A stretch of DNA of 64,000 bases from Escherichia phage P1. The stretch lies in sequence record AF234173.1, one strand, 5' to 3'. How positions within the stretch are numbered: the first letter of the stretch is position 1; each line of letters starts with the position of its first letter. Under the pieces are notes generated by a model. That model was given only the letters and a program-made list of their open reading frames with translations. It did no database searches and was not told the DNA's origin. Below are positions 1 to 64,000 of this stretch, one piece after another. The translations under genes were made by a program, and so were the position numbers.

Positions 1-17
1 ACATTATACGAAGTTAT
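1..17. other. loxP: Partial loxP site: last 4 nt of the spacer (ACAT) plus one 13-bp arm TATACGAAGTTAT; the window begins inside the site
   Basis: Exact match to a loxP arm and spacer end; cre lies immediately downstream. Confidence 0.75.
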
Positions 18-435
18 ATTAAGGGTTATTGAATATGATCAATTTACCTGTAAATCCATACAGTTCAATACCTTAGCAGGTCAAATAGTGACCACTTGAT
101 CATTTGATCAAGGTTGCGCTACGTAAAATCTGTGAAAAATTGGCGGTGTTAGTCCTACAGATTTCGCGTAGCGCACTTAGCACCACCAATCAATCAGAGG
201 TGAAAAATGGGATATTCAACTGCTAAAGTGTCCACTCATCTTGAGCTTGAGAAAAACCGTGGTTACTGGCGGGCAAAAGGGTTTGATCGTGATAGTTGCC
301 AACTGTCATTATCGCGCGGTGAAGAGAAAATAGAACGCACGCGCGGTCGCTGGCGTTTCTATGACGAGAACCATAAACAGGTAAAGGCAGAGCCGATCCT
401 GTACACTTTACTTAAAACCATTATCTGAGTGTTAA

Positions 436-1467
436 ATGTCCAATTTACTGACCGTACACCAAAATTTGCCTGCATTACCGGTCGATGCAACGAGTGATGA
501 GGTTCGCAAGAACCTGATGGACATGTTCAGGGATCGCCAGGCGTTTTCTGAGCATACCTGGAAAATGCTTCTGTCCGTTTGCCGGTCGTGGGCGGCATGG
601 TGCAAGTTGAATAACCGGAAATGGTTTCCCGCAGAACCTGAAGATGTTCGCGATTATCTTCTATATCTTCAGGCGCGCGGTCTGGCAGTAAAAACTATCC
701 AGCAACATTTGGGCCAGCTAAACATGCTTCATCGTCGGTCCGGGCTGCCACGACCAAGTGACAGCAATGCTGTTTCACTGGTTATGCGGCGGATCCGAAA
801 AGAAAACGTTGATGCCGGTGAACGTGCAAAACAGGCTCTAGCGTTCGAACGCACTGATTTCGACCAGGTTCGTTCACTCATGGAAAATAGCGATCGCTGC
901 CAGGATATACGTAATCTGGCATTTCTGGGGATTGCTTATAACACCCTGTTACGTATAGCCGAAATTGCCAGGATCAGGGTTAAAGATATCTCACGTACTG
1001 ACGGTGGGAGAATGTTAATCCATATTGGCAGAACGAAAACGCTGGTTAGCACCGCAGGTGTAGAGAAGGCACTTAGCCTGGGGGTAACTAAACTGGTCGA
1101 GCGATGGATTTCCGTCTCTGGTGTAGCTGATGATCCGAATAACTACCTGTTTTGCCGGGTCAGAAAAAATGGTGTTGCCGCGCCATCTGCCACCAGCCAG
1201 CTATCAACTCGCGCCCTGGAAGGGATTTTTGAAGCAACTCATCGATTGATTTACGGCGCTAAGGATGACTCTGGTCAGAGATACCTGGCCTGGTCTGGAC
1301 ACAGTGCCCGTGTCGGAGCCGCGCGAGATATGGCCCGCGCTGGAGTTTCAATACCGGAGATCATGCAAGCTGGTGGCTGGACCAATGTAAATATTGTCAT
1401 GAACTATATCCGTAACCTGGATAGTGAAACAGGGGCAATGGTGCGCCTGCTGGAAGATGGCGATTAG
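436..1467 (+). CDS. cre: Cre tyrosine site-specific recombinase
   Basis: 343-aa ORF, ATG start; protein recognised as Cre (MSNLLTVHQNLPALPVDATSDEVRKNLMDMF...). Confidence 0.97.
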   Translation: MSNLLTVHQNLPALPVDATSDEVRKNLMDMFRDRQAFSEHTWKMLLSVCRSWAAWCKLNNRKWFPAEPEDVRDYLLYLQARGLAVKTIQQHLGQLNMLHRRSGLPRPSDSNAVSLVMRRIRKENVDAGERAKQALAFERTDFDQVRSLMENSDRCQDIRNLAFLGIAYNTLLRIAEIARIRVKDISRTDGGRMLIHIGRTKTLVSTAGVEKALSLGVTKLVERWISVSGVADDPNNYLFCRVRKNGVAAPSATSQLSTRALEGIFEATHRLIYGAKDDSGQRYLAWSGHSARVGAARDMARAGVSIPEIMQAGGWTNVNIVMNYIRNLDSETGAMVRLLEDGD

Positions 1468-1517
1468 CCATTAACGCGTAAATGATTGCTATAATTATTT
1501 GATATTTATGGTGACAT

Positions 1518-1829
1518 ATGAGAAAGGATTTCAACATCGACGGAAAATATGTAGTGCTGTCTGTAAGCACTAATATTCAGTCGCCAGCCGTCATTGTCAC
1601 TGTAAAGCTGAGCGATAGAATGCCTGATATTGACTCAATATCCGTTGCGTTTCCTGTCAAAAGTATGCGTAGTGCTGAACATTTCGTGATGAATGCCACC
1701 GAGGAAGAAGCACGGCGCGGTTTTGCTAAAGTGATGTCTGAGTTTGGCGAACTCTTGGGTAAGGTTAACAATGTCCTTTCAATCAGTTCAGCAAGGTCCA
1801 AAGCGTTAACAGCTTCCATGATGAAATAA
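1518..1829 (+). CDS. cra: Small protein downstream of cre (Cra-like), function unknown
   Basis: 103-aa ORF directly after cre; symbol from memory of the P1 map. Confidence 0.45.
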   Translation: MRKDFNIDGKYVVLSVSTNIQSPAVIVTVKLSDRMPDIDSISVAFPVKSMRSAEHFVMNATEEEARRGFAKVMSEFGELLGKVNNVLSISSARSKALTASMMK

Positions 1830-1835
1830 AAAAAA

Positions 1836-1854
1836 GCCTGGCAAGGAGCCAGGC
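1836..1854. terminator. Hairpin GCCTGGC-aagga-GCCAGGC after cra, preceded by an A8 run
   Basis: Perfect 7-bp stem; no U-tract on + strand, U-tract on - strand. Confidence 0.35.
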
Positions 1855-1961
1855 TGCACAAAAGAGCGGGTTTGTATTCCGCATCCAATCAATCAAGAAG
1901 GAGTATAGCACACAGGTACTGAAGTGAAAAAATGTGATTCGCGATAAACAAAATATCTATC

Positions 1962-1991
1962 ATTGCTCTAATTGATTGCTATAATTGAGCC
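1962..1991 (+). promoter_or_regulatory. Two overlapping C1-operator-like sites (ATTGCTCTAATTGATTG and ATTGCTATAATTGAGCC) with embedded TATAAT; putative ref promoter/operator (Op2)
   Basis: Match to the C1 operator consensus ATTGCTCTAATAAATTT with 3-4 mismatches; the 13-bp GATTGCTATAATT is also present at 1484-1496. Confidence 0.5.
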
Positions 1992-2045
1992 GCAGTTTTT
2001 GTCAACTACGAAGACGTTGCCATTACTTCACTCCTTGACATCATT

Positions 2046-2071
2046 GGCGGCCATTAGGCCGCCTTTTTTTT
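2046..2071 (+). terminator. Intrinsic terminator-like hairpin GGCGGCC-atta-GGCCGCC followed by T8, in the ref leader
   Basis: Perfect GC-rich 7-bp stem plus 8 T; ends 5 nt before the ref ATG. Confidence 0.6.
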
Positions 2072-2076
2072 GCCAT

Positions 2077-2637
2077 ATGAAAACAATCGAACAAAAAATT
2101 GAACAGTGCCGCAAGTGGCAGAAGGCAGCCAGAGAACGAGCGATCGCTCGGCAACGGGAGAAGTTGGCTGATCCGGTCTGGCGAGAATCTCAATATCAGA
2201 AAATGCGGGATACTCTCGACCGCCGTATCGCTAAACAGAAAGAGCGCCCACCAGCCAGCAAAACGCGGAAAAGCGCGGTAAAAATAAAATCTCGTGGCTT
2301 GAAGGGGAGAACACCAACGGCGGAGGAACGGCGCATCGCCAATGCTCTTGGCGCTCTCCCCTGCATTGCCTGCTATATGCATGGAGTAATATCTAATGAG
2401 GTGTCTCTGCACCATATCGCCGGTCGTACCGCGCCGGGTTGTCATAAAAAGCAATTGCCACTTTGTAGATGGCACCACCAGCATGCAGCTCCGGCTGAAG
2501 TAAGAGAAAAATACCCATGGCTGGTCCCTGTTCATGCCGATGGTGTGGTTGGAGGCAAGAAAGAATTCACCTTGCTGAACAAGTCAGAGATGGAGTTACT
2601 GGCTGACGCCTATGAGATGGCAAACATCATGCACTAA
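2077..2637 (+). CDS. ref: Ref recombination enhancement function (HNH-type endonuclease)
   Basis: 186-aa product from ATG 2077; HNH-like motif (HHIAGRTAPGCHKKQLPLCRWHHQ); the longer 221-aa ORF in the track starts at TTG 1972 inside the promoter region. Confidence 0.85.
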   Translation: MKTIEQKIEQCRKWQKAARERAIARQREKLADPVWRESQYQKMRDTLDRRIAKQKERPPASKTRKSAVKIKSRGLKGRTPTAEERRIANALGALPCIACYMHGVISNEVSLHHIAGRTAPGCHKKQLPLCRWHHQHAAPAEVREKYPWLVPVHADGVVGGKKEFTLLNKSEMELLADAYEMANIMH

Positions 2638-2673
2638 TAAATATATTATTTTTAATGATAAATGATTGACAAC

Positions 2674-2685
2674 TGACAAGTGACT
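2674..2685 (+). promoter_or_regulatory. Late-promoter-like motif TGACAAGTGACT upstream of mat
   Basis: Member of a recurrent ACAAGTGACT / AGTCAYTTGTT motif family found 5' of late operons in this window. Confidence 0.3.
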
Positions 2686-2826
2686 TCAGTCAGAATCATC
2701 ACACGCCCGGTACGGATGGATCCCTTTTCAAATATTCCATGGACGGCACAGTCTGAGTACCGGGCGCTACCTTCAGTTGTATTGCTAAGCCGCCGCTGGT
2801 GGCTTTTCTTTTTTGTAGGGGGCGCT

Positions 2827-3468
2827 ATGGATAAGAAAATATGCGTTGTTTCGATGAGCGTCGGCAAACCGGCGTCAATGACTGCTGCATGGATCAATAA
2901 CGAGCTGATAATGGCTGAGCGGACCAGCTACCCTGAACGCCGCCGCGATATGGAACTCCAGCTGCTGCGCGAATTGCGAGAAAAAGAGGAAAAGGGTTTT
3001 ATCGTGCTGGTGGAAGAGGAAAACAGCTTTATTACTGGACGAGTTGGCCAGCGTGTAAGGTTGCGTGATCCCTTCATGAACGGTAGACCGGTACTGATTG
3101 AAGCAATGCAGATTTACAAGGAATTGGAACGCCAGAAAGCGATCAAGTTACCGCGCAAGGAATCCGGCAAATACATCCTCCACCAAAGCATCTTCGATTC
3201 CGAACATGACAAAAAAGGCGATGAATTTTTCAACATCAACTGGAGCGAAATAACGACAGAGCACGTTCTGACGTTGTTATGCTGCTTCGCAACGGAATAC
3301 AACAACGTTGCAAACTCCGACTACATCAGGGCAATGGCTGGAGAAGTTGAGCCACGCCAGGAACCATCGTTACTAAGTCCACTGATTAACATAATTCGCG
3401 GCACACAGAGACTTGCGGAAAAAAGCGTTCCACATGGAATCTTAACTGGAAAGGGAAACTATTTTTAA
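2827..3468 (+). CDS. mat: Mat-like protein (maturation control)
   Basis: ORF with ATG at 2827 preceded by AGGGGG; alternative in-frame starts at 2716 (ATG) and 2680 (GTG). Confidence 0.55.
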   Translation: MDKKICVVSMSVGKPASMTAAWINNELIMAERTSYPERRRDMELQLLRELREKEEKGFIVLVEEENSFITGRVGQRVRLRDPFMNGRPVLIEAMQIYKELERQKAIKLPRKESGKYILHQSIFDSEHDKKGDEFFNINWSEITTEHVLTLLCCFATEYNNVANSDYIRAMAGEVEPRQEPSLLSPLINIIRGTQRLAEKSVPHGILTGKGNYF

Positions 3469-3510
3469 CGACCTGAGCGCCACTTCTTTCAGGTCGTGTT
3501 GGATGTCATA

Positions 3511-3534
3511 AAAAGGAGGTTTTCACCTCCTTTT
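3511..3534. terminator. Bidirectional terminator between convergent mat and res
   Basis: AAAAGGAGGT-tttc-ACCTCCTTTT: stem flanked by A and T runs on both sides. Confidence 0.6.
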
Positions 3535-3543
3535 AAACTGGAA

Positions 3544-6456
3544 TTATGGTAATGCGCTCTTGATTAACTGATAAATATCATCATTAGCAAACTGCGTTTT
3601 GAATTCAACTTTAACAGACTGACTTATTTGATTGAAAAGCGCCTGGGCATGTTCAATTTTCTTTTTTTCTTCAAGCCGTAAACTATCCTTACTATCTACG
3701 TTTTTTGTTTCAATGATAAAGTTAAGATAATCACCTTCTGCTGTTTTTACAACATAAGCAAAATCGGGTGAGTAAGTGTATCCACCAGCTACCGGGATCT
3801 TAATAGAATTCTTCGGTATCTTTGAAAAAACAACAACAGACTGGATCTCTCTATCTGTTATATTACGCCTTTCAAGCTCTGAATCATAAAAAACTTCTTC
3901 AAAAAGATAAGTATCTAATGGTGCTTTTGAATTATCCTGTAATACACCAAGATCACTTGATAATACCTCGTCTAGAGGCTTACCATCAGCATTTGTGAAC
4001 TTTGTGGGATGAATTGAACCCGAAATCAAATTATATCCGAGGCTGAATTTATTAAACGAATTGTTCAACAAATACTTACTAAAACCAGATTTAATTTTTC
4101 TGATTGTTTGAATATTCAGGTATTCAGTGATATTAATAGTGTCTTTTATATCACAAAAAACTTTATGTAAAGTATCGTGTTTAACAAAAATAGTCTGTGA
4201 TAAGTTATCGAGAAACTCTCGATAACTCATTGTGTTTAGCTTAGCAAAGTCATCGTCATCACTAACAATGCTTTTCGACATTGCCATATCATTGTGGATG
4301 TAAATTTTATCAATGCGAGTATGAACGCCTGATTTGGTAAATCGTTCTGTTTCTTCGAGCATGAATGACTTGAAAATGGATAAAAACTCATTTTCACTGT
4401 TTATTTTGTACTCAATCACCGCTTTTTGATTGATTAATTCCCATAGTTCTTTCAGCTCACTGAACTTACCAACACGCATTTTAGTGCGTCTTTTTCCATC
4501 AGTAGCTTTTTTGATTTTACCTGGTTTCACTCCTATAGGGAATGCTGCTGGATATTTGGATTTTAAGCGGCTGTAGGCATCTGAATCTTTGAAATTATCA
4601 TTGTCATCAATGATTTCATCATTGAAAAGTTCATTCATTAGTGCTCTGGATGAAAGCTCAGGATACTGAGCCCTGATTTGTTCCTTAAGCTCTTGAGTAA
4701 ACTTACTTGGAACCCTTTCTTTGAAAGAACTCTCATTGACCTCTTTAACAAGTGAGTCAACAAAATCCTTTTCTGTAAAATCGACATAATATTTAAGGGT
4801 AAAATTGCGGTCTTTCACTCGACACATGTATTCATTCACAGGAAGACGCAAACCGCGCCCTACCTCTTGAAGCTTGGATGTGGTACTACCGCTCGAACGG
4901 AGCTTACAGATCTGAAAGACATTAGGATTATCCCATCCCTCACGCAACGTCCATTTGGAGAAAATGAAACGACGTGGATTATCTAAAGACAGCAAAAGCT
5001 CTTTGTCATGAAGGATTTCGTTGATTTCCTTCTCGATTTTATCATCCTTATCACTGTTATCTTTTGAAAAATAACCGCCATGAACGGAAGATATATCTTT
5101 AACTGTTTTTTCAAGATAGTTACTATAAAACTCATCTTTTTCTATTTTTAACAGTTCATTAGCTTCTGCCAAAACATATTCTTCGAACTTAGCTTTCAAA
5201 CTTCCGGCAATATTATTACCGTCACGATAACCTTCAATATCATCAATAAAGAAAAGAGTAAGAGGCTTTATGCGTGGCCTTTGTGTCAGAAACTCTTTTT
5301 CTAACTTAAAGTGTTCTTTGATAGCTTTCCTCATCATGCTGTCAGCAAGTGTCTGATCGTAAGAATAGGGGTTTATTGAGCAACCAATTTTTAGCTCAAT
5401 ACCATTACTCAACACTACTGTATTCTTGCCTAAGGCATCAAGAGTTAAATCGTGAATAGCACTATGTGTCTTAGATAGAGATTCACCTTTTGTTAACTTA
5501 AATAAAGTTTTCTTGTTATTTTCATTTAGCTCAAATGTAACTTCTTCCCCATCAGATTTAATGAACTTTAGGTTGGCGTCACCATCACCAACAATATCCT
5601 CAATGTACGCATCAATACCTTTAACAAGGTCTTCATTAAATGCATCCACAGCTGTAAGTCGATAAACTAAATTCTTATAGCCTTCACTAAAGGTCGCACC
5701 GTAGCGGATAATATATTGAGCATTAAACTTCTCTATATTTTCCCATGTCTTTTTACCAGTAGGAAATTTATGTGGTTCATCAATGATAATGAATGGTTTT
5801 ACCGCACCAAGAGCTGAAAAGGGAGAATCAAAATGATTGTCAAGCAAGCCAACATCATAAGTGGAATTTAAATTCTTAGAGTGAATCATTCCCGTGTTAA
5901 TAACAAGAACGTGTATATATTTCTTATTGAAATTACTAGCTTCAACAAAATCATGTATAGCTTGAGGCATATACGATTTTGTGCTTTTACCGGCATTTTT
6001 CTGACTTTCAACAACGTAAGTCTTTATTTCACGCTCATAATCATCTCTAAAGTGTTCTTTTAACGCATCGCTTTTCAAAAAGTTCACTGTTCCAGCTTTG
6101 ATCGATAGAGTAGGAACAATAATGATAAACTTATTAATGCCAAATGATTTGTTCAGATCAAAAATTGTTTTAGTGTAGGTATACGTTTTACCTGTACCTG
6201 TCTCCATAGAAACATCAATTACGTTGCTTCTAGCATCGTAATTATTTTTTACATGTTCAATACCATTGAGTTCCTGAACTTTTTTTATATTTTTATAGTA
6301 TTGCTGTTCAGTAAGCCGTAATTCTGGATTAACTAACAGGCGAATAGAAACATTATCCTCCTGATGAGATGTCGCGGAAACAAAAACGTTCATCACCGCA
6401 TCGACACCTGCTTTCTGATGCGGTAAGTTCTTTTCGAATGTGAACCCTTTTGACAT
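3544..6456 (-). CDS. res: Type III restriction enzyme Res subunit (EcoP1I-like)
   Basis: 970-aa AT-rich ORF with helicase-type motifs, ATG at 6456; size and position match P1 res. Confidence 0.93.
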   Translation of the reverse strand: MSKGFTFEKNLPHQKAGVDAVMNVFVSATSHQEDNVSIRLLVNPELRLTEQQYYKNIKKVQELNGIEHVKNNYDARSNVIDVSMETGTGKTYTYTKTIFDLNKSFGINKFIIIVPTLSIKAGTVNFLKSDALKEHFRDDYEREIKTYVVESQKNAGKSTKSYMPQAIHDFVEASNFNKKYIHVLVINTGMIHSKNLNSTYDVGLLDNHFDSPFSALGAVKPFIIIDEPHKFPTGKKTWENIEKFNAQYIIRYGATFSEGYKNLVYRLTAVDAFNEDLVKGIDAYIEDIVGDGDANLKFIKSDGEEVTFELNENNKKTLFKLTKGESLSKTHSAIHDLTLDALGKNTVVLSNGIELKIGCSINPYSYDQTLADSMMRKAIKEHFKLEKEFLTQRPRIKPLTLFFIDDIEGYRDGNNIAGSLKAKFEEYVLAEANELLKIEKDEFYSNYLEKTVKDISSVHGGYFSKDNSDKDDKIEKEINEILHDKELLLSLDNPRRFIFSKWTLREGWDNPNVFQICKLRSSGSTTSKLQEVGRGLRLPVNEYMCRVKDRNFTLKYYVDFTEKDFVDSLVKEVNESSFKERVPSKFTQELKEQIRAQYPELSSRALMNELFNDEIIDDNDNFKDSDAYSRLKSKYPAAFPIGVKPGKIKKATDGKRRTKMRVGKFSELKELWELINQKAVIEYKINSENEFLSIFKSFMLEETERFTKSGVHTRIDKIYIHNDMAMSKSIVSDDDDFAKLNTMSYREFLDNLSQTIFVKHDTLHKVFCDIKDTINITEYLNIQTIRKIKSGFSKYLLNNSFNKFSLGYNLISGSIHPTKFTNADGKPLDEVLSSDLGVLQDNSKAPLDTYLFEEVFYDSELERRNITDREIQSVVVFSKIPKNSIKIPVAGGYTYSPDFAYVVKTAEGDYLNFIIETKNVDSKDSLRLEEKKKIEHAQALFNQISQSVKVEFKTQFANDDIYQLIKSALP

Positions 6457-6502
6457 GATTAGTTCCTTACCACTAAATCTAACTCAATAGATTTTTTGTT
6501 AG

Positions 6503-7697
<1,195 letters not shown>

Positions 7698-9749
7698 TTA
7701 GCATAACTTTTTAGCGCCTCATTAAGCTCCCTTTGTTTTGCACTTTCAAAGTTACAACCATAAAACACGACTTTGTTTGGGGCAAAATCTTCATCTGAAT
7801 CCAGCTTTTGGAGCAACGCTTTCAATGCTTCGCTAGTAAAATTAGGTGCAATCAAATACAGACGGCCATTGCAAAAGTGTGCTGTATAGCCACTAAGATC
7901 AACATCTTCAATAGGTGTTGTTAACAAGCTACCATCATATACACACCATGTAGTCAATAGGGCATCATACTGTTCAGGCGTTAATACCGCATCATCAAAG
8001 AATGTATGATTAGTGAGCGTAAGTTCAGACTCAACTTTTGCTCTAAAGTCATCAATAGTATGAATCACTTTGAAACCTATTTTAGCCGCATTATCACTTG
8101 TGGTTGTGCTTTTTTTAAATACCTCCTGTATCCTTTTTTTTGTTATTTCAAAAATAGATCTATAGCCAAGAGAATAGGCATTCTTTGTTTTATTTATAAC
8201 TTCATCTTTTTGTATGCATATAAAATTCCTACAGCCTGAATCTTTTTCATTTAAATATGCAACAGCTTCTGCTGTCGTACCAGAGCCAGCAAAAAAGTCA
8301 AGAACTAATGAATCCTTTTTTGTTCCTATTTTTACAAGATCGGTTATAAGAGGAACAGGTTTTGGTCCTTCAAATAATTTTGCACCTAAAAGATTTTTAA
8401 GCTCAGTTGTCGCCGTGCTTGTACTATATTCAGGTTTATACCAAATTGATTTTGGCTTTTTAGTTGGTAGCTCTCCAAGAGCAGGCCGCTGTTTTTTATA
8501 GATATTTTTACCATCTTTTATATCTATTACTATTAGATTATAAAACTCATCATTTATTTTTTTCTTTCCCCACGACCATGAAAGCTCTTCACCCGTAGGG
8601 CTTACTGGGTAAAGTACATAGTCATCTTCGTTAAGAGGTTTATCATCATCTGTTACATAAACCTTATTTTCTGAATTGATGAATACCGGAAACCAACCTT
8701 TTGGTCTTGATTTTCTAGAAGCATCTTGGCCAGTACGCTTTAATGTATCAGCTCTTTTAAATAGCCCATATTCATCTTCATCCCACTCTTTTTCAACTTC
8801 ACTTTCATCAATATCGAATTGCCCCAAACTACAAACATCTTTGTTTTTAGCGTATACATATATATATTCATGCGTATCTGAAAAGCCAAAGTTATCATGA
8901 TTGCCTTTGAGATTCATGATTGTAGGGAGTTTTGCAACAAAATTACCTTGCCCAAATACTTCGTCGCATAATAATCCCAACTGTTTATCTTCGTTATCGT
9001 CTATGGAGATGAATATTACTCCATCCTCTTTTAAAAGTTCACGTGCAATATAAAGACGAGGATAAATGAATGTCAGCCATGCACTATGACTGCTTGAACC
9101 CTTGGTGGTAAATTCAAGTATGCGGTTAGCCTCATCAAGCTCGATACCTGCCAGTTCAGAAAGCTGTTCTGGTGTAAACTTGCGATCATCGTTATAGACG
9201 AATCCATCTTTACCCGTATTGTATGGTGGGTCAATGTAAATCATATTCACCTTTTCAGCATAAGCATTAACCATATGCTTCAATACTTCGAGGTTATCCC
9301 CTTTGATTAACAGGTTTTGACTGTTCTTGTTCTCTTCTTGTTGGTTATGTGTTTTATCTTCTGCCAACAACGTTTTCGGTGGTAGATTGGCCAACAAACG
9401 GGCATAAGATTTACCCAGCCAGTTTAAACTGTATGATTCTTTAGAGAGTTCAACCTCCGATGCTCTAATAATCTCAAGCAATTTTTCTTGAATGAAGGCT
9501 CCGTTTTTATCAAAACACTGTGGGAAATTAGCTTTCAACACAGCCAGTTGCTTGCTGTTAGCCGTTTCTACTTCGGAAAAAATCGTTTCTTTTTTCATAT
9601 CCATTTTAAACCAGATCATTTAGCAACAAAGCGCCGCCTCCCCAGCCCGTTAGAGCCAGAAGTTGTGGCACTATCACTATCTATATGTTTGAAGAATCGT
9701 GCTTCTTTGAGCGATGCTCGGTGAGCAAACAGCCATAATTTGGGGAAGT

Positions 9750-9998
9750 TTAATCCGCATTGAGAAGCAATGCATTATCTATGATGATCTGCTCCCATTC
9801 TTCGAATGCCCGGTCACGGACGCCCTGGGGAACACTGTTTGTTTTGAAATCGACGACCGTCCGCCATTTCCCGTCCGGACGGTACATGCGCAGAGCTTTA
9901 CTTCCCCCTTCCCTGCGCACCTCAACGTTATGCTTGTCAGCAAACTCTTGTAATGCTCGTAGCGTCCCATGCTTTACTGTGTAGTATCGCTTTTTCAA
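9750..9998 (-). CDS. lxc: Lxc/Bof-like small protein (C1 co-repressor)
   Basis: 82-aa ORF with TTG start preceded by GGAGA; TTG overlaps the ulx stop (TTGA). Confidence 0.65.
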   Translation of the reverse strand: MKKRYYTVKHGTLRALQEFADKHNVEVRREGGSKALRMYRPDGKWRTVVDFKTNSVPQGVRDRAFEEWEQIIIDNALLLNAD

Positions 9999-10435
9999 GT
10001 TTTCTCTCCAGCCTGTGCCAAGGCTTCAACTTCCAAATCGTAAGACTCAAACTCATAGTCCTGGTCGTCAACTTCTTCAGGGACTGGCAGTAAATGCCAG
10101 GCTGAGTATATCTGACCATTATCAAAACGCTCATGGCTGTAGAGCGTCGCGGCTATGAGTGTTAGCGCCGGGCGGTCATAACGGTAAAATTTGCGAACGT
10201 CACGGTCAACGAGACGACCGAAATTACCATAACCGCGCTCCAGTAATAATTTTTTAATTTCCGGCCAGTATGGGCCATAGCTGCGGTACAGGCGGGGATT
10301 TTTCAGTAATCGCCCGCGTAGCCCTGACAGGAAGAAATCAACGTATTCGTCTTCTGTCTTTCCTAACAATGCCGTACGCAGTACCGCCTCAAGATATGTT
10401 TTATTCGGTTTTATTGTATCAGATAGTGTGGCCAT
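9995..10435 (-). CDS. ulx: Ulx, small protein between darB and lxc
   Basis: 146-aa ORF, ATG start, 33 bp downstream of the darB stop. Confidence 0.55.
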   Translation of the reverse strand: MATLSDTIKPNKTYLEAVLRTALLGKTEDEYVDFFLSGLRGRLLKNPRLYRSYGPYWPEIKKLLLERGYGNFGRLVDRDVRKFYRYDRPALTLIAATLYSHERFDNGQIYSAWHLLPVPEEVDDQDYEFESYDLEVEALAQAGEKT

Positions 10436-10468
10436 ATTATGCGACGCCCGGCGAACCGGGCGCTCCTG

Positions 10469-13400
10469 TTATGCGTATTGTTGGATGACGGCCAGAACGT
10501 CCGCCACGTTGTGTTTTGTCTCGATAATCCACCAGTTACCCGGGAAATCGCTGTTCTTCGCCTTCGCTGGCAGCCAGCGAGCGCCGAATTTCGTCTTGAT
10601 TGCGTCTTTCGCACGGAAAAGAACGCCTTTCATGCCTGAGGCTTCCTGAAGCCCAAATACCTCGCCAGCGGCGAATTTTGGTGCGTACATCATCTTCAGG
10701 TCGGCGGTGGATACGCGATAATTCAGACCAAGAGACTGAGCTATGCTGGTGGCATCACCCTGTATTGATGATAACTCTTCTTGTTTCTCGTTTCTGGCGG
10801 CAATTTCTTCCTCCGTGATGTTGCCAAGGGCCAGGTTTATCCGATCAGCGTCGGCCTGTTTCTCTTCATCGGTGCGCCCGGCAAGAACCGTGTTAATTCT
10901 CTGCAATATCTCCACATGATTCTTGCGCATGCTGAGCAATTCCGGCGTAACCTCGTTAAGATCCACCAGCCCAAGGATGGCAAGGTCGGAAAACATTGAT
11001 ACCAGGTTGTAGGTCATGCGATAGCTGAGTTGGCCATAGGCTGATGGCAACTGCACCGCATCCATTTTATAGGCATCCATAAATTTAGAGCCGTCGTTTA
11101 CGACATCCGCAATTGCCGGTGTGATTTTCCCTGTGGTGGCGGCCTCCCTGATTGCTGTTACCCACGATTGAGTCAGTGCGGCGACTGCATGATTCAGATT
11201 GGCTTCCCGTTCTGCTGCGATGCGCGCGCTTGCTGCGTCCATTGCCTGCTTGATCTCGGCTTTATTGCTGTAAATGCCAATGGTGCCAAACTGTGCTGTG
11301 GTGATCTCATAATCTGACGCCCGGAACTCATGGGTACCGAAAATGGCATTGGTGACCTCAAGTTCAGAATCCCCGTTACGAGTAGCCCCCTGGCTTGTTT
11401 TCTCCGGCATTCTGGCGATCGCATCCGCTATTTTCTCCTGAATTGCTTCAGGGGATAGCGTATCTCCATATGACGCGATTACATCGCCATAATTGGAGCC
11501 AAACAGTTCAGTCAGGAATACTTCTGCCAAACGGACCTGGCGGTTATTCCCTTCAGACATCATACCAAGCACCCATTTTGCAATTGACGACTTCAGCGCG
11601 CCGTCACGGCGATCCGGGTAAACCGCATGCTTCAGTGGGTCCGTATAGGTACCAACAAAATCAATGCTATAGCCTGACTCTGTAGTCTGAACGCCGTATG
11701 AGTCAGTGATTTTGATCATGCCGCGCTGCTGGAAACGGTAGAAATCGTCACAGGAAATGATGTCGTTAATCCCGGCGATGGAGACGCCACCACTGATTTT
11801 CTGCATAACAGCATCTTCATCGGGAGTTACATCCACCTGTTTATCCAGCGTCTTCACATCCCAGTTACCCGATTTGGTGCCTTTGAAGGTAAAGATGATC
11901 TCCACGTCTGCGCGCTGGCTGTCGAAGTCCAGCGACTTAATGCGAACGATATCACCGGCACAATCGTAGTATTGGCCTACACGCCATGAGCGATCGCCGA
12001 TAACAAGGAACTCACTCGCATGGTTAACCAGGTCAGGATCAACATCCAGAATGCCTTTATTTATTGCATCCTCCACCAGCGGGCGCAGGCGTTTGATATC
12101 CGTCGCGGCCTTCTGAGTACGGTTCAATAATTTCTCATAGGGGGAGATGGCCTGAGAGATATTAGCCTTGCGCTGAATGGCGCTTTTCAACGACGCGCGA
12201 TACTGTGCTAACAACATACGGTCTGTGTGATGGACGCTACCCCAGCGGGCTTTCCAGTCTGCGTTATCAGCTGCTTTGGCCATTACCGCCTGTTTGAATT
12301 TAGCTACCTCGGCGGTGGTCTTTTCAAGTTCCGCTTTGCTTCGCTCTAATTCAGCGGTAAGTACCTCCACATCCTCGCCAGCTGCGTGCTGCGCCTTGAT
12401 GTAGTTCTGAAGGTCGATAGTAGCCTGTTCTTTCTGGCGAGCGCGTTGCGCGGCTTTCGCCTTATCCATTTGAACCTGCATCATTGCCAGACGTTCGCCA
12501 TCATCCTTAGCGGTATACATCTGCATTTCGATCATATCGTTGGCGTCGGCGTTCTCCATTTCAGACTTATCTGAGCGGAGGATATCGGAGATCCAGCCTG
12601 CTTTACGCTTCAGCGTCTTCAGTCGGTATTCATCGAAAGAACCCTTGCCGCAGTAGTAGTGAACGCGAACGCTTGCACGGTTGGAACCAACTCGGGCACC
12701 GCGACCGTTACGCTGTGCGATACTGGCTGGTGTCCATGGCAACGTCAGATGATGGATGTCAGTCGTTCCTCGATGCAGGTTGATACCCACCTCTGCCTTT
12801 TTGTTGCAGATGATGATCGGAGTCCGGCCCTCCTGGAAGTCGGCAGCAATCTTTTCCAGCCCGCCCAGCGACATTTCATTTTGCTGCGCGATATAGGCGT
12901 CATACAGAGCCATTTGCTCGTTGTATTTCGCTATCTGTGCATCTGTTGGTTCATCCGGTAACTCTTTCGGCGGTTTAACCGCTTTCAGTTTCTTACCGGT
13001 TTTACCTGCCTCGGCAACCGTCTGAGCATTCAGGATCCCCACCTTTGAAGGTTCAAGGTTAAGAGCATTGCAGATAATGCGCTTGAGCTTCTGGTGCTGC
13101 GTTTTTTCATCGGTGAAGATGATTTGCTTACCTTCCGGGAAAAACTCCTTCAGCGTGGCGATCAGCTTCGCGTATTTTGGTGTAACGGGGTGAGTTACGG
13201 TCTGTTCGTCAATGCCAAACCTGGCCAGGCGCTTATTCACTTCCTGCTCGAACGCTTCCGGAACCTGCAACTGAATAAACTCGCCCTTATCTATCAGGGA
13301 GTATTGCGATTGCTGCGTGATTGAATCATCACTGTCGTCGTCTTCGCTGGTGGCTTGTTTAGGCAAACTGTCCGCCAGCTGCTGCACCGCATCGGCGTAC

Positions 13401-16400
13401 TCCGGCAGGAAACGATAGGTGATCCGGCGATAGTACAGGTCCATGTCAGTACATACGCGGTCCATATCCCTGATTATTGAGAAGATCGGACGGGCTTTCT
13501 CGTGCTCAATCACGCCGTCTTCATTGACCGAGGTCGTTACGCCATTGTTGGCTTTGGCTGCCGCTTCCGCCTGCTGACGCAATTCTTCATACGCCGCCAG
13601 TTGTTCTTCAGTAAGTGGCGCATCCTGCTGGTGTTCGTCCAGCTCCGGGATCTCCACGGTATCCTTAACGTCTTCCGCTGTTTTAAGCGTTGTCCAGCGA
13701 TGGAATATGCCGCGCAGCGCATCAAGGTTTTCAAAGCCCACCAGCGCCATTTTTTCTTCAACTTCACCGCTGATTTTCTGTACCGTTTCCAGCCTGGTCT
13801 TGCCGAAGAATTTAACGAAGTCATCAGGACCGTAGATCCCCATCTTCTGCCAGTATTCTTTCGGCAGAACATGAGAAAGCATGTTGTATGCATCGATCGG
13901 GGTGTTAACGACTGGCGTTGCAGTCAGGAGAACCGGTCCGCGCCCGCCATTCTTTTTCATCAGGTACGCGTTTTTGATTGCCATATCTCGCGCCGATTGC
14001 GCCACCGCGCTGGTGGGCAGATAGGCCAGCTGTGACGCTTCGCGACCATTTTTATAGCTATTGCGGTAGTTGTGGCCTTCGTCGGCGATCACGCTGTCGA
14101 AGCCCATATCCTCAAAGTACGGATACTTCTCTGCTTTTTCGGTACCGGTATCTGAATACTCCGACAATACCCGGCGACGCGCCGCCTCTTTGCGATGGGA
14201 ATCGGAATCCATTGCGCTGGCTACGCGCCCGGCGGCAACGAAGTCATAAAGCATATCCTGTGCATGCTCATCTACGGTGTCATCACGTAGCGGAATGCGG
14301 GCGTATTGTTCTTTGGTAAACACGACTGCACGGTAATTTGAGTGCGGGATCGCATTCATCCGCGCCGTGATAGTGGCTTCATCTGCCAGCTTAAGAGCAT
14401 CGCGCATAACTGGAGTGCCATCAGTACCAAGAACAGGTTTACCGTTCTCATCGAGCACCGGCACCTGGCGAATCTGATCGCCATCCATCAGCACATCAAG
14501 ACCGACGAACAGGTAGTTACTGAATGCCTCTTCACTCAGGAACTCTTTTGCTTCGTAATACCAGTTTTCCAGCACTGATTTAGGCACTACATAAGCAGTA
14601 CGGGTGGAGCGACCGTTCTCATAGTTGAACGCCTCAAGCGCCAGCGCGGTCGTGGTTTTACCCAGCCCGGTGCCGAAGCCCAGGATGCCGCGCCCATCTT
14701 CGGACAGTCGGCGCACCTCGCTATTCTGGTAATCAAATGGCTGGCGCTTACCGCTTAATCCCTTCAACCCAAGCGGATCGCCAGAGTGTTCATACGGGAT
14801 ATTGCTATTGAACACATCGTTGTATTTGGCAACCAGCTCATCGTAGCGATCGTGCGTCTTGATCCACTTATTGAACTGGTCCTCAAGCAGTGCCATCTGC
14901 TCGCGGTAGCCGTTCGCCGTCGCGCTATCTTTGCCACCGATACGCGCACCATTGAGATACTTTTCCAGCTGTGCCGGGAACCCGGTCGCGTTTTCACCTG
15001 ATTTACGGTCCCACTCGTAGCGGATCTCGCCTGTTTCTTTATCCTTGCGCTGGACGACACCGTATCGGTGCCCGACGAACAGACCATCACCACCGTGATA
15101 GGTGTCAGAAACCATTTCGTCGCCTTCCAGCTGCACTGACTGCACATAGCGCAGATCCGGATAGCCGTTTTCCTGCAAAAATTCCAGAATGACGGAACGG
15201 TCGAACCAACGGCTATTGAGCTTAAACCGGATATTCTCTGCTGGCGTCTTGATGCGCTTCTCTTCGATCGCTGCCAGCTGATTAAGGACGTTGTTCTTTA
15301 CTGGACCGTCGGTGAGCGTGGCGAGGAATTCCTGTTTTGGAGCCACTATCTCGTTAATGTCGCCGCTGGTGGCGCGGGCGAACGGAACAATCCCGCCATA
15401 CGGTGAAACCGCAATGCCAGGGGTGCTGGCCAATAAATTAAGCAACTCGTCATCACTGGCTGGCAGTTCGCCGGTAAACGCAAGGCGGAAATCATCGAGC
15501 TGGATTGGATCGCGAGTGAGATCACTGTAGAGATAACGCAGGGTGTCCTGATAGCTGGTGGAGTCATAACTGGCGCTGGAATCATGCGTAACCAGTTTTC
15601 CTGTCAGCTCGTCAGAAATAGTGCCATCCAGCTTAATTGCACCACGGAAAGCAAACCAGGCGCGCGCACCGCTTCCCGATAATTTAGCTATCGGACCGCG
15701 ACCGGGGTTACCAAAACGGTCAATCTCTGCCTGCAAACGGGATACCAGAGAAAGGCGCTGCTGTTCGATTTGTTCAGCACTATGCCCGGCGGCCTTCATA
15801 TCCTGATATTCAATTAACATCCGGCCAATCATCGCCCCGCGATACAAGCGTTCACGGTATTTTTCAGGCTGGCTGTTAATCCAGTCCACCAGCTGCACCA
15901 TATCGTCGCTGATTGATGTGGTGTACTTATCGCGGACATTTGCCATCTGGGTAAATGTCATACCGAGACGGCCTTCTGTTGTAGTCAGGTTACGCTGAAG
16001 AGCCTCCCAGCTGTCCGCGCCATAACTGGCAACATCAATCTTCAGCTCCTTCCCGGCATCAGATTCAATCCAGCGACCACCAGCATATTTTTGCCATACG
16101 CCATTAATCAGGCGCATTTCCCCTTCATCAACAACATCTGCGGTCGGTGACGGTTCAGCCATATCGAGCAAATACCAGTCGATACGGCTTTCGAAACAAT
16201 GAATCAGCTTCGCTTTAAGAGCCTGGTTATCAATCTGACCGTCGGCACGAACCTCAATACGCCCCTGGAAGCCCTTTTCCTGGGTGCCATGAACAAACCG
16301 GCGGCCGTCCTTTTCAAACCACTTGCCAGAAATAAACGTTGGCCAAAGCACATTTGCCGATTCGAGAGTGCTTTCATGCACCAGGGGGATTTTCTCAGCC

Positions 16401-17236
16401 ATCTCTGCCGGATGTTTGCGCATCAGCACCACATCAACGACTGTACTGGTCCCGTTTGCGTCAAAAGTACCGGTAGGCAAGCGGTGAGCGCCAAGAAATT
16501 CAGCTTTACGGGATAAGCGCAGGCGTAACCGCTTCATGTTTGAACCTGAAACAATGGACGGCGGCACAATCACACACATGAATCCGCCAGGTTTTATCTT
16601 GTCCAGCATGCGGAGCATGAAGTAAGACCCCATGTCCGTTTCTTCTGCGTAAGGCTTATCGATGTTGCGTGTGTTATCACGACCGCCGAACGGAACGTTA
16701 CCCACAACATGGTCGAATGAATCGTTAGGCGTGCTTACAGCCAGTTGTTCGAACGGGGAAATCTGTACGCTGTCTTCCGGATGTAACAGCTGGTTTATAC
16801 GACCGGAAACACTGCTGATCTCAGTCGCGGTCATCACCGTACCAACCGGTTTTGTCTCATTAAAAACGCCGGTGCCCGCCGATGGTTCCAGAGTGTTACC
16901 TACGTCCGCGCCGTAGAGCTTCATGATCTCCCAGACACCTTCAGCGATCGGCTTTGGTGTGTAATATTCGGAGACGGACCCGCCAATGCCGCCTTCACCG
17001 GTGTACCCAGCCAGGATCTGGCGCTGTTCATCTGTCAGTGTCGCGCCGTCCACCAGCGAATTAAGCAAATCTATCGCCTTCTGATTCGCCTCCCGGCGCA
17101 GTCGGTCATAGCTTTTGCCTTCCACCTTTTCCACGCCGTATTTAATCGGCGCTCGGTGAGATGTTATTGCCCTAATGTATTTCAATATTTCGCTGACACT
17201 TGAACAGCGAAACACCCCCATAGATAGCTTGTTCAT
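10469..17236 (-). CDS. darB: DarB antirestriction protein: giant methyltransferase-helicase fusion
   Basis: 2255-aa ORF; SAM-binding-like motif LEPSAGTGVF and NVPFG near the N-terminus; Walker A GTGLGKT and DEGH box (VIADEGHNY) further in. Confidence 0.9.
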   Translation of the reverse strand: MNKLSMGVFRCSSVSEILKYIRAITSHRAPIKYGVEKVEGKSYDRLRREANQKAIDLLNSLVDGATLTDEQRQILAGYTGEGGIGGSVSEYYTPKPIAEGVWEIMKLYGADVGNTLEPSAGTGVFNETKPVGTVMTATEISSVSGRINQLLHPEDSVQISPFEQLAVSTPNDSFDHVVGNVPFGGRDNTRNIDKPYAEETDMGSYFMLRMLDKIKPGGFMCVIVPPSIVSGSNMKRLRLRLSRKAEFLGAHRLPTGTFDANGTSTVVDVVLMRKHPAEMAEKIPLVHESTLESANVLWPTFISGKWFEKDGRRFVHGTQEKGFQGRIEVRADGQIDNQALKAKLIHCFESRIDWYLLDMAEPSPTADVVDEGEMRLINGVWQKYAGGRWIESDAGKELKIDVASYGADSWEALQRNLTTTEGRLGMTFTQMANVRDKYTTSISDDMVQLVDWINSQPEKYRERLYRGAMIGRMLIEYQDMKAAGHSAEQIEQQRLSLVSRLQAEIDRFGNPGRGPIAKLSGSGARAWFAFRGAIKLDGTISDELTGKLVTHDSSASYDSTSYQDTLRYLYSDLTRDPIQLDDFRLAFTGELPASDDELLNLLASTPGIAVSPYGGIVPFARATSGDINEIVAPKQEFLATLTDGPVKNNVLNQLAAIEEKRIKTPAENIRFKLNSRWFDRSVILEFLQENGYPDLRYVQSVQLEGDEMVSDTYHGGDGLFVGHRYGVVQRKDKETGEIRYEWDRKSGENATGFPAQLEKYLNGARIGGKDSATANGYREQMALLEDQFNKWIKTHDRYDELVAKYNDVFNSNIPYEHSGDPLGLKGLSGKRQPFDYQNSEVRRLSEDGRGILGFGTGLGKTTTALALEAFNYENGRSTRTAYVVPKSVLENWYYEAKEFLSEEAFSNYLFVGLDVLMDGDQIRQVPVLDENGKPVLGTDGTPVMRDALKLADEATITARMNAIPHSNYRAVVFTKEQYARIPLRDDTVDEHAQDMLYDFVAAGRVASAMDSDSHRKEAARRRVLSEYSDTGTEKAEKYPYFEDMGFDSVIADEGHNYRNSYKNGREASQLAYLPTSAVAQSARDMAIKNAYLMKKNGGRGPVLLTATPVVNTPIDAYNMLSHVLPKEYWQKMGIYGPDDFVKFFGKTRLETVQKISGEVEEKMALVGFENLDALRGIFHRWTTLKTAEDVKDTVEIPELDEHQQDAPLTEEQLAAYEELRQQAEAAAKANNGVTTSVNEDGVIEHEKARPIFSIIRDMDRVCTDMDLYYRRITYRFLPEYADAVQQLADSLPKQATSEDDDSDDSITQQSQYSLIDKGEFIQLQVPEAFEQEVNKRLARFGIDEQTVTHPVTPKYAKLIATLKEFFPEGKQIIFTDEKTQHQKLKRIICNALNLEPSKVGILNAQTVAEAGKTGKKLKAVKPPKELPDEPTDAQIAKYNEQMALYDAYIAQQNEMSLGGLEKIAADFQEGRTPIIICNKKAEVGINLHRGTTDIHHLTLPWTPASIAQRNGRGARVGSNRASVRVHYYCGKGSFDEYRLKTLKRKAGWISDILRSDKSEMENADANDMIEMQMYTAKDDGERLAMMQVQMDKAKAAQRARQKEQATIDLQNYIKAQHAAGEDVEVLTAELERSKAELEKTTAEVAKFKQAVMAKAADNADWKARWGSVHHTDRMLLAQYRASLKSAIQRKANISQAISPYEKLLNRTQKAATDIKRLRPLVEDAINKGILDVDPDLVNHASEFLVIGDRSWRVGQYYDCAGDIVRIKSLDFDSQRADVEIIFTFKGTKSGNWDVKTLDKQVDVTPDEDAVMQKISGGVSIAGINDIISCDDFYRFQQRGMIKITDSYGVQTTESGYSIDFVGTYTDPLKHAVYPDRRDGALKSSIAKWVLGMMSEGNNRQVRLAEVFLTELFGSNYGDVIASYGDTLSPEAIQEKIADAIARMPEKTSQGATRNGDSELEVTNAIFGTHEFRASDYEITTAQFGTIGIYSNKAEIKQAMDAASARIAAEREANLNHAVAALTQSWVTAIREAATTGKITPAIADVVNDGSKFMDAYKMDAVQLPSAYGQLSYRMTYNLVSMFSDLAILGLVDLNEVTPELLSMRKNHVEILQRINTVLAGRTDEEKQADADRINLALGNITEEEIAARNEKQEELSSIQGDATSIAQSLGLNYRVSTADLKMMYAPKFAAGEVFGLQEASGMKGVLFRAKDAIKTKFGARWLPAKAKNSDFPGNWWIIETKHNVADVLAVIQQYA

Positions 17237-17247
17237 TGGTAATCCTT

Positions 17248-17258
17248 AACAAGTGACT
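17248..17258 (+). promoter_or_regulatory. Late-promoter-like motif AACAAGTGACT in the darB/prt divergent region, about 55 bp 5' of prt
   Basis: Same motif family as at 2674, 20980, 46619 and 58834. Confidence 0.35.
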
Positions 17259-17302
17259 AGTGTTAAATTCCGTTCAAACACGATGTGAATTATTCTAATT
17301 AA

Positions 17303-20033
<2,731 letters not shown>

Positions 20034-20046
20034 CCACCAAAAATAA

Positions 20047-20064
20047 CCCCGGCAGCTGCCGGGG
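20047..20064 (+). terminator. Palindromic hairpin CCCCGGCAG/CTGCCGGGG after pro
   Basis: Perfect 9-bp GC-rich palindrome followed by TTCTCGTT. Confidence 0.45.
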
Positions 20065-20324
20065 TTCTCGTTAACTATTATCGCCTTCGCCTGCGTGCCA
20101 TATATTTGCGCACCGCGCGGCGTGGACAATCTGAAGCGGTTTCTTTCTGCTGCATCAATCTTGCAGCCATGCTCAAAAATGTCAGGCACAGCCGAAGCCC
20201 TGCATACAATAGCGGTTCCAGTGGCCACGTCTCATTGAGCACATATACCGCCATGAAAATCGAGTCGAAAACTATCGCCGCCAGCGATAACTTCATTGTC
20301 GAAAGTCGGCGGAGCTGCCGGAGT

Positions 20325-20882
20325 TTATTCATTGACCAGTCCCGTCAGGCAAAGCTGGCGTTCTTTTTCACGGCGAATCTTTAAACCTCGCAGGGGCACG
20401 CCGTTACTGTTCACGAAATCAGGGAGATGGTTACACATATTCACCCATTCCCCTTTCTGCGCCCACTTGTGGATGGACGTTTCGACTCGCATGCCTCGCG
20501 CTTTGCTGTAGTAGGTCCGTAAGCTATTGCATCCCATATTGAATGCCGCGCTTGTCATTGCGCTGAAGGCATTATCGGGCATGTCTTTGCCCCGGAAGTG
20601 CTGATTAATACAGCGTTCAGCGATCAGGATATTCTTTTCCCAATCAGCGGCGATTTGCTGGTCGGTTTTTCGCACACCCGGCGTTACCCCGTGTGTATTA
20701 CCGATCCCGTCAGTCCATACCCCCGCCGGGCACATGTATGGATCACGTCGGCAACCTTCAGCGTTACCAATCAGCTCAAGCCCCGCCTGGTTGGTTCGCA
20801 CATTGCCATTACCCATTACGATGGTAATCATCACCGCGATAGCGCAAATTGCACCGCCTCCTGCGGCTGTTTTTCCCTTCAT
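20325..20882 (-). CDS. lyz: Endolysin Lyz (T4-lysozyme fold with N-terminal SAR-type hydrophobic segment)
   Basis: 185-aa ORF; Gly/Ala-rich hydrophobic N-terminus (AICAIAVMITIVMG) followed by lysozyme-like body. Confidence 0.9.
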   Translation of the reverse strand: MKGKTAAGGGAICAIAVMITIVMGNGNVRTNQAGLELIGNAEGCRRDPYMCPAGVWTDGIGNTHGVTPGVRKTDQQIAADWEKNILIAERCINQHFRGKDMPDNAFSAMTSAAFNMGCNSLRTYYSKARGMRVETSIHKWAQKGEWVNMCNHLPDFVNSNGVPLRGLKIRREKERQLCLTGLVNE

Positions 20883-20979
20883 AAAGACCTCATAAGCGAA
20901 TTTTTACGCTCCAGGACAAACACCCATTCACAGCCAATACCGACTGACTCGATCCCTTTAGAAGACACAGGATAATGCA

Positions 20980-20990
20980 AATCACTTGTT
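20980..20990 (-). promoter_or_regulatory. Late-promoter-like motif (AATCACTTGTT on + strand) about 100 bp 5' of lyz
   Basis: One mismatch to AGTCACTTGTT. Confidence 0.3.
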
Positions 20991-21014
20991 AGCTACGTTT
21001 CAAAGATATACATT

Positions 21015-21031
21015 ATTGCTCTAATTAATTT
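21015..21031 (+). promoter_or_regulatory. C1 operator-like site ATTGCTCTAATTAATTT upstream of ssb (Op21)
   Basis: 16 of 17 match to the C1 operator consensus. Confidence 0.55.
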
Positions 21032-21050
21032 ATTTTATTAGGTAAGATAA

Positions 21051-21539
21051 GTGGCACAACGCGGTGTAAACAAAGTCATCCTGATTGGTACCCTGGGGCA
21101 AGACCCGGAGATCAGGTATATACCAAATGGCGGCGCGGTCGGAAGACTCAGCATCGCAACGAATGAATCATGGCGCGACAAGCAAACGGGCCAACAGAAA
21201 GAGCAAACAGAATGGCATAAAGTCGTTTTGTTCGGAAAACTTGCTGAAATTGCGAGTGAGTATTTACGAAAAGGTTCTCAGGTCTACATCGAAGGGAAAC
21301 TTAAAACCCGTAAGTGGACAGATGACGCCGGTGTAGAACGTTACACGACGGAAATTATCGTCAGCCAGGGCGGCACCATGCAAATGATCGGCGCTCGCCG
21401 TGACGATTCACAGTCCTCAAATGGCTGGGGGCAATCAAACCAACCTCAAAACCACCAGCAATACAGTGGTGGCGGTAAACCTCAGAGCAACGCTAATAAC
21501 GAACCCCCAATGGACTTTGACGACGATATTCCGTTTTGA
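21051..21539 (+). CDS. ssb: Single-stranded DNA-binding protein
   Basis: 162-aa ORF with GTG start; close similarity to E. coli SSB including the C-terminal DDDIPF tail. Confidence 0.95.
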
Positions 21540-21736
21540 ATGTGTAAAAAACGACTGAAAGAAAAGCGGTGGTCCAGACGCCGACAAAAGCACGAACTCG
21601 CAAACAAACGCCAAAGTTGGCAATGGCACGCGCTTTTCACGAAAAGAACACCCCGAGATATTGCTTTCGCTGGTGGGAAAACATTCCTGACCCACCTGAA
21701 GGCGCAATACATCAGTTTTTAAGCAGAGAAAAGACT

Positions 21737-22531
21737 ATGACAGCACAAAATACTAAAACCATTCAATACCGCCTACGTAATGGCCAGAGTGTCGAAGTGA
21801 CCATCAATAATGATGGAGTGCCAGGCGAAAAGGTTTCTATCTCCGATCTGGCTATCGAAAAAACCATCATGTGCCACCTTGGCTTTACTGAAGAAGTGAG
21901 CAAAAAGCATGGTGTAGCTATCTGGCGCACAATGGATACTGGAATGCGCAGATTCATTACTGCTCGTACCCCTGGTATGACCATGATGGACCTCATGCAG
22001 ATTGCGCCGCTGTTTGAGTGTGAACCTTTGGATGTATTCAGCAATCCAGCTATCTGCCAGCAGTTATATGGTGAGATGAAACTCGCGGTTACCCCCATTG
22101 TGCTGCATGAAGGATCGCTTGCTGGCGTATGGAAAGTAGAGCGAATTTCAAGCTACATGCCCTTCCACTTCCATGTCAACGGCGTAATCACTGGTGAAAA
22201 TCAACCTGTTTCCGTTACAAAGTCAGACCTCAAGCGCGCAATTCTTGAAGCAAGTTGTCGAGTTATCGGCCTGGGCAAACAGTCTTATGTTTGCTTCCCC
22301 GCAGGCCCAGAAGGCCCGGCTGAAATACTGACGATGGATGCCGATCTGCTCTGGCAAATAGAGTTTATGATTGGGAAAAGCATCATCCGAGCTGAAGAAC
22401 TCGATCAGTACATTACCTGCACGATGACGGATGAAGTCAAAAGTGTGGCTATAGCCAATGCCAGGAACCTGTGTCGTACTGCATTGGCAGAGCTGCAAGA
22501 AAACACCACGGAAGAGGTGGAAAGTGATTAA
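21737..22531 (+). CDS. isaA: IsaA, IS1-adjacent protein of unknown function
   Basis: ORF ending 86 bp before the IS1 target duplication; start uncertain (ATG 21737, alternatives ATG 21623 or GTG 21569). Confidence 0.5.
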   Translation: MTAQNTKTIQYRLRNGQSVEVTINNDGVPGEKVSISDLAIEKTIMCHLGFTEEVSKKHGVAIWRTMDTGMRRFITARTPGMTMMDLMQIAPLFECEPLDVFSNPAICQQLYGEMKLAVTPIVLHEGSLAGVWKVERISSYMPFHFHVNGVITGENQPVSVTKSDLKRAILEASCRVIGLGKQSYVCFPAGPEGPAEILTMDADLLWQIEFMIGKSIIRAEELDQYITCTMTDEVKSVAIANARNLCRTALAELQENTTEEVESD

Positions 22532-22640
22532 TTTTTACTAGAATAAAAAGGGGTGCCAGAGAGCACCCTGATAATACGAAATTAAAGGGAAATAAATTAC
22601 ATGAAGTGTAATTCTTTGCCCTCTGGGTAATGACTCAAAC

Positions 22641-23144
22641 TTATTGATAGTGTTTTATGTTCAGATAATGCCCGATGACTTTGTCATGCAGCTCCACCGA
22701 TTTTGAGAACGACAGCGACTTCCGTCCCAGCCGTGCCAGGTGCTGCCTCAGATTCAGGTTATGCCGCTCAATTCGCTGCGTATATCGCTTGCTGATTACG
22801 TGCAGCTTTCCCTTCAGGCGGGATTCATACAGCGGCCAGCCATCCGTCATCCATATCACCACGTCAAAGGGTGACAGCAGGCTCATAAGACGCCCCAGCG
22901 TCGCCATCGTGCGTTCACCGAATACGTGCGCAACAACCGTCTTCCGGAGCCTGTCATACGCGTAAAACAGCCAGCGCTGGCGCGATTTAGCCCCGACGTA
23001 TCCCCACTGTTCGTCCATTTCCGCGCAGACGATGACGTCACTGCCCGGCTGTATGCGCGAGGTTACCGACTGCGGCCTGAGTTTTTTAAATGGCGGAAAA
23101 TCGTGTTGAGGCCAACGCCCATAATGCGGGCGGTTGCCCGGCAT
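22641..23144 (-). CDS. insB: IS1 InsB (transposase part, expressed as InsAB' by frameshift)
   Basis: 167-aa ORF recognised as IS1 InsB. Confidence 0.9.
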
Positions 23145-23338
23145 CCAACGCCATTCATGGCCATATCAATGATTTTCTGGTGCGTACCGGGTTGAGAAGC
23201 GGTGTAAGTGAACTGCAGTTGCCATGTTTTACGGCAGTGAGAGCAGAGATAGCGCTGATGTCCGGCGGTGCTTTTGCCGTTACGCACCACCCCGTCAGTA
23301 GCTGAACAGGAGGGACAGCTGATAGAAACAGAAGCCAC
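23063..23338 (-). CDS. insA: IS1 InsA (transposition inhibitor)
   Basis: 91-aa ORF with zinc-finger CxxC..CxxC N-terminus, recognised as IS1 InsA. Confidence 0.9.
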
Positions 23339-23526
23339 TGGAGCACCTCAAAAACACCATCATACACTAAATCAGTAAGTTGGCAGCATCACCTGCCCTC
23401 TGAATATGCAATGATGGTTAGACAAGCAAGATAGGGCGAATTAAAATTAATCAAGAGTCACTTTGTTAAGATGCGTAACATCACTTTAACACTTTATGCT
23501 TGTCATGATATTTGCTTGGAAGCCTC

Positions 23527-24132
23527 ATGAATACATATTCTGATAAAATACACAACCTTATAGATATAGCCAAATTAGCTGTGGCCATGAGGGAACATAG
23601 GTATTTTTTCGCACTTCGTCGAGGAATAGATGTTAATTTTTGTGCTGATTTAAACGGGAGTGGTACACAAGGGATATTCATAAGAAAAAAAAGTTTTAAC
23701 GCGTATGAGCCAAGTTTTATTGAAGTAATTTTTGAACCCACTCATAAAAACGATGATTCATTTCTATACGAAGAGGACCTTACTACCGATCAACGAAAAG
23801 ACTACGAACCTAGTATTAACAGAGGAAAACATCGATTCGTTGCCCAACGTGCTAAACTAAATCTCGACTGGGACAGTAATGAAATCCAACAATGGCGTTT
23901 GGATATTGAGCGACTTTCTAAACCACACAACACTCTTAATGACTGGTTAGAAAATGATTCTGAGATAATGATAATACATCTCTGCGGCGGTTATAGGTTC
24001 CGTGAACCAGTGATACTCTCTCAAAGAGACATTAAAAAATATGTAGCTTCAGGATTGACTCTGGAAGACTTAAAAAATCGGCTAAAGTGCTCAATATGTG
24101 GTGAGCGAAACGCCAAAATTAAAGTTTTTTGA
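23527..24132 (+). CDS. isaB: IsaB, AT-rich orphan protein next to IS1, function unknown
   Basis: 201-aa ORF from ATG 23527 preceded by GGAAG; strongly AT-rich compared with flanks; C-terminal CSICGERN motif. Confidence 0.55.
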   Translation: MNTYSDKIHNLIDIAKLAVAMREHRYFFALRRGIDVNFCADLNGSGTQGIFIRKKSFNAYEPSFIEVIFEPTHKNDDSFLYEEDLTTDQRKDYEPSINRGKHRFVAQRAKLNLDWDSNEIQQWRLDIERLSKPHNTLNDWLENDSEIMIIHLCGGYRFREPVILSQRDIKKYVASGLTLEDLKNRLKCSICGERNAKIKVF

Positions 24133-24243
24133 TCTACTTTAATAGGAAATGGCTTGCTTCCATAACCTAAAGCAAGCCACTACACATTTACCTTAAGCAC
24201 ACGATAACATGCCAGAACAGGTTATTTTTGCACTATCAGGTAG

Positions 24244-24552
24244 TTAATATACTATCTGGTCTACATGATCACCAAAATCATCGTCGTCGTCCTCATCGCC
24301 ACCATCTACAACAGGCCAATCAACAAACCAGCCAGCGTAAAGATGCAGCGTTCGGAGAACATCACTTGCGGGAGCATCAAGGGTGTCAACGAATCCCATA
24401 TAGCTATTGGGATTTGCTCCAGCTATGGCTTCAGCGATCATGTCCTCGGTAATGTCACCGGAGATAATGCTTAAACGCCCGGAAACTTCTTCATTATCAT
24501 CAAATTCGATAATGGCATCTCCGCCTAATGGCGCTGCGATTTTAATCTGCAT
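24244..24552 (-). CDS. Small acidic protein at the distal end of the darA operon (possibly hxr)
   Basis: 102-aa ORF, ATG start, overlaps the ddrB stop by 11 nt; acidic tail DGGDEDDDDDFGD. Confidence 0.45.
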   Translation of the reverse strand: MQIKIAAPLGGDAIIEFDDNEEVSGRLSIISGDITEDMIAEAIAGANPNSYMGFVDTLDAPASDVLRTLHLYAGWFVDWPVVDGGDEDDDDDFGDHVDQIVY

Positions 24553-27529
24553 TATTTAGCTCCTTTGCCACACCTAATAACAGTTCCAGCAATCCGTCAC
24601 CATTCATCAGTGATGCGGCAGCGGCCTCTTTGTCATGATACAACTGAAGAGCCATAGAGAATACTTCCGTTGCTGACGTTTTGGAAATAGTCGGAGATTT
24701 CTGCCGAATTTTCCCGGTGTTACTTACTGAGGCTGGCGGGTATACCTTCGCCATATAAATATTACTCAATCGAGATCTGAAGCACCATTCAGGCTTGCCA
24801 CGCCCACCGATATTGACGAAAGATGGCTTATCCCCTTCAACATTGGCCTTCAGGAATGACCGGGCTTTCTCTAACAAACCAGGGTTACTGTACTCAAGAT
24901 GATGACCCAGCTCGTGCCACAGTGCACTTGCATTTTCATCGTTCAAATTGACAGCAACAACACCATTAAGATTTGCATATGCCCTTCCCTGGTGGTGAAC
25001 TACCTTTGATAAGGTCGATATTTTCCCGCCGGTCAGGCGATAAATATCAGCAAGTTCCTTGCGCAGGTCTATCCCACCATTCTGTCCAGCGCGGACTTCT
25101 TCCACTTCTTCTGTGATAAAAGAGTCGGCCCACTCAAGAGCTTTTTCTTCAGATACGTATGAGTTTGCGATCGCACTGTTCATGGCAGATAACACTTTCT
25201 CGTGGACCGAACCCATACTTCGCTGATTCATTTGCCAGCGTGTCTGCGGGTTATATGAGAATCGCTTAAGTAGTTGGTCAAGCTGCTCAAGTTCTTCTTC
25301 ACTGACATACTTTTTAGCCTCACCAATAATGCCAGGGAGAATATTGCCGTTAGGATTAAACGCTCGCGAAAGGAAGAGTTTCAGTACCCCCATGCCCTCC
25401 GATGCTTCAATATCACCAATAACCCGGTTAACAATGGCCGCACTCTTCGGATTAGCATCCGCCAACGCTCTGGCTACGATTTGCAGGGACGATACGACCT
25501 CACGCTGCATATCAGTCCTGATCTCATCAATAAACTCTGGCGTTATACCGTGCTCTTTAAGGATATCCCGGCCTTCCGCCGTTACCCCATCGATATCACC
25601 GACATGTTTATTAACACGACTTTGCAATGCCTTAAATGCCTTCAGAATTCCACGGGCATCATCCGCTTTACTAACGGCCTTCCTGAATGCTGTCAAGAAG
25701 TCTGAGTTAACCTCATTTTGTTGATCGGCCCACTGAATGGAGGCATCTTTCATCTCGTCCAGAGTCAGATCACCCAACGCGGTATGGTCTGTGAATATGA
25801 GCGACAACCTCTGAACCATTTCTGCCAATGATGATGCCGAATGCGCCGCGCTAAGGAATGCTTTCACCCTGGTTGGGCGAATGGAAAACCAGTCAATAGC
25901 TGGTGGCATATCTCCGTTTTTTATCGCCTGCGCTATCTCGTCAAAGCCATCGCGCCCAAGGGAGGATGCGTGATTTAACAAGCCGCGAAGTAACGAATTG
26001 CTGATACCGAATAATCGGCACCATTTTTTCACGTCGGCAACAGGCATTCGAACAAAATGCGCAAGCACTTGTACAAGCTGTTCATCATGGGGATCTGTAC
26101 GGGAAAGCAGCCTGATCAGATGAATAATGTCTTTGATGCCGGATGCCCGATGTAATAGCAAACTGGTATATGGAGCAACACCGTTGTAACTACCGCCGGA
26201 AACGGACTCGAAAAGACCGCCGGATATCCCTTGCATGCCTTCGTTTTCCAGTTCCTGAGACACCTGGCGAAGGATATCCTGTAACGACACATCGCCGCCG
26301 CCAAACATATCCCCCAGCGCCTGGCCCTGGTGCTGTAACTCATCATTGATACGTTGAGCCATCAACTTAAAGGCGGTGGCCATACGCTTCGCGCTACGGT
26401 TATTCGCGACGATGAACAACGCGAGTGCTTTCACTTCCGGGGCCGTTTCGCTGAACATATCCCCCTGAGCAATAACATCGGTAATATGCTGGCCTGACTC
26501 CTTCGATTGCCTTACCAGGTCTACCGCATCTTTCAATGCCGCCAGCGCCTTTTTATCGAGGCTATCCGCTGTCTCAATGCCATCAACAATAGTTGTCACA
26601 GCCTGCTTGTGCGCTTCTCCTGATAAAGCCTGCATCTGGACAAAATCATTGGCTGCCGCATTAAGCGCCGTCAGAACATTACGCATATCCGGATCAGGTT
26701 CTTCTGCAACCATCCTTACCAGGCGCGCATCCTTATATGCCTTGGCAAAGATCGCGTTTTGTATACGGTCTACAAGTTGCCGTGTTGGTCGCCCATCTTC
26801 AGTTACAAGGCCAGCCGCCTGTGTGGCACCAACTTGCGTCATAAATCCGCGAATAAACGCGTCATTACTGCGGCTAAGCAGATCTCCGCTTTCTGACGGG
26901 TTAAAAAGCGCCATCATCGCCGGTGTTATGCTGTCGGCATCAACAAAAGCCTTTTCACTGGCTGCCATTTCCTGAAGATCAGAAATATTTGAGTCCTTGG
27001 CAAACTGAACGCGGTCAACCTTAGTTAACCGGCGGCGCACCAGTACCGGAGCCGTCATTGATTCAACCTTTTCAGGAGGTATGCCGAATTCGGTCGCATG
27101 ATCAATCAGGTACTCACGATACCGATCCGCATTGCCGTCCTGATAGGCTTTGATGATCCCCATGGTCCGTCCATTACCTGACTCAACGGCATTGTCCTCA
27201 CCAATTATCGGCGCGCCATGGCTGGATAAACCGGAATCGGTAAGCTGGGCAGGACGCAAATCCTTGGATATCTGGTTGACCTGAAGAAGACTGGATGCGC
27301 GGGTCCGGTCGCGCGGCTGAAGTTCCTGGGGATAGTCAGGGTTAATTTTCCCGTCCAGAGTATTGGATACCAAAAGAGCCGAGGCATCGACGATATCAAA
27401 CGCTGTTTTTACCTCGTCACCCTTCGCTGTCACCACATACGAAACCCGCCCGAAATCGGGCAGGTTCTTTAGCAGCTCGATCAGCGTTTCTATGCTGGTG
27501 GCCATTACCACCTGATCGCTTAAGCTCAT
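24542..27529 (-). CDS. ddrB: DdrB, large head-internal antirestriction component
   Basis: 995-aa ORF immediately downstream of ddrA/darA in the same operon. Confidence 0.7.
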   Translation of the reverse strand: MSLSDQVVMATSIETLIELLKNLPDFGRVSYVVTAKGDEVKTAFDIVDASALLVSNTLDGKINPDYPQELQPRDRTRASSLLQVNQISKDLRPAQLTDSGLSSHGAPIIGEDNAVESGNGRTMGIIKAYQDGNADRYREYLIDHATEFGIPPEKVESMTAPVLVRRRLTKVDRVQFAKDSNISDLQEMAASEKAFVDADSITPAMMALFNPSESGDLLSRSNDAFIRGFMTQVGATQAAGLVTEDGRPTRQLVDRIQNAIFAKAYKDARLVRMVAEEPDPDMRNVLTALNAAANDFVQMQALSGEAHKQAVTTIVDGIETADSLDKKALAALKDAVDLVRQSKESGQHITDVIAQGDMFSETAPEVKALALFIVANNRSAKRMATAFKLMAQRINDELQHQGQALGDMFGGGDVSLQDILRQVSQELENEGMQGISGGLFESVSGGSYNGVAPYTSLLLHRASGIKDIIHLIRLLSRTDPHDEQLVQVLAHFVRMPVADVKKWCRLFGISNSLLRGLLNHASSLGRDGFDEIAQAIKNGDMPPAIDWFSIRPTRVKAFLSAAHSASSLAEMVQRLSLIFTDHTALGDLTLDEMKDASIQWADQQNEVNSDFLTAFRKAVSKADDARGILKAFKALQSRVNKHVGDIDGVTAEGRDILKEHGITPEFIDEIRTDMQREVVSSLQIVARALADANPKSAAIVNRVIGDIEASEGMGVLKLFLSRAFNPNGNILPGIIGEAKKYVSEEELEQLDQLLKRFSYNPQTRWQMNQRSMGSVHEKVLSAMNSAIANSYVSEEKALEWADSFITEEVEEVRAGQNGGIDLRKELADIYRLTGGKISTLSKVVHHQGRAYANLNGVVAVNLNDENASALWHELGHHLEYSNPGLLEKARSFLKANVEGDKPSFVNIGGRGKPEWCFRSRLSNIYMAKVYPPASVSNTGKIRQKSPTISKTSATEVFSMALQLYHDKEAAAASLMNGDGLLELLLGVAKELNNAD

Positions 27530-27541
27530 CCGTGTTACGCC

Positions 27542-27907
27542 TTATGCTGCCTCTTTAATGTTGGCGGCTATCCATGCCGCCGTGTGCTGTTTAACCTGGT
27601 CCAGGTCGATGTATATGCCAACATATTGACTCAAGTCCTGTAACGTACCGATAAATGCATCTGTGCTCTGATCGACGAATTTATCAGCCAGGAAATCAGC
27701 AACCAGTTTTGGCACACCATCATGTTCCGAAGGTTGTTTCTCCTCGCCACTACCGTCGCCAGACGCGCCGTACCCCATCTGTTGCATGATCTGGTCAATT
27801 TCATCGCTGATATCCAGCAACTCCATGCCACTCGCGGTAGCTGCTTTGGACATCAGAGCATCCAACTTATCGCTGAGGTCCATTAACTCAATAGCTGATA
27901 GTGTCAT
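27542..27907 (-). CDS. ddrA: DdrA, small acidic protein downstream of darA
   Basis: 121-aa ORF; start overlaps the darA stop (4-nt overlap). Confidence 0.55.
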   Translation of the reverse strand: MTLSAIELMDLSDKLDALMSKAATASGMELLDISDEIDQIMQQMGYGASGDGSGEEKQPSEHDGVPKLVADFLADKFVDQSTDAFIGTLQDLSQYVGIYIDLDQVKQHTAAWIAANIKEAA

Positions 27908-29823
27908 GCTGCTACCCCCGCTTTCTGGATTGCTACCAGCAGATCAGCCAGGTGGCGAGCTGCGCCATTAACCAGCTCTTCGTTTTCCTCAAAACGCCCG
28001 GCAGTCTGAAGGGCTGCAATCGCTTCCCGGACATTACCCCGGGCGTTACGGATCTCCGCCATGTCAGTGCTTTGCATATCCATCACGTTATTGAGATATT
28101 CAATGGCTTTATTAGCCTCTGCATCTGCTTCGCTAACCGTTTCATCAGGCTGTGCCGGGGCCGGTTCTGGCTGAGTAATCTCACCGACTTCGGCCTGCAA
28201 TGCATTGATCATGCTCTGCACCATTTTCTCGGTGCCAGCGCCACCCGGAAACGCAATATTGGGGAAAGTTTTTTGAAACTGAGTTTTCAGCATTACGCGG
28301 AACTCGTCTGGTGAGTTGGTGGCCAGCTCCAGAGCTTTTTGTGCATATTTGCCAAACGGACCATTAGTAAGTGTCTTCGCCAGGAAGTCGAAAGAATCCT
28401 CGCGAGGCAATAACTTCAGATCGTACTCACTCATTTGCTGATCAGAAAGCGGGGTATCGTAAGTAGCAATGCCGTAGCGTGCATATTCATAATACGGGTC
28501 ACCTTCATCAGGGCGCGGAAGAATTGCTTTGTTACCTTCAGGTATCGCGCCAGGGGCCGCCGGACGCATTTGCAGGGCATATCGATATGCACCTACAGAG
28601 ACTTCTGGTTCAGGCGAAGAGCTACCGGTATCCTCCGCTGATTCAGGTTCGACGTTTTCCGGTTTATGTTCTTCTGGTTGGACCAGATATTCCGATACAT
28701 TACCCGCTTTATAGGCTTTAAACAGCTTGCCGATCGCATCTGCCATGTCCACACCCTGTATGGATTTAGCCTTGATCATGTACACGCTGCCATCCGGATC
28801 GGTTAACTGGATATACCCTTCGCCATCCCCAATGAATTGCTTCATTGATGCACCATTACTGAGCGTCGCTTCCCCGTCCATATGCATACGATTTTTGATA
28901 CTGGCAAGGCGATCCGTCAGCGCGCGAGAGTGCCCACCAGTCATCCCCGCAGGGGCAATGGTATCGCGCCCACCAGTGCGATTGAGCCGATCAATCTCCC
29001 CCTGCAAACGCTCATTCTCTTCATAAAGGGAATCCGCTTCCGATGCAACAGCGTTAATTTTCTGCTCCAGATCTGCCTTCTGCCCTTCTACCGCTGCCAC
29101 CTGATCCGCGAGGTCGCTCATGGCATCCTCTTTCTGGTCACTGTCAGCCTGTAGTTGGGTTATTTCATCAACAAGGGCTTTTTTCTTCTTCTGCGCACGC
29201 TGGAATTTTGCCGAGTTTTTCTCTGCAAGGTTGGCAAGTTTCATGGTGACCTGCGCCAGCGTCATATCACGTCCACTCATCGGAGCAACTGTGTGAGTAA
29301 CGTCTTTTTTATTCAGTAAGAACTGGAAAGCAACCAGCGTATCGCTATTGGTGATCCGGTTTTCCGCTGTCGGGCTATGAAACAGAATGCTGATAGTCTG
29401 ACCATCACTGAGCGGAATAATGGCTGGCAAGACCGGCAGCCCGTTAACGTTACGTGCCCGGCCAATTTCAGCGCCGCCGATCGCGCGCGCGCCGCTCTGG
29501 GCCACATCCCCCGTTTTATCACTCCCCGCAGAGATTCCGGTACCATTCAGCTTCTGGTTCAATGCCCGGACAAATGCCTGCATGGTCCGGTGTAACTGCA
29601 AACGAGTAGAACTAATCGCCTCCAGTAAATCCGTAGCACACCAGTGGATCGGCGTGTCATAGAAGAACGTAGCCTCGATTTCCTCCAGGGTGTTGGATTC
29701 CGTCATCAGATAGCGGTCCTCACCGGCCATTAATGCGCGATATTCATCATCAGTCACTGGCGGGGGAAGCACGTCAAGCCCAGGCTTGATCGTCATCCCT
29801 TTATTGATATTGAACTGTTCCAT
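27904..29823 (-). CDS. darA: DarA antirestriction head-internal protein
   Basis: 639-aa ORF; central segment (PLSDGQTISILFH...EKNSAKFQRAQKKKK) paralogous to Hdf. Confidence 0.85.
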   Translation of the reverse strand: MEQFNINKGMTIKPGLDVLPPPVTDDEYRALMAGEDRYLMTESNTLEEIEATFFYDTPIHWCATDLLEAISSTRLQLHRTMQAFVRALNQKLNGTGISAGSDKTGDVAQSGARAIGGAEIGRARNVNGLPVLPAIIPLSDGQTISILFHSPTAENRITNSDTLVAFQFLLNKKDVTHTVAPMSGRDMTLAQVTMKLANLAEKNSAKFQRAQKKKKALVDEITQLQADSDQKEDAMSDLADQVAAVEGQKADLEQKINAVASEADSLYEENERLQGEIDRLNRTGGRDTIAPAGMTGGHSRALTDRLASIKNRMHMDGEATLSNGASMKQFIGDGEGYIQLTDPDGSVYMIKAKSIQGVDMADAIGKLFKAYKAGNVSEYLVQPEEHKPENVEPESAEDTGSSSPEPEVSVGAYRYALQMRPAAPGAIPEGNKAILPRPDEGDPYYEYARYGIATYDTPLSDQQMSEYDLKLLPREDSFDFLAKTLTNGPFGKYAQKALELATNSPDEFRVMLKTQFQKTFPNIAFPGGAGTEKMVQSMINALQAEVGEITQPEPAPAQPDETVSEADAEANKAIEYLNNVMDMQSTDMAEIRNARGNVREAIAALQTAGRFEENEELVNGAARHLADLLVAIQKAGVAA

Positions 29824-29824
29824 G

Positions 29825-30436
29825 TTAATTTCCTGCTTTCAGTTGCTTAAGACGACGTTTGAGTTCGCCATTCCGTGCCTTTTCGTTATTGAGTCGGCCC
29901 GTCTCCTTATCCAGCTTCGCCCGCAAATCAGTGATCTGCTGTTGATTGAAAGACACCGAATTCTGCGCGGACTTATAAGCGGCAACCACCTGAGCATTCC
30001 GCTGTTTTGCTTCTTGCAGGCGCTGAAAGTTGGATTTAACTGCCGGTTTCTTGTCTACCGGATTGGCAACACGTTTCGCTTTGGCGATCAGTGATTTCTG
30101 GAATTTTGCGGAGTTTTTGCGGGCCGCTTGCCCCATGACGGTACCAAGCGTCTTGATATCCGGCGACTGAGCGTTAGGAATAGCTTTTCCATTCAGCTTC
30201 ACAGACGATATATCGCCAGTATCGTTTACCTGTATGGCAAGAATTTGTCCGTCGCTAAGAACCAGCTTTGCGGTTTTAACTTTAACGCCATCTTTCGTTG
30301 TTGCGCGGTTGCTGGAGTCAACCTCAATTACCGTAACACCGGTTTTATTGATCGCCGTGATAAGGGATTTCAGCCCCTTTTCATTAACCTGGTCAAAATC
30401 GACCGTTGCATACTTATTTTTCGTCATCTGACACAT
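29825..30436 (-). CDS. hdf: Hdf, homolog of a DarA fragment
   Basis: 203-aa ORF; (VLSDGQILAIQV...RKNSAKFQKSLIAKAKR) aligns with the DarA central region. Confidence 0.7.
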   Translation of the reverse strand: MCQMTKNKYATVDFDQVNEKGLKSLITAINKTGVTVIEVDSSNRATTKDGVKVKTAKLVLSDGQILAIQVNDTGDISSVKLNGKAIPNAQSPDIKTLGTVMGQAARKNSAKFQKSLIAKAKRVANPVDKKPAVKSNFQRLQEAKQRNAQVVAAYKSAQNSVSFNQQQITDLRAKLDKETGRLNNEKARNGELKRRLKQLKAGN

Positions 30437-30857
30437 CCTGTGCGAGATTTATTACGTAACTGCTGCGGATTTGCTGAGTAACAGGGAAAATCCGATACAA
30501 CGGGTTAATGAACGAGTCGCCATGCGTAACCATGACGTTGAAATGCCACAGTCGCTCTCCTTTACCCATATATTCAGTGGGTATGTACAACCATTCACTG
30601 TTTTCGCCCTGTTCAGCCGACGCCAGACAACGTTGTTCGCCTTCAATCACTGTCGTCGGCTTCTGAACATCGCGGATCCAATATCTGACCGTTGCGCCGC
30701 GCAAAAACGGGAATTTAGACCGGTACTTGAACGGCACCCGGATGAAACCCGGTTTAATTTCCACATCACCAAGTTCTAAATGCGTGATGTCCTTGCGTTT
30801 TAGCAAATAGCGATCGGCTAAGGCTAACGCAAGAACGCATACACCCCAGCCAATCAT
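30414..30857 (-). CDS. lydB: LydB-like antiholin
   Basis: 147-aa ORF with N-terminal hydrophobic segment; 4-nt overlap with lydA. Confidence 0.55.
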   Translation of the reverse strand: MIGWGVCVLALALADRYLLKRKDITHLELGDVEIKPGFIRVPFKYRSKFPFLRGATVRYWIRDVQKPTTVIEGEQRCLASAEQGENSEWLYIPTEYMGKGERLWHFNVMVTHGDSFINPLYRIFPVTQQIRSSYVINLAQDVSDDEK

Positions 30858-31183
30858 TTCCCGCCTCCCTTTTTCACCAAACTTGTAAGAACATTCAGAA
30901 TGCTATCGATATTCACTCGTTTCATCCCTGAAATCACCTCATGACCGTTATTGCTGGCTATCGTTACCATTAAGTACGTAATTGATAACTCCCAGCCCTC
31001 GTGTTGCCCCAATAGGTACGCCACCGCGCCAGCTGTCACTGCAACAAAGATCTCCGTAACCAATCCCAACAAATTGCCAGACTGGCGACCGTCTCGGACA
31101 TCCATCAGGAACGTGCCTATCCCACCAATTACTGAAAGCAGGAGCGCAATAGCAACTGGAGCTAATTCCTGTGTGTCAAGCAC
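30854..31183 (-). CDS. lydA: LydA-like holin
   Basis: 109-aa ORF with hydrophobic transmembrane-like segments and a charged C-terminus. Confidence 0.6.
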   Translation of the reverse strand: MLDTQELAPVAIALLLSVIGGIGTFLMDVRDGRQSGNLLGLVTEIFVAVTAGAVAYLLGQHEGWELSITYLMVTIASNNGHEVISGMKRVNIDSILNVLTSLVKKGGGK

Positions 31184-31250
31184 AAGTTCCCTCCTACGTT
31201 GTCAGGAGGTAATGGTATGCAAAGTAACTTCTCAACCGGTCATTTGTTGC

Positions 31251-31532
31251 TTAAGAGGCATTTCTATTGAGGTACGAATCAATAATCCTTTGTAACTTTT
31301 CAAGAATGAGCCTGTTATTGATGCTGCAAATAATAGTCACGCAATTCTGAAGACTTTCATCCATACCCTTATATTCCGCGAAATACATGCCTATAAAGCC
31401 TGCAAGTACGGCAGCAATACACTCGGCCATCAATTGCCTGCATGACGCTTCGTAACGTTTTTCACAAACCCCATTCAGAAACGAATGCACCCCGCCAAGG
31501 ATGGAGAGGAGCATTATTGTGAAATCACACAT
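31251..31532 (-). CDS. Second holin-like small membrane protein (possibly lydC)
   Basis: 93-aa ORF with two hydrophobic segments, first gene of the operon. Confidence 0.45.
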   Translation of the reverse strand: MCDFTIMLLSILGGVHSFLNGVCEKRYEASCRQLMAECIAAVLAGFIGMYFAEYKGMDESLQNCVTIICSINNRLILEKLQRIIDSYLNRNAS

Positions 31533-31659
31533 AACTATTTCCTTAATAGTGAATTAAATATCATTGGGAAACGGTATGTACTTTGTGATTTCCACACATA
31601 CTGGTTTTTGTTAATTAAAATCCGCAGCTTGCTATAAATAACGATAGTGAGCAGAAAAT

Positions 31660-32220
31660 ATGCTAATAGGCTATGTACGCGTATCAACAAATGAACAAAA
31701 CACTGCTTTACAACGAAACGCTCTTGAAAGCGCAGGATGTGAGCTAATTTTTGAGGACAAGGCGAGCGGCAAAAAGGCTGAGCGCCCTGGGTTAAAAAAG
31801 GTACTCCGTATGCTTTCCAGAGGTGATACCCTGGTCGTATGGAAGTTAGACCGTCTTGGGCGCAGCATGCGTCACTTAGTTGTGCTGGTGGAAGAGCTGC
31901 GTGACAGAGGCATTAACTTCCGGAGTCTCACTGACTCCATCGACACCAGTACACCAATGGGGCGCTTTTTCTTTCACGTAATGGGGGCGCTGGCAGAAAT
32001 GGAACGTGAGCTTATCGTTGAACGTACACGCGCTGGACTTGATGCAGCTCGCGCAGAAGGTCGTATAGGTGGGCGTCGGCCTAAATACCAAGAAGAAACA
32101 TGGCAGCAAATGCGGCGATTGCTGGAGAAGGGCATCCCCCGTAAGCAGGTTGCAATCATCTATGATGTGGCTGTTTCCACGCTTTATAAGAAGTTTCCGG
32201 CGTCATCATTTCAATCCTAA
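31660..32220 (+). CDS. cin: Cin serine DNA invertase (Hin/Gin/Cin family)
   Basis: 186-aa ORF, MLIGYVRVSTNEQ... with catalytic Ser; stop codon lies inside cixL. Confidence 0.97.
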   Translation: MLIGYVRVSTNEQNTALQRNALESAGCELIFEDKASGKKAERPGLKKVLRMLSRGDTLVVWKLDRLGRSMRHLVVLVEELRDRGINFRSLTDSIDTSTPMGRFFFHVMGALAEMERELIVERTRAGLDAARAEGRIGGRRPKYQEETWQQMRRLLEKGIPRKQVAIIYDVAVSTLYKKFPASSFQS

Positions 32221-32237
32221 ACCTTGGTTTAAGAGAA
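32212..32237. other. cixL: cixL crossover site (CAATCCTAAACC-TT-GGTTTAAGAGAA)
   Basis: 26-bp imperfect palindrome at the cin-proximal edge of the inverted repeat; inverted partner at 36468-36493. Confidence 0.8.
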
Positions 32238-32826
32238 CTCGGTACCAGCGGTGAAAAGATCCCCCTGTTGAGCACGGCTAACACATGGAGTGCACGCCAG
32301 ACTTTCAACGGCGGGATCACCGGGGCGCTGACAGGGAACGCCGATACCGCAACGAAATTGAAAACAGCCAGAAACATTAATGGCGTCAGGTTCGATGGTT
32401 CTGGTGACATTAATATCAATACTCTGGTATCGCGCGGTCGCGTAACGGCCCTGGAGGCGAATGCACAGGGAACATCCGGGATTCAGCTGTATGAGGCATA
32501 CAACAATGGCTACCCTTCCCCCTATGGCAATGTGCTTCACCTTAAAGGTGCCACCGCTGCTGGCGAAGGTGAGTTATTCATTGGCTGGAGTGGCACGAGC
32601 GGTGCCCATGCGCCCGTACATATCCGTTCGCGGCGGGATACTGATTCTGCCAACTGGTCTGAATGGGCGCAGGTCTATACGTCAAAAGATTCAATTCCCG
32701 GCGTCAATGCCAAAGGGGATCAGGATACCTCTGGTAATGCGGCTACAGCGACCAAGTTGCAGACAGCATGTACTATCAACGGTGTCTCGTTTGATGGTTC
32801 TAAAAATATTGAGCTAACGGCTGAAA
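32226..32826. repeat. Left 0.6-kb inverted repeat of the C segment
   Basis: ORF-track proteins 32461-32817(+) and 35888-36244(-) are near-identical, as are 32229-32540(-) and 36165-36476(+). Confidence 0.8.
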
Positions 32827-33782
32827 ATTTAAATCTTGAGCGAACAGTAGAATTAGCCGCTGGGTCATTGCAGAAAAATCAGAACGGCGCGGATATTCCT
32901 GGAAAAGATACCTTCACAAAAAATATTGGTGCATGTCGCGCTTTTCACAGTTCTATTAGTACAGGTGCAGGGAACTGGACAACGGCACAATTGATTGAAT
33001 GGCTGGATTCTCAAGGGGCATTCAATCACCCATACTGGATGTGCAAATGTTCATGGTCGTACGGCAATAATAAAATTATAACCGATACTGGCTGTGGAAC
33101 TATTCATCTTGCAGGTTGCGTTATTGAGGTTATGGGTAATAAAGGTGCCATGACCATCCGTGTAACAACACCAAGCACTTCCAGCGGTGGCGGAATCACT
33201 AACGCTCAATTCACTTATATTAATCATGGTGATGCTTACGCTCCTGGCTGGCGACGAGACTACAACACGAAAAACCTGCAACCTGCATTTGCTTTAGGGC
33301 AGACAGGAAACAGGGTTGCAAATGATAAAGCTGTTGGCTGGAACTGGAATAGCGGTGTTTATGATGCAGACCTAAAAGGCGCATCAACATTAATTCTTCA
33401 TTTCAATATGAACGCGGGTAGCTGCCCGGCTGTACAATTACGCGTGAATTATAAGAACGGCGGTATTTATTATCGTTCAGCGCGTGATGGTTATGGATTT
33501 GAGGCTGACTGGTCAGAGTTTTACACCACAACCCGCAAACCCTCTGCGGGGGATGTTGGTGCATATACGCAGGCAGAATGTAACTCAAGGTTTATTACAG
33601 GTATTCGCCTGGGCGGTCTGTCATCTGTCCAGACATGGAATGGCCCCGGCTGGTCTGACAGGTCAGGTTATGTCGTTACGGGTTCAGTTAACGGGAACCG
33701 TGATGAATTAATTGATACAACACAGGCAAGGCCAATTCAGTATTGCATTAATGGGACGTGGTATAACGCGGGGAGTATTTAA
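32226..33782 (+). CDS. Sv': Sv', silent alternative variable C-terminal tail-fibre segment (no own start; fused to Sc after inversion)
   Basis: Frame continuous from cixL; first about 200 codons identical to the Sv part of S, then divergent. Confidence 0.7.
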   Translation, partial: GLRELGTSGEKIPLLSTANTWSARQTFNGGITGALTGNADTATKLKTARNINGVRFDGSGDININTLVSRGRVTALEANAQGTSGIQLYEAYNNGYPSPYGNVLHLKGATAAGEGELFIGWSGTSGAHAPVHIRSRRDTDSANWSEWAQVYTSKDSIPGVNAKGDQDTSGNAATATKLQTACTINGVSFDGSKNIELTAENLNLERTVELAAGSLQKNQNGADIPGKDTFTKNIGACRAFHSSISTGAGNWTTAQLIEWLDSQGAFNHPYWMCKCSWSYGNNKIITDTGCGTIHLAGCVIEVMGNKGAMTIRVTTPSTSSGGGITNAQFTYINHGDAYAPGWRRDYNTKNLQPAFALGQTGNRVANDKAVGWNWNSGVYDADLKGASTLILHFNMNAGSCPAVQLRVNYKNGGIYYRSARDGYGFEADWSEFYTTTRKPSAGDVGAYTQAECNSRFITGIRLGGLSSVQTWNGPGWSDRSGYVVTGSVNGNRDELIDTTQARPIQYCINGTWYNAGSI

Positions 33783-33784
33783 TT

Positions 33785-53453: not shown

Positions 53454-53963
53454 TTAATCCCACTCAATCCAGTTGTAGACGATACGAAGTGACGGGCGCA
53501 CAGCAGCAGTCACATCTTCGGTACTAAAGTCGATTGCATCACTGTAGATTTTGCAGTCCAACATTTCAATTGTTGTAGCAGCTTTTGTCACAGCGTTAAC
53601 CCCGGAAGATTTGGATTCAGGGGTAGCAGCCATCGTGATATCAACATAGTCCTTCGCCGCAATGCGATCCTTGATGAACTGAAGAATATCGCCTTCGATA
53701 GTCTCCACGCACTGGACCTGGATTTCCCCAGAGTTTCGAATTGGTCCGTGCTGGTTGAACTTCACACCATTCGGACCATAGTCCTCCACATCCTCGCGGG
53801 TCATTTCAGGAATTTGCGACGTGCGAACCAGTACGCTGATATCTTCATGGCCTGCAAAAGTGAGCAGGAATTCAGAAGATACCAGTCGTTCGCCTTTGGC
53901 CGCGTTGGCAGTATAGCGGCCCTTAATAAATTTACGGTTTCCCTTAGTGTTATTGTGCCCCAT
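53454..53963 (-). CDS. bplB: Putative baseplate/tail protein (bplB-like)
   Basis: 169-aa ORF in the late operon. Confidence 0.5.
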   Translation of the reverse strand: MGHNNTKGNRKFIKGRYTANAAKGERLVSSEFLLTFAGHEDISVLVRTSQIPEMTREDVEDYGPNGVKFNQHGPIRNSGEIQVQCVETIEGDILQFIKDRIAAKDYVDITMAATPESKSSGVNAVTKAATTIEMLDCKIYSDAIDFSTEDVTAAVRPSLRIVYNWIEWD

Positions 53964-53974
53964 ATAAAATCCTT

Positions 53975-54556
53975 TTACTGGAACGCCCGAACAATATCGG
54001 AGCTGTTATATATCGAAGAACCGGTCAACTGGAGGTTGACGGTGTTTTTCAGGAAATATCCATTACTGTCCCTTGGCGCATCGAGATCAAAACTTAAGTC
54101 CTGGATGGCGACATCGGTGATGTTGATCCGGCGACCAATGTTTAGCGTCACGCGCTCCGGGATTCGACCACCAACATTGGCCGCTTTTAGTTCCGGGCTA
54201 ATCATGGCTGTCAACGCGGCGATAGCGCCTGAAACTTCAATGAATGGATTGTTCAAAGCAATGAAAGTTACAGGCAGCGTGAACGTCGGCGGAGTCCCCC
54301 CTTCCCAAACCATTAAGCTATTCCAACGGGCAACCGACGTTGTTTCAGTACGTACTTGCACAAAACCACCCAGAGCACCAGAAACAGATCCCATGGACAT
54401 ACCGGTAAACGGCGCTTCCCAATTCTGGGCCATGTTCATTGCCGCTCCCTGGCTGATATATCCGGTAACCTGGTACTGAGAGTTCGTTAAAGTAACTTTC
54501 AGATATGGCGATACACCGTCAGCCTGGCTGTAAACCCCATAAGCTATAGGAGCCAT
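53975..54556 (-). CDS. pmgG: Putative morphogenetic protein (pmgG-like)
   Basis: 193-aa ORF in the late operon. Confidence 0.45.
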   Translation of the reverse strand: MAPIAYGVYSQADGVSPYLKVTLTNSQYQVTGYISQGAAMNMAQNWEAPFTGMSMGSVSGALGGFVQVRTETTSVARWNSLMVWEGGTPPTFTLPVTFIALNNPFIEVSGAIAALTAMISPELKAANVGGRIPERVTLNIGRRINITDVAIQDLSFDLDAPRDSNGYFLKNTVNLQLTGSSIYNSSDIVRAFQ

Positions 54557-54591
54557 TCAAGTTAAAGGCCGGAGTTCCCCGGCCTCCTCCT

Positions 54592-55407
54592 TTAGCCAAG
54601 GCGCTTACGGCGCAGTTTCATTGACTTTTTGCGGGCAAGTTTTGCCGCGCCAGTCTGGGCTTTTCGACGCGCTTTTTTTAGCGCCGATTTTTGAGCCGCA
54701 GTCAGACGTTTTTTACGCAGGCGTTTACGGATGAGTTTGATCTCACCGTTACGAACAACCTTCTTAAATGCTTCAGTCAGCATTTCATCAGAAGTGCCAG
54801 CAACAACAAACGCCGCTTCCAGTTCGTCGCGGTCGTCGCTATCTAAACTAGCGATAGAGGCACCAACATCAGCAGCAGCGTCATCGTCTTCATCGTCAGC
54901 CAGTGCTTCGATCAGGTCATCATCTACACCGCATGCTGCGAGGAAGTCAGCAACATTTGCCCATGCTTCGTTATAGGCATCGTCCTGTTCTTCTGTAACT
55001 TCGGAGTCGTCGTCGTCAGAGATACCAGCGATAGCTTGAACGAAACCATCAAGGGAGTCGAAAGTCAGATCACCGCTATCAGCCCAGGCGAAAACGGCGT
55101 CGGCCGCATCACTCAACGCATTCTGCATAGCACTTCGATTTGCAGCTTCCAGAATCATCTGGTGCGCCTGTTCGACGGTCCATTCTTTACCTTCTTTCCC
55201 TTCCAGGATTTGCTCAGGAGCCTGGTCAGGTGGAACGTTCTCGTTAATCTGTGCCGCCGGTTCCGGATTATTATTAATAACTGGATCTGTTGGCGGTTGT
55301 GCGCTTGCTCGGGCAGACTCCATCAGCTGCACAGGATCAGAGTTCAAAGCGAAACGGGACAGTCCATTCCCCAAAAATGCCCCGGATTGAAAAAAGTTTT
55401 TGCTCAT
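54592..55407 (-). CDS. 21: Gene 21-like protein with acidic core and strongly basic C-terminal tail
   Basis: 271-aa ORF; DDDSEVTEEQDD and DDEDDDAAAD stretches; C-terminus RKRLRKKRLTAAQKSALKKARRKAQ...RRKRLG. Confidence 0.5.
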   Translation of the reverse strand: MSKNFFQSGAFLGNGLSRFALNSDPVQLMESARASAQPPTDPVINNNPEPAAQINENVPPDQAPEQILEGKEGKEWTVEQAHQMILEAANRSAMQNALSDAADAVFAWADSGDLTFDSLDGFVQAIAGISDDDDSEVTEEQDDAYNEAWANVADFLAACGVDDDLIEALADDEDDDAAADVGASIASLDSDDRDELEAAFVVAGTSDEMLTEAFKKVVRNGEIKLIRKRLRKKRLTAAQKSALKKARRKAQTGAAKLARKKSMKLRRKRLG

Positions 55408-55416
55408 TGTATTCCC

Positions 55417-57006
55417 TTACTTAATAAGCAGCGGTACGCCCTGGATACGACGGGCTACGCCAGTCGGGCAGCAGGCCCAGACTACTTCCCATTTATCGAA
55501 TTCCGCCTGCGTAACTTTCAGCACATACGGTTCTGTACCGTCAGCATCAGGATCACGAGGAGCCACCAGAGCGCCGGAGGCGACAAAGCGATCTAAAAGT
55601 TTGGTCATCCCTTTAGTCAGGCCAGCCGCAGTAATACCGTCCGGGCTATGCTTCATCTGTCGGGCTAACTGGACAAAGAAACGGCTGATTGCATTCATCA
55701 GGGATGGGACGTGCTGGAAGTGCAGATAGTTATCCTGCGTGCAGCAAGTTAAAGCATCGTCGATGATCATCTGGCCAGAGGTGCCAACAGATACTTTATT
55801 GAGACGGCCCTTGACCATTGCTTCTTCGTCCGGGGTATCTTCCGGATACAGCGGTTGAATTGACGCACGAGCAATGACGGCACGTTCTTCACCAGCCGGT
55901 GAGTAATGCCAACCACCGACATCAGAGTTTTTCTTGACGCCACGAGCTTTCGCCGCATACGCCACGCCAGACAGACCAAAGACCACACGGGATTGGGTCC
56001 ATTTGTCTTTGCAGGAGAACGGGTAGTGATAGACAGAACAGCTTACATAATCGGTACCAAGTAAACCGGTATCCTCAACAGCTGGTAGTGCTTCTGCGTA
56101 CGTTAATGTCGGTTTGACATCAAAGAAGCCATCAATCAGGCGATCTGCACAGATTTTACCTAATGCGGTGATAGCCGCATTGTCATAGCAGCCCAGGCCA
56201 AGAACAGCGGTGTACATGTACGGCGCATTGTTCAGCACTTTCACCGCACGCAGGTACGCAGCGGTTGAGATTTTCGACTGATCACCGTTGGTACCACCAG
56301 TGAACGCCAACGATTTTTTATTTGTTACTTTCGCCGTCGAAATCAGCTCTTCATTAACAACCGCGCGCAGATATTTAGAACGGGCTTCCAGAGCCGTAGG
56401 CAGATAACACAAGCGGCCCATGTCATCTTTCGCTTCTTCCGCCAAAGACACAGTGTGTGTCTCCAGGGTCGTTACCACACCGAGCGAAGTCGTCTGGGTC
56501 AGTTTTAAGAGGAAGCGTTCATTACCCGCGCTGTCCGCTGTTGCCGTTTCGATGGTTAACTCACGGGTAGGTGAAATACACGGATCACCATCATCAACGT
56601 AGATAGCAAAGGCTTCGCCACTATCAAGTTCAATTTCAGAACCGTATGGCAACGCACTGTAAGCCGGTTCGCCTGATTCATCGAACATAATAATCGGGAA
56701 CTTCGCATCATCCGGAACAGCGCGAACAACGTAACCAGACGTTTGCTGAATAGCTTCGTATACATGGCGAATTGGTTCGAACTGTGAGCCGGAAGACGGC
56801 TTCAGCGGTTCGCCGAGAACATCTTCGTAATTGGACTCAGTAACCGCAAGAACAGTAAACGGCTTGCCACGCGCAAATACGCCAATACCAGCCCACAAGC
56901 TGCTATTTAATGCAACACCGGTAGATAACGTCGCATCGGCATTGATCGGGCTAACCGCGACGCCGGATGCATTACCTAATGACTGTTGAATTGAATATTG
57001 AGACAT
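55417..57006 (-). CDS. 22: Tail sheath protein
   Basis: 529-aa ORF, ATG with AGGGAAAG upstream; size and position match P1 gene 22. Confidence 0.65.
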   Translation of the reverse strand: MSQYSIQQSLGNASGVAVSPINADATLSTGVALNSSLWAGIGVFARGKPFTVLAVTESNYEDVLGEPLKPSSGSQFEPIRHVYEAIQQTSGYVVRAVPDDAKFPIIMFDESGEPAYSALPYGSEIELDSGEAFAIYVDDGDPCISPTRELTIETATADSAGNERFLLKLTQTTSLGVVTTLETHTVSLAEEAKDDMGRLCYLPTALEARSKYLRAVVNEELISTAKVTNKKSLAFTGGTNGDQSKISTAAYLRAVKVLNNAPYMYTAVLGLGCYDNAAITALGKICADRLIDGFFDVKPTLTYAEALPAVEDTGLLGTDYVSCSVYHYPFSCKDKWTQSRVVFGLSGVAYAAKARGVKKNSDVGGWHYSPAGEERAVIARASIQPLYPEDTPDEEAMVKGRLNKVSVGTSGQMIIDDALTCCTQDNYLHFQHVPSLMNAISRFFVQLARQMKHSPDGITAAGLTKGMTKLLDRFVASGALVAPRDPDADGTEPYVLKVTQAEFDKWEVVWACCPTGVARRIQGVPLLIK

Positions 57007-57021
57007 AACTTTCCCTGTTAT

Positions 57022-57040
57022 GCGCCCCGCACGGGGGCGC
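57022..57040. terminator. GC-rich hairpin GCGCCCC-gcacg-GGGGCGC between genes 23 and 22
   Basis: Perfect 7-bp stem but no U-tract; may be an RNA structure rather than a terminator. Confidence 0.3.
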
Positions 57041-57066
57041 TATGTTAAACGGAGAACTTCCCCTGA

Positions 57067-58773
57067 TTACTCAGAGTCACCGGCATCAATCGTGTCGCCG
57101 CTAATGAAGTTAAGCCCGCCTTTTTTGGCCATTGTCAGCGTTACACGAGTGAAGTAATCAGCGCCGTTGCGTGGGTGCATATCGTTGATAGCCGAACCCC
57201 ACAGCGTGGTACGGTTGACCAGCGCCGGAGTGGTCGGATGCTGGAACGGGATGGCCGGGACAGCATCACCAGTCACGAAGCCTGCTTTACCCGGATTTTC
57301 ATCACGGACGTAGCACAGCACATCCATCGAGCTGAACTGAATGTTCTCTGTCGTTAAGTTCTTACAAATACCAGCAGGTACTTCGTACACTTTCACGTTA
57401 CCGAACAGGGTACCGATGTAGTGAACATACGGAGTCTGGATATAGTCTTCGGCTGGCTGGAAGAAATCCTTCGGCAACTGTTTGAAGAAAGATGCTGCAT
57501 CAGCACCAGCAAACATCCCCATCGCACCAGAAGATTTAACGCGCTCAATAATGTCGCGATATACAGTCTGGAATTTGCCACGAATGATGGTTGCCCATAC
57601 ATCAAAGGACTGGTTAACCGGCAGAGCGATGTCAAAGGTGTCGGTCGCAAGAGTGCGCCAGATCATGATGCGAAGACGCAGCATATCCTGTTCATGAGAC
57701 AGGTATTCCTTCAGGGTGCGGAACTGTAGGGAACCCAGGTCCAGACCAAATTCACGCTGTGCTTCATACGCCGCCTGTACCGTGTGCTCAGCCGCGATAA
57801 CGAACTGACTTGGGAACAGGGTGTATTTCTTCATTTCGTGGTTGATCAGCGGGATCAGCTCAGGAGCGGCTTCAATATTGATTTCCGTCTCAATTGCGAT
57901 CTCAGTGCCTTTATCCGGCGCTTTGGAGAACGACAGGGCAATCTGACCAATGTTGTAGTTCAGAGAGCAGGTAACAGTGATTTGCTCACCAGCAGCATTA
58001 GTAAACGAGTGAAGTAGGCTGCCGGAACCGTTATCAACAACAGACTTAATACGGTTAACGTAGATGTTAGTGCGACCTTTTCGGATTGGTACATTCTGGC
58101 CTTCGAAGTCTTCCATCTTGAAGGTTGCGGTTTTGCTGGTGCCATCGGAGCTTGCCACCAGCACATAGCGGCGACGTAACTGGCTGTACACACCGACGGA
58201 TTGCATGTCCAGAACATCACCAGCAGCATAAGAACCAAAAGATGAACCTGCCACGTTAAAGACTTCATAGATGTCGGACTGGTCACGCGTAACCGGAATG
58301 AAGGTACACGCATCAGCGGTAGCTGCCCCCAACTGAACAGGCAGGATCATCGCGAGGAATAAAGGCAGACGCATAACACCGTCAGAAACGCTCATCATCT
58401 CTGCTGCGACAGATTCCAGCATCGCTTTATTAGTGGCATCCATGCTATTGCGGGTGGACTCTATCAGGCAGTTTTCCAGCGTCTGGTGGCAGGAGGCCAG
58501 AATTTCCGGACGCGGCATAGATTTATGTGCTGCGGCGTAGTCAGCCAGTGCACTTGCCCACGCTGTAGCGATTTGAGCGGTGGCATTATCAGAGATACCC
58601 GCAAAAACCGGGTCTTTACGTGCAGCTTCAAGGATAGATGCGGCACGCGCGGCATCATCTTTAATGAATTGGTTATCAGTACCGAACTGCGCAGTGCTTG
58701 CCCAGCCAAGCACAGCTTTAGAGCGTTTTGCGATATCTGCAATACGATTCTGGTATTCGCGTAAGTTACTCAA
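57067..58773 (-). CDS. 23: Major capsid protein precursor
   Basis: ORF 57067-58794; the most plausible start is TTG 58773 with AAGGAAG 6 nt upstream (567 aa); no in-frame ATG nearby. Confidence 0.7.
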   Translation of the reverse strand: MSNLREYQNRIADIAKRSKAVLGWASTAQFGTDNQFIKDDAARAASILEAARKDPVFAGISDNATAQIATAWASALADYAAAHKSMPRPEILASCHQTLENCLIESTRNSMDATNKAMLESVAAEMMSVSDGVMRLPLFLAMILPVQLGAATADACTFIPVTRDQSDIYEVFNVAGSSFGSYAAGDVLDMQSVGVYSQLRRRYVLVASSDGTSKTATFKMEDFEGQNVPIRKGRTNIYVNRIKSVVDNGSGSLLHSFTNAAGEQITVTCSLNYNIGQIALSFSKAPDKGTEIAIETEINIEAAPELIPLINHEMKKYTLFPSQFVIAAEHTVQAAYEAQREFGLDLGSLQFRTLKEYLSHEQDMLRLRIMIWRTLATDTFDIALPVNQSFDVWATIIRGKFQTVYRDIIERVKSSGAMGMFAGADAASFFKQLPKDFFQPAEDYIQTPYVHYIGTLFGNVKVYEVPAGICKNLTTENIQFSSMDVLCYVRDENPGKAGFVTGDAVPAIPFQHPTTPALVNRTTLWGSAINDMHPRNGADYFTRVTLTMAKKGGLNFISGDTIDAGDSE

Positions 58774-58833
58774 TTTACTCTTCCTTAAACACAAGGCACT
58801 TGTGTGAATCCCTTTTCGGAAGAGATTTTATTG

Positions 58834-58844
58834 AAAGTCACTTG
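58834..58844 (-). promoter_or_regulatory. Late-promoter-like motif (AGTCACTTGTT on + strand, within palindrome AAAGTCA-cttgt-TGACTTT) 5' of gene 23
   Basis: Best example of the recurrent motif; about 60 bp upstream of the capsid gene start. Confidence 0.35.
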
Positions 58845-58909
58845 TTGACTTTCTCGTGACAAGCAATTTTTTTATTTTTTTCGGGAGGAGGGGAGGAAGG
58901 TAAAATCCA

Positions 58910-58995
58910 AGGTGAAATCGTGGCGATTTCACCTTGAAATTTTAGAGTAATTTACTTTAAAAACAGTCAGTTAATAGTGAAATTTGAATGGCGAA
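58910..58995. other. parS: parS partition site: ParB box A heptamers (ATTTCAC/GTGAAAT) and box B hexamers (TGGCGA) flanking an AT-rich IHF-type core
   Basis: GTGAAATCGTGGCGATTTCAC at 58912-58932 and GTGAAATTTGAATGGCGA at 58977-58994, ending directly at the parB stop. Confidence 0.8.
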
Positions 58996-58998
58996 AGT

Positions 58999-60000
58999 TT
59001 AAGGCTTCGGCTTTTTATCGAGGCTCTTTCTAAGGATATGCCCAATCATCCTGTCGAGTTCTTCCTGTAACTCTTTTGAGAGTCGATTAAACTCATAAGA
59101 AAATGCACGGCCTTTCACGCGCTTCCTTGCAAAGCGATCCTTGTCCTCAAATTTCCATAATTCAGTAACTACGGACTTATCTTTAGAACCTTTATCCGTG
59201 AGTAGTGAGGCTTCCTTTGTTATCAAGCGCAGGATTTTATTTTTAACTTCATCTTCGGCCATTTCTTCAATGGATAAGATGTCGTTTATTTCCGGGGATA
59301 TGTTTTGAATAAGCTGATCAAACTCTAAATTCTTGTTCCCCATTTCGTCGCCAACAGCACAAAGCGTTTTGTAGTCCGAAAAGGTTAATTCCGACTGCAC
59401 AGGGAAAAGGGCGACTAATTCTTCCGGAGCACTCGCTGCCTGGAGAGCACGCGTGACCTTCGCCTGAGACAGCCCTTCTTTGGCTGCAATATCCTTCTGA
59501 CTCATCCCATCATTTTTCATTCGCATCAAACGCAGACCTATTTCTCGAATGCTGTGCTGCAATGCTGTCTGAACGTCTTTCGCTAAATTTTGCGCTTCCT
59601 GAACGCTGATCTCCTGGTCCGTGACTAAAACCCGCAACCCTACGTTCTCTAAGATGGCAGAAGCTCGACGCCGGGAACCATCCAAAATTTCAATTTTCCC
59701 TGTAGCCCGTCTAACACCTATTGCAGGGTAAAATTGCTGATGCTTAATAGTGCTTCGGATACTTTTTAATGATTTTGGCGTAAGAGATGCCTGGTCACGC
59801 CCGTTGTTATGCTGATCAACAAAGGTATCGCTTTCTACCTGGTTCGGAGGTATTACCTCTTCAATAAATGTGGCCTGGCGACCAGTTGATAACTTGAATA
59901 CCTGCTCGACTCGATCGCCAGAGGCTGAAGAACTATCAAATCCGCTTAATATTGAAGGATTAAGGGTTCGCCCAATTGTTGGTCTGTTTTTCTTTGACAT
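58999..60000 (-). CDS. parB: ParB partition protein
   Basis: 333-aa ORF recognised as P1 ParB. Confidence 0.95.
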   Translation of the reverse strand: MSKKNRPTIGRTLNPSILSGFDSSSASGDRVEQVFKLSTGRQATFIEEVIPPNQVESDTFVDQHNNGRDQASLTPKSLKSIRSTIKHQQFYPAIGVRRATGKIEILDGSRRRASAILENVGLRVLVTDQEISVQEAQNLAKDVQTALQHSIREIGLRLMRMKNDGMSQKDIAAKEGLSQAKVTRALQAASAPEELVALFPVQSELTFSDYKTLCAVGDEMGNKNLEFDQLIQNISPEINDILSIEEMAEDEVKNKILRLITKEASLLTDKGSKDKSVVTELWKFEDKDRFARKRVKGRAFSYEFNRLSKELQEELDRMIGHILRKSLDKKPKP

Positions 60001-60016
60001 GGGGGTTTCTTACTCC

Positions 60017-61213
60017 TCAGTTAGATCTGATAAATTCAATACGGTCAAAAACTGCTTTAGCAAAATCTTCCGCGGCAATTCGCGCGTTCTTCAATGCATC
60101 AGCACTACCAACATACGTTGCCGGGTTAGCTGAAATAACAGTGTCAAAAGACTCGCCGCAGCGTTCAAAACCGTCAAGGCGAGGGAGGAAGACATCAAGC
60201 ATATCCCCACCGAACACTTCTTTAGCCAGGCTATGGCAATACTTATGGTCTGCCTTGTTACTCAACTTGGACATAAAACCAATGTTAGTCGCAAGCTGGC
60301 ACTCGCAGCCTTCATCCGAAATGAGTTTCACCAACTCAGGAAGGCGGGCAACGTATTTAAGCGATGAGTGGAAATCGACAGTTGCTGGCGGCAGAGGTGT
60401 AAACAGTATATTGGCCGAGGCCAAAGCATTTTTCAGGAAGGCGTCAAGGTGAGGACCACTATCAACGAGGATAAAGTCATAATCGCTCTTCAGCTTATCA
60501 ATCACATTTTCTTTCAGGACAGCATGGATGTTCTGACCCGGTAGATGCTCATTGCACAGCTCTCTCCAATCGGATGCAATAAAGGCATCGTCAATCGACG
60601 CAGGCATAACGTCAACCCCAGGTACAACAGAAGGAACAATAAACTCCTCTAACAGCTCTTCACGGCTTACATTCTGCAACATAGCCTGTGCAGATGTTGC
60701 GTTTACGATACCAATAGAGTGTTTATGGCTTAAAAACATCGTTGCTGAAGATTGCGGATCAAGGTCAATAACCAGAATCCTTAAATCCTCCATAAGAAGA
60801 TGAGGGTGAGCACGCATTGCATGCGCCAGAGAAACCGTCGATACAGTTTTTGACACACCGCCTTTAAGATTGGAGATGAAAATCACATACGCTTCGCTGT
60901 AGCGATCCCGGTATTTTGGCACTCCGCGATGTTCATATATGTCAATGATGTTCTGAATTGACATCGCATATTTCATTGAAGAGCCAGCAGGGCGTTTATC
61001 GAAAACATAACCCTTTTCTTCCATTTCACTTACGGCATAGTCAACGTTCGCTCGAGTCAGTAGAGGCAATTTTGCCAGTGCCGCTTTCGCATAGACCTGG
61101 TAAAACTCGTTCGCGTGTAGCTCATCCTTTTGCAACTGTACTTGTTCAGTCAGAACATTGAGCATTCTGTTTGCTCTTTGAGCAACCTTGTGAAGCTGGC
61201 TGGAATCACTCAT
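60017..61213 (-). CDS. parA: ParA partition ATPase
   Basis: 398-aa ORF; deviant Walker A KGGVSKT; N-terminal DNA-binding extension. Confidence 0.95.
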   Translation of the reverse strand: MSDSSQLHKVAQRANRMLNVLTEQVQLQKDELHANEFYQVYAKAALAKLPLLTRANVDYAVSEMEEKGYVFDKRPAGSSMKYAMSIQNIIDIYEHRGVPKYRDRYSEAYVIFISNLKGGVSKTVSTVSLAHAMRAHPHLLMEDLRILVIDLDPQSSATMFLSHKHSIGIVNATSAQAMLQNVSREELLEEFIVPSVVPGVDVMPASIDDAFIASDWRELCNEHLPGQNIHAVLKENVIDKLKSDYDFILVDSGPHLDAFLKNALASANILFTPLPPATVDFHSSLKYVARLPELVKLISDEGCECQLATNIGFMSKLSNKADHKYCHSLAKEVFGGDMLDVFLPRLDGFERCGESFDTVISANPATYVGSADALKNARIAAEDFAKAVFDRIEFIRSN

Positions 61214-61485
61214 CGAAAGTCATCCTTTATGCTGTATTTTTGAATTTAATTAAAAATGCTGCATAAAATAATAATGTATGCGTAGATGCTTGTACATAGC
61301 ATTCTCTGCATGCTTACTCCTTTGCCAAGTGTGTCACAACATGCTTTGGCATCCTCCACGCATAAAGGACGCGGATTTCTTCTACGTTCAGGTTGTAGCC
61401 TGAATCATTTTGGTGATTTCCTGCTTCAATGGGCAGCCAAGCTTCACTCTCTATCAACTGGTGAGAACGGCTTGCCCGGCAGCTT

Positions 61486-61770
61486 CGATGTGTGCTGGAG
61501 GGAGAATAAAAGTCTAAGATGTGCGATAGAGGGAAGTCGCATTGAATTATGTGCTGTGGAGGGATCGCTGGTATCAAATATGTGTGCTGGAGGGAAAGGC
61601 AGAGAATTACATGTGCACTGGAGGGAAAAGCGGATGGACAGATGTGTGCTGGAGGGAAAGTCTGGGCAAACTGAGGGGCGTCCCCCTCCAGCGCACATCA
61701 AAAACAGGAAATTGGACAAGCCTTCCCGGCAGCACACATCTTTTTAATGCGGTTTCCCTCCAGCACACAC
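61486..61770. repeat. incA: incA: nine 19-bp RepA-binding iterons (GATGTGTGCTGGAGGGAAA family), six in one orientation and three inverted
   Basis: Iterons read directly from sequence at about 61486, 61517, 61548, 61577, 61609, 61640, 61680, 61721 and 61752. Confidence 0.85.
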
Positions 61771-62631
61771 TTATTCGGGGAGTTTCAGCTTTGGATTGCG
61801 AGAATGGACGATTACAAAACTTTCCCGGCCTTTCTTCTCAATAGAACAGTCGAGATAGCCGATTGTTTTAAGCTGTTCTATCGCTTTCTTAATGATACGG
61901 TTTTGCTCGCCAACAGCTGACTGCAAAGCCAGGCGCTCACGGATTCGCGCGAACGATAGCGGCAACGGGTTCTGCGGAAGGCTTTCGATGAAAGTGTAAA
62001 TGGCTTGTGCAGCTTCTTTCTTCGGAAGGGCACGCAAGGCGTGGTGTTGCAACAGAACGCGATAATCAAGCTGGAACAGCTCCCACAACTTCGAATCAGC
62101 CTCCAGCTCTATCAGATCAAGGTCAGCATCAAAACGCCCGACCTTCAGCAGACCAGTCTGATAGCCGCCTTTAGCATCTTTTCCGCGCTTAAAAGCGATA
62201 CCCTTGTTACGCAAGCGTCCAAGTGATTCATGAATGGTTAAACGCAGTTTCGCATCCAGACGTTTTGAGGGGAAACCACAGGCTTTAGCGAATTCCTGAA
62301 ACGATAACTGGATGGTGTTTGAGGACAAGCCGTATTTGCTGAACGCGTAGATGACACCGATCCACGTTTTGAAATCAGTATCCATATCGAGTCGAGGACC
62401 GGTGATTTTAATATCATCGTAACCCTCGGCTTTAGCTATCTCCAGCTGGGAAAACGCTTTGGTGGCATCAATCTCTTTACTTTCTCCTTTGCTCTTTGAT
62501 GGCTTCGGCACGAATACCCCCAAGCGCATCAACGCTACAGGCTGCACAGTGTTGTTTGAATTAACTGTTAGTTCTTTTGCCTTACTTTCAATGTCTGCGT
62601 AAAGAATATCGGAGATAAATGATTGATTCAT
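61771..62631 (-). CDS. repA: RepA plasmid replication initiator
   Basis: 286-aa ORF recognised as P1 RepA; flanked by iteron arrays. Confidence 0.95.
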   Translation of the reverse strand: MNQSFISDILYADIESKAKELTVNSNNTVQPVALMRLGVFVPKPSKSKGESKEIDATKAFSQLEIAKAEGYDDIKITGPRLDMDTDFKTWIGVIYAFSKYGLSSNTIQLSFQEFAKACGFPSKRLDAKLRLTIHESLGRLRNKGIAFKRGKDAKGGYQTGLLKVGRFDADLDLIELEADSKLWELFQLDYRVLLQHHALRALPKKEAAQAIYTFIESLPQNPLPLSFARIRERLALQSAVGEQNRIIKKAIEQLKTIGYLDCSIEKKGRESFVIVHSRNPKLKLPE

Positions 62632-62649
62632 ATTACTTTTTCCGAATTG

Positions 62650-62910
62650 TGTGGATAGTTTTTATAAGTGGTGATAACTACCCAAGCTTTCCCGTCAACA
62701 CACATCCTATATCCCGCCAGCACACATTAGCAACCCGTCAGCACACATTTTTATCCCTCCAGCACACATCGTTTTCCCTCCAGCACACATCGCGATACAC
62801 TTCTAAGCCAGACGTGGCGCGGCCTGCAACGATCAGGGATCTATATGGATCTAATTGGGATCTGTATGGACCTGATTATTGGATCTATCCAGTGGATAAT
62901 GTGGATAAGT
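62650..62910. other. oriR: oriR plasmid origin: iterons, a cluster of five GATC sites (62831-62885) and DnaA-box-like sequences
   Basis: DnaA-box-like TGTGGATAA at 62900-62908 and AGTGGATAA at 62891-62899; TGTGGATAG at 62650-62658. Confidence 0.75.
62688..62791. repeat. incC: incC: five direct 19-bp iterons upstream of repA
   Basis: TCCCNNCAGCACACATC repeated five times at about 21-bp spacing. Confidence 0.85.
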
Positions 62911-62949
62911 GAAAAACCGGCCAACGTAGCCGGTTGGAAGGGAGTCGTA

Positions 62950-63342
62950 TTATTCTACGCTTTCGATGAGAAGACCATGTTCATAGCATTTAAGCTCATC
63001 GCCCTCGTACAGGAATTGGTATCCAATACCACCATATTCAGGCACATTAGGGAATAACTCATCACTTACCGAAGAACAAATCACACCAATGCAGCGATCA
63101 ACGCCTTCTCGTTCTTCAGTGCTGAAAAAATCCTCTTCGGTAAGAACATGAGTACATTGCTCATCAGCATAGGTCGGAAATACATGCTCAATGCAATCCG
63201 GGTGTTTTAAACCAAGCTGATCGGCAAGCTCGAAAGCACGACGGTATTGTTCAGATCCTGGCTTGCCAACAGTGATTTGCTCAATTTTGTAGATTGAAGT
63301 CGCTTTGTTGATAGTTTGCTTTACTGTTACTTTATCAGACAT
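62950..63342 (-). CDS. Hypothetical acidic protein (possibly upfA)
   Basis: 130-aa ORF; no recognisable motif. Confidence 0.4.
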   Translation of the reverse strand: MSDKVTVKQTINKATSIYKIEQITVGKPGSEQYRRAFELADQLGLKHPDCIEHVFPTYADEQCTHVLTEEDFFSTEEREGVDRCIGVICSSVSDELFPNVPEYGGIGYQFLYEGDELKCYEHGLLIESVE

Positions 63343-63353
63343 AAAAATCCCTT

Positions 63354-63605
63354 TTAGTTACCGCTAATAGCTCGGTTGTAATCATTAACGTTGCGATTCT
63401 TCCTGTTAATCCCCATCAGCATCGTTTCTGTATCGAGGATATACGCTGGCAGATCATCAAAATATTCACTGCTAAACTCTGGCATCCTACACATAAATGC
63501 ACTTTTGGGGGCAGGGTGGTTAACCTTTGTCGGCGTCGGCGTTAAATTCGCTGATCGACTCCCGGAGCAACCGCTGAGTGTCAGCAGGAATACGCTGGCG
63601 AACAT
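63354..63605 (-). CDS. mlp: Putative lipoprotein (lipobox LTLSGC)
   Basis: Signal peptide with lipobox; start taken at internal ATG 63605, the ORF track gives 63686. Confidence 0.45.
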   Translation of the reverse strand: MFASVFLLTLSGCSGSRSANLTPTPTKVNHPAPKSAFMCRMPEFSSEYFDDLPAYILDTETMLMGINRKNRNVNDYNRAISGN

Positions 63606-63969
63606 TACCCGCCGCAACCAGTTGTTTCTGAACTTCAGCTTTTCGTTCCATTTGCCTGTCAGCATACTTGGCTTGTTCTGATTCATTTTTCACTTCCTGG
63701 CTGTGAAAATGTTGCTCTGCTTTGTTCATCGTCTCAATGGTCTGGTTAAGATCCATTATTGACTTATCACGTTCCTTAACAGCCTGATCAAGACTGCCAA
63801 TTTTCTCTATGGCTTGCTTTAGCTGATGACGTTCCCATGCAAACCCAGCACCAACAAGTGCGCAAATCAGAACAAGAACACCAGTAGCAGCAAGTTTCTC
63901 CTTCAAAGACAAAGCTGTTTTTAACGTAGAAAAGAATGACATGTCTTCCTCCTGAAGAAAAATTATCAA
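63520..63969 (-). CDS. Hypothetical membrane-anchored coiled-coil protein
   Basis: 149-aa ORF with one hydrophobic segment; overlaps the upstream part of the mlp ORF. Confidence 0.35.
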   Translation of the reverse strand: MIIFLQEEDMSFFSTLKTALSLKEKLAATGVLVLICALVGAGFAWERHQLKQAIEKIGSLDQAVKERDKSIMDLNQTIETMNKAEQHFHSQEVKNESEQAKYADRQMERKAEVQKQLVAAGNVRQRIPADTQRLLRESISEFNADADKG

Positions 63970-64000
63970 TGAAGTCCTTTGTTACTGTGCCGCTTTGTTT

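Follow-up and report, generated by a model that had tools for sequence, protein, structure and literature searches.

The ref locus and its operator-promoter region

The window analysed here is the whole stretch of 64,000 nucleotides from Escherichia phage P1 (AF234173.1), and the feature annotation was taken from AF234172, which is 100% identical over positions 1400-2700 and carries the same numbering. In this region, ref (2077..2637, plus strand, ATG at 2077) is annotated as encoding a 186-aa RecA-dependent HNH nuclease, and two GenBank entries from work of 1988 cover its surroundings (M23246 for 1808-2063 and M27041 for 2004-2723). Upstream of ref and on the same strand, AF234172 lists the sigma-70 promoter P2ref (1957..1985), the C1 repressor operator Oref (1962..1978) and a promoter P1ref (2017..2044) marked as 'predicted', and it holds no terminator feature there. 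P2ref combines a -35 element at 1957-1962 with the -10 hexamer TATAAT at 1980-1985, giving an expected start near G1992, and its TATAAT is kept in every P1-group, JK004-group and ref-less locus compared. From this start, the ref leader 5' of the terminator (1992..2045, plus strand) is predicted to fold into a 5' hairpin (about 1992-2020) followed by a single-stranded CU-rich stretch, and leads into the hairpin GGCGGCC-ATTA-GGCCGCC (2046..2063, plus strand), with arms at 2046-2052 and 2057-2063 and a loop at 2053-2056. The T8 tract that follows (2064..2071, plus strand; U8 in the RNA) would be the terminator tail and possibly a U-rich contact for the ribosome or S1, and a GCCAT spacer (2072..2076, plus strand) without a Shine-Dalgarno (SD) sequence separates it from the ATG. 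The hairpin, T8, GCCAT and the ATG were all confirmed by direct sequence reading where the initial annotation had put them, and the hairpin with its T-run (2046-2071) thus stands between P2ref and the start codon. The predicted P1ref (TTGCCA-N16-(TG)aCATCAT, plus strand), which was also found by an independent scan, adjoins this hairpin, as it ends two bases 5' of it.

The operator-promoter region was first described as carrying two operator-like ATTGCT sites (1962-1967 and 1975-1980), and both are indeed present; however, when an operator is taken as a 17-bp asymmetric match to ATTGCTCTAATAAATTT that is kept in relatives, only the site at 1962-1978 qualifies and the one at 1975-1991 does not. 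Oref (ATTGCTCTAATTGATTG, plus strand) carries the annotation 'monovalent C1 controlled operator', matches the consensus at 14 of 17 positions and has a core, ATTGCTCTAAT, that is near-invariant among relatives; this core motif is itself enriched in the 64-kb window, with 5 copies against 0.15 expected. The second ATTGCT repeat (1975..1991, plus strand) matches at 11/17 positions, has no operator annotation and is variable in relatives (ATTGAT, ATTGTT, CTTGCT, GTTGCT, ATCGCT and ATTTCT). This repeat is best read as the sequence that supplies the -10 hexamer, and not as an operator. In addition, the 13-mer GATTGCTATAATT at 1974-1986 has a second copy at 1484-1496, and while this duplication stood, the gene behind it is c8 (1518-1829) and not cra (207-428), as had been proposed. 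This other copy corresponds to ATTGCTATAATTATTTG (1485..1501, plus strand), an unannotated position with 13/17 matches to the consensus, and the site is conserved in 164 loci, in which the adjacent spacer is hypervariable. The 1485-1501 site is a probable unannotated C1 operator combined with a -10 element in front of c8. Note that the heptamer CGATAAA occurs at 1941-1947 of the window, and that H-NS binds the ref 5' regulatory region, which has an H-NS site CGATAAA (PMC4713147).

The leader hairpin and its conservation

The hairpin was recovered on the plus strand by an independent terminator scan, with 7/7 G-C pairs and a dG of -15.0 kcal/mol. Under strict criteria (a mismatch-free stem of 6 bp or more, with 5 or more G/C per arm and 7 or more T in the 8 positions directly after), both strands of the 64 kb contain 4 distinct sites of this grade when 0.03 are expected from Markov-1 simulations, which rules out a chance match. 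A repeated generic terminator cassette was also ruled out, since the hairpin sequence is unique in the window. Moreover, the idea that the hairpin serves only to end the c8 transcript fails to explain its position 3' of P2ref, and is at odds with JK004, where the hairpin is present and the operator abuts the stop codon of the upstream gene. A search of the leader against the known RNA families of Rfam gave only sub-threshold matches, which were driven by the terminator. The predicted element has the traits of an intrinsic terminator, namely a GC-rich stem-loop with a direct T8 and a conservation that concerns structure and not sequence.

Conservation was followed in 71 oriented P1-like loci, PLSDB matches included, which were located by a conserved 15-mer that lies 5' of the promoter and outside the feature, a choice made to avoid a bias toward the hairpin, and the leader alignment comprised 27 unique leader variants. 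The hairpin is present in 68/71 loci, in 20 unique variants, and its 14 stem positions do not vary, save for occasional C-to-T substitutions in L038, L032/L021, L098 and L115 that leave a G·U pair. Five versions of the 4-nt loop occur (ATTA, ATCA, TAAA, GAAA and GCAA), and the T-run has a length of T7-T9 in ref-containing relatives and of T6 in ref-less ones. Indeed, a number of P1-like plasmids and phage contigs lack ref and match P1 only to about 2069, as in pEA18_2 of E. albertii (L002) and pMTY1886_NA2 of E. coli (L003). These ref-less loci keep the operator, the TATAAT, the leader, the hairpin (GGCGGCC-GAAA/GCAA/TAAA-GGCCGCC) and T6, followed by a convergent KilAC-type antirepressor gene whose stop codon lies two bases after T6. 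The ref-less class with this unit accounts for 11 loci of the set and for 5/60 evenly sampled PLSDB rows; besides L002 and L003, the unit without ref was seen in L057, L065, L087, L089, L097 and L119. Other ref-less variants (L004, L005 and L067) break at about 2026 or 2008 and have lost the hairpin. In these alignments, the hairpin travels with the promoter and not with ref.

A panel of divergent loci, obtained by searches with Ref and its homologues, extended the comparison to other Ref lineages. In the JK004 group (L126, L212, L213 and L214), in which JK004 Ref shares 65% identity with its P1 counterpart and the upstream genes are different, a C1-type operator (14-15/17) abuts TATAAT, and a leader of ~70 nt carries GACGGTC-TTCG-GACCGTC with T8, located 10-13 nt from an ATG or GTG with a weak SD (-2.4 to -4.0). 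A Pantoea phage-plasmid (L130/L285) has the operator TTTGCTCTAATAAATTT (16/17) and GCCGCC-TCCG-GGCGGC with T7; its leader has only 21 nt, and 94 nt separate T7 from the ATG, which has a weak SD (-3.6). Both preserve the layout seen in P1, from the operator and TATAAT through the leader, the hairpin and the T-run to ref, although their stems differ in sequence. The predicted terminator is therefore conserved as part of the ref cassette under C1 control and is not a P1 idiosyncrasy. The D6-like loci (L127 and L291-L302), L287-L290 and Buttiauxella (L131/L286) have no C1-type operator and no hairpin, and their SDs are mostly stronger (-2.9 to -5.8). Among 16 representative hairpins, 99.1% of the cells are paired and 3/7 pairs are changed on both sides, a covariation that is partly ascertained across lineages because those hairpins were located by structure; the single changes in the stem are all G·U, 0/500 shuffles reach the observed value and no slid register comes close. 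That ascertainment does not touch the position of the hairpin, which is the same in each cassette, nor the finding that changes inside a lineage are limited to wobble pairs.

The start codon of ref

The weakness of the ref ribosome-binding region, which had been noted from the sequence, is borne out by its best anti-SD duplex of -1.5 kcal/mol (positions -20..-4), the weakest among 49 annotated P1 CDS (median -6.0 kcal/mol), which does not exceed what random positions give (median -2.1 kcal/mol). The spacer variants GACCAT and ACCTT are also devoid of an SD, and no gain of an SD was found in any variant compared. In contrast, the suggestion of a leaderless-like initiation had to be dropped, as no promoter is placed for a start at A2077: there is no -10 element ~7 nt 5' of 2077, where T8 GCC is found, and the predicted starts are at ~1992 and ~2051, the nearest being that of the predicted P1ref (~2049-2053).

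Other routes to Ref synthesis were also rejected. An N-terminal extension from the in-frame TTG codons at 1972, 2017, 2035 or 2044 is broken by indels in relatives (GTTGCC to GTGCC, GCC to GACC, and T7/T9) that have no consistent compensation, and the Ref N-terminus aligns at M1 with the JK004 and D6 homologues. Since these uncompensated indels shift the frame of the upstream TTG codons, the leader is to be read as non-coding and ATG 2077 as the ref start. Coupling of ref translation to an ORF that would end at the ATGA overlap (TGA 2078-2080) was discarded, given that the stop at 2036-2038 is followed by no start codon in that frame. A leader peptide was likewise rejected, as the P1 leader has none; in the JK004 group, 3/4 members have mini-ORFs that end at a UGA overlapping the hairpin, and these are without SDs. 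Finally, an SD brought close by hairpin folding, as for T4 gene 38, does not fit a segment 5' of the hairpin that is CU-rich and not purine-rich. Altogether, the relatives compared showed no conserved start codon 5' of ATG 2077, and neither a leader peptide nor a leaderless start is conserved among them.

Probable attenuation of ref and competing readings

Our results make it fairly probable that the hairpin and T8 constitute a functional intrinsic (Rho-independent) terminator in the ref leader, acting as a leaky attenuator. Transcripts would begin near 1992 at P2ref, under C1 repression, and would meet the terminator about 55-80 nt downstream of this start; read-through from cre/c8, if any, would arrive at the same terminator. 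One fraction would end at ~2069-2072 and yield an RNA of roughly 80 nt, and the remaining fraction would read through and give the ref mRNA. Translation from AUG 2077 would then proceed without SD pairing, probably inefficiently, and initiation would probably rely on an unstructured A/U-rich context, with U8 on the 5' side and AAA ACA AUC GAA CAA AAA on the 3' side. We infer termination at T8, as well as the terminated fraction and the manner of ribosome recruitment. C1 repression together with two dampers (the terminator and the SD-less start) would hold down the level of a RecA-dependent nuclease that harms the host. A rationale for damping ref is that native Ref inhibits the establishment of lysogeny and that the SOS response is triggered when Ref is expressed (PMC4713147).

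The attenuator of ref has been known since 1988, and the present work is a confirmation and not a discovery: a paper by Windle, Laufer & Hays (1988, J Bacteriol 170:4881; PMC211533), listed as reference 18 of PMC4713147, announces 'attenuator-antiterminator control' for ref in its title, and the attenuator named in that title concerns the same DNA as studied here. What is new here is the comparative evidence from other Ref lineages and ref-less orphans, i.e., a predicted terminator that is conserved in the C1-controlled cassette of three Ref lineages and persists without ref, which is a modest addition to the 1988 finding and opens no new kind of mechanism. Of the attenuation, read-through and antitermination first proposed for this leader, an attenuator with read-through is retained, given its location 3' of P2ref, its conserved structure and its recurrence in two other Ref lineages, whereas regulated antitermination is equivocal, as the alternative pairing it needs is predicted but exceeds shuffles only modestly and is lost in variants of the P1 group.

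Published expression data bear on how tight this terminator can be. The ref transcript rises 73-fold after c1ts induction (PMC4713147), and RNA-seq of P1vir at 10 min gives ref a logFC of 8.3, about 19th of about 107 genes, next to 7.6 for c8, 7.5 for ssb and 5.1 for mat (PMC8201110 Table S1). Such robust early ref mRNA implies that termination is partial, relieved or bypassed during infection, and tight termination in infection could be upheld only with a very strong P2ref or with a bypass. Note that the published RNA-seq is at the gene level only, and that no genome-wide P1 TSS or term-seq literature was found. Expression of ref would pass through three serial filters (C1 repression, the leader terminator and the SD-less start), a view that helps to interpret ref phenotypes and to engineer P1; Ref also underlies the phage-antibiotic synergy with ciprofloxacin (PMC4713147).

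A regulated attenuator, in which read-through is conditional, is a possible but doubtful refinement. Here, GUUGCCA (2016..2022, plus strand), a candidate antiterminator strand whose bases are also the -35 of the predicted P1ref, could pair with UGGCGGC (2045-2051) and block the terminator, and a third pairing (the 5' end with 2018-2020) or a further factor would select the structure. For a P1 transcript that ends before the 3' arm, 6/7 bases of the 5' arm indeed have a predicted pairing probability of about 1. The JK004 group offers an analogous ACUGUCA:UGACGGU (AACTGTC in 4/4 members), with arms almost fully paired in the fold and shuffle controls at p about 0.01-0.04, and the two arm positions that differ between the lineages are matched in the upstream strand. 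However, the P1 pairing is not significant against shuffles (p about 0.07-0.10), the folding energy favours the terminated structure by 8.5 kcal/mol (-23.4 vs -14.9 for the antiterminated one), and the strand varies without compensation in the P1 group (AUGGCCA, G-AGCCA and G-UGCCA), for which the consensus fold contains the terminator only. The JK004 ACUGUCA also looks homologous to P1 UGUCAA, which pairs with UUGACA 5' of the terminator and not with the arm, and the 21-nt leader of Pantoea leaves no room for such a strand. The ref leader resembles the attenuators of the trp/pyrBI type by a promoter-proximal GC hairpin and U-tract before the gene, with a possible exclusive upstream pairing, but differs from them by the lack of a conserved leader peptide (no other sensor was found in the leader either) and by its weak antiterminator. 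It also recalls the terminators of the lambda N/Q type, which separate an early promoter from the phage genes behind it; early control in P1 nevertheless runs through C1 operators, unlike that of lambda by N/Q, and we know of no P1 antiterminator protein. Relief of termination would suit the robust early ref mRNA, and the wording of the 1988 title (Windle et al.) also favours this type of control.

It is unlikely that the predicted P1ref accounts for most ref mRNA by a start inside the hairpin, such that an incomplete hairpin escapes termination and the terminator mainly stops P2ref and upstream transcripts. Judging from the position of its -10, P1ref would start at about 2049-2053, in the 5' arm or the loop, and this bypass would account for the abundance of ref mRNA early on, even with a strong terminator in the leader. 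The promoter is annotated, and the independent scan finds the same TTGCCA-N16-CATCAT with a TG extension; yet it is only a 'predicted' one, it is absent from JK004 and Pantoea, both of which have the terminator, and its -35 is degenerate in some P1-group variants (GTGCCA, TGGCCA and GAGCCA, with a spacing of 15-16). In addition, P1ref is equally kept in ref-less plasmids, where it has no gene to serve, and a C1-independent promoter is hard to square with the 73-fold induction mentioned above (PMC4713147).

Another reading, which we hold improbable, sees the hairpin and U8 mainly as a translation initiation element, with U8 as a landing site for S1/30S that replaces the SD. In P1, U8 ends 5 nt from the SD-less AUG, and in the JK004 group it ends 10-13 nt from the start; the T-run is also longer before ref (T7-T9) than in ref-less loci (T6). 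The model case would be E. coli rnd (RNase D), where, as in ref, a terminator-like GC hairpin and eight U lie just 5' of the start codon; Zhang & Deutscher are said to have found in 1992 that the leader hairpin and U8 of rnd are required for translation, and the U-tract is reportedly implicated in ribosome binding. The rnd gene, however, is said to retain an SD and to use a UUG start. The T7 of Pantoea is 94 nt from the ATG, and the unit persists without any downstream gene, both of which speak against a role mainly in translation. Furthermore, A/U-rich enhancers were reported to contribute little where the SD is weakest (PMC2176067). Note that a landing site of this kind is compatible with the terminator and does not exclude it.

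Finally, the terminated leader (about 1992-2071, roughly 80 nt) might be a stand-alone C1-controlled small RNA, made upon induction or infection and acting in trans, with ref as a read-through passenger; this proposal is quite unlikely. Such an RNA would combine a 5' hairpin, a single-stranded CU-rich anti-SD-like seed and a terminator, and the U-tail of the latter could bind Hfq. The motif in question, TTCACTCCTTGAC (2027..2039, plus strand), borders the hairpin, stays single-stranded in the leader fold prediction and is common to P1 and the JK004 group (TTCACCTCCCTGAC in JK004), in which the rest of the leader has diverged; its CUCC recurs in L212-L214. However, Pantoea has no CUCC motif, the hairpin is wholly lost in the ref-less L004, L005 and L067, no match to an Rfam family comes near the gathering score, and the anti-SD-like 7-mer matches so many SDs that target prediction cannot discriminate. 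Module exchange at the terminator is also a sufficient, mundane explanation for the unit in ref-less elements, where the hairpin adjoins the stop codon of the convergent gene, though there is no U-tract on that strand.

The precedent is StxS of the Stx-phage PR'-tR' region, in which an intrinsic terminator lies no more than about 80 nt behind a phage promoter and before the gene it controls, and in which the short terminated RNA that results from the early stop at tR' can be a product in its own right (PMC7547250). PR' is constitutive and relieved by the Q antiterminator, whereas P2ref is controlled by a repressor. As for an StxS-type RNA, the P1 promoter, its short leader and the predicted terminator persist as a unit without a downstream ref, and this survival, together with the shared CU-rich segment, is the reason why the ~80-nt leader could be such an RNA. 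If true, it would explain why the unit is intact where a convergent antirepressor module has replaced ref, and the ref-less persistence of promoter, operator, leader, hairpin and T6 provides a concrete lead toward a possible P1 small RNA.

Putative control elements on both sides of c8

Between the cre stop codon and the c8 ATG, the sequence ATTGCTATAATTATTTG (window 1485-1501) matches the C1 operator consensus at 13 of 17 positions and contains a perfect TATAAT. The site is absent from the AF234172 annotation, which puts Pc8 at 1394-1425. An equivalent site is conserved in 164 related loci, mostly as ATTGCTCTAATT, which is a perfect operator core, and in these same loci the 18 nt immediately 5' of it are hypervariable. 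The 1485-1501 site probably serves c8 as a true promoter/operator under C1 control.

On the other side of c8, the non-coding stretch of ~100 nt (window 1827-1930) that extends to Pref, the C1-repressed ref promoter, is near-invariant across 217 loci, including those that lack ref. Its minus strand carries a promoter-like site, TTTTCA-N17-(TG)cTATACT (1930-1902), whose hexamers are kept while the spacer varies among loci, and a terminator, AGCCTGGC-TCCTT-GCCAGGCT followed by T8 (1855-1827), which ranks among the four strongest of the window and in which variation is confined to the loop. The stretch is a candidate for encoding a minus-strand RNA of ~70 nt, convergent with c8; no matching family was found in Rfam for this putative RNA.

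The Pref operator and the ref leader

In several loci (L002, L211/L045, L005, L119 and L089), an inverted repeat flanks the Pref operator and its -10 element, at the equivalent of window 1950-2000. From variant to variant, the arms of this repeat change in concert (AGCCAC..GTGGCT, ACGGCT..AGCCGT, TGCCAT..ATGGCA/G and AGCCAyT..ATGGCT); in P1 the repeat is present only in a weak form. Its 3' half doubles as the first part of the P2ref transcript, at the 5' end, and can base-pair with the leader GCCAU.

Three of the four leaders of the JK004 group, a divergent Ref lineage, contain a mini-ORF immediately ahead of the terminator hairpin (L126, 1434-1463; L213; L214), with a length of 4-9 sense codons. 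It starts with ATG or TTG without a Shine-Dalgarno sequence, and its UGA stop codon overlaps the first base of the hairpin; no such leader mini-ORF was found in L212, the fourth member, or in P1.

Replacement of ref, and a second hairpin in the mat region

Some P1-like plasmids of E. albertii and E. coli carry, in place of ref, an icd-like gene and an opposite-strand gene for a KilAC-domain antirepressor (L002, 2742-4072; L003, 2742-4024), with the breakpoint exactly 3' of the T-run of the ref-leader terminator. Further mosaic breakpoints lie at ~2026 (L004) and ~2008 (L005).

A second case of a hairpin and T-run right ahead of a start codon was observed in the 2787-2827 region, where AAGCCGCC-GCT-GGTGGCTT is followed by TTCTTTTTTG and then, 3' of these, by a strong Shine-Dalgarno sequence (TAGGGGGCGCT) preceding the ATG at 2827. 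The mat start differs between records, being 2716 in AF234172 versus 2827 in OP279344. If mat starts at 2716, the hairpin lies within mat; with a start at 2827, it would be placed after LPmat/Pmat and ahead of mat, with the potential to terminate ref transcripts too. In gene-level RNA-seq of P1vir infection, ref mRNA greatly exceeds mat mRNA at 10 min (PMC8201110).

Follow-up and report, generated by a model that had tools for sequence, protein, structure and literature searches.

DarB of Escherichia phage P1 is a fusion of a methyltransferase and a helicase, which is supported by sequence profiles, by sequence matches to solved structures and by fold comparison of an AlphaFold model, and both of its activities appear, from the residues kept among homologues, to be under selection. 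As a mechanism we tentatively put first that DarB may be a DNA-tracking methylase acting after ejection, where we infer the translocation, the post-entry methylation and the coupling of the two. The identity of the gene, the domain folds and the invariance of both catalytic centres are established, while the packaging signal and the restriction phenotypes are taken from the literature.

The window analysed is a stretch of 64,000 nucleotides of P1 DNA (record AF234173.1). Its list of open reading frames holds a single ATG-start frame at the locus, which is identical (100% over 6768 nt, at identical coordinates) to P1 darB in AF234172/NC_005856, matches phrog_1685 over its full length and is annotated in the record as DarB, defence against restriction; the ATG is preceded by an AAGGA ribosome-binding site. 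The original prediction of a 2255-aa DarB in an antirestriction gene is thereby confirmed. This description is correct but already published, in the GenBank note and in papers that appeared between 2004 and 2022; the additions here are the family-wide catalytic invariance, the lineage-specific C-terminal third, the restriction-modification (R-M) linkage that is incidental to P1 and P7, and models of aa 1-830 and 1540-2255. DarB was discovered nearly 40 years ago, and the mechanism by which it protects DNA in cis is still called undefined in papers up to 2026 (Skutel et al. 2024, PMC12707154, Zaworski 2022), in agreement with the original prediction, which had described it as not fully explained. 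Once solved, the mechanism would account for an anti-restriction strategy of general importance and help in using P1 for delivery.

Table 1. Positions of darB, its parts and its neighbours in the window.
Feature	Residues	Positions	Strand	Basis or remark
lxc, mod, res (EcoP1I type III R-M)		3544..9998	-	annotation; downstream of darB, same strand
ulx		9995..10435	-	annotated; conserved downstream partner of darB
darB CDS	1-2255	10469..17236	-	ORF list, AF234172 identity, phrog_1685 full-length match; stop codon 10469-10471
Fast-evolving C-terminal region	1727-2255	10472..12058	-	beta domain aa ~1743-1860, then mixed alpha/beta domains
Coiled-coil-like stalk of three very long helices	~1579-1726	12059..12502	-	AlphaFold model
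SNF2 ATPase lobe 2	1451-1560	12557..12886	-	Pfam Helicase_C; SsoRad54 1z63; DrmD/DpdE partial matches
Motif VI QRNGRGARVG	1508-1515 (QRNGRGAR)	12686-12715	-	within lobe 2
Insertion between ATPase lobes	1201-1450	12887..13636	-	position inferred from Pfam boundaries
SNF2 ATPase lobe 1	831-1200	13637..14746	-	Pfam SNF2-rel_dom and ResIII; PDB matches including SMARCAD1
Motif III LLTATP	1103-1111 (LLTATPVVN)	13913-13930	-	
Motif II DEGH in VIADEGHNY	1049-1057 (DEGH 1052-1055)	14066-14092	-	one occurrence in translation
Walker A GTGLGKT	855-861	14654-14674	-	one occurrence in translation
Conserved middle region	296-830	14747..16351	-	mixed small beta sheets and helical bundles
N6-adenine DNA methyltransferase domain, gamma-class	86-295	16352..16981	-	
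Motif IV NVPFG	180-184	16685-16699	-	one occurrence in translation
Motif I LEPSAGTGVF	116-125	16862-16891	-	one occurrence in translation
Motif X EYYTPKP		16949-16969	-	within methyltransferase domain
N-terminal helical region before methyltransferase (LPD36)	31-85	16982..17146	-	model helices; PMC5512222
Capsid-targeting sequence	1-30	17147..17236	-	
PdarB, predicted sigma-70 promoter		17292..17322	-	annotation only; divergent from prt/pro
hdf-darA-ddrA-ddrB, other Dar genes		24542..30436	-	annotation

Catalytic modules and their conservation

The original prediction had read LEPSAGTGVF as a SAM-binding-like and NVPFG as an amino-methyltransferase-like motif, and had proposed a HMMER/Pfam domain search as a check. 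In that search both the methyltransferase and the helicase families pass their curated cut-offs, so the motifs are no chance occurrences. For the methyltransferase, N6_Mtase (PF02384) and Eco57I (PF07669) each score 31.6 bits (curated cut-offs 20.4 and 25.3, respectively), and the HMMER alignment with EcoKI HsdM agrees, placing NVPFG opposite NPPFG and LEPSAGTGVF opposite QDPAAGTAGF. The motifs follow the gamma order X-I-IV (T93-P94, E117..G121.G123, N180-V-P-F183), with V replacing the first P of the canonical NPPF/Y in motif IV. The AlphaFold model has a class I SAM-methyltransferase fold nearest to the DNA adenine methylases, and the closest solved relatives, by sequence and fold, are BsaXI, V. 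vulnificus HsdM, StySJI and EcoKI. No target-recognition domain is detectable in DarB by Pfam, PDB profile search or fold comparison, with about 1200 residues being without annotation.

The Walker A and DEGH motifs, which had been called typical of SF2 helicases, stand as predicted, and the assignment can be refined, since motif III (LLTATPVVN, aligned to LLTGTPVQN of SMARCAD1) and the best PDB relatives (SMARCAD1, SsoRad54, INO80) point specifically to an SNF2-like ATPase, by family precedent probably a dsDNA translocase. The whole SNF2-family region spans aa ~831-1560, with Pfam scores of 41.3 bits for SNF2-rel_dom (cut-off 24.9, E 1.3e-10), 25.1 for ResIII (cut-off 22.5) and 27.7 for Helicase_C (cut-off 23.5). 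Motifs I (GxGKT), II (DExH), III (LTGTPxxN-like) and VI (QxxGRxxR) are all present, with their key residues invariant. The inter-lobe insertion, about 250 aa by Pfam boundaries, contains an acidic run and a Lys-rich stretch, is patchily conserved (0.33-0.58) and gave no Pfam family match at E<=5; helical inserts are typical of SWI2/SNF2 proteins (Iyer 2017, PMC5512222).

Conservation was assessed on 27 full-length DarB homologues, at 38-85% identity. All 27 keep the SAM-binding, NVPF, Walker A, DEGH and motif VI residues unchanged, as they do T93-P94 of motif X and, in lobe 1, G857, G859, K860, D1052, E1053, H1055 and A1106-T-P1108; the invariant stretch Q1508-R1515 is the most conserved block of DarB (0.76-0.77). 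The C-terminal third, in turn, has diverged to 16-39% among the same homologues. Invariant catalytic residues beside such a diverged third argue that DarB needs both SAM-dependent catalysis and ATP hydrolysis.

Outside the two enzymes, about 55% of DarB matches no known family. Pfam at E<=5 on aa 1-85, 296-830, 1201-1450 and 1560-2255 returned noise only, with no match for aa 1-85, the 27-sequence alignment, searched as a profile against the PDB, returned methyltransferase, SNF2 and coiled-coil matches and nothing else, and Foldseek against BFVD gave TM <=0.12. Residues 1-50 are poorly conserved (0.34), whereas aa 31-85, for which the structure model predicts helices, carry the glycine-rich GYTGEGGIGG, with G80, G82 and G83 invariant in all 27 homologues. 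The AlphaFold stalk helices (40-80, 84-126 and 131-187 in model numbering, pLDDT ~90) match coiled-coil or helical-bundle segments only. The C-terminal third is a fast-evolving orphan module found only in DarB-type proteins.

Packaging, restriction phenotype and possible mechanisms

It is already known that DarB carries an N-terminal capsid-targeting sequence, is packaged in the head, each virion holding about 40 copies, is ejected together with the DNA and acts only in cis (PMC9024508, PMC12810830, PMC12707154). Its incorporation needs hdf-darA-ddrA-ddrB (PMC9024508, PMC12810830), and Ulx is a virion protein that aids its localisation (PMC9024508). DarB protects against EcoK and EcoB, the recognition sequences of which differ, while protection against EcoA needs DarA/DdrA (PMC9024508, PMC12810830). 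The 64 kb hold 5 EcoKI sites (8.6 expected) and 12 EcoBI sites (9.9 expected), so that avoidance of either site by P1 is rejected; as the sites are not avoided, P1 needs active protection.

The proposal that we favour starts from DarB as a head-packaged effector that residues 1-30 direct to the capsid, that depends on DarA/Hdf/DdrB/Ulx for its incorporation and that is ejected with the DNA. In the cytoplasm, which supplies both ATP and SAM, it would engage the entering duplex, its SNF2 motor would track the dsDNA without unwinding, and the fused gamma-class methyltransferase would deposit N6-methyladenine, so that sites of the EcoK/EcoB family (type IA) would be hemimethylated at the least by the time the host enzyme is committed to restriction. 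Protection could be limited to cis because a few processive DarB molecules stay on the DNA they arrived with. A translocating-methylase model for the methyltransferase-SNF2 dyad was already proposed by Iyer et al. 2017 (PMC5512222). The identity with P1 DarB, the invariance of the key catalytic residues of both modules, the EcoKI and EcoBI sites that P1 does not avoid, the gamma order of motifs X, I and IV, the R-M adenine methylases as closest solved relatives, the SNF2 assignment of the motor and the recurrence of the dyad in 131 phage records of many phyla all speak for the tracking methylase, as do, from the literature, the cis-only action, co-ejection, copy number and capsid targeting. 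Against it stand the non-canonical motif IV (NVPF), the lack of a detectable target-recognition domain, and the expectation that an unspecific adenine methylase should block EcoA too, whose defeat depends on DarA/DdrA; moreover, no report of demonstrated DarB methylation or translocation was found in the literature searched.

The textbook description in reviews, which the cis-only action also fits, is that DarB and the other Dar proteins coat or mask the entering DNA, the enzyme-like domains being vestigial. We consider this improbable, since 94 kb is too long for some 40 copies to coat, and since both enzymes keep their catalytic residues unchanged, in contrast to the drifting non-catalytic regions.

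Alternatively, the protection could be an effect of DNA and not of protein, with the Chi-rich darB sequence triggering ClpXP-dependent restriction alleviation; darB alone holds 11 Chi sites and the window 29 (1.5 expected). Dar is, however, said (Iida, in 1987) to act strictly in cis and to protect transduced DNA too, which counts against such an effect. Plasmid-borne darB fragments do relieve EcoKI restriction via Chi and EcoKI sites, independently of protein (Skutel 2024), but restriction alleviation works in trans while Dar is strictly cis (PMC12707154), and DarB is present in virions, where its packaging requires other Dar proteins, the loss of which has the same phenotypic effect (PMC9024508, PMC12810830). 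A DNA effect is therefore very improbable. Plasmid-borne catalytic mutants also still relieved restriction (Skutel et al. 2024); since this assay turned out to reflect a DNA artefact, the result is uninformative on the tracking methylase.

A stronger competitor, albeit a rather unlikely one, relies on the motor: DarB would remain on the incoming DNA, where its SNF2 ATPase would evict, stall or out-compete translocating type IA restriction complexes, as a remodeller or roadblock, and the HsdM-like domain would provide a DNA or base-flipping contact, or recognise the host enzyme, instead of carrying out protective methylation. Members of the SNF2 family, such as RapA, Mot1 and the chromatin remodellers, displace proteins from DNA, which favours this reading. 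It also fits that the specificity of DarB tracks the restriction family (EcoK/EcoB, not EcoA) and not the recognition sequence (PMC9024508, PMC12810830), that type I HsdM, including EcoKI M, gives the best PDB sequence matches of the methyltransferase, that the fast-evolving C-terminal third resembles an arms-race interface, and that Zaworski 2022 suggests interference with the integrity of restriction assembly. If methyl transfer were dispensable, however, the invariance of motifs I and IV in all 27 homologues would be unnecessary.

The methylase could instead borrow its specificity, by docking on the host type IA HsdS or M2S core, so that precisely the sites of the resident system become methylated on the incoming DNA. 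Its top relatives (BsaXI, V. vulnificus HsdM, StySJI and EcoKI) all take their specificity from a separate S subunit, no target-recognition domain was detected anywhere in DarB, and such docking would explain protection against EcoK and EcoB, with their unrelated sites, but not against family IB EcoA. Nevertheless, a domain undetected in about 1200 unannotated residues is weak evidence, the identity to HsdM is just 16-18% and confined to the catalytic core, and DarB-type proteins occur in distant phyla, in hosts with many different R-M repertoires. We regard it as no more probable than the masking of DNA. Marginally less improbable, though still unlikely, is the broader idea that the methylase is an HsdM-like catalytic module without its own recognition domain which engages the host type IA machinery, either borrowing HsdS or stripping the complex by the SNF2 motor; this engagement would account for the same EcoK/EcoB range without EcoA and, if true, would make the fast-evolving, lineage-restricted C-terminal third the interface with the host enzyme.

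Gene neighbourhood

By annotation, the predicted darB-ulx-lxc-mod-res order on one strand is correct, the strand being the minus strand, and ulx, hdf, darA, ddrA and ddrB are all annotated within the window. The further suggestion that an anti-restriction factor is linked to the phage's own R-M system applies to P1 and to P7, which has the same gene order with mod intact, but not as a conserved design, which we reject: beside darB, phage D6 and the phage-plasmids of Enterobacter and Aeromonas lack mod-res and keep ulx as the only neighbour, and mod is inactivated in this strain by IS5 (7652-8846, annotation). A ulx homologue directly follows darB in elements of Enterobacter soli (46% identity) and Aeromonas salmonicida (35%), in D6 and in P7. 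A portal-pro pair is usually near darB-ulx, and the Aeromonas element has DarA and DdrB homologues near darB.

Comparison with known systems

In type ISP enzymes (LlaGI/LlaBIII) an Mrr nuclease forms the N terminus, the motor precedes the methylase and there is a defined target-recognition domain, unlike in DarB, in which the domain order is reversed and neither a nuclease nor a recognition domain was detected; with no nuclease family matched in Pfam, NCBIfam or PADLOC, membership in type ISP or type III R-M is rejected. The closest solved methyltransferase relatives, type I HsdM (EcoKI M, V. vulnificus HsdM) and BsaXI, align at motifs I and IV, whereas DarB belongs to no HsdMSR complex and carries an SNF2 motor in its own chain instead of having HsdR as a partner. 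DrmD of DISARM, DpdE of Dpd and ZorD of Zorya have SNF2-like lobes like those of DarB and in conflict systems frequently come paired with adenine methylases, but they are components of host defence while DarB is virion cargo; the DrmD and DpdE profiles match the C-lobe only and score far below their cut-offs (44.7 against 610 and 31.4 against 500), and membership in DISARM, Dpd or Zorya is rejected.

More akin are the giant virion proteins of phrog_10089 (Bcep22-like, Ralstonia, PBC5-like and other phages), which share the methyltransferase-SNF2 dyad at 25-30% identity and, like DarB, are presumed injected anti-restriction effectors; they differ in their length of 4000-4900 aa, in extra lytic transglycosylase or peptidase domains, and in having neither the P1-type C-terminal third nor a DarA partner. 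The P1/P7 DarB (AAQ13985.1) is the very protein that served Iyer et al. 2017 (PMC5512222) as archetype for the "DNA methylase-helicase dyad" among polyvalent proteins, with a helical LPD36, an EcoKI/TaqI-like methyltransferase with a TP motif and a SWI2/SNF2 ATPase with inserts. Injected methylase-motor effectors form a very widespread class in phages and conjugative elements, with DarB as its prototype.

Identity and domain architecture of DarB

By megablast, darB is 100% identical, at the same coordinates, to the gene in phage P1 mod749::IS5 c1.100 (AF234172.1 / NC_005856.1); an AAGGA ribosome-binding site lies upstream of its ATG, and the record labels it as defence against restriction, a putative DNA adenine methyltransferase and helicase. 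All four motifs quoted in the original prediction are present once each in the translation, and the two modules that it proposed, methyltransferase-like and helicase-like, are real, since the Pfam domain search exceeded curated cut-offs for both (N6_Mtase, Eco57I, SNF2-rel_dom, ResIII, Helicase_C). The observation is thereby confirmed and its methylase and helicase interpretation supported, for a feature already covered by the annotation and, in detail, by publications: Iyer et al. 2017 (PMC5512222) described DarB as archetypal for the "DNA methylase-helicase dyad" found among polyvalent proteins, with an N-terminal LPD36, an EcoKI/TaqI-like adenine methylase with a TP motif and a SWI2/SNF2 ATPase. 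PADLOC and NCBIfam gave only partial matches, which fall far below the full-length thresholds; the families matched were type I/II methylases and, among SNF2 ATPases, DrmD, DpdE and ZorD.

Positions of darB, its motifs and other features (window coordinates unless stated)
Feature	Position	Strand	Remark
darB ORF	10469-17236	minus	2255 codons, ATG start
LEPSAGTGVF	DarB aa 116-125		single occurrence
NVPFG	DarB aa 180-184		single occurrence
GTGLGKT	DarB aa 855-861		single occurrence
VIADEGHNY	DarB aa 1049-1057		single occurrence
Insert between SNF2 lobes	12887-13636 (DarB aa 1201-1450)
Chi inside darB	10745-17057	mixed
IS5	7652-8846
Target duplication of IS5	8847-8850		4 bp
IS1 copy	22626-23393
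ddrB	24542-27529	minus
iddB	26577-26975	plus
Acb2/Tad1 hairpin gene	6741-6977 (Enterobacter soli locus L002)		78 aa
MT-A70 methyltransferase and PhdYeFM/YoeB pair	1903-2679 and 6628-7129 (Aeromonas salmonicida locus L003)

The PDB sequences nearest to the methylase region are type I HsdM proteins, among them EcoKI M, in whose alignment NVPFG stands opposite NPPFG and LEPSAGTGVF opposite QDPAAGTAGF. The methylase comparison gave 19.1 for BsaXI, 18.8 for V. vulnificus HsdM, 18.3 for StySJI M, 18.1 for EcoKI M, 17.3 for the type ISP enzyme LlaBIII, 16.3 for TaqI and 14.1 for PglX, and the motifs follow one another as X (T93-P94), I, IV, the gamma-class order. No DNA target-recognition domain is detectable in DarB; that it works as an HsdM-like module devoid of one, borrowing the HsdS of the host, seems improbable to us. 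For the ATPase, the nearest PDB sequences are SMARCAD1, a Sulfolobus Rad54-like SNF2 protein and INO80, and motif III (LLTATPVVN) aligns with SNF2 LLTGTPVQN. On these relatives and this motif, the "helicase" is more precisely described as an SNF2-type ATPase, a motor which by family precedent may translocate along duplex DNA without unwinding it.

At E<=1e-5, 1533 relatives are present in the protein database. Many of them are full-length (2200-2320 aa, 37-85% identity) and are encoded on contigs of 80-120 kb, a size consistent with P1-like phage-plasmids, from Salmonella, Enterobacter, Pantoea, Citrobacter, Xenorhabdus, Edwardsiella, Plesiomonas and Aeromonas. Across an alignment of 27 full-length homologues, both catalytic centres are invariant: T93, P94, E117, P118, G123, F125, N180, V181, P182 and F183 in the methylase, and G857, G859, K860, D1052, E1053, H1055, A1106, T1107 and P1108 in the ATPase, with Q1508 to R1515 also unchanged. 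Per-block identity in this alignment is 0.57-0.66 for the methylase, up to 0.77 for the ATPase lobes, 0.27-0.51 for the middle region (aa 296-830) and 0.11-0.39 for the C-terminal third (aa 1651-2200), a profile that would be expected if both activities are required and the C-terminus diverges fast. The conserved catalytic residues speak against a purely passive occlusion of the DNA by DarB, as does its copy number, quoted as ~40 per virion by Gonzales et al. 2022 (PMC9024508), and we consider this explanation to have little chance of being right.

The insert between the SNF2 lobes, variable and gap-prone among homologues, includes a run of acidic residues (SEDDDSDDS) and a stretch rich in lysine (KTGKKLKAVKPPKELPDEP).

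Gene neighbourhood of darB

The single-strand order darB-ulx-lxc-mod-res is correct per annotation, and on it the original prediction had based a link between the antirestriction factor and the phage's own R-M system. In this strain that system is not intact, because IS5, with its target duplication, interrupts the EcoP1I type III gene mod; in P7 the P1 arrangement is complete, and the corresponding mod, of 646 aa, is intact. In two elements, one from Enterobacter soli and one from Aeromonas salmonicida, darB is divergent from adjoining genes of ~570 aa and ~320-345 aa, which by size and position would correspond to P1 portal and pro, and is directly followed by a homologue of ulx (46% identity in the former, 35% in the latter); lxc, mod and res are absent after darB-ulx in both. 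Phage D6 has darB-ulx without adjoining R-M genes, with portal and pro ~3 kb away. The proposed linkage thus holds only for P1 and P7; the D6, Enterobacter and Aeromonas elements lack it, so that it cannot be called a conserved design. What these elements conserve is the darB-ulx unit, which fits the published role of Ulx as a virion protein aiding DarB localisation (PMC9024508).

Other genes were noted in this region. The Enterobacter soli element encodes, ~3 kb from darB, a protein with the Acb2/Tad1 hairpin domain of the anti-CBASS/anti-Thoeris sponge family, which suggests clustering of anti-defence genes in this region of P1-like elements. The Aeromonas salmonicida element carries near darB an MT-A70 family methyltransferase and a PhdYeFM/YoeB toxin-antitoxin pair, and homologues of DdrB (ddrB-ParB domain, 1212 aa) and DarA directly downstream of darB-ulx, whereas in P1 these genes are 7 kb away. 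In the window, iddB is annotated wholly within ddrB on the opposite strand, and an IS1 copy with a mutant terminal repeat, per the record, lies between isaA and isaB.

Chi and type I target sites

The window contains 29 copies of Chi (GCTGGTGG), compared with 1.5 expected from shuffles, and 11 of these copies are inside darB; around darB in P7, D6 and the Enterobacter and Aeromonas relatives there are 18-20 per ~25 kb. The Chi enrichment of P1 is already known, as cited in PMC11109961, and underlies a plasmid restriction-alleviation artefact: Skutel et al. 2024 found that plasmid-borne darB relieves EcoKI through a DNA artefact, independent of the protein, which depends on Chi, EcoKI sites and ClpXP-dependent restriction alleviation. 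A purely DNA-based Chi effect as the explanation of darB protection is nevertheless most improbable, since Dar acts in cis and virion proteomics also argues against it. Site counts over the whole window revealed no avoidance of type I targets (five EcoKI sites, AAC(N6)GTGC, vs 8.6 expected; 12 EcoBI sites, TGA(N8)TGCT, vs 9.9 expected), consistent with P1 relying on Dar proteins and not on site depletion.

Protection in cis and comparison with other giant proteins

DarB is packaged and co-ejected, and protects in cis against EcoK and EcoB; Gonzales et al. 2022 (PMC9024508) placed its capsid-targeting signal in the first 30 residues, and listed DarB as an EcoK and EcoB inhibitor and DdrA as acting against EcoA. 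A 2026 cryo-EM paper (PMC12810830) located DarA and Hdf in the head, but DarB was not resolvable there. That cis protection is not fully explained, as the original prediction remarked, agrees with papers from 2022-2025 and is a long-recognised question, the Dar mechanism being stated as undefined by Skutel et al. 2024, a 2022 paper and a 2025 review (PMC12707154).

Iyer et al. 2017 (PMC5512222) proposed a translocating methylase on injected DNA, and we tentatively prefer such a model, at somewhat below even chances. After ejection, DarB would engage the incoming duplex, along which the SNF2 motor would track at the expense of ATP, and the fused methylase would deposit m6A using SAM, so that type IA sites would become at least hemimethylated and be treated as "self". 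Since a few dozen molecules would track processively, the action would be strictly in cis. The main difficulty of this model is specificity: EcoK and EcoB are covered despite their differing sites, EcoA is not, and DarB shows no recognition domain. A candidate target would be the adenine of GCA, a trinucleotide that the published EcoK (GCAC) and EcoB (AGCA) sites may have in common when each is read on its complementary strand. The family-level specificity, together with the fast-evolving C-terminus, favours a model in which the motor evicts type IA complexes or stalls them; we hold this to be a serious but rather unlikely competitor, since the invariant SAM-binding and catalytic motifs speak against it.

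Pfam found no family in DarB aa 1-85, 296-830, 1201-1450 and 1560-2255. For the last of these regions, HMMER, run exhaustively against 1.84 billion representatives, matched only 71 proteins, mostly fragments, and in all those of ~2100-2300 aa the match lies at the protein's own C-terminus; because of this, the C-terminal module appears, on sequence grounds, to be confined to DarB proteins of the P1-type lineage. In Bcep22-like, Ralstonia and other phages, the more distant "DarB-like" giant proteins have only the methylase-SNF2 dyad in common with P1 DarB.

Follow-up and report, generated by a model that had tools for sequence, protein, structure and literature searches.

Operator-like 17-mers, the one at positions 21015-21031 among them, recur through the window, by which we mean the whole stretch of 64,000 nucleotides that was analysed. 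This raises the question of which of them are known operators of a phage repressor, and whether any of them brings a further gene under that repressor's control. The 4-kb stretch around 21015-21031 is 100% identical to the P1 record AF234172 / NC_005856 with identical coordinates, and the window corresponds to P1 nt 1-64000. Annotations and former Op names are given here as they stand in the GenBank feature notes of that record.

The C1 operators of the window

The 17-mers of the window are the asymmetric operators of the P1 master repressor C1, which have long been known. The P1/P7 operators Op2a, Op2b, Op21, Op51, Op53, Op55, Op68, Op72ab, Op82, Op83, Op86ab, Op88, Op94 and Op99a-e were renamed Oref ... 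Oc1e in AF234172. Six window sites are these operators, in the same genome and with the same asymmetric 17-bp consensus. They are listed below, together with one operator from outside the window; scores are from a weight matrix trained on the 20 monovalent operators that are annotated across the complete P1 record.

1962-1978, + strand: Oref (former Op1/Op2a), annotated C1 operator in the spacer of promoter P2ref; 20.7 bits
2628-2644, + strand: Omat (former Op2/Op2b), C1 operator upstream of Pmat; CATGCACTAATAAATAT, 20.2 bits
21015-21031, + strand: Ossb (former Op21), annotated C1 operator that adjoins the P2ssb -10 and overlaps P1ssb; 1 mismatch, 25.6 bits
48140-48156, + strand: Oc4 (former Op51), annotated C1 operator that overlaps the P2c4 -35; 1 mismatch, 25.5 bits
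49810-49826, + strand: OrepL (former Op53), annotated C1 operator that overlaps the -10 of PkilA/P53; 1 mismatch, 23.7 bits
51575-51591, + strand: Orlf (former Op55), annotated monovalent C1-controlled operator; ATTGCTCTAATTATAAC, 17.4 bits
94724-94740, outside the window: Oc1e/Op99e, through which the record proposes C1 control of cra/cre

According to the P1 record, Oc4 controls the immI operon c4-icd-ant and OrepL controls kilA-repL. In a lysogen, C1 on operators that overlap or adjoin sigma-70 promoters blocks RNA polymerase at the early and immunity operons, and these operons fire once C1 has lost its activity. In the record, Omat spans 2628-2645 (18 nt) and is assigned to the - strand; the consensus match, however, is on the + strand at 2628-2644, and the recorded strand is probably an annotation slip.

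When the window was scanned with the consensus ATTGCTCTAATAAATTT, five matches with at most three mismatches were obtained, at 1962, 17166, 21015, 48140 and 49810. All of them are + strand matches, where 0.34 would be expected, and none of 100 shuffles reached five. Permitting five mismatches also recovered 1485-1501 (four mismatches) and 51575-51591 (five, all of them in the 3' half, which the initial annotation of this stretch had correctly described as divergent). With the weight matrix, the annotated P1 operators scored 14.5-27 bits, the exception being the degenerate half-site Oc1b with 6 bits, and the background elsewhere in the P1 genome reached a maximum of ~13 bits. The six annotated window operators have 1-5 mismatches and score 17.4-25.6 bits. 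Sites of at least 16 bits numbered 20, compared with ~0.43 per 94.8 kb in simulated genomes of matched dinucleotide statistics. The operator set as a whole is thus far beyond chance; a single weak site of 16-18 bits is, by its sequence alone, not significant.

That the 17-mers are C1 operators was the central claim of the initial annotation, and the record, in which Oref, Ossb, Oc4, OrepL and Orlf are all annotated as C1 sites, bears it out. The names that it gave, Op2, Op21, Op51 and Op53, agree with the record too (Op1/Op2a at 1962, Op21 at 21015, Op51 at 48140 and Op53 at 49810). It went astray in treating the 51575 site as unassignable, this being the annotated Orlf, and in placing 1485-1501 before cra, because the next gene is c8 and cra lies farther back. 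Its proposal that rlfAB and cra newly join the C1 regulon accordingly survives in part: control of rlfAB was already published and cra is the wrong gene, but the unannotated site at 1485 is backed by comparison, as a site for c8. The weight matrix likewise divided its weaker candidates, with 1485 (17.9 bits) and 51575 above the background and 1975-1991 at it. The six annotated window sites, five of which were on its list, are known biology, and the c8 site is the only item that is possibly new.

The P1 record holds 22 features described as 'phage repressor C1', six in the window and 16 outside it. As the operator count of the P1 genome paper is also 22, in the form in which it is quoted by PMC8546580, the window would appear to contain no further annotated operator. 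Literature full text searched for the C1 operator consensus, Op55, Op99e and Oc8/Pc8 contained no operator before c8; the P1 genome paper and the original operator papers fell outside this search and may already mention such a site or report that C1 does not bind it.

The remaining candidate near ref had been put forward as a second ref operator, while the annotated Op2b, which is Omat, had been missed. It proved to be a promoter element.

1975-1991, + strand: extended -10 TGcTATAAT (1977-1985) of P2ref, with the -10 annotated in the record at 1980-1985; mimics the 5' half of an operator

Its matrix score of 10.4 bits is at background level. In relatives the element reads TTG[C/T/A]TATAAT, in which TG and TATAAT are fixed and the operator-specific C5 is free, a pattern that marks an extended -10 promoter element. 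We conclude that 1975-1991 is a P2ref promoter element and not an operator.

A candidate operator upstream of c8

The 1485 site and the features around it are as follows.

207-428: cra, annotated gene
1394-1425: Pc8, annotated as predicted, 60 nt upstream of the c8 site
1485-1501, + strand: candidate operator 'Oc8', ATTGCTATAATTATTTG, 17-33 nt upstream of the c8 start
1487-1495, + strand: TGcTATAAT, an extended -10 read from the sequence inside the c8 site; proposed c8 promoter
1510-1514: GGTGA, proposed ribosome-binding site of c8
1518-1829: c8, annotated 'establishment of lysogeny, putative'

In P1 this site matches the consensus at 13 of 17 positions and scores 17.9 bits, above the annotated operators Orlf and Oc1c; when Oc1b is left out of the training, the score is 16.5-17 bits. 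The curated P1 and P7 records carry no C1 operator feature here, and Pfam gave no significant match for C8. Position 7 of the P1 site, which falls in the near-invariant operator core TGC.CTAAT, is A, where 19 of the 20 annotated P1 operators have C, and the only annotated operator with A7 is Oc1b, a very weak half-site. Since the C7 of these 19 operators has been lost, the P1 copy may not bind C1 any more.

Relatives of P1 present a different picture. In ~90% of the P1-like contigs the c8 site reads ATTGCTCTAAT..., a perfect operator core, and SJ46, 673R5, RCS47 and MH422554 all carry ATTGCTCTAAT... there; the C7 form of SJ46- and RCS47-type elements is ATTGCTCTAATTATTTG. An IMG/VR census, with an anchor in the c8 start region that excluded the operator core, returned 59 contigs, in which the perfect core was found 48 times, the P1/P7-type A7 seven times, G9 three times and T5 once. 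In a protein-anchored set the core was perfect in 75 of 80 loci, and the site lay at -33 from the c8 ATG in all 80. Salmonella phage SJ1 (OQ595196) was left out of the alignments, the cre-c8 intergenic sequence being apparently missing from its record. The record, 24.5 kb long, has abutting coding sequences for cre and c8 and lacks the operator site, and it resembles a concatenation of genes rather than a natural genome.

Nucleotide diversity (pi) was computed on 45 distinct haplotypes and took the following values.

c8-site core, positions 1-11: 0.008
c8 site, positions 12-17: 0.11
17 nt between the cre stop and the c8 site: 0.32
spacer plus ribosome-binding site: 0.08
cre third-codon positions: 0.06
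c8 third-codon positions: 0.14

The same placement was encountered in two distant relatives, in which the cre-c8 spacers are longer than that of P1 and otherwise unalignable. In Cronobacter phage JK004 (C8 identity 51%) the site is ATTGCTCTAATAATTTA, which scores 23.8 bits and lies 21-37 nt upstream of c8; in the S. arizonae plasmid CP053320 (C8 identity 50%) it is ATTGCTCTAATAATTTT, with 25.7 bits, 19-35 nt upstream of the gene. Other near-consensus sites at both loci indicate that their operator specificity is the same as that of P1. The 95th percentile of the best score in a whole random genome is ~19.9 bits, and extrapolation from random-genome scores puts the chance of a 24-26-bit match in an 80-nt spacer in the order of 4e-5. 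Taken over the diversity values, the 80 loci and the two distant relatives, the placement of the c8 site at the start of the gene is conserved beyond neutral expectation. The orthologous alleles of relatives, with their perfect core, score 18.4-25.7 bits.

Constraint on the c8 site is nevertheless not equal to that on its neighbours. At Oc1a, c, d, e, Oref, Omat and Olpa, position 7 never varies in the same contigs, and the Oref core ATTGCTCTAAT is invariant across all P1-like contigs compared, whereas variants that change the core of the c8 site occur in 11 of 59 contigs (A7, G9, T5) and are commoner than at the neighbouring operators, which suggests a weaker constraint.

From these comparisons we conclude that a C1 operator before c8 would be an ancestral and selected feature of the P1 family, with 1485-1501 as its P1 orthologue, and that c8 is probably a member of the C1 regulon family-wide. 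The site is one plausible unannotated addition to the C1 operator set, well supported in relatives and degenerate in P1.

A proposed c8 promoter and the A7 allele of P1 and P7

How such an operator could act is suggested by its overlap with a promoter-like sequence. In most relatives the core TGcTCTAAT can double as an extended -10, and C1 bound there would occlude the c8 promoter. This promoter would be independent of a -35, lie within the operator and start transcription near 1502; in P1 the c8 ATG follows the 1487-1495 element by 23 nt. No conserved -35 was found between cre and the c8 site in the 45 haplotypes, and independence of a -35 fits the hypervariable upstream flank. A simple sigma-70 scan reported no promoter at 1485; it demands a -35 match and is hence no test of extended -10 promoters.

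A precedent is provided by P53/Op53 (PkilA/OrepL), at which the annotated -10, TCTAAT, lies within OrepL and is preceded by TG, so that repressor and polymerase compete for the same bases. The c8 site of relatives has the P53 core TGcTCTAAT at a comparable distance from its gene. The likeness is incomplete, as P53 is a listed sigma-70 promoter with Dam sites in its -35, whereas the c8 promoter is a proposed one with a hypervariable upstream sequence.

Expression data are consistent with a promoter of this kind. In RNA-seq of P1vir infection, a data set without a repressed-lysogen comparison, c8 is early, with a logFC of 7.6 at 10 min and 8.7 at 30 min. It is thus near its maximum by 10 min, like cra, cre and ref, whereas late genes rise from ~3-5 to ~11. 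In a dksA host c8 goes up and cre goes down, and these opposite responses imply that c8 is not transcribed only by read-through from cre and has a promoter of its own.

P1 and P7 depart from the family at the base in which operator and promoter differ. The change from C7 to A converts TGcTCTAAT into TGcTATAAT, the consensus extended -10, and would in P1/P7 strengthen the c8 promoter while probably weakening the binding of C1. We infer from the altered bases that the A7 allele combines a stronger c8 promoter with weakened C1 control. The allele is derived, as is evident from the nearest P1 relatives, which show 0 differences in 400 positions of the cre 3' end and 1-3 in 312 positions of c8 and yet have C7, reading ATTGCTCTAATTCTTTG. 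A comparison of P1 with such relatives (e.g. L016, L043) revealed two substitutions inside the 17-mer, at positions 7 and 13, a clustering that points to selection on the site or to recombination of a short patch. In P7, whose c8 differs from that of P1 at 19 of 312 positions, the same A7 site adjoins a different upstream flank that is also known with C7. With two backgrounds carrying it, A7 has either originated on two occasions or been transferred within a short patch.

We rejected the possibility that A7 is an artefact of sequencing or strain, as it is common to the independent 1986 cre sequence X03453, OP279344, phi456 and the seven IMG/VR contigs. Within the 205-nt overlap with the genome record, X03453 differs solely at 1498 (operator position 14), where it has G instead of T; this G is probably an old sequencing error.

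Taken together, the known operators are re-read here and the c8 site is likely to be the P1 orthologue of a family-wide operator, 17-37 nt upstream of c8, at which C1 would occlude a promoter, the A7 of P1/P7 being a derived state with a stronger promoter and weaker C1 control. A more far-reaching form of this reading, in which c8 is in the C1 regulon family-wide and A7 is an operator-down/promoter-up allele that uncouples c8 from C1 partly or wholly in P1 and P7, with c8 regulation of the reference phage then atypical of natural P1-like plasmid prophages, is one that we hold only tentatively.

The uncoupling might also be complete in P1. The 1485 element would then be nothing but a constitutive extended -10 for c8, its operator inactivated by the C7-to-A change, and c8 would be outside the C1 regulon in P1 and inside it in most relatives. 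This falls a little short of an even chance. It draws on the C7 that is found not only in 19 of 20 annotated operators but in all neighbouring orthologous operators of the 59 contigs, on the perfect TGnTATAAT that A7 creates, and on the missing operator annotation at 1485 by the curators of both P1 and P7. Moreover, the first 13 bases of the P1 site, GATTGCTATAATT, are identical to the P2ref -10 sequence, which behaves purely as a promoter. The two elements nevertheless differ in how they vary: the P2ref -10 varies as TGnTATAAT beside a separate intact operator, whereas the c8 element varies as an operator, and its TATAAT form is, unlike the P2ref element, a minority state (7 of 59 genomes). 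The P1 site also still agrees with the family site at 16 of 17 positions and, with 16.5-17.9 bits depending on the training set, scores at or above Orlf and Oc1c. The co-repressor Lxc is reported to raise the affinity of C1 for its operators (PMC8546580) and could rescue a weak site, so that residual C1 binding to the P1 A7 site, perhaps aided by Lxc, may persist.

It is unlikely that the conserved element before c8 is a C1 site that serves mainly for looping with the Op99 cluster or Oref, or as a roadblock to read-through from cre. Looping partners are at hand, with Oc1e ~1.56 kb and Oref 477 bp away, the predicted Pc8 would put the site downstream of the Pc8 start, and the lack of a conserved -35 before the site would also be in keeping with such a role. 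The site is, however, fixed relative to the c8 start (at -33 in the close relatives and at -35 to -37 in the two distant ones), while the spacer to cre varies in length and sequence; this fixed distance ties the site to c8 expression and favours direct control.

Finally, a chance likeness in AT-rich promoter DNA, conserved only for promoter and ribosome-binding-site function, is very improbable, for although ~0.43 random sites of at least 16 bits are expected per genome and the operator 5' half can be mimicked by a -10 element, as at 1975-1991, the conserved ATTGCTCTAAT of relatives contains TCTAAT, in which the second -10 position is not the key A, the c8 site keeps the operator-specific ATTGC invariant, which the ref -10 does not, and the 24-26-bit matches recur at the same place in two distant genomes against the small chance per spacer given above.

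As c8 is among the least understood of the P1 lysogeny genes, a conserved C1 operator before it would be a concrete regulatory link. If direct control by C1 holds, one operon is added to the C1 regulon and c8 would be an early gene that is shut off as repressor accumulates, as expected of an establishment function. The regulatory allele of the reference strains P1 and P7 would then be a minority one (found in 7 of 59 related contigs), a caution for extrapolating P1 results to the hundreds of P1-like plasmids in clinical Enterobacteriaceae; a C8 homologue is encoded by 703 PLSDB plasmids. Most of the operator set is textbook P1 biology with nothing new in it, and its corrected remainder is of limited value.

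Operator-like sequence in darB and the region upstream of rlfA

The consensus scan also returned a match that the initial annotation had missed.

17166-17182, + strand: operator-like 17-mer ATTGCCCTAATGTATTT; 16.6 bits, within the range of annotated operators

It lies within the 5' end of the darB coding sequence, and the late promoter LPpro follows 85 bp downstream; the P1 record has no feature here. At position 6 it has a C that is seen in none of the annotated operators. Among 86 related contigs with this site, 12 carried variants nearer to the consensus, scoring up to 22.6 bits; judged from their coordinates, the common variants fall only at darB third-codon positions. Because the flanking darB coding sequence is itself ~99% conserved, no constraint on the 17-mer can be inferred.

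Orlf comes immediately after the stop codon of repL, with rlfA 165 nt downstream. Its census was taken by RlfA protein search, a DNA anchor at the repL 3' end having yielded only 7 contigs, and Orlf was intact in 14 of 15 rlfA-carrying P1-like contigs. These contigs have barely diverged, and the conservation of Orlf is therefore of little evidential value. At a threshold of at least 75% identity, rlfA was present in only ~17 P1-like IMG/VR contigs, compared with at least 59 for c8. RlfA matches Pfam DUF3800 with an E value of 3.5e-14 (rlfA and rlfB are at 51740-52908). A homologue of RlfA with 43% identity is found in ~60 unrelated viral contigs, mostly of 5-45 kb, with no C1-type operator nearby. 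A simple scan of 51500-51800 gave no terminator and no sigma-70 promoter. Between Orlf and the predicted PrlfA, at 51593-51660, two inverted repeats were noticed by eye, which read roughly CACCTCTAGTTTGCC...GGCAAACTCATAGGTG and GTGTCCTGG...AGGACAC.

Follow-up and report, generated by a model that had tools for sequence, protein, structure and literature searches.

The resident IS1 of bacteriophage P1: a simple insertion between isaA and isaB that appears to have kept its mobility

The IS1 copy of phage P1 was already known in 1978, and it is through this copy that resistance genes flanked by IS1 classically enter P1, as in P1Cm/Tn9. According to Iida, Meyer and Arber, P1Cm/Tn9 and the P1-R hybrids reportedly arose by recombination of IS1-flanked DNA into this resident copy. 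The original description of IS1 in P1 (Iida, Meyer and Arber 1978) and the P1 genome paper (Lobocka et al.) are both cited in PMC12428005, which also covers the frameshift mechanism of the IS1 transposase and the length and organisation of its InsAB' product. In the literature IS1 is named a signature element of P1 and isaA-IS1-isaB a variable hot spot, and the derivative P1 c1-100 Tn9 is written as IS1::Tn9. The same locus is the RD-2 of P1-like phage-plasmids, an entry hot spot for resistance genes that include blaSHV-2 in RCS47; the RD-2 papers describe replacement of the whole module, and the exact empty site and the mobility of an IS1 with a mutant end are not reported there.

With the IS1 isoforms of E. 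coli K-12 and R100 (IS1A/IS1B/IS1R, ISfinder IS1 family) the P1 copy shares a length of 768 bp, terminal repeats starting with GGT, insA and insB' joined through an A6C motif, a 232-aa InsAB' and a target duplication of 8-9 bp. It differs from them by a C-to-A change at position 12 of the right terminal repeat (IRR) and by a few internal differences that are patchily common to other isoforms. Identity to the top matches in other phage records is 98.5-99.1%, falling to about 87-92% for distant IS1 isoforms, and between the P1 element and the other IS1 copies examined there are 4-8 differences.

The DNA analysed here, hereafter the window, is a 64-kb stretch of Escherichia phage P1 (64,000 nt, AF234173.1) and corresponds to bases 1-64000 of the P1 reference genome. 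Its positions 21600-24400 are 100% identical to positions 21600-24400 of AF234172/NC_005856 (phage P1 mod749::IS5 c1-100), a comparison that covered this 2.8-kb stretch and the position of IS5 out of the 64 kb, and the gene order lyz-ssb-isaA-IS1-isaB-hxr-ddrB agrees with the P1 reference. AF234172 annotates IS1 at 22626-23393 on the minus strand together with insA, insB, isaA and isaB; it gives the element 99% identity to the IS1 locus V00609, lists its features without a mark for a 9-bp duplication, and notes that the IS1 is 'possibly defective in transposition function due to one base substitution in the IR repeat region'. The element described below is the same object, a long-known and annotated feature, and its recovery is a rediscovery with nothing new in kind. 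What the analysis adds is the target duplication, the exact empty site in wild P1-like plasmids, evidence of mobility that argues for activity against the record's 'possibly defective', and a natural autotransporter composite that uses a P1-type copy; the value of these additions is practical rather than conceptual.

We regard it as very probable that the resident IS1 of P1 is a simple insertion in the isaA-isaB spacer that is still a working transposon, acting both as a mobile element and as portable homology. Under the proposed history, a single 768-bp IS1 would have transposed into the 218-bp AT-rich spacer, where a staggered cut and its repair would have duplicated the 9-bp target TGCCCTCTG with no gene interrupted. 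Besides InsA, the element would produce the DDE transposase InsAB' through -1 frameshifting at the A6C motif, and both of its ends would be usable despite the one-base change in IRR. Two roles would follow for it: that of a mobile element able to leave for other replicons, and that of portable homology through which IS1-flanked DNA may recombine into and out of the phage-plasmid.

The boundaries of the element, placed by direct reading and by script, coincide with those of the mobile_element IS1 in AF234172 (22626-23393, 768 bp, transposase genes on the minus strand), and in the orientation of the window it begins with GGTAATGACTCAAACTTATTGATAGTG and ends with CAGTAAGTTGGCAGCATCACC. Direct reading and a repeat finder place the two copies of TGCCCTCTG at 22617-22625 and 23394-23402, a direct repeat of 100% identity with a spacing of 777 nt, so that the perfect 9-bp target duplication put forward in the original prediction holds on re-inspection. 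The insB-distal end, IRR (22626-22648, at the left in the window), reads GGTAATGACTCAAACTTATTGAT; the insA-proximal end, IRL (23371-23393, by script and AF234172 annotation), reads GGTGATGCTGCCAACTTACTGAT and lies as its reverse complement at the right end, where it includes the weak IS1 promoter region. A promoter-like site was found within the IRL side of the element at 23386-23359 on the minus strand. Comparison of the two terminal repeats gives a match of 17/23, against 18/23 with a canonical IRR, and the substituted base is the A in place of C at IS1 position 12 (22637), in the repeat that GenBank labels 'terminal IR of IS1; mutant'. The element had been called canonical, a description that fits its 768-bp length but overlooked this substitution. 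One IS1 copy is present in the 64-kb window and a Tn9-like IS1 composite is therefore absent from it, the composite form being confined to relatives.

The coding content leaves little doubt about the identity of the element, which had been recognised correctly as IS1. On the minus strand, insA (23063-23338) specifies the 91-aa InsA repressor/DNA-binding protein, annotated as 100% identical to InsA, in which two Pfam domains score above the curated cut-offs (Zn_ribbon_InsA, PF03811, 3e-21; HTH_Tnp_IS1, PF12759, 1.7e-30). The insB frame (22641-23144, minus strand), the catalytic DDE part of InsAB', matches DDE_Tnp_IS1 (PF03400, 2.3e-78) over 131/131 profile positions. The two are joined by the motif AAAAAAC at 23081-23087 on the minus strand, where translation in the slipped frame predicts that a -1 slip would yield an open InsAB' frame of 232 aa. 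With InsA, the A6C site and the 232-aa frame all present, the coding capacity of this IS1 is, to judge from its predicted products, intact.

Whether the repeated 9-mer is a true target duplication was at first considered through its frequency. TGCCCTCTG occurs twice in the 64-kb window and nowhere beyond both IS1 flanks; 0.43 copies are expected by chance, and at least two copies appeared in 11 of 100 shuffled sequences. The count is accordingly not significant window-wide, which, together with the finding that most P1-like plasmids have the isaA side only and that the region is thus mosaic, could be taken to favour a chance repeat or flanks of different molecules joined by IS1-IS1 recombination. 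The window-wide statistic is the wrong test of a duplication, and it was replaced by the adjacency argument and the empty site. Both 9-mers abut independently defined IS1 ends exactly, for which the chance is 4^-9, or about 4e-6. A query of 1000 nt, in which 500 nt of each flank were joined with one TGCCCTCTG, matched in one piece and at 100% identity in five records of E. coli plasmids from chicken, human and soil (CP123268, CP123261, CP159151, JBRXAU010000003 and JBRXAI010000003), and at 97.5-97.7% in four more; in CP123268 the joined flanks are an exact substring that contains TGCCCTCTG once. Relatives without IS1 had been proposed as the means to define the empty site, and they do define it: since the flanks are contiguous in these plasmids, the concern that they came from different molecules falls away and the reading as a simple insertion is supported. 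A true recombinant junction at the P1 site, found in AP044772 and described below, also looks different, its left 9-mer being lost and its left flank foreign. In view of five independent records with contiguous flanks and a single 9-mer, the chance or recombinant origin of the repeat is so improbable as to be practically negligible.

The simple insertion thus supported is occupied in other plasmids as well. In AP027878 (human faeces, Viet Nam) the P1 site likewise contains an IS1, whose duplication and mutant end are those of P1; this copy differs from the P1 IS1 at four internal positions. These are IS1 positions 465, 468 and 471, three bases apart, and 507, and the variants are found mixed in other copies, a pattern indicative of gene conversion between IS1 copies following the insertion. 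More generally, the IS1 copies at the P1 site differ mutually at 4-8 positions in a patchy manner, and the IS1 sequence has therefore been altered, after it was inserted, through exchange with further copies of IS1. The earlier statement that the insertion has not since been rearranged consequently stands for the junctions but not for the internal sequence of the element.

Relatives of P1 also illustrate what a resident IS1 may lead to. In CP062860 the P1 site is taken up, in this order, by a mutant-end IS1, a 3.8-kb autotransporter gene and a second IS1 whose inner end is canonical; TGCCCTCTG stands on both outer sides of this composite of about 5.9 kb (106-6000 of the extracted locus). The P1-like plasmids in which it sits at the P1 IS1 site are swine-associated. 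In five more P1-like plasmids the right flank is matched from the first base of the duplication and the left flank lies at a separate place, and the four of these five that the E. coli genome set also contains have the mutant end; among these plasmids the composite structure was inspected directly in CP062860 alone. Like Tn9 in P1Cm or P1 c1-100 Tn9 (IS1-cat-IS1), the CP062860 composite is IS1-flanked cargo at the resident IS1 of P1. Unlike Tn9, the natural cargo is the 3.8-kb autotransporter gene and not cat, and the P1 window itself has a solo IS1 without cargo.

The two IS1 copies of the CP062860 composite differ at 6 positions, and the mutant end is found on the left copy only. Replicative transposition of the resident IS1 was considered as the source of the composite and rejected, given the 6 differing positions and the single mutant end. 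The 6 differences argue instead for recombination with foreign IS1-flanked DNA, and we infer that this recombination is the route of cargo capture. In MARGA_3 the chromosomal gene fepE (CM170101) is interrupted by a near-identical composite, in which the mutant end is one of the outer ends; an 8-bp duplication, CGAAAATC, flanks the whole, so that the composite has moved as a unit. The chromosomal and plasmid forms align in two blocks, which are 99.8% and 98.5% identical and contain small indels, and their right inner junctions differ by about 20 nt; IS1-autotransporter-IS1 looks like a composite transposon common to phage-plasmid and chromosome. A different outcome is seen in AP044772, whose IS1 (6233-7000 of the extracted locus) has a canonical IRR and keeps the right junction with TGCCCTCTG, while its left flank is a different, truncated gene without the 9-mer. 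To all appearances this left side was produced by IS1-mediated recombination or deletion, here in a P1-like plasmid from nature. The CP062860 composite and the rearranged AP044772 bear out the expectation of IS-mediated cargo capture and rearrangement at this locus, in agreement with the literature on the variable region and on Tn9 in P1.

The existence of such composites raises the alternative that the composite came first, i.e., that an IS1-cargo-IS1 unit was inserted at TGCCCTCTG and that IS1-by-IS1 recombination then deleted the cargo, leaving the solo IS1 of P1. This course of events predicts the identical 9-bp duplication and empty site, a composite with the same outer duplication and a mutant outer end is present at the P1 site, and the movement of the near-identical fepE composite as a unit means that the mutant end could have arrived within a composite. 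The internal variants, however, are distributed otherwise: the solo copies of P1 and AP027878 share G373/T376, which are found in none of the four composite copies, so that a simple left-by-right recombinant of the known composites would not yield the P1 IS1. The 6 differences and the left-only mutant end of CP062860, in turn, fit the entry of foreign DNA flanked by IS1 into a resident IS1 by recombination, the same route as is known for P1Cm/Tn9 and the P1-R hybrids. The G373/T376 variants thus mildly favour a solo IS1 that preceded the composites, and an origin by loss of cargo appears unlikely; some weight is still left on it because IS1 copies have, by their patchy differences, exchanged sequence repeatedly.

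For a solo insertion of this kind, the remaining matter is whether an IS1 with a substituted IRR is able to move, or whether it is a transposition-defective fossil that offers passive homology only. The 'possibly defective' note in GenBank, the reduction of the terminal-repeat match to 17/23 and the rarity of the variant would all suit the fossil: the C12A form of IRR occurs in 20 of the 8012 E. coli records that have such an IS1 end (49,726 places). P1-like plasmids make up six of these 20 records, and six of the other 14 were examined. In strain LY180 (NC_022364), described in the literature as an ethanol-producing derivative of E. coli W, an IS1 that is 768/768 identical to that of P1, C12A included, interrupts mlc and is flanked by the 9-bp duplication GATCCAGCA. 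In HBUT-L (CP104442), an IS1 with the same 768/768 identity, again including C12A, interrupts adiY between copies of the 9-bp duplication TGAATAATA; both elements occupy positions 1501-2268 of their extracted loci. Within the E. coli collection used for junction searches, which includes wild-type W and does not include KO11FL (NC_016902), the mlc::IS1 junctions are confined to LY180, AQ15 and SL112 and the adiY::IS1 junctions to HBUT-L and hubt-sl, and in wild-type E. coli W neither these junctions nor the C12A end was found. A third chromosomal copy with the mutant end lies in the betA-ykgH spacer of FJ_Ec_21, a strain that also has a P1-like plasmid, and is flanked by the 8-bp duplication GGATATCG. 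The mutant-end copies of the SW07164 chromosome and of the ET745 plasmid had no flanking duplication and are uninformative on transposition.

Because identical copies in mlc and adiY have new 9-bp duplications and wild-type W is without them, the 'possibly defective' IS1 of P1 appears to be mobile, and the junctions of these copies show, as far as such comparisons reach, that an element of exactly the P1 IS1 sequence has transposed using its mutant end. At least four independent sites (mlc, adiY, the betA-ykgH spacer and fepE) combine a mutant outer end with a fresh 8- or 9-bp duplication, two of the copies being 768/768 identical to that of P1, and the coding capacity is intact; an immobile fossil is therefore quite improbable. 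Another IS1 copy might in principle have supplied the transposase for the mlc and adiY insertions; for adiY, the single IS1 right end in the hubt-sl chromosome record speaks against an outside source.

We also infer that P1 was the source of the identical copies in the engineered E. coli W derivatives, which would have acquired them while the strains were being built. A Tn9/P1Cm-derived route would be an alternative; the literature searched gave no confirmation that P1 or a Tn9/P1Cm-derived construct was used in the LY180 and HBUT lineages. The broader proposition, that the P1 IS1 is fully active and escapes to chromosomes both in laboratory strains (mlc, adiY) and in nature (its mutant end being an outer end of the composite of P1-like phage-plasmids and of fepE), is one that we favour by a narrow measure. 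If it is true, work with P1 would have been overlooked as a cause of IS1 insertion mutations in engineered strains, unintended IS1 insertions may be present in strains made with P1, and the one-base IRR variant could be suggested as a single-base tracer of P1-derived IS1.

The surroundings of the insertion agree with its placement in a spacer. The left neighbour isaA (21569-22531, plus strand, annotated in AF234172) and the right neighbour isaB (23527-24132, plus strand, likewise annotated) are both intact; 85 nt separate the isaA stop codon from the left duplication and 124 nt the right duplication from the ATG of isaB. The G+C content of isaB is 36.5% and that of the isaA-isaB spacer 35-37%, against 46.9% for the window, as expected from the description of an IS1 lying between isaA and an AT-rich isaB with neither gene interrupted. 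The two neighbours had further been called orphan genes: their functions are indeed unknown, but each belongs to a PHROG phage protein family of unknown function (PHROG 2326 over residues 60-320 of IsaA, PHROG 30162 for IsaB), and they are not orphans in that respect. Searches of IsaA and IsaB found neither a Pfam domain nor a PADLOC defence-system match, and a CRISPRi screen scored insA, insB, isaA and isaB all as non-essential (PMC10695390).

The search with the joined flanks matched 345 plasmid records, most of them through the isaA part of the query, and about 300 of the 345 have the isaA side only, at 90-95% identity. In most P1-like plasmids the homology to P1 runs out at the stop codon of isaA (22531-22532) or no more than a few bases away, at positions 406/407 of the query and, in some records, at position 422. 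The isaB module is rare and in some plasmids stands next to another left neighbour. The isaA stop would thus mark a sharp module boundary within the known variable region.

The original prediction counted resident copies of both IS1 and IS5 in this replicon, and both are present. The IS5, at 6503-7697 of the window, is 1195 bp long, with the terminal repeats GGAAGGTGCGAACAAG and GGAAGGTGCGAATAAG and a 4-bp duplication, TTAG. By its position and by the title of AF234172 it is the mod749::IS5 mutation of the sequenced strain, and we take it not to be a constituent of wild-type P1.

Two minor observations concern isaA and its downstream region. The annotated start of the gene (GTG 21569, 320 aa) is probably too far upstream, because the RefSeq relatives have a 264-aa form, equivalent to a start at ATG 21737, and the PHROG match begins at residue 60. 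Just downstream of isaA lies a G+C-rich hairpin at 22551-22568 (GGGTGC...GCACCC), and the IS1 site falls between it and a predicted isaB promoter at 23419-23447. The hairpin scores as a terminator on the minus strand only, where CTTTTTATTC comes next, and in this orientation it would block transcripts running from IS1 toward isaA.

Follow-up and report, generated by a model that had tools for sequence, protein, structure and literature searches.

The window analysed here is a 64,000-nt stretch of Escherichia phage P1 (record AF234173.1), which carries a minus-strand gene cluster at positions 24244–31532. In nucleotide comparison, all 7289 nt of this region were 100% identical to bacteriophage P1 AF234172 at the same coordinates, and its eight minus-strand ORFs corresponded to the annotated P1 genes hxr, ddrB, ddrA, darA, hdf, lydB, lydA, and lydC. 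The lengths and bounds assigned to these ORFs in the initial annotation, which had been made from the sequence alone, were exact. Compared with the P1 dar operon references (AF234172, NC_005856, AJ000741), the sequence, coordinates, genes, promoter, and terminator showed no difference, and nothing contradicted the identification of the P1 dar locus. We are highly confident that the region comprises the P1 holin gene lydC and, after it, the late dar operon, LPdar-lydA-lydB-hdf-darA-ddrA-ddrB-hxr-terminator, and that the mechanism proposed below applies. The features are listed in Table 1.

Table 1. Features of the lydC-dar region and the unlinked lyz operon, in the direction of transcription (positions in the window).
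Feature	Position	Strand	Description	Basis or remark
lydC	31251..31532	-	93-aa holin paralogous to LydA	Annotated; PF16083 E=4e-7; separate unit upstream of LPdar
LPdar	31212..31230	-	P1 late promoter: -22 box AAGTTACTT, N4, -10 TACCAT	Annotated; dar operon start; predicted activity
lydA	30854..31183	-	109-aa holin, GTG start, first operon gene	Annotated; PF16083; TM helices 9-27, 38-56
lydB	30414..30857	-	147-aa LydA antagonist (antiholin), 4-nt overlap with lydA	PF16084
hdf	29825..30436	-	203-aa basic protein (pI 10.2), head-internal, DarA paralogue	Annotated; Pfam
DarA_N domain of Hdf	30110..30400	-	Residues 13-109	PF18788 E=3e-22, 79.2 bits
Hdf C-terminal long helix	29828..30034	-	Residues 135-203, net charge +9	hhalign collinearity; AF2 helix 136-200
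darA	27904..29823	-	639-aa acidic head-internal protein, defence against restriction	NCBIfam anti_RE_DarA 1089 bits
DarA_N domain of DarA	29212..29628	-	Residues 66-204, paralogous to Hdf N-domain	PF18788 E=4e-42, 143.4 bits
DarA alpha-helical (coiled-coil) domain	28963..29211	-	~Residues 205-287	Positional homologue of Hdf helix
ddrA	27542..27907	-	121-aa acidic virion protein, overlaps darA by 4 nt	phrog_1855; virion proteome PMC9024508
ddrB	24542..27529	-	995-aa protein, N-terminal DdrB-type ParB domain, C-terminal HExxH	PF18763 E=2e-39, residues 36-167
hxr	24244..24552	-	102-aa very acidic protein, last operon gene	ORF, annotated; 11-nt overlap with ddrB
dar operon terminator	24148..24181	-	13-bp hairpin then UUUCCUAUU	Convergent with isaB
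lyz operon, unlinked	20013..20882	-	lyz SAR-endolysin 20325-20882; lydD pinholin 20078-20332; lydE 20013-20228	PMC9025707

The late promoter LPdar was located inside the 67-nt spacer between lydC and lydA, downstream of the former and upstream of the latter. Its motif was also present at other annotated or likely late promoters (16 matches vs 4.8 expected). Because LPdar lies between the two holin genes, the operon starts with lydA, and the earlier proposal that two holin-like genes head it did not hold. At the distal end, the 111 nt at 24133–24243 gave an RNA fold of -35 kcal/mol (z=-4.1, no shuffle equally stable), and the hairpin in it falls inside the terminator annotated in AJ000741. This hxr terminator lacks a clean T-run in its tail and was therefore overlooked by a generic terminator scan; it was recovered by folding. 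The 4-nt overlap that had been ascribed to many genes was found at two of the six intra-operon junctions, lydA/lydB and darA/ddrA; the other four are a 23-nt overlap, an 11-nt overlap (ddrB/hxr), a 1-nt spacer, and a 12-nt spacer. The annotated LPdar, the tight packing, and the strong hairpin after hxr, together with the papers cited below, support co-transcription of lydA and lydB with the packaged Dar proteins. The suggestion that lysis-timing and packaged anti-restriction genes share a transcript was therefore supported for lydA/lydB but not for lydC as the operon head.

LydC and LydA, both regarded as holin-like membrane proteins from the outset, matched PF16083 (Phage_holin_3_3) with 30.4 and 30.1 bits, respectively, against a threshold of 28.4 bits, and each possesses two hydrophobic helices (Kyte-Doolittle peaks at least 1.6). 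The two sequences were clearly related to each other (Smith-Waterman z=19.8), and hole formation that lets a cytoplasmic endolysin reach the wall was reported for both (PMC9025707). LydB, which functions as the LydA antagonist (PMC9025707), matched PF16084 over its full length (residues 1–147, E=3.7e-105). Its description as a 147-aa membrane protein was right in length and imprecise as to the membrane: hydrophobicity was confined to a single borderline Kyte-Doolittle peak of 1.62 at residues 1–19 with a hydrophobic core of only ~13 residues, and LydB was reported to be without a predicted TMD (PMC9025707). The endolysin gene lyz is indeed far from the dar operon. Directly beside lyz are the pinholin gene lydD and the putative antiholin gene lydE, which the initial annotation had missed.

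In the distal part of the operon, DdrA and Hxr are acidic as claimed (pI 4.05 for both). DdrB is a virion protein (PMC9024508) with the HExxH motif as HELGH at residue 872; its peptidase domain had no match in Pfam, and a metallopeptidase (MPTase) domain was assigned to it by Iyer 2017 (PMC5512222). We found no support for annotating Hxr as an Xre-like repressor: an HTH, recognizable by sequence or from an all-helical fold and combined with the basic DNA-binding character of the Xre family, was not found. Its predicted fold had no known counterpart. A k-mer search for Hxr homologues returned only close relatives, whereas an exhaustive search returned 19 representatives. In all relatives retrieved, short metagenomic contigs among them, the hxr-like gene starts within the 3' end of the ddrB-like gene; in the closer ones, the overlap is again 11 nt. 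It is conceivable, if somewhat doubtful, that Hxr is not an Xre-like repressor but a partner of DdrB in the Dar system, such as a chaperone or an inhibitor of the DdrB C-terminal metallopeptidase, or an acidic anti-restriction factor. The doubt about the Hxr annotation is a minor lead at this locus.

The gene name hdf presumably means 'homolog of DarA fragment'. Hdf and DarA are identical in sequence to chains H and I, respectively, of PDB 9ukm, and Hdf was found in the virion proteome (PMC9024508). Both motifs quoted initially as shared are present, LSDGQ at Hdf 60–64 and DarA 138–142 and KNSAKFQ at Hdf 107–113 and DarA 202–208, and pairwise alignment, which had been suggested as the check, was significant (BLASTP E=3e-4, 30% identity across 105 aa; Smith-Waterman z=7.1, 0 of 1000 shuffles as good). 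Profile-profile comparison with hhalign gave E=3.7e-10 over 147 columns, with Hdf collinear with DarA 121–284. Both proteins are members of Pfam DarA_N (PF18788; DarA-N of Iyer et al. 2017) and passed its gathering threshold of 27 bits, and the AF2 model of the Hdf N-domain showed an alpha+beta structure, a beta-sheet plus helices. Beyond DarA_N, the collinear similarity ran on into the long helix in the profile comparison. Hdf thus aligns with DarA as proposed, but not with its central region: the match covers ~66–287 of 639 residues, namely the N-terminal domain and the following helix. Pairwise identity was low (19–30%), and global TM-scores were only 0.32–0.46 because the long helices differ in orientation. 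Structure prediction, also suggested as a check, agreed with the alignment, as the only PDB matches of the Hdf model at E<=0.001 were the DarA chains 9vz0_I and 9ukm_I (E ~4e-6). Across the 32 aligned Hdf and DarA sequences, conservation was at least 80% in the D-GQ and LN columns, the latter reading LNGK in Hdf and LNKK in DarA. The motifs conserved in both families, D-GQ and LN-x-K, fit with the conserved Asp and NX+ motif described for DarA-N by Iyer 2017 (PMC5512222). DarA residues 216–284 have a net charge of -12. The structure of the DarA helical domain and a parallel helix bundle of Hdf and DarA, held by complementary electrostatics, were described from cryo-EM (PMC12810830).

Long, helical, charge-rich segments are present in both proteins, and DarA gave weak matches to many coiled-coil families, as would be seen if the similarity were an artefact of coiled-coil or lysine-rich composition. 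There is next to no chance that this is so, and the explanation was rejected: the non-coiled N-domains alone also gave z=7.1, a score that 0 of 1000 shuffles reached, both proteins scored far above the curated DarA_N threshold, and DarA was the sole significant PDB match in the structure search with Hdf. Homology being accepted, Hdf might still have been acquired independently as a DarA_N gene and not be an in-place duplicate of darA, given that the domain is widely shuffled among phage polyvalent proteins, is described as a module of these proteins (PMC5512222), and occurs in proteins that range from 387 to more than 1100 aa and vary in their C-terminal parts. We regard independent acquisition as improbable, because the homology spans DarA_N and the following helix in the same order, and because hdf and darA were side by side, with a spacer or overlap of at most 10 nt, in every P1-like element examined, even where Hdf was only 36–42% identical to P1 Hdf. 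Moreover, the joint tree split the Hdf and DarA families into two clean clades, each monophyletic (identity at least 33% within a family, 12–23% between families). The partial gene duplication envisaged initially is supported by the collinearity, the two clades, and the side-by-side genes. From adjacency and collinearity, hdf probably originated by tandem duplication in situ. The sequence homology can be tied to the published heterodimer structure because the capsid-pairing helices are homologous in position and opposite in charge (+9 vs -12). Such helices are the expectation for a heterodimer descended from a homodimer, and we infer that the Hdf/DarA pair arose from an ancestral homodimer via tandem duplication.

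The start of the operon could likewise be read in another way, with lydC as the true first gene, transcription from upstream of lydC reading into lydA-hxr, and two holins heading the operon. The two genes are on the same strand just 67 nt apart, and no terminator-like site was detected in the interval between them. Nevertheless, a start at lydC is unlikely. LPdar occupies the spacer, the 1998 record of the darA operon begins its genes at lydA, and lydC was reported to be monocistronic and to have a predicted early promoter (PMC9025707). In P7, the lydC cassette is swapped (30% amino acid identity inside otherwise identical flanks), yet identity with P1 resumes just upstream of the LPdar -22 box and continues without a mismatch into lydA. 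Four distant P1-like elements, specified below, do not have lydC and keep the order lydA-lydB-hdf-darA. A weaker point is that CRISPRi had no plating effect for lydC, whereas knock-down of lydB reduced plating to 2e-2. Upstream of P1 lydC, a C1 operator was sought because the P7 annotation has one, and no match within 3 mismatches was found near 31533–31660; a generic sigma-70 scan returned fewer sites than chance and, for lydC, nothing of use except a 9/12 match at 31687–31660. We conclude that lydC is a separate, exchangeable cassette and not the operon head, and that the operon begins with lydA.

According to the proposed mechanism, the phage-specific late promoter LPdar would drive one transcript during late lytic growth. 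From it, LydA (holin) and LydB (antagonist) would be made and would set the lysis time; the SAR-endolysin Lyz and the pinholin LydD, both from the unlinked lyz operon, and LydC, expressed on its own, would act with them. The head-internal Dar proteins would be made from the same transcript. Hdf is the short, basic copy and DarA the long, acidic one, which has additional C-terminal domains; both have a DarA_N alpha+beta domain and then a long helix. In the published cryo-EM structure, these homologous helices pair in parallel via complementary charge, with the Hdf/DarA pairs located at penton-hexon junctions on the inside of the capsid, touching DNA. According to published genetics, both proteins are required for heads of normal size and for the loading of DdrA, DdrB, Ulx, and DarB, and the Dar proteins are ejected with the DNA, shielding it in cis from type I restriction. 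The locus identity, paralogy, domain limits, promoter and terminator positions, and conserved synteny come from the present comparisons, and the functions in lysis, assembly, and anti-restriction are taken from the literature (PMC9025707, PMC12810830, PMC9024508, PMC5512222).

The relation of Hdf to DarA and the pairing of lysis and anti-restriction genes are real and already published, including the cryo-EM structure (Iyer 2017; Bednarek 2022; Zheng 2026, PDB 9ukm). The homology was stated by Iyer et al. 2017 (PMC5512222) and is already embodied in Pfam, PHROG, and NCBI product names; with NCBIfam profiles, DarA was the sole product that received a name. The locus is among the best-described regions of P1, and both points raised initially are in the literature and databases, so that the discovery value is small. 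The value of the check is a clean negative with fixed boundaries, that is, an operon from lydA and a paralogy of N-domain plus helix.

Among Punavirus members, the dar operons of P7 (AF503408), SJ46, RCS47, JL22, and phi456 showed 97–98% nucleotide identity to P1 across lydA-hxr with the same gene order, whereas the lydC cassette differs, with 30% amino acid identity in P7. In P7, hdf, ddrA, ddrB, and hxr are named odaE, odaC, prt, and odaA, respectively. Some Punavirus relatives harbor an IS200/IS605 (insQ) insertion in the operon. The four distant elements are P1-like plasmid prophages, one from Plesiomonas (L003), one from GCA_000307305.1 (L004), and two from E. coli or metagenomes (L005 and L006). 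They retain the P1 order lydA-lydB-hdf-darA-ddrA-ddrB-hxr-like, and in the family alignment their Hdf shares 36–42% identity with P1 Hdf. Unlike P1, they have no lydC, and their DarA is shorter (387–504 aa) with no DarA_C match. L005 and L006 have five genes on the opposite strand, one of them for a DnaB helicase, between ddrA and ddrB. Lambda-type lysis cassettes unite holin, antiholin, endolysin, and spanins in one operon, and P1 likewise has an adjacent holin and antagonist, translationally coupled by the 4-nt overlap. Unlike in the lambda type, ~10 kb separate the P1 endolysin and pinholin genes from the holin-antiholin pair, which stands at the head of an operon encoding head-internal proteins; this arrangement has already been described in the literature as atypical.

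The locus at 24244-31532 was 100% identical, with unchanged coordinates, to P1 mod749::IS5 c1.100 (AF234172 / NC_005856), and identical also to AJ000741, a 1998 GenBank record named 'Bacteriophage P1 darA operon'. P7, SJ46, RCS47, JL22, and other Punavirus genomes had 97-98% identity to it. The eight ORFs of the initial annotation were each found in the P1 record, all on the minus strand, and the endolysin gene lyz lay where it had been placed (20325-20882). The P1 annotation has lydD and then lydE directly after lyz, two genes that had been overlooked.

Annotated genes of the dar locus, with the junction to the following gene of the operon
Gene	Position	Strand	Product	Junction to next gene
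lydC	31251-31532	-	93 aa	
lydA	30854-31183	-	109 aa	lydA/lydB, 4-nt overlap (ATGA)
lydB	30414-30857	-	147 aa	lydB/hdf, 23-nt overlap
hdf	29825-30436	-	203 aa	hdf/darA, 1-nt spacer
darA	27904-29823	-	639 aa	darA/ddrA, 4-nt overlap (ATGA)
ddrA	27542-27907	-	121 aa	ddrA/ddrB, 12-nt spacer
ddrB	24542-27529	-	995 aa	ddrB/hxr, 11-nt overlap
hxr	24244-24552	-	102 aa	
iddB	26577-26975	+	132 aa	

The motifs said to be shared by Hdf and DarA were present in both proteins (LSDGQ at Hdf 60-64 and DarA 138-142; KNSAKFQ at Hdf 107-113 and DarA 202-208), and pairwise alignment was significant: BLASTP aligned Hdf 29-115 with DarA 107-210 at 30% identity (E=3e-4), and the Smith-Waterman score of 91 lay 7.1 standard deviations above shuffled sequences, none of 1000 scoring as high. 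Coiled-coil composition was considered as the source of this similarity and ruled out, because z was again 7.1 when the helical tails were removed. Pfam DarA_N (PF18788) matched Hdf 13-109 with 79 bits and DarA 66-204 with 143 bits, against a curated cutoff of 27 bits. Comparison of family profiles by hhalign (15 Hdf and 18 DarA sequences) gave 96.7% probability (E=3.7e-10, 147 columns) and paired Hdf 43-203 with DarA 121-284. In the AlphaFold2 model of Hdf (pLDDT 82), a small alpha+beta domain is followed by helices 94-124 and 136-200. Foldseek matched this model to only two PDB chains at E<=0.001, both DarA in P1 cryo-EM structures (9vz0_I and 9ukm_I; E about 4e-6, probability 1.00, 201-221 aligned columns). 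The agreement of these tests confirms that Hdf and DarA are paralogues. The similarity noticed initially is thus real, but it covers the N-terminal domain of DarA and the following helix, not its 'central region'. That Hdf is homologous to the N-terminal domain of DarA was already stated in 2017 (PMC5512222) and is echoed in the product names 'defense against restriction DarA-related protein' and 'Hdf-like antirestriction'.

When both families were aligned together, they separated into a clean bipartition, with identity of at least 33% inside each family and 12-23% between them. Among the few columns common to both were D-GQ and LN, which agree with the Asp and the Asn-x-basic motif reported as conserved in DarA-N (Iyer et al., PMC5512222). 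hdf adjoins darA also in four distant P1-like elements (L003, a Plesiomonas contig; L004; L005; L006), where Hdf is 36-42% identical to that of P1. Together with the paralogy tests, this adjacency bears out the interpretation as a partial gene duplication, one that predates the split between these elements. Net charge is opposite in the two aligned helices (+9 in Hdf 135-203, -12 in DarA 216-284). Taken with the other evidence, these charges suggest that DarA and Hdf, as paralogues, form a heterodimer derived from an ancestral homodimer. DarA relatives span 387 to over 1100 aa, all with DarA_N (L003 9627-10790; L004 9626-11131; L005 9617-11131; proteins P0114-P0170), and many have no DarA_C or have different C-terminal parts; the C-terminal half of DarA is therefore the variable part. 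The P1 annotation also records 95% identity of 28198-28586, within darA, to part of ATMET11 (X77335).

Dar proteins are packaged into phage heads and counter type I restriction in cis (PMC12810830), and the virion proteome contains Hdf, DarA, DdrA, and DdrB (PMC9024508). Deletion of hdf or darA yields virions that lack every other Dar protein and shifts heads to small size, and cryo-EM located 55 DarA-Hdf pairs at penton-hexon junctions, touching DNA (PMC12810830). Both sequences are present in PDB entries 9ukm and 9vz0. DdrB has a DdrB-type ParB domain in Pfam; its HExxH motif, at residue 872, has been assigned to an autoprocessing metallopeptidase (Iyer et al., PMC5512222). The annotated putative ORF iddB lies antisense inside ddrB and is non-essential by CRISPRi.

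The last gene, hxr, is annotated in the P1 record as 'possible repressor; homolog of Xre'. This annotation is unsupported, since Hxr is extremely acidic (24 acidic vs 3 basic residues, pI 4.05), had no match in Pfam or NCBIfam and no helix-turn-helix signature, and is predicted to adopt an alpha/beta fold, for which no structural neighbour was found. A search of 1.84 billion proteins with Hxr found only 19 cluster representatives. In all relatives, the 3' end of a gene resembling ddrB contains the start of the hxr-like gene, and closer relatives share the 11-nt overlap of P1. This overlap (24542-24552) recurs in three short metagenomic contigs (L008 106-116; L009 204-214; L010 98-108), whose Hxr shares only 37-40% identity with P1 Hxr and whose upstream fragment is recognisable as a DdrB C-terminus. 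Our guess is that the function of Hxr is tied to DdrB. hxr was non-essential in published CRISPRi knock-down, and the virion proteome paper (PMC9024508) makes no mention of Hxr.

The operon ends in a 13-bp hairpin (24148-24181) within the terminator annotated in AJ000741; the 111-nt stretch holding it (24133-24243) had a folding energy of -35 kcal/mol (z=-4.1). isaB is convergent with hxr, and the hairpin region is common to both. A little downstream of this terminator, an IS1 copy (insA, insB; 22626-23393) separates isaA from isaB. Overlaps of 4 nt, initially ascribed to many genes, occur at lydA/lydB and darA/ddrA but not at the remaining four of the six junctions counted from lydA through hxr.

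LydC and LydA both belong to the LydA holin family (PF16083), have two hydrophobic helices each, and are clearly related (Smith-Waterman z=19.8). The annotated late promoter LPdar (31212-31230; -22 box AAGTTACTT, -10 TACCAT) lies inside the 67-nt spacer between their genes. Its motif is also found at further late promoters of the window, among them LPlyz, with 16 matches vs 4.8 expected. P7 and P1 are identical downstream from the -22 box and again within cin, whereas the lydC cassette and upstream region between cin and LPdar are replaced (about 31240-31650; 8498-8900 in P7), leaving 30% amino acid identity in LydC. P7 annotates a C1 operator in this cassette region; no match within 3 mismatches was found upstream of P1 lydC. 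lydC was also absent from all four distant relatives. A scan of the lydC-lydA spacer detected no terminator, and transcription might read through from lydC into the dar operon, but the promoter position, the exchanged cassette, and the missing lydC make such read-through improbable. So the operon starts at lydA/lydB, headed by a single holin gene with its antagonist rather than by two holin genes as initially proposed. The 147-aa LydB was also described as a membrane protein; this is unproven, because it has a single borderline N-terminal hydrophobic stretch and no predicted TMD in the literature (PMC9025707).

LPdar upstream of lydA and the terminator after hxr support the initial view that lydA and lydB are co-transcribed with the dar genes. 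The distant elements have the same gene order (lydA-lydB-hdf-darA-ddrA-ddrB-hxr-like), and the holin/antiholin-Dar linkage is therefore old within P1-like elements. It could reflect function, or mere inheritance of late-gene order. In one E. coli P1-like lineage (L005 and L006, 11549-14721), the operon is split between ddrA and ddrB-hxr by five opposite-strand genes, one encoding a DnaB-type helicase.

In published CRISPRi data, lydB knock-down cut plating to about 2e-2, which fits premature lysis once the antiholin is gone; lydA, lydC, and all dar genes were scored non-essential. Overall, the core of the initial annotation is real and several of its details are imprecise; duplication and co-transcription were rightly interpreted, and lydC was wrongly placed at the operon head. 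All substance of the Hdf/DarA homology and of the lysis/anti-restriction pairing was already known. LydA and LydC are canonical holins, LydB antagonises LydA, LydD is a pinholin, and Lyz is a SAR-endolysin, an unlinked arrangement of lysis genes that has been called atypical and is conserved in Punavirus (PMC9025707).

Follow-up and report, generated by a model that had tools for sequence, protein, structure and literature searches.

Lpa-box architecture of the late promoters in 64 kb of bacteriophage P1, with a candidate late promoter upstream of ppfA

Introduction

What is the short motif AGTCAYTTGTT that lies upstream of the major capsid gene of bacteriophage P1 and recurs before other morphogenesis and lysis operons? 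P1 is in standard use for transduction and cloning. The motif had been noticed in a sequence-only reading of the 64,000 nt of P1 DNA analysed here (the window), where it was proposed to act in late promoters as an element that a phage late activator recognises. The analysis identifies it with high confidence as the Lpa box ('-22 box') of the P1 late promoters for head, tail and lysis genes. Promoter architecture, specificity for late operons, conservation and timing of expression were assessed directly; Lpa binding, the requirement for SspA and sigma-70 dependence were taken from the literature.

Materials and methods

The window was compared with the annotated P1 records AF234172 and NC_005856. 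Megablast of positions 56000-62000 gave 100% identity at the same coordinates, and in a base-by-base comparison the window matched AF234172 nt 1-64000 apart from the placement of IS5 and about ten single-base differences. The IS5 copy of the window is located at about 6503 (region 6503-8850) and is reversed; that of AF234172 is at 7652-8846. None of the sites discussed is touched by these differences, so the coordinates and annotation of AF234172 were applied directly; the IS5 placement and the single-base differences indicate that the window stems from a P1 isolate or record other than the annotated AF234172. Sites were scored with a matrix of 23 columns, for which nine P1 sites were used as the training set. 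Orthologues of P1 late genes in Cronobacter phage JK004 were assigned by tblastn, and remoter P1-like elements were found via their PmgC homologues (53-68% identity). Expression values were taken from public RNA-seq data on P1vir infection (PMC8201110 Table S1; log fold changes, as tabulated, at 10 and 30 min). Pairing of promoter regions with downstream ribosome-binding sites was compared with 200 dinucleotide shuffles of the upstream part and with swapped upstream parts.

Results

The exact motif AGTCAYTTGTT was found three times in the window, at 17248-17258(-), 46619-46629(+) and 58836-58846(+), with 0.07 occurrences expected from shuffled sequences, none of which reached this count. When one mismatch was allowed, nine matches were obtained (2.28 expected; 0 of 100 shuffles reached nine), including 2675-2685(-) and 20980-20990(+). 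Together with the copy in the R-S region, which reads AGTAACTTGTC at 38329-38339, all six sites of the sequence-only reading were recovered 0-2 nt from where it had placed them, and the recurrence was confirmed; the copy at the capsid gene is at 58836-58846 rather than 58834-58844 and that at mat is at 2675-2685 rather than 2674-2685. The motif had been described as oriented with the downstream gene. Its orientation is indeed constant, but at every site the written string is on the opposite strand from the gene, and alignment of the sites gives AACAARTGACT in promoter sense.

Seven late promoters are annotated within the window in the GenBank record of P1 (Table 1), each with a 9-bp '-22 region', a 4-bp spacer and a -10 hexamer. 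Genome-wide the annotated late promoters number 11, of which LP26, LPpmgL, LPhot and LPpac lie outside the window. The '-22 region', with the consensus AAGTGACTT, is annotated for every P1 late promoter, and the aligned promoters read RAC AAGTGACTT nnnn TAnnnT in promoter sense, with the 4-bp spacer present in 7/7 in-window promoters and the TAnnnT hexamer in 6/7, the exception being LPmat. On this alignment, AGTCAYTTGTT is the reverse complement of the AAC flank and bases 1-8 of the 9-bp '-22 region', and the core element is the 9-mer AAGTNACTT, placed 4 bp upstream of a TAnnnT -10 hexamer, rather than the 11-mer. Six of the seven annotated promoters had been listed from the letters; LPdar, with its box at 31222-31230(-), had been overlooked. 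The R-S copy corresponds to LPs, for which the GenBank record mentions an earlier identified promoter Ps and its -22 box. It had been rated as weaker, a rating that did not survive inclusion of the -10 hexamer: LPs, itself one of the nine training sites, shares the top matrix score of 28.7 bits.

Table 1. Late promoters, candidate promoter and inverted repeat in the window (sequences in promoter sense)
Feature	Coordinates	Annotated	Strand	Elements	Bits	Position	JK004 orthologue
LPmat	2674-2696	2678-2696	+	TGAC, box AAGTGACTT 2678-2686, -10 CAGAAT 2691-2696	27.6	19 nt before mat ATG	orthologous site present
LPpro	17247-17269	17251-17269	+	TAAC AAGTGACTA gtgt TAAATT	28.7	42 nt before prt start codon	78000-78022
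LPlyz	20969-20991	20969-20987	-	TAAC AAGTGATTT gcat TATCCT	25.5	86 nt before lyz	83366-83388
LPdar	31212-31234	31212-31230	-	TGAG AAGTTACTT tgca TACCAT	23.9	28 nt before lydA	
LPs	38318-38340	38318-38336	-	TGAC AAGTTACTT atct TACAAT	28.7	30 nt before R	3767-3789
LPsit	46608-46630	46608-46626	-	GAAC AAATGACTA ctcg TAGAAT	25.4	31 nt before pmgC	12089-12111
LP23 (flagged site)	58825-58847	58825-58843	-	CAAC AAGTGACTT tcaa TAAAAT	28.7	51 nt before TTG start of major capsid gene 23; predicted transcription start near 58818	
Candidate late promoter	63962-63984		-	TAAC AAAGGACTT catt GATAAT	13.2	19 nt before ppfA ATG	
Inverted repeat	46583-46617		-	CTCGTAGAAT (46617-46608, LPsit -10) and ATTCTACGAG (46592-46583, pmgC Shine-Dalgarno GAGG); 10 bp			

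When the window was scanned with the matrix, the seven annotated promoters came out on top (23.9-28.7 bits; leave-one-out matrix scores were 15.8-24.5 bits). All seven are intergenic and face a late gene (mat, prt, lyz, lydA, R, pmgC or 23), 20-87 nt before its start, and the composite pattern ACAARTKAYTW-N4-TANNNT had five matches in the window where 0.01 were expected. Relative to gene starts, the annotated sites lie before late and not before early genes: no match above 10 bits was obtained before ssb, kilA, c4/ant, ref, cre or rlfA, and the C1 operator motif precedes ref, ssb, c4, kilA and rlfA. The sequence-only reading had separated ssb, kilA and ant, as genes with operator-like sites in place of the motif, from the late operons, and for ssb, kilA and c4/ant this was borne out. 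As an absolute rule the early/late partition fails, because mat has both LPmat and a C1 operator close by (Omat, 2628-2645), the -10 of LPmat also serving the sigma-70 promoter Pmat, and because the box of LPlyz shares sequence with the -35 of P2ssb, a divergent promoter under C1 control.

The exact palindrome AAGTNACTT occurs seven times in the window (0.97 expected), and bare copies are also present within genes at 41412, 50736 and 54490; the box by itself is therefore insufficient and needs its -10 partner. These three intragenic copies, none of which is among the strong composite matrix matches, were treated as chance occurrences. A matrix match of 14.9 bits at 30900-30922(-), inside lydA and 43 nt before lydB, is likewise probably due to chance, since it has no counterpart among the best 25 JK004 matches. 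For the recurrence as a whole, an origin in chance or base composition, with no function attached, would draw on the fact that short motifs do recur by chance and on one-mismatch matches at 4747 (in res), 38247 (in R) and 31238 that are not annotated promoters. Against it, the exact and composite patterns exceeded all shuffles, the sites are found before late operons only and at a constant distance from the -10, and they form conserved islands in diverged genomes (see below); the shuffles and the scan of a second genome together refute this origin, which is given practically no credence.

Two further box-like sequences were observed. The one-mismatch hit at 31238-31248 is part of AACAAATGACC at 31237-31248(-), 15 bp upstream of the annotated LPdar box; it has no usable -10, is missing from JK004 and could be an additional Lpa site or chance. 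Outside the window, a strong unannotated match, CAAC AAGTGACTG gtga TAACCT with 21 bits, is located at P1 76780-76802(-) (L004 12780-12802), inside gene 7 and about 45 nt past its start, where conservation is confounded by coding constraint; its JK004 counterpart is weak, at 7.8 bits.

No convincing -35 hexamer was found: the best match to TTGACA at 16-19 bp spacing had at most 3/6 identities at eight of nine promoters, the exception being LPmat, which overlaps Pmat. This bears on the reading of the box as an operator through which a repressor (C1/Lxc or another lysogeny factor) silences the late genes, with no activator involved. A palindromic core at -26 to -18 is a frequent repressor position, and a C1 operator does lie near mat. 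C1 operators, however, have another sequence (ATTGCTCTAAT...) and other locations, promoters that lack a -35 need activation, and Lpa is described as an activator bound to this repeat in PMC10695390 and PMC1891329. A repressor operator is accordingly considered very improbable.

Cronobacter phage JK004 is 72.5% identical to P1 in the stretch compared (the LP23 region). Upstream of the capsid gene, P1, P7 and JK004 share an identical block GTCAACAAGTGACTTTCAATAA between diverged flanks. When the P1-trained matrix was applied to the whole JK004 genome, the top nine matches lay before the orthologues of R, 23, mat, pacA, 26, prt, ppfA, lyz and pmgC, and nine matches of at least 15 bits were obtained where 0.18 were expected. 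In eight P1/JK004 promoter pairs, AC plus AAGTGACTT and the TA...T of the -10 were identical in 6-8 of the eight, compared with about 3/8 in the flanking columns; by this comparison, the conserved footprint between the two phages is the box and the -10 only. The remoter P1-like elements have the same geometry with lineage-specific boxes (ATGTAACTT, AACTCACTT and ATATCACTT/AAGTCACCT), as would fit a box co-evolving with its activator. When viral contigs were searched with gp23, nearly all the matches were near-identical P1-like elements, of little value for covariation.

The leader of gene 23 (58774-58824(-)) was seen to contain nested inverted repeats, CTCTTCC/GGAAGAG over the Shine-Dalgarno sequence and CACACAAG/CTTGTGT, whose arms differ yet stay complementary in JK004 and in L092 (TTGTCCT/AGGACAA in the latter). 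Pairing in this leader showed no excess over the shuffle control.

Between 10 and 30 min of infection, the median rise was 6.8 for 37 genes behind nine well-matching promoters and 4.2 for 60 others (Mann-Whitney p = 2e-14 for late-promoter versus other P1 genes). In the same tabulated units hot rose by 3.4 and pmgL/pmgM by 4.0, and the annotated promoters of both fit the consensus poorly: LPhot has a 9-nt spacer instead of 4, and LPpmgL reached 10.8 bits despite its own inclusion in the training set of the matrix used. A late-like rise of 5.8-6.8 units was also noted for darB (10469-17236) and simABC (46786-48070), for which neither the annotation nor the matrix gave an upstream late promoter; the darB leader holds the LPpro box in reverse.

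These values also bear on whether the box could be a symmetric binding site without direction of its own, the direction of transcription being set by the -10 alone. The 9-mer is a near-palindrome, its central base changes from G to C in relatives, and one box (P1 78495-78503) is annotated for both LP26 and the divergent LPpmgL. On the other side, the 5' RAC flank is conserved in P1 and JK004 (1.5-1.6 bits per position; 8/8 pairs) and the 3' side is not, and the divergent use at LPpmgL comes with just the low score and small rise given above. The argument from the flank is limited by the remoter lineage L095, in which AC is missing, so that the asymmetry may be clade-specific. A directionless box is regarded as unlikely.

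Upstream of ppfA, the best unannotated intergenic matrix match in the window was found at 63962-63984(-) (Table 1), with a box two mismatches from the consensus. Its score is not significant alone, as about 1.4 matches of at least 12 bits per window are expected by chance; the orthologous site of JK004 reaches 16.7 bits, and both the box and the -10 persist across JK004 and P1-like plasmids, whose sequences differ in the spacer and in the segment leading up to the ribosome-binding site. PpfA and the overlapping Mlp are assigned by PHROGs to the Rz-like spanins, which serve late in lysis (no useful Pfam result was obtained for PpfA, Mlp or UpfA), and ppfA, mlp and upfA rise by a late-like 5.7-6.4 units from 10 to 30 min. 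The genes upfB and upfC, upstream of the candidate, are equally late in the RNA-seq data, which counts against it. A late promoter at this position is annotated in neither the P1 nor the P7 record, and 63962-63984 is probably an unannotated late promoter for the spanin pair ppfA/mlp. The whole upfC-upfB-ppfA-mlp-upfA cluster shows late-like kinetics, and weak box-like sites (8-9 bits) were seen before upfC at P1 65096-65118(-), outside the window, and at JK004 24775-24797(-).

In LPsit, LP23, LPdar and LPpac, sequence at the -10 or immediately following it can pair with the downstream ribosome-binding site, which suggested an anti-Shine-Dalgarno rule for P1 late promoters in general. Across ten P1 promoters such pairing was not above the null (0.33 vs 0.34, Wilcoxon p = 0.69); LPsit alone was individually significant, JK004 as a whole was above the null (p = 0.005), and the general rule was dropped with only LPsit kept. 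There, the -10 forms the 5' arm of an inverted repeat, the 3' arm of which covers the pmgC Shine-Dalgarno sequence (Table 1). A transcript initiated at LPsit would start in the hairpin loop, without the 5' arm, and the predicted unpaired probability of the pmgC ribosome-binding site was 0.16 with 45 nt upstream of the -10 and 0.61 from the LPsit start. Pairing exceeded that of shuffled controls in P1 (p = 0.035) and JK004 (p = 0.015). In an alignment of six homologous lineages 89% of cells pair, and the third base of the -10, a G or an A, changes together with its pairing partner, a C or a T; the observed score was reached by 32 of 500 shuffles, so that the covariation in this alignment is suggestive only. 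In L095, the seventh lineage, an unrelated 13-bp hairpin covers the end of the -10, the Shine-Dalgarno sequence and the ATG. Since the 3' arm covers the pmgC ribosome-binding site, read-through transcripts would be translationally silent, and according to the folding predictions the hairpin may confine translation of pmgC to transcripts that initiate at LPsit.

Neither the ppfA promoter nor the LPsit hairpin was found in the P1 and P7 annotation or in the papers covered. The joint proposal that an Lpa-type promoter at 63962-63984(-) drives ppfA/mlp and that the LPsit hairpin restricts translation of pmgC is put forward tentatively, as plausible rather than probable. Together, a ppfA promoter and a translational safeguard of pmgC on the tail operon could slightly improve the annotation of P1.

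Discussion

The proposal of a late-promoter element for a phage late activator is supported by the GenBank annotation, by position and orientation, by conservation, by the missing -35 and by the late RNA-seq kinetics of the downstream genes. The observation is correct but already known, P1 late promoters and the Lpa box having long been annotated; its value is that of a check: six of the seven in-window sites, and what they mean, were read correctly from the letters without tools.

The gene for the activator, lpa, maps beyond the window (P1 nt 89991-90443) and is preceded by a C1 operator; no paralogue was found within the window, the JK004 orthologue is 67% identical, and Lpa forms its own Pfam family (PF25716), for which no solved structure was found. 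Binding of Lpa, as an activator, to this inverted repeat is described in PMC10695390. PMC1891329, which summarises Hansen et al. 2003, describes Lpa as an activator with sequence-specific DNA binding that is thought to contact E. coli SspA directly; SspA, for its part, contacts RNA polymerase without binding late-promoter DNA itself. SspA bridges sigma-70 region 4 and the beta' zinc-binding domain (PMC7515715). In the mechanism proposed on these grounds, a late promoter consists of the 9-bp near-palindrome AAGTGACTT at about -26 to -18, usually preceded by RAC and followed by a 4-bp spacer and a sigma-70 type -10 (TAnnnT), with no usable -35 hexamer. Lpa (gp10) would be made early from a C1-repressed promoter and, following the literature, would bind the box, with the host RNA-polymerase-associated SspA as co-activator bridging Lpa to the sigma-70 polymerase. 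Transcription of the head, tail, lysis and packaging operons by the E. coli sigma-70 holoenzyme would then begin about 7 nt past the -10.

Compared with known systems, the loci are identical to the Lpa-dependent late promoters of AF234172/NC_005856 for the seven annotated sites, and the ppfA candidate is outside the annotated set. The Francisella MglA-SspA-PigR system is similar in that a DNA-bound activator is modelled to act via a polymerase-associated protein of the SspA family, and P1 Lpa/SspA is given as a precedent for that model (PMC1891329); it differs in its proteins, in its DNA element and in serving host virulence rather than a phage late switch. In T4, as in P1, late genes are positively controlled from promoters without a -35. 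T4 uses its own sigma factor gp55 together with gp33 and the element TATAAATA at -10, whereas P1 relies on host sigma-70 with Lpa and SspA and on a box at -22. The LPsit/pmgC arrangement resembles the leader of T4 gene e, where a late promoter occupies the 5' arm of an RNA hairpin masking the ribosome-binding site of read-through transcripts (PMC3014915), and a comparable restriction of translation to late-promoter transcripts may apply to pmgC.
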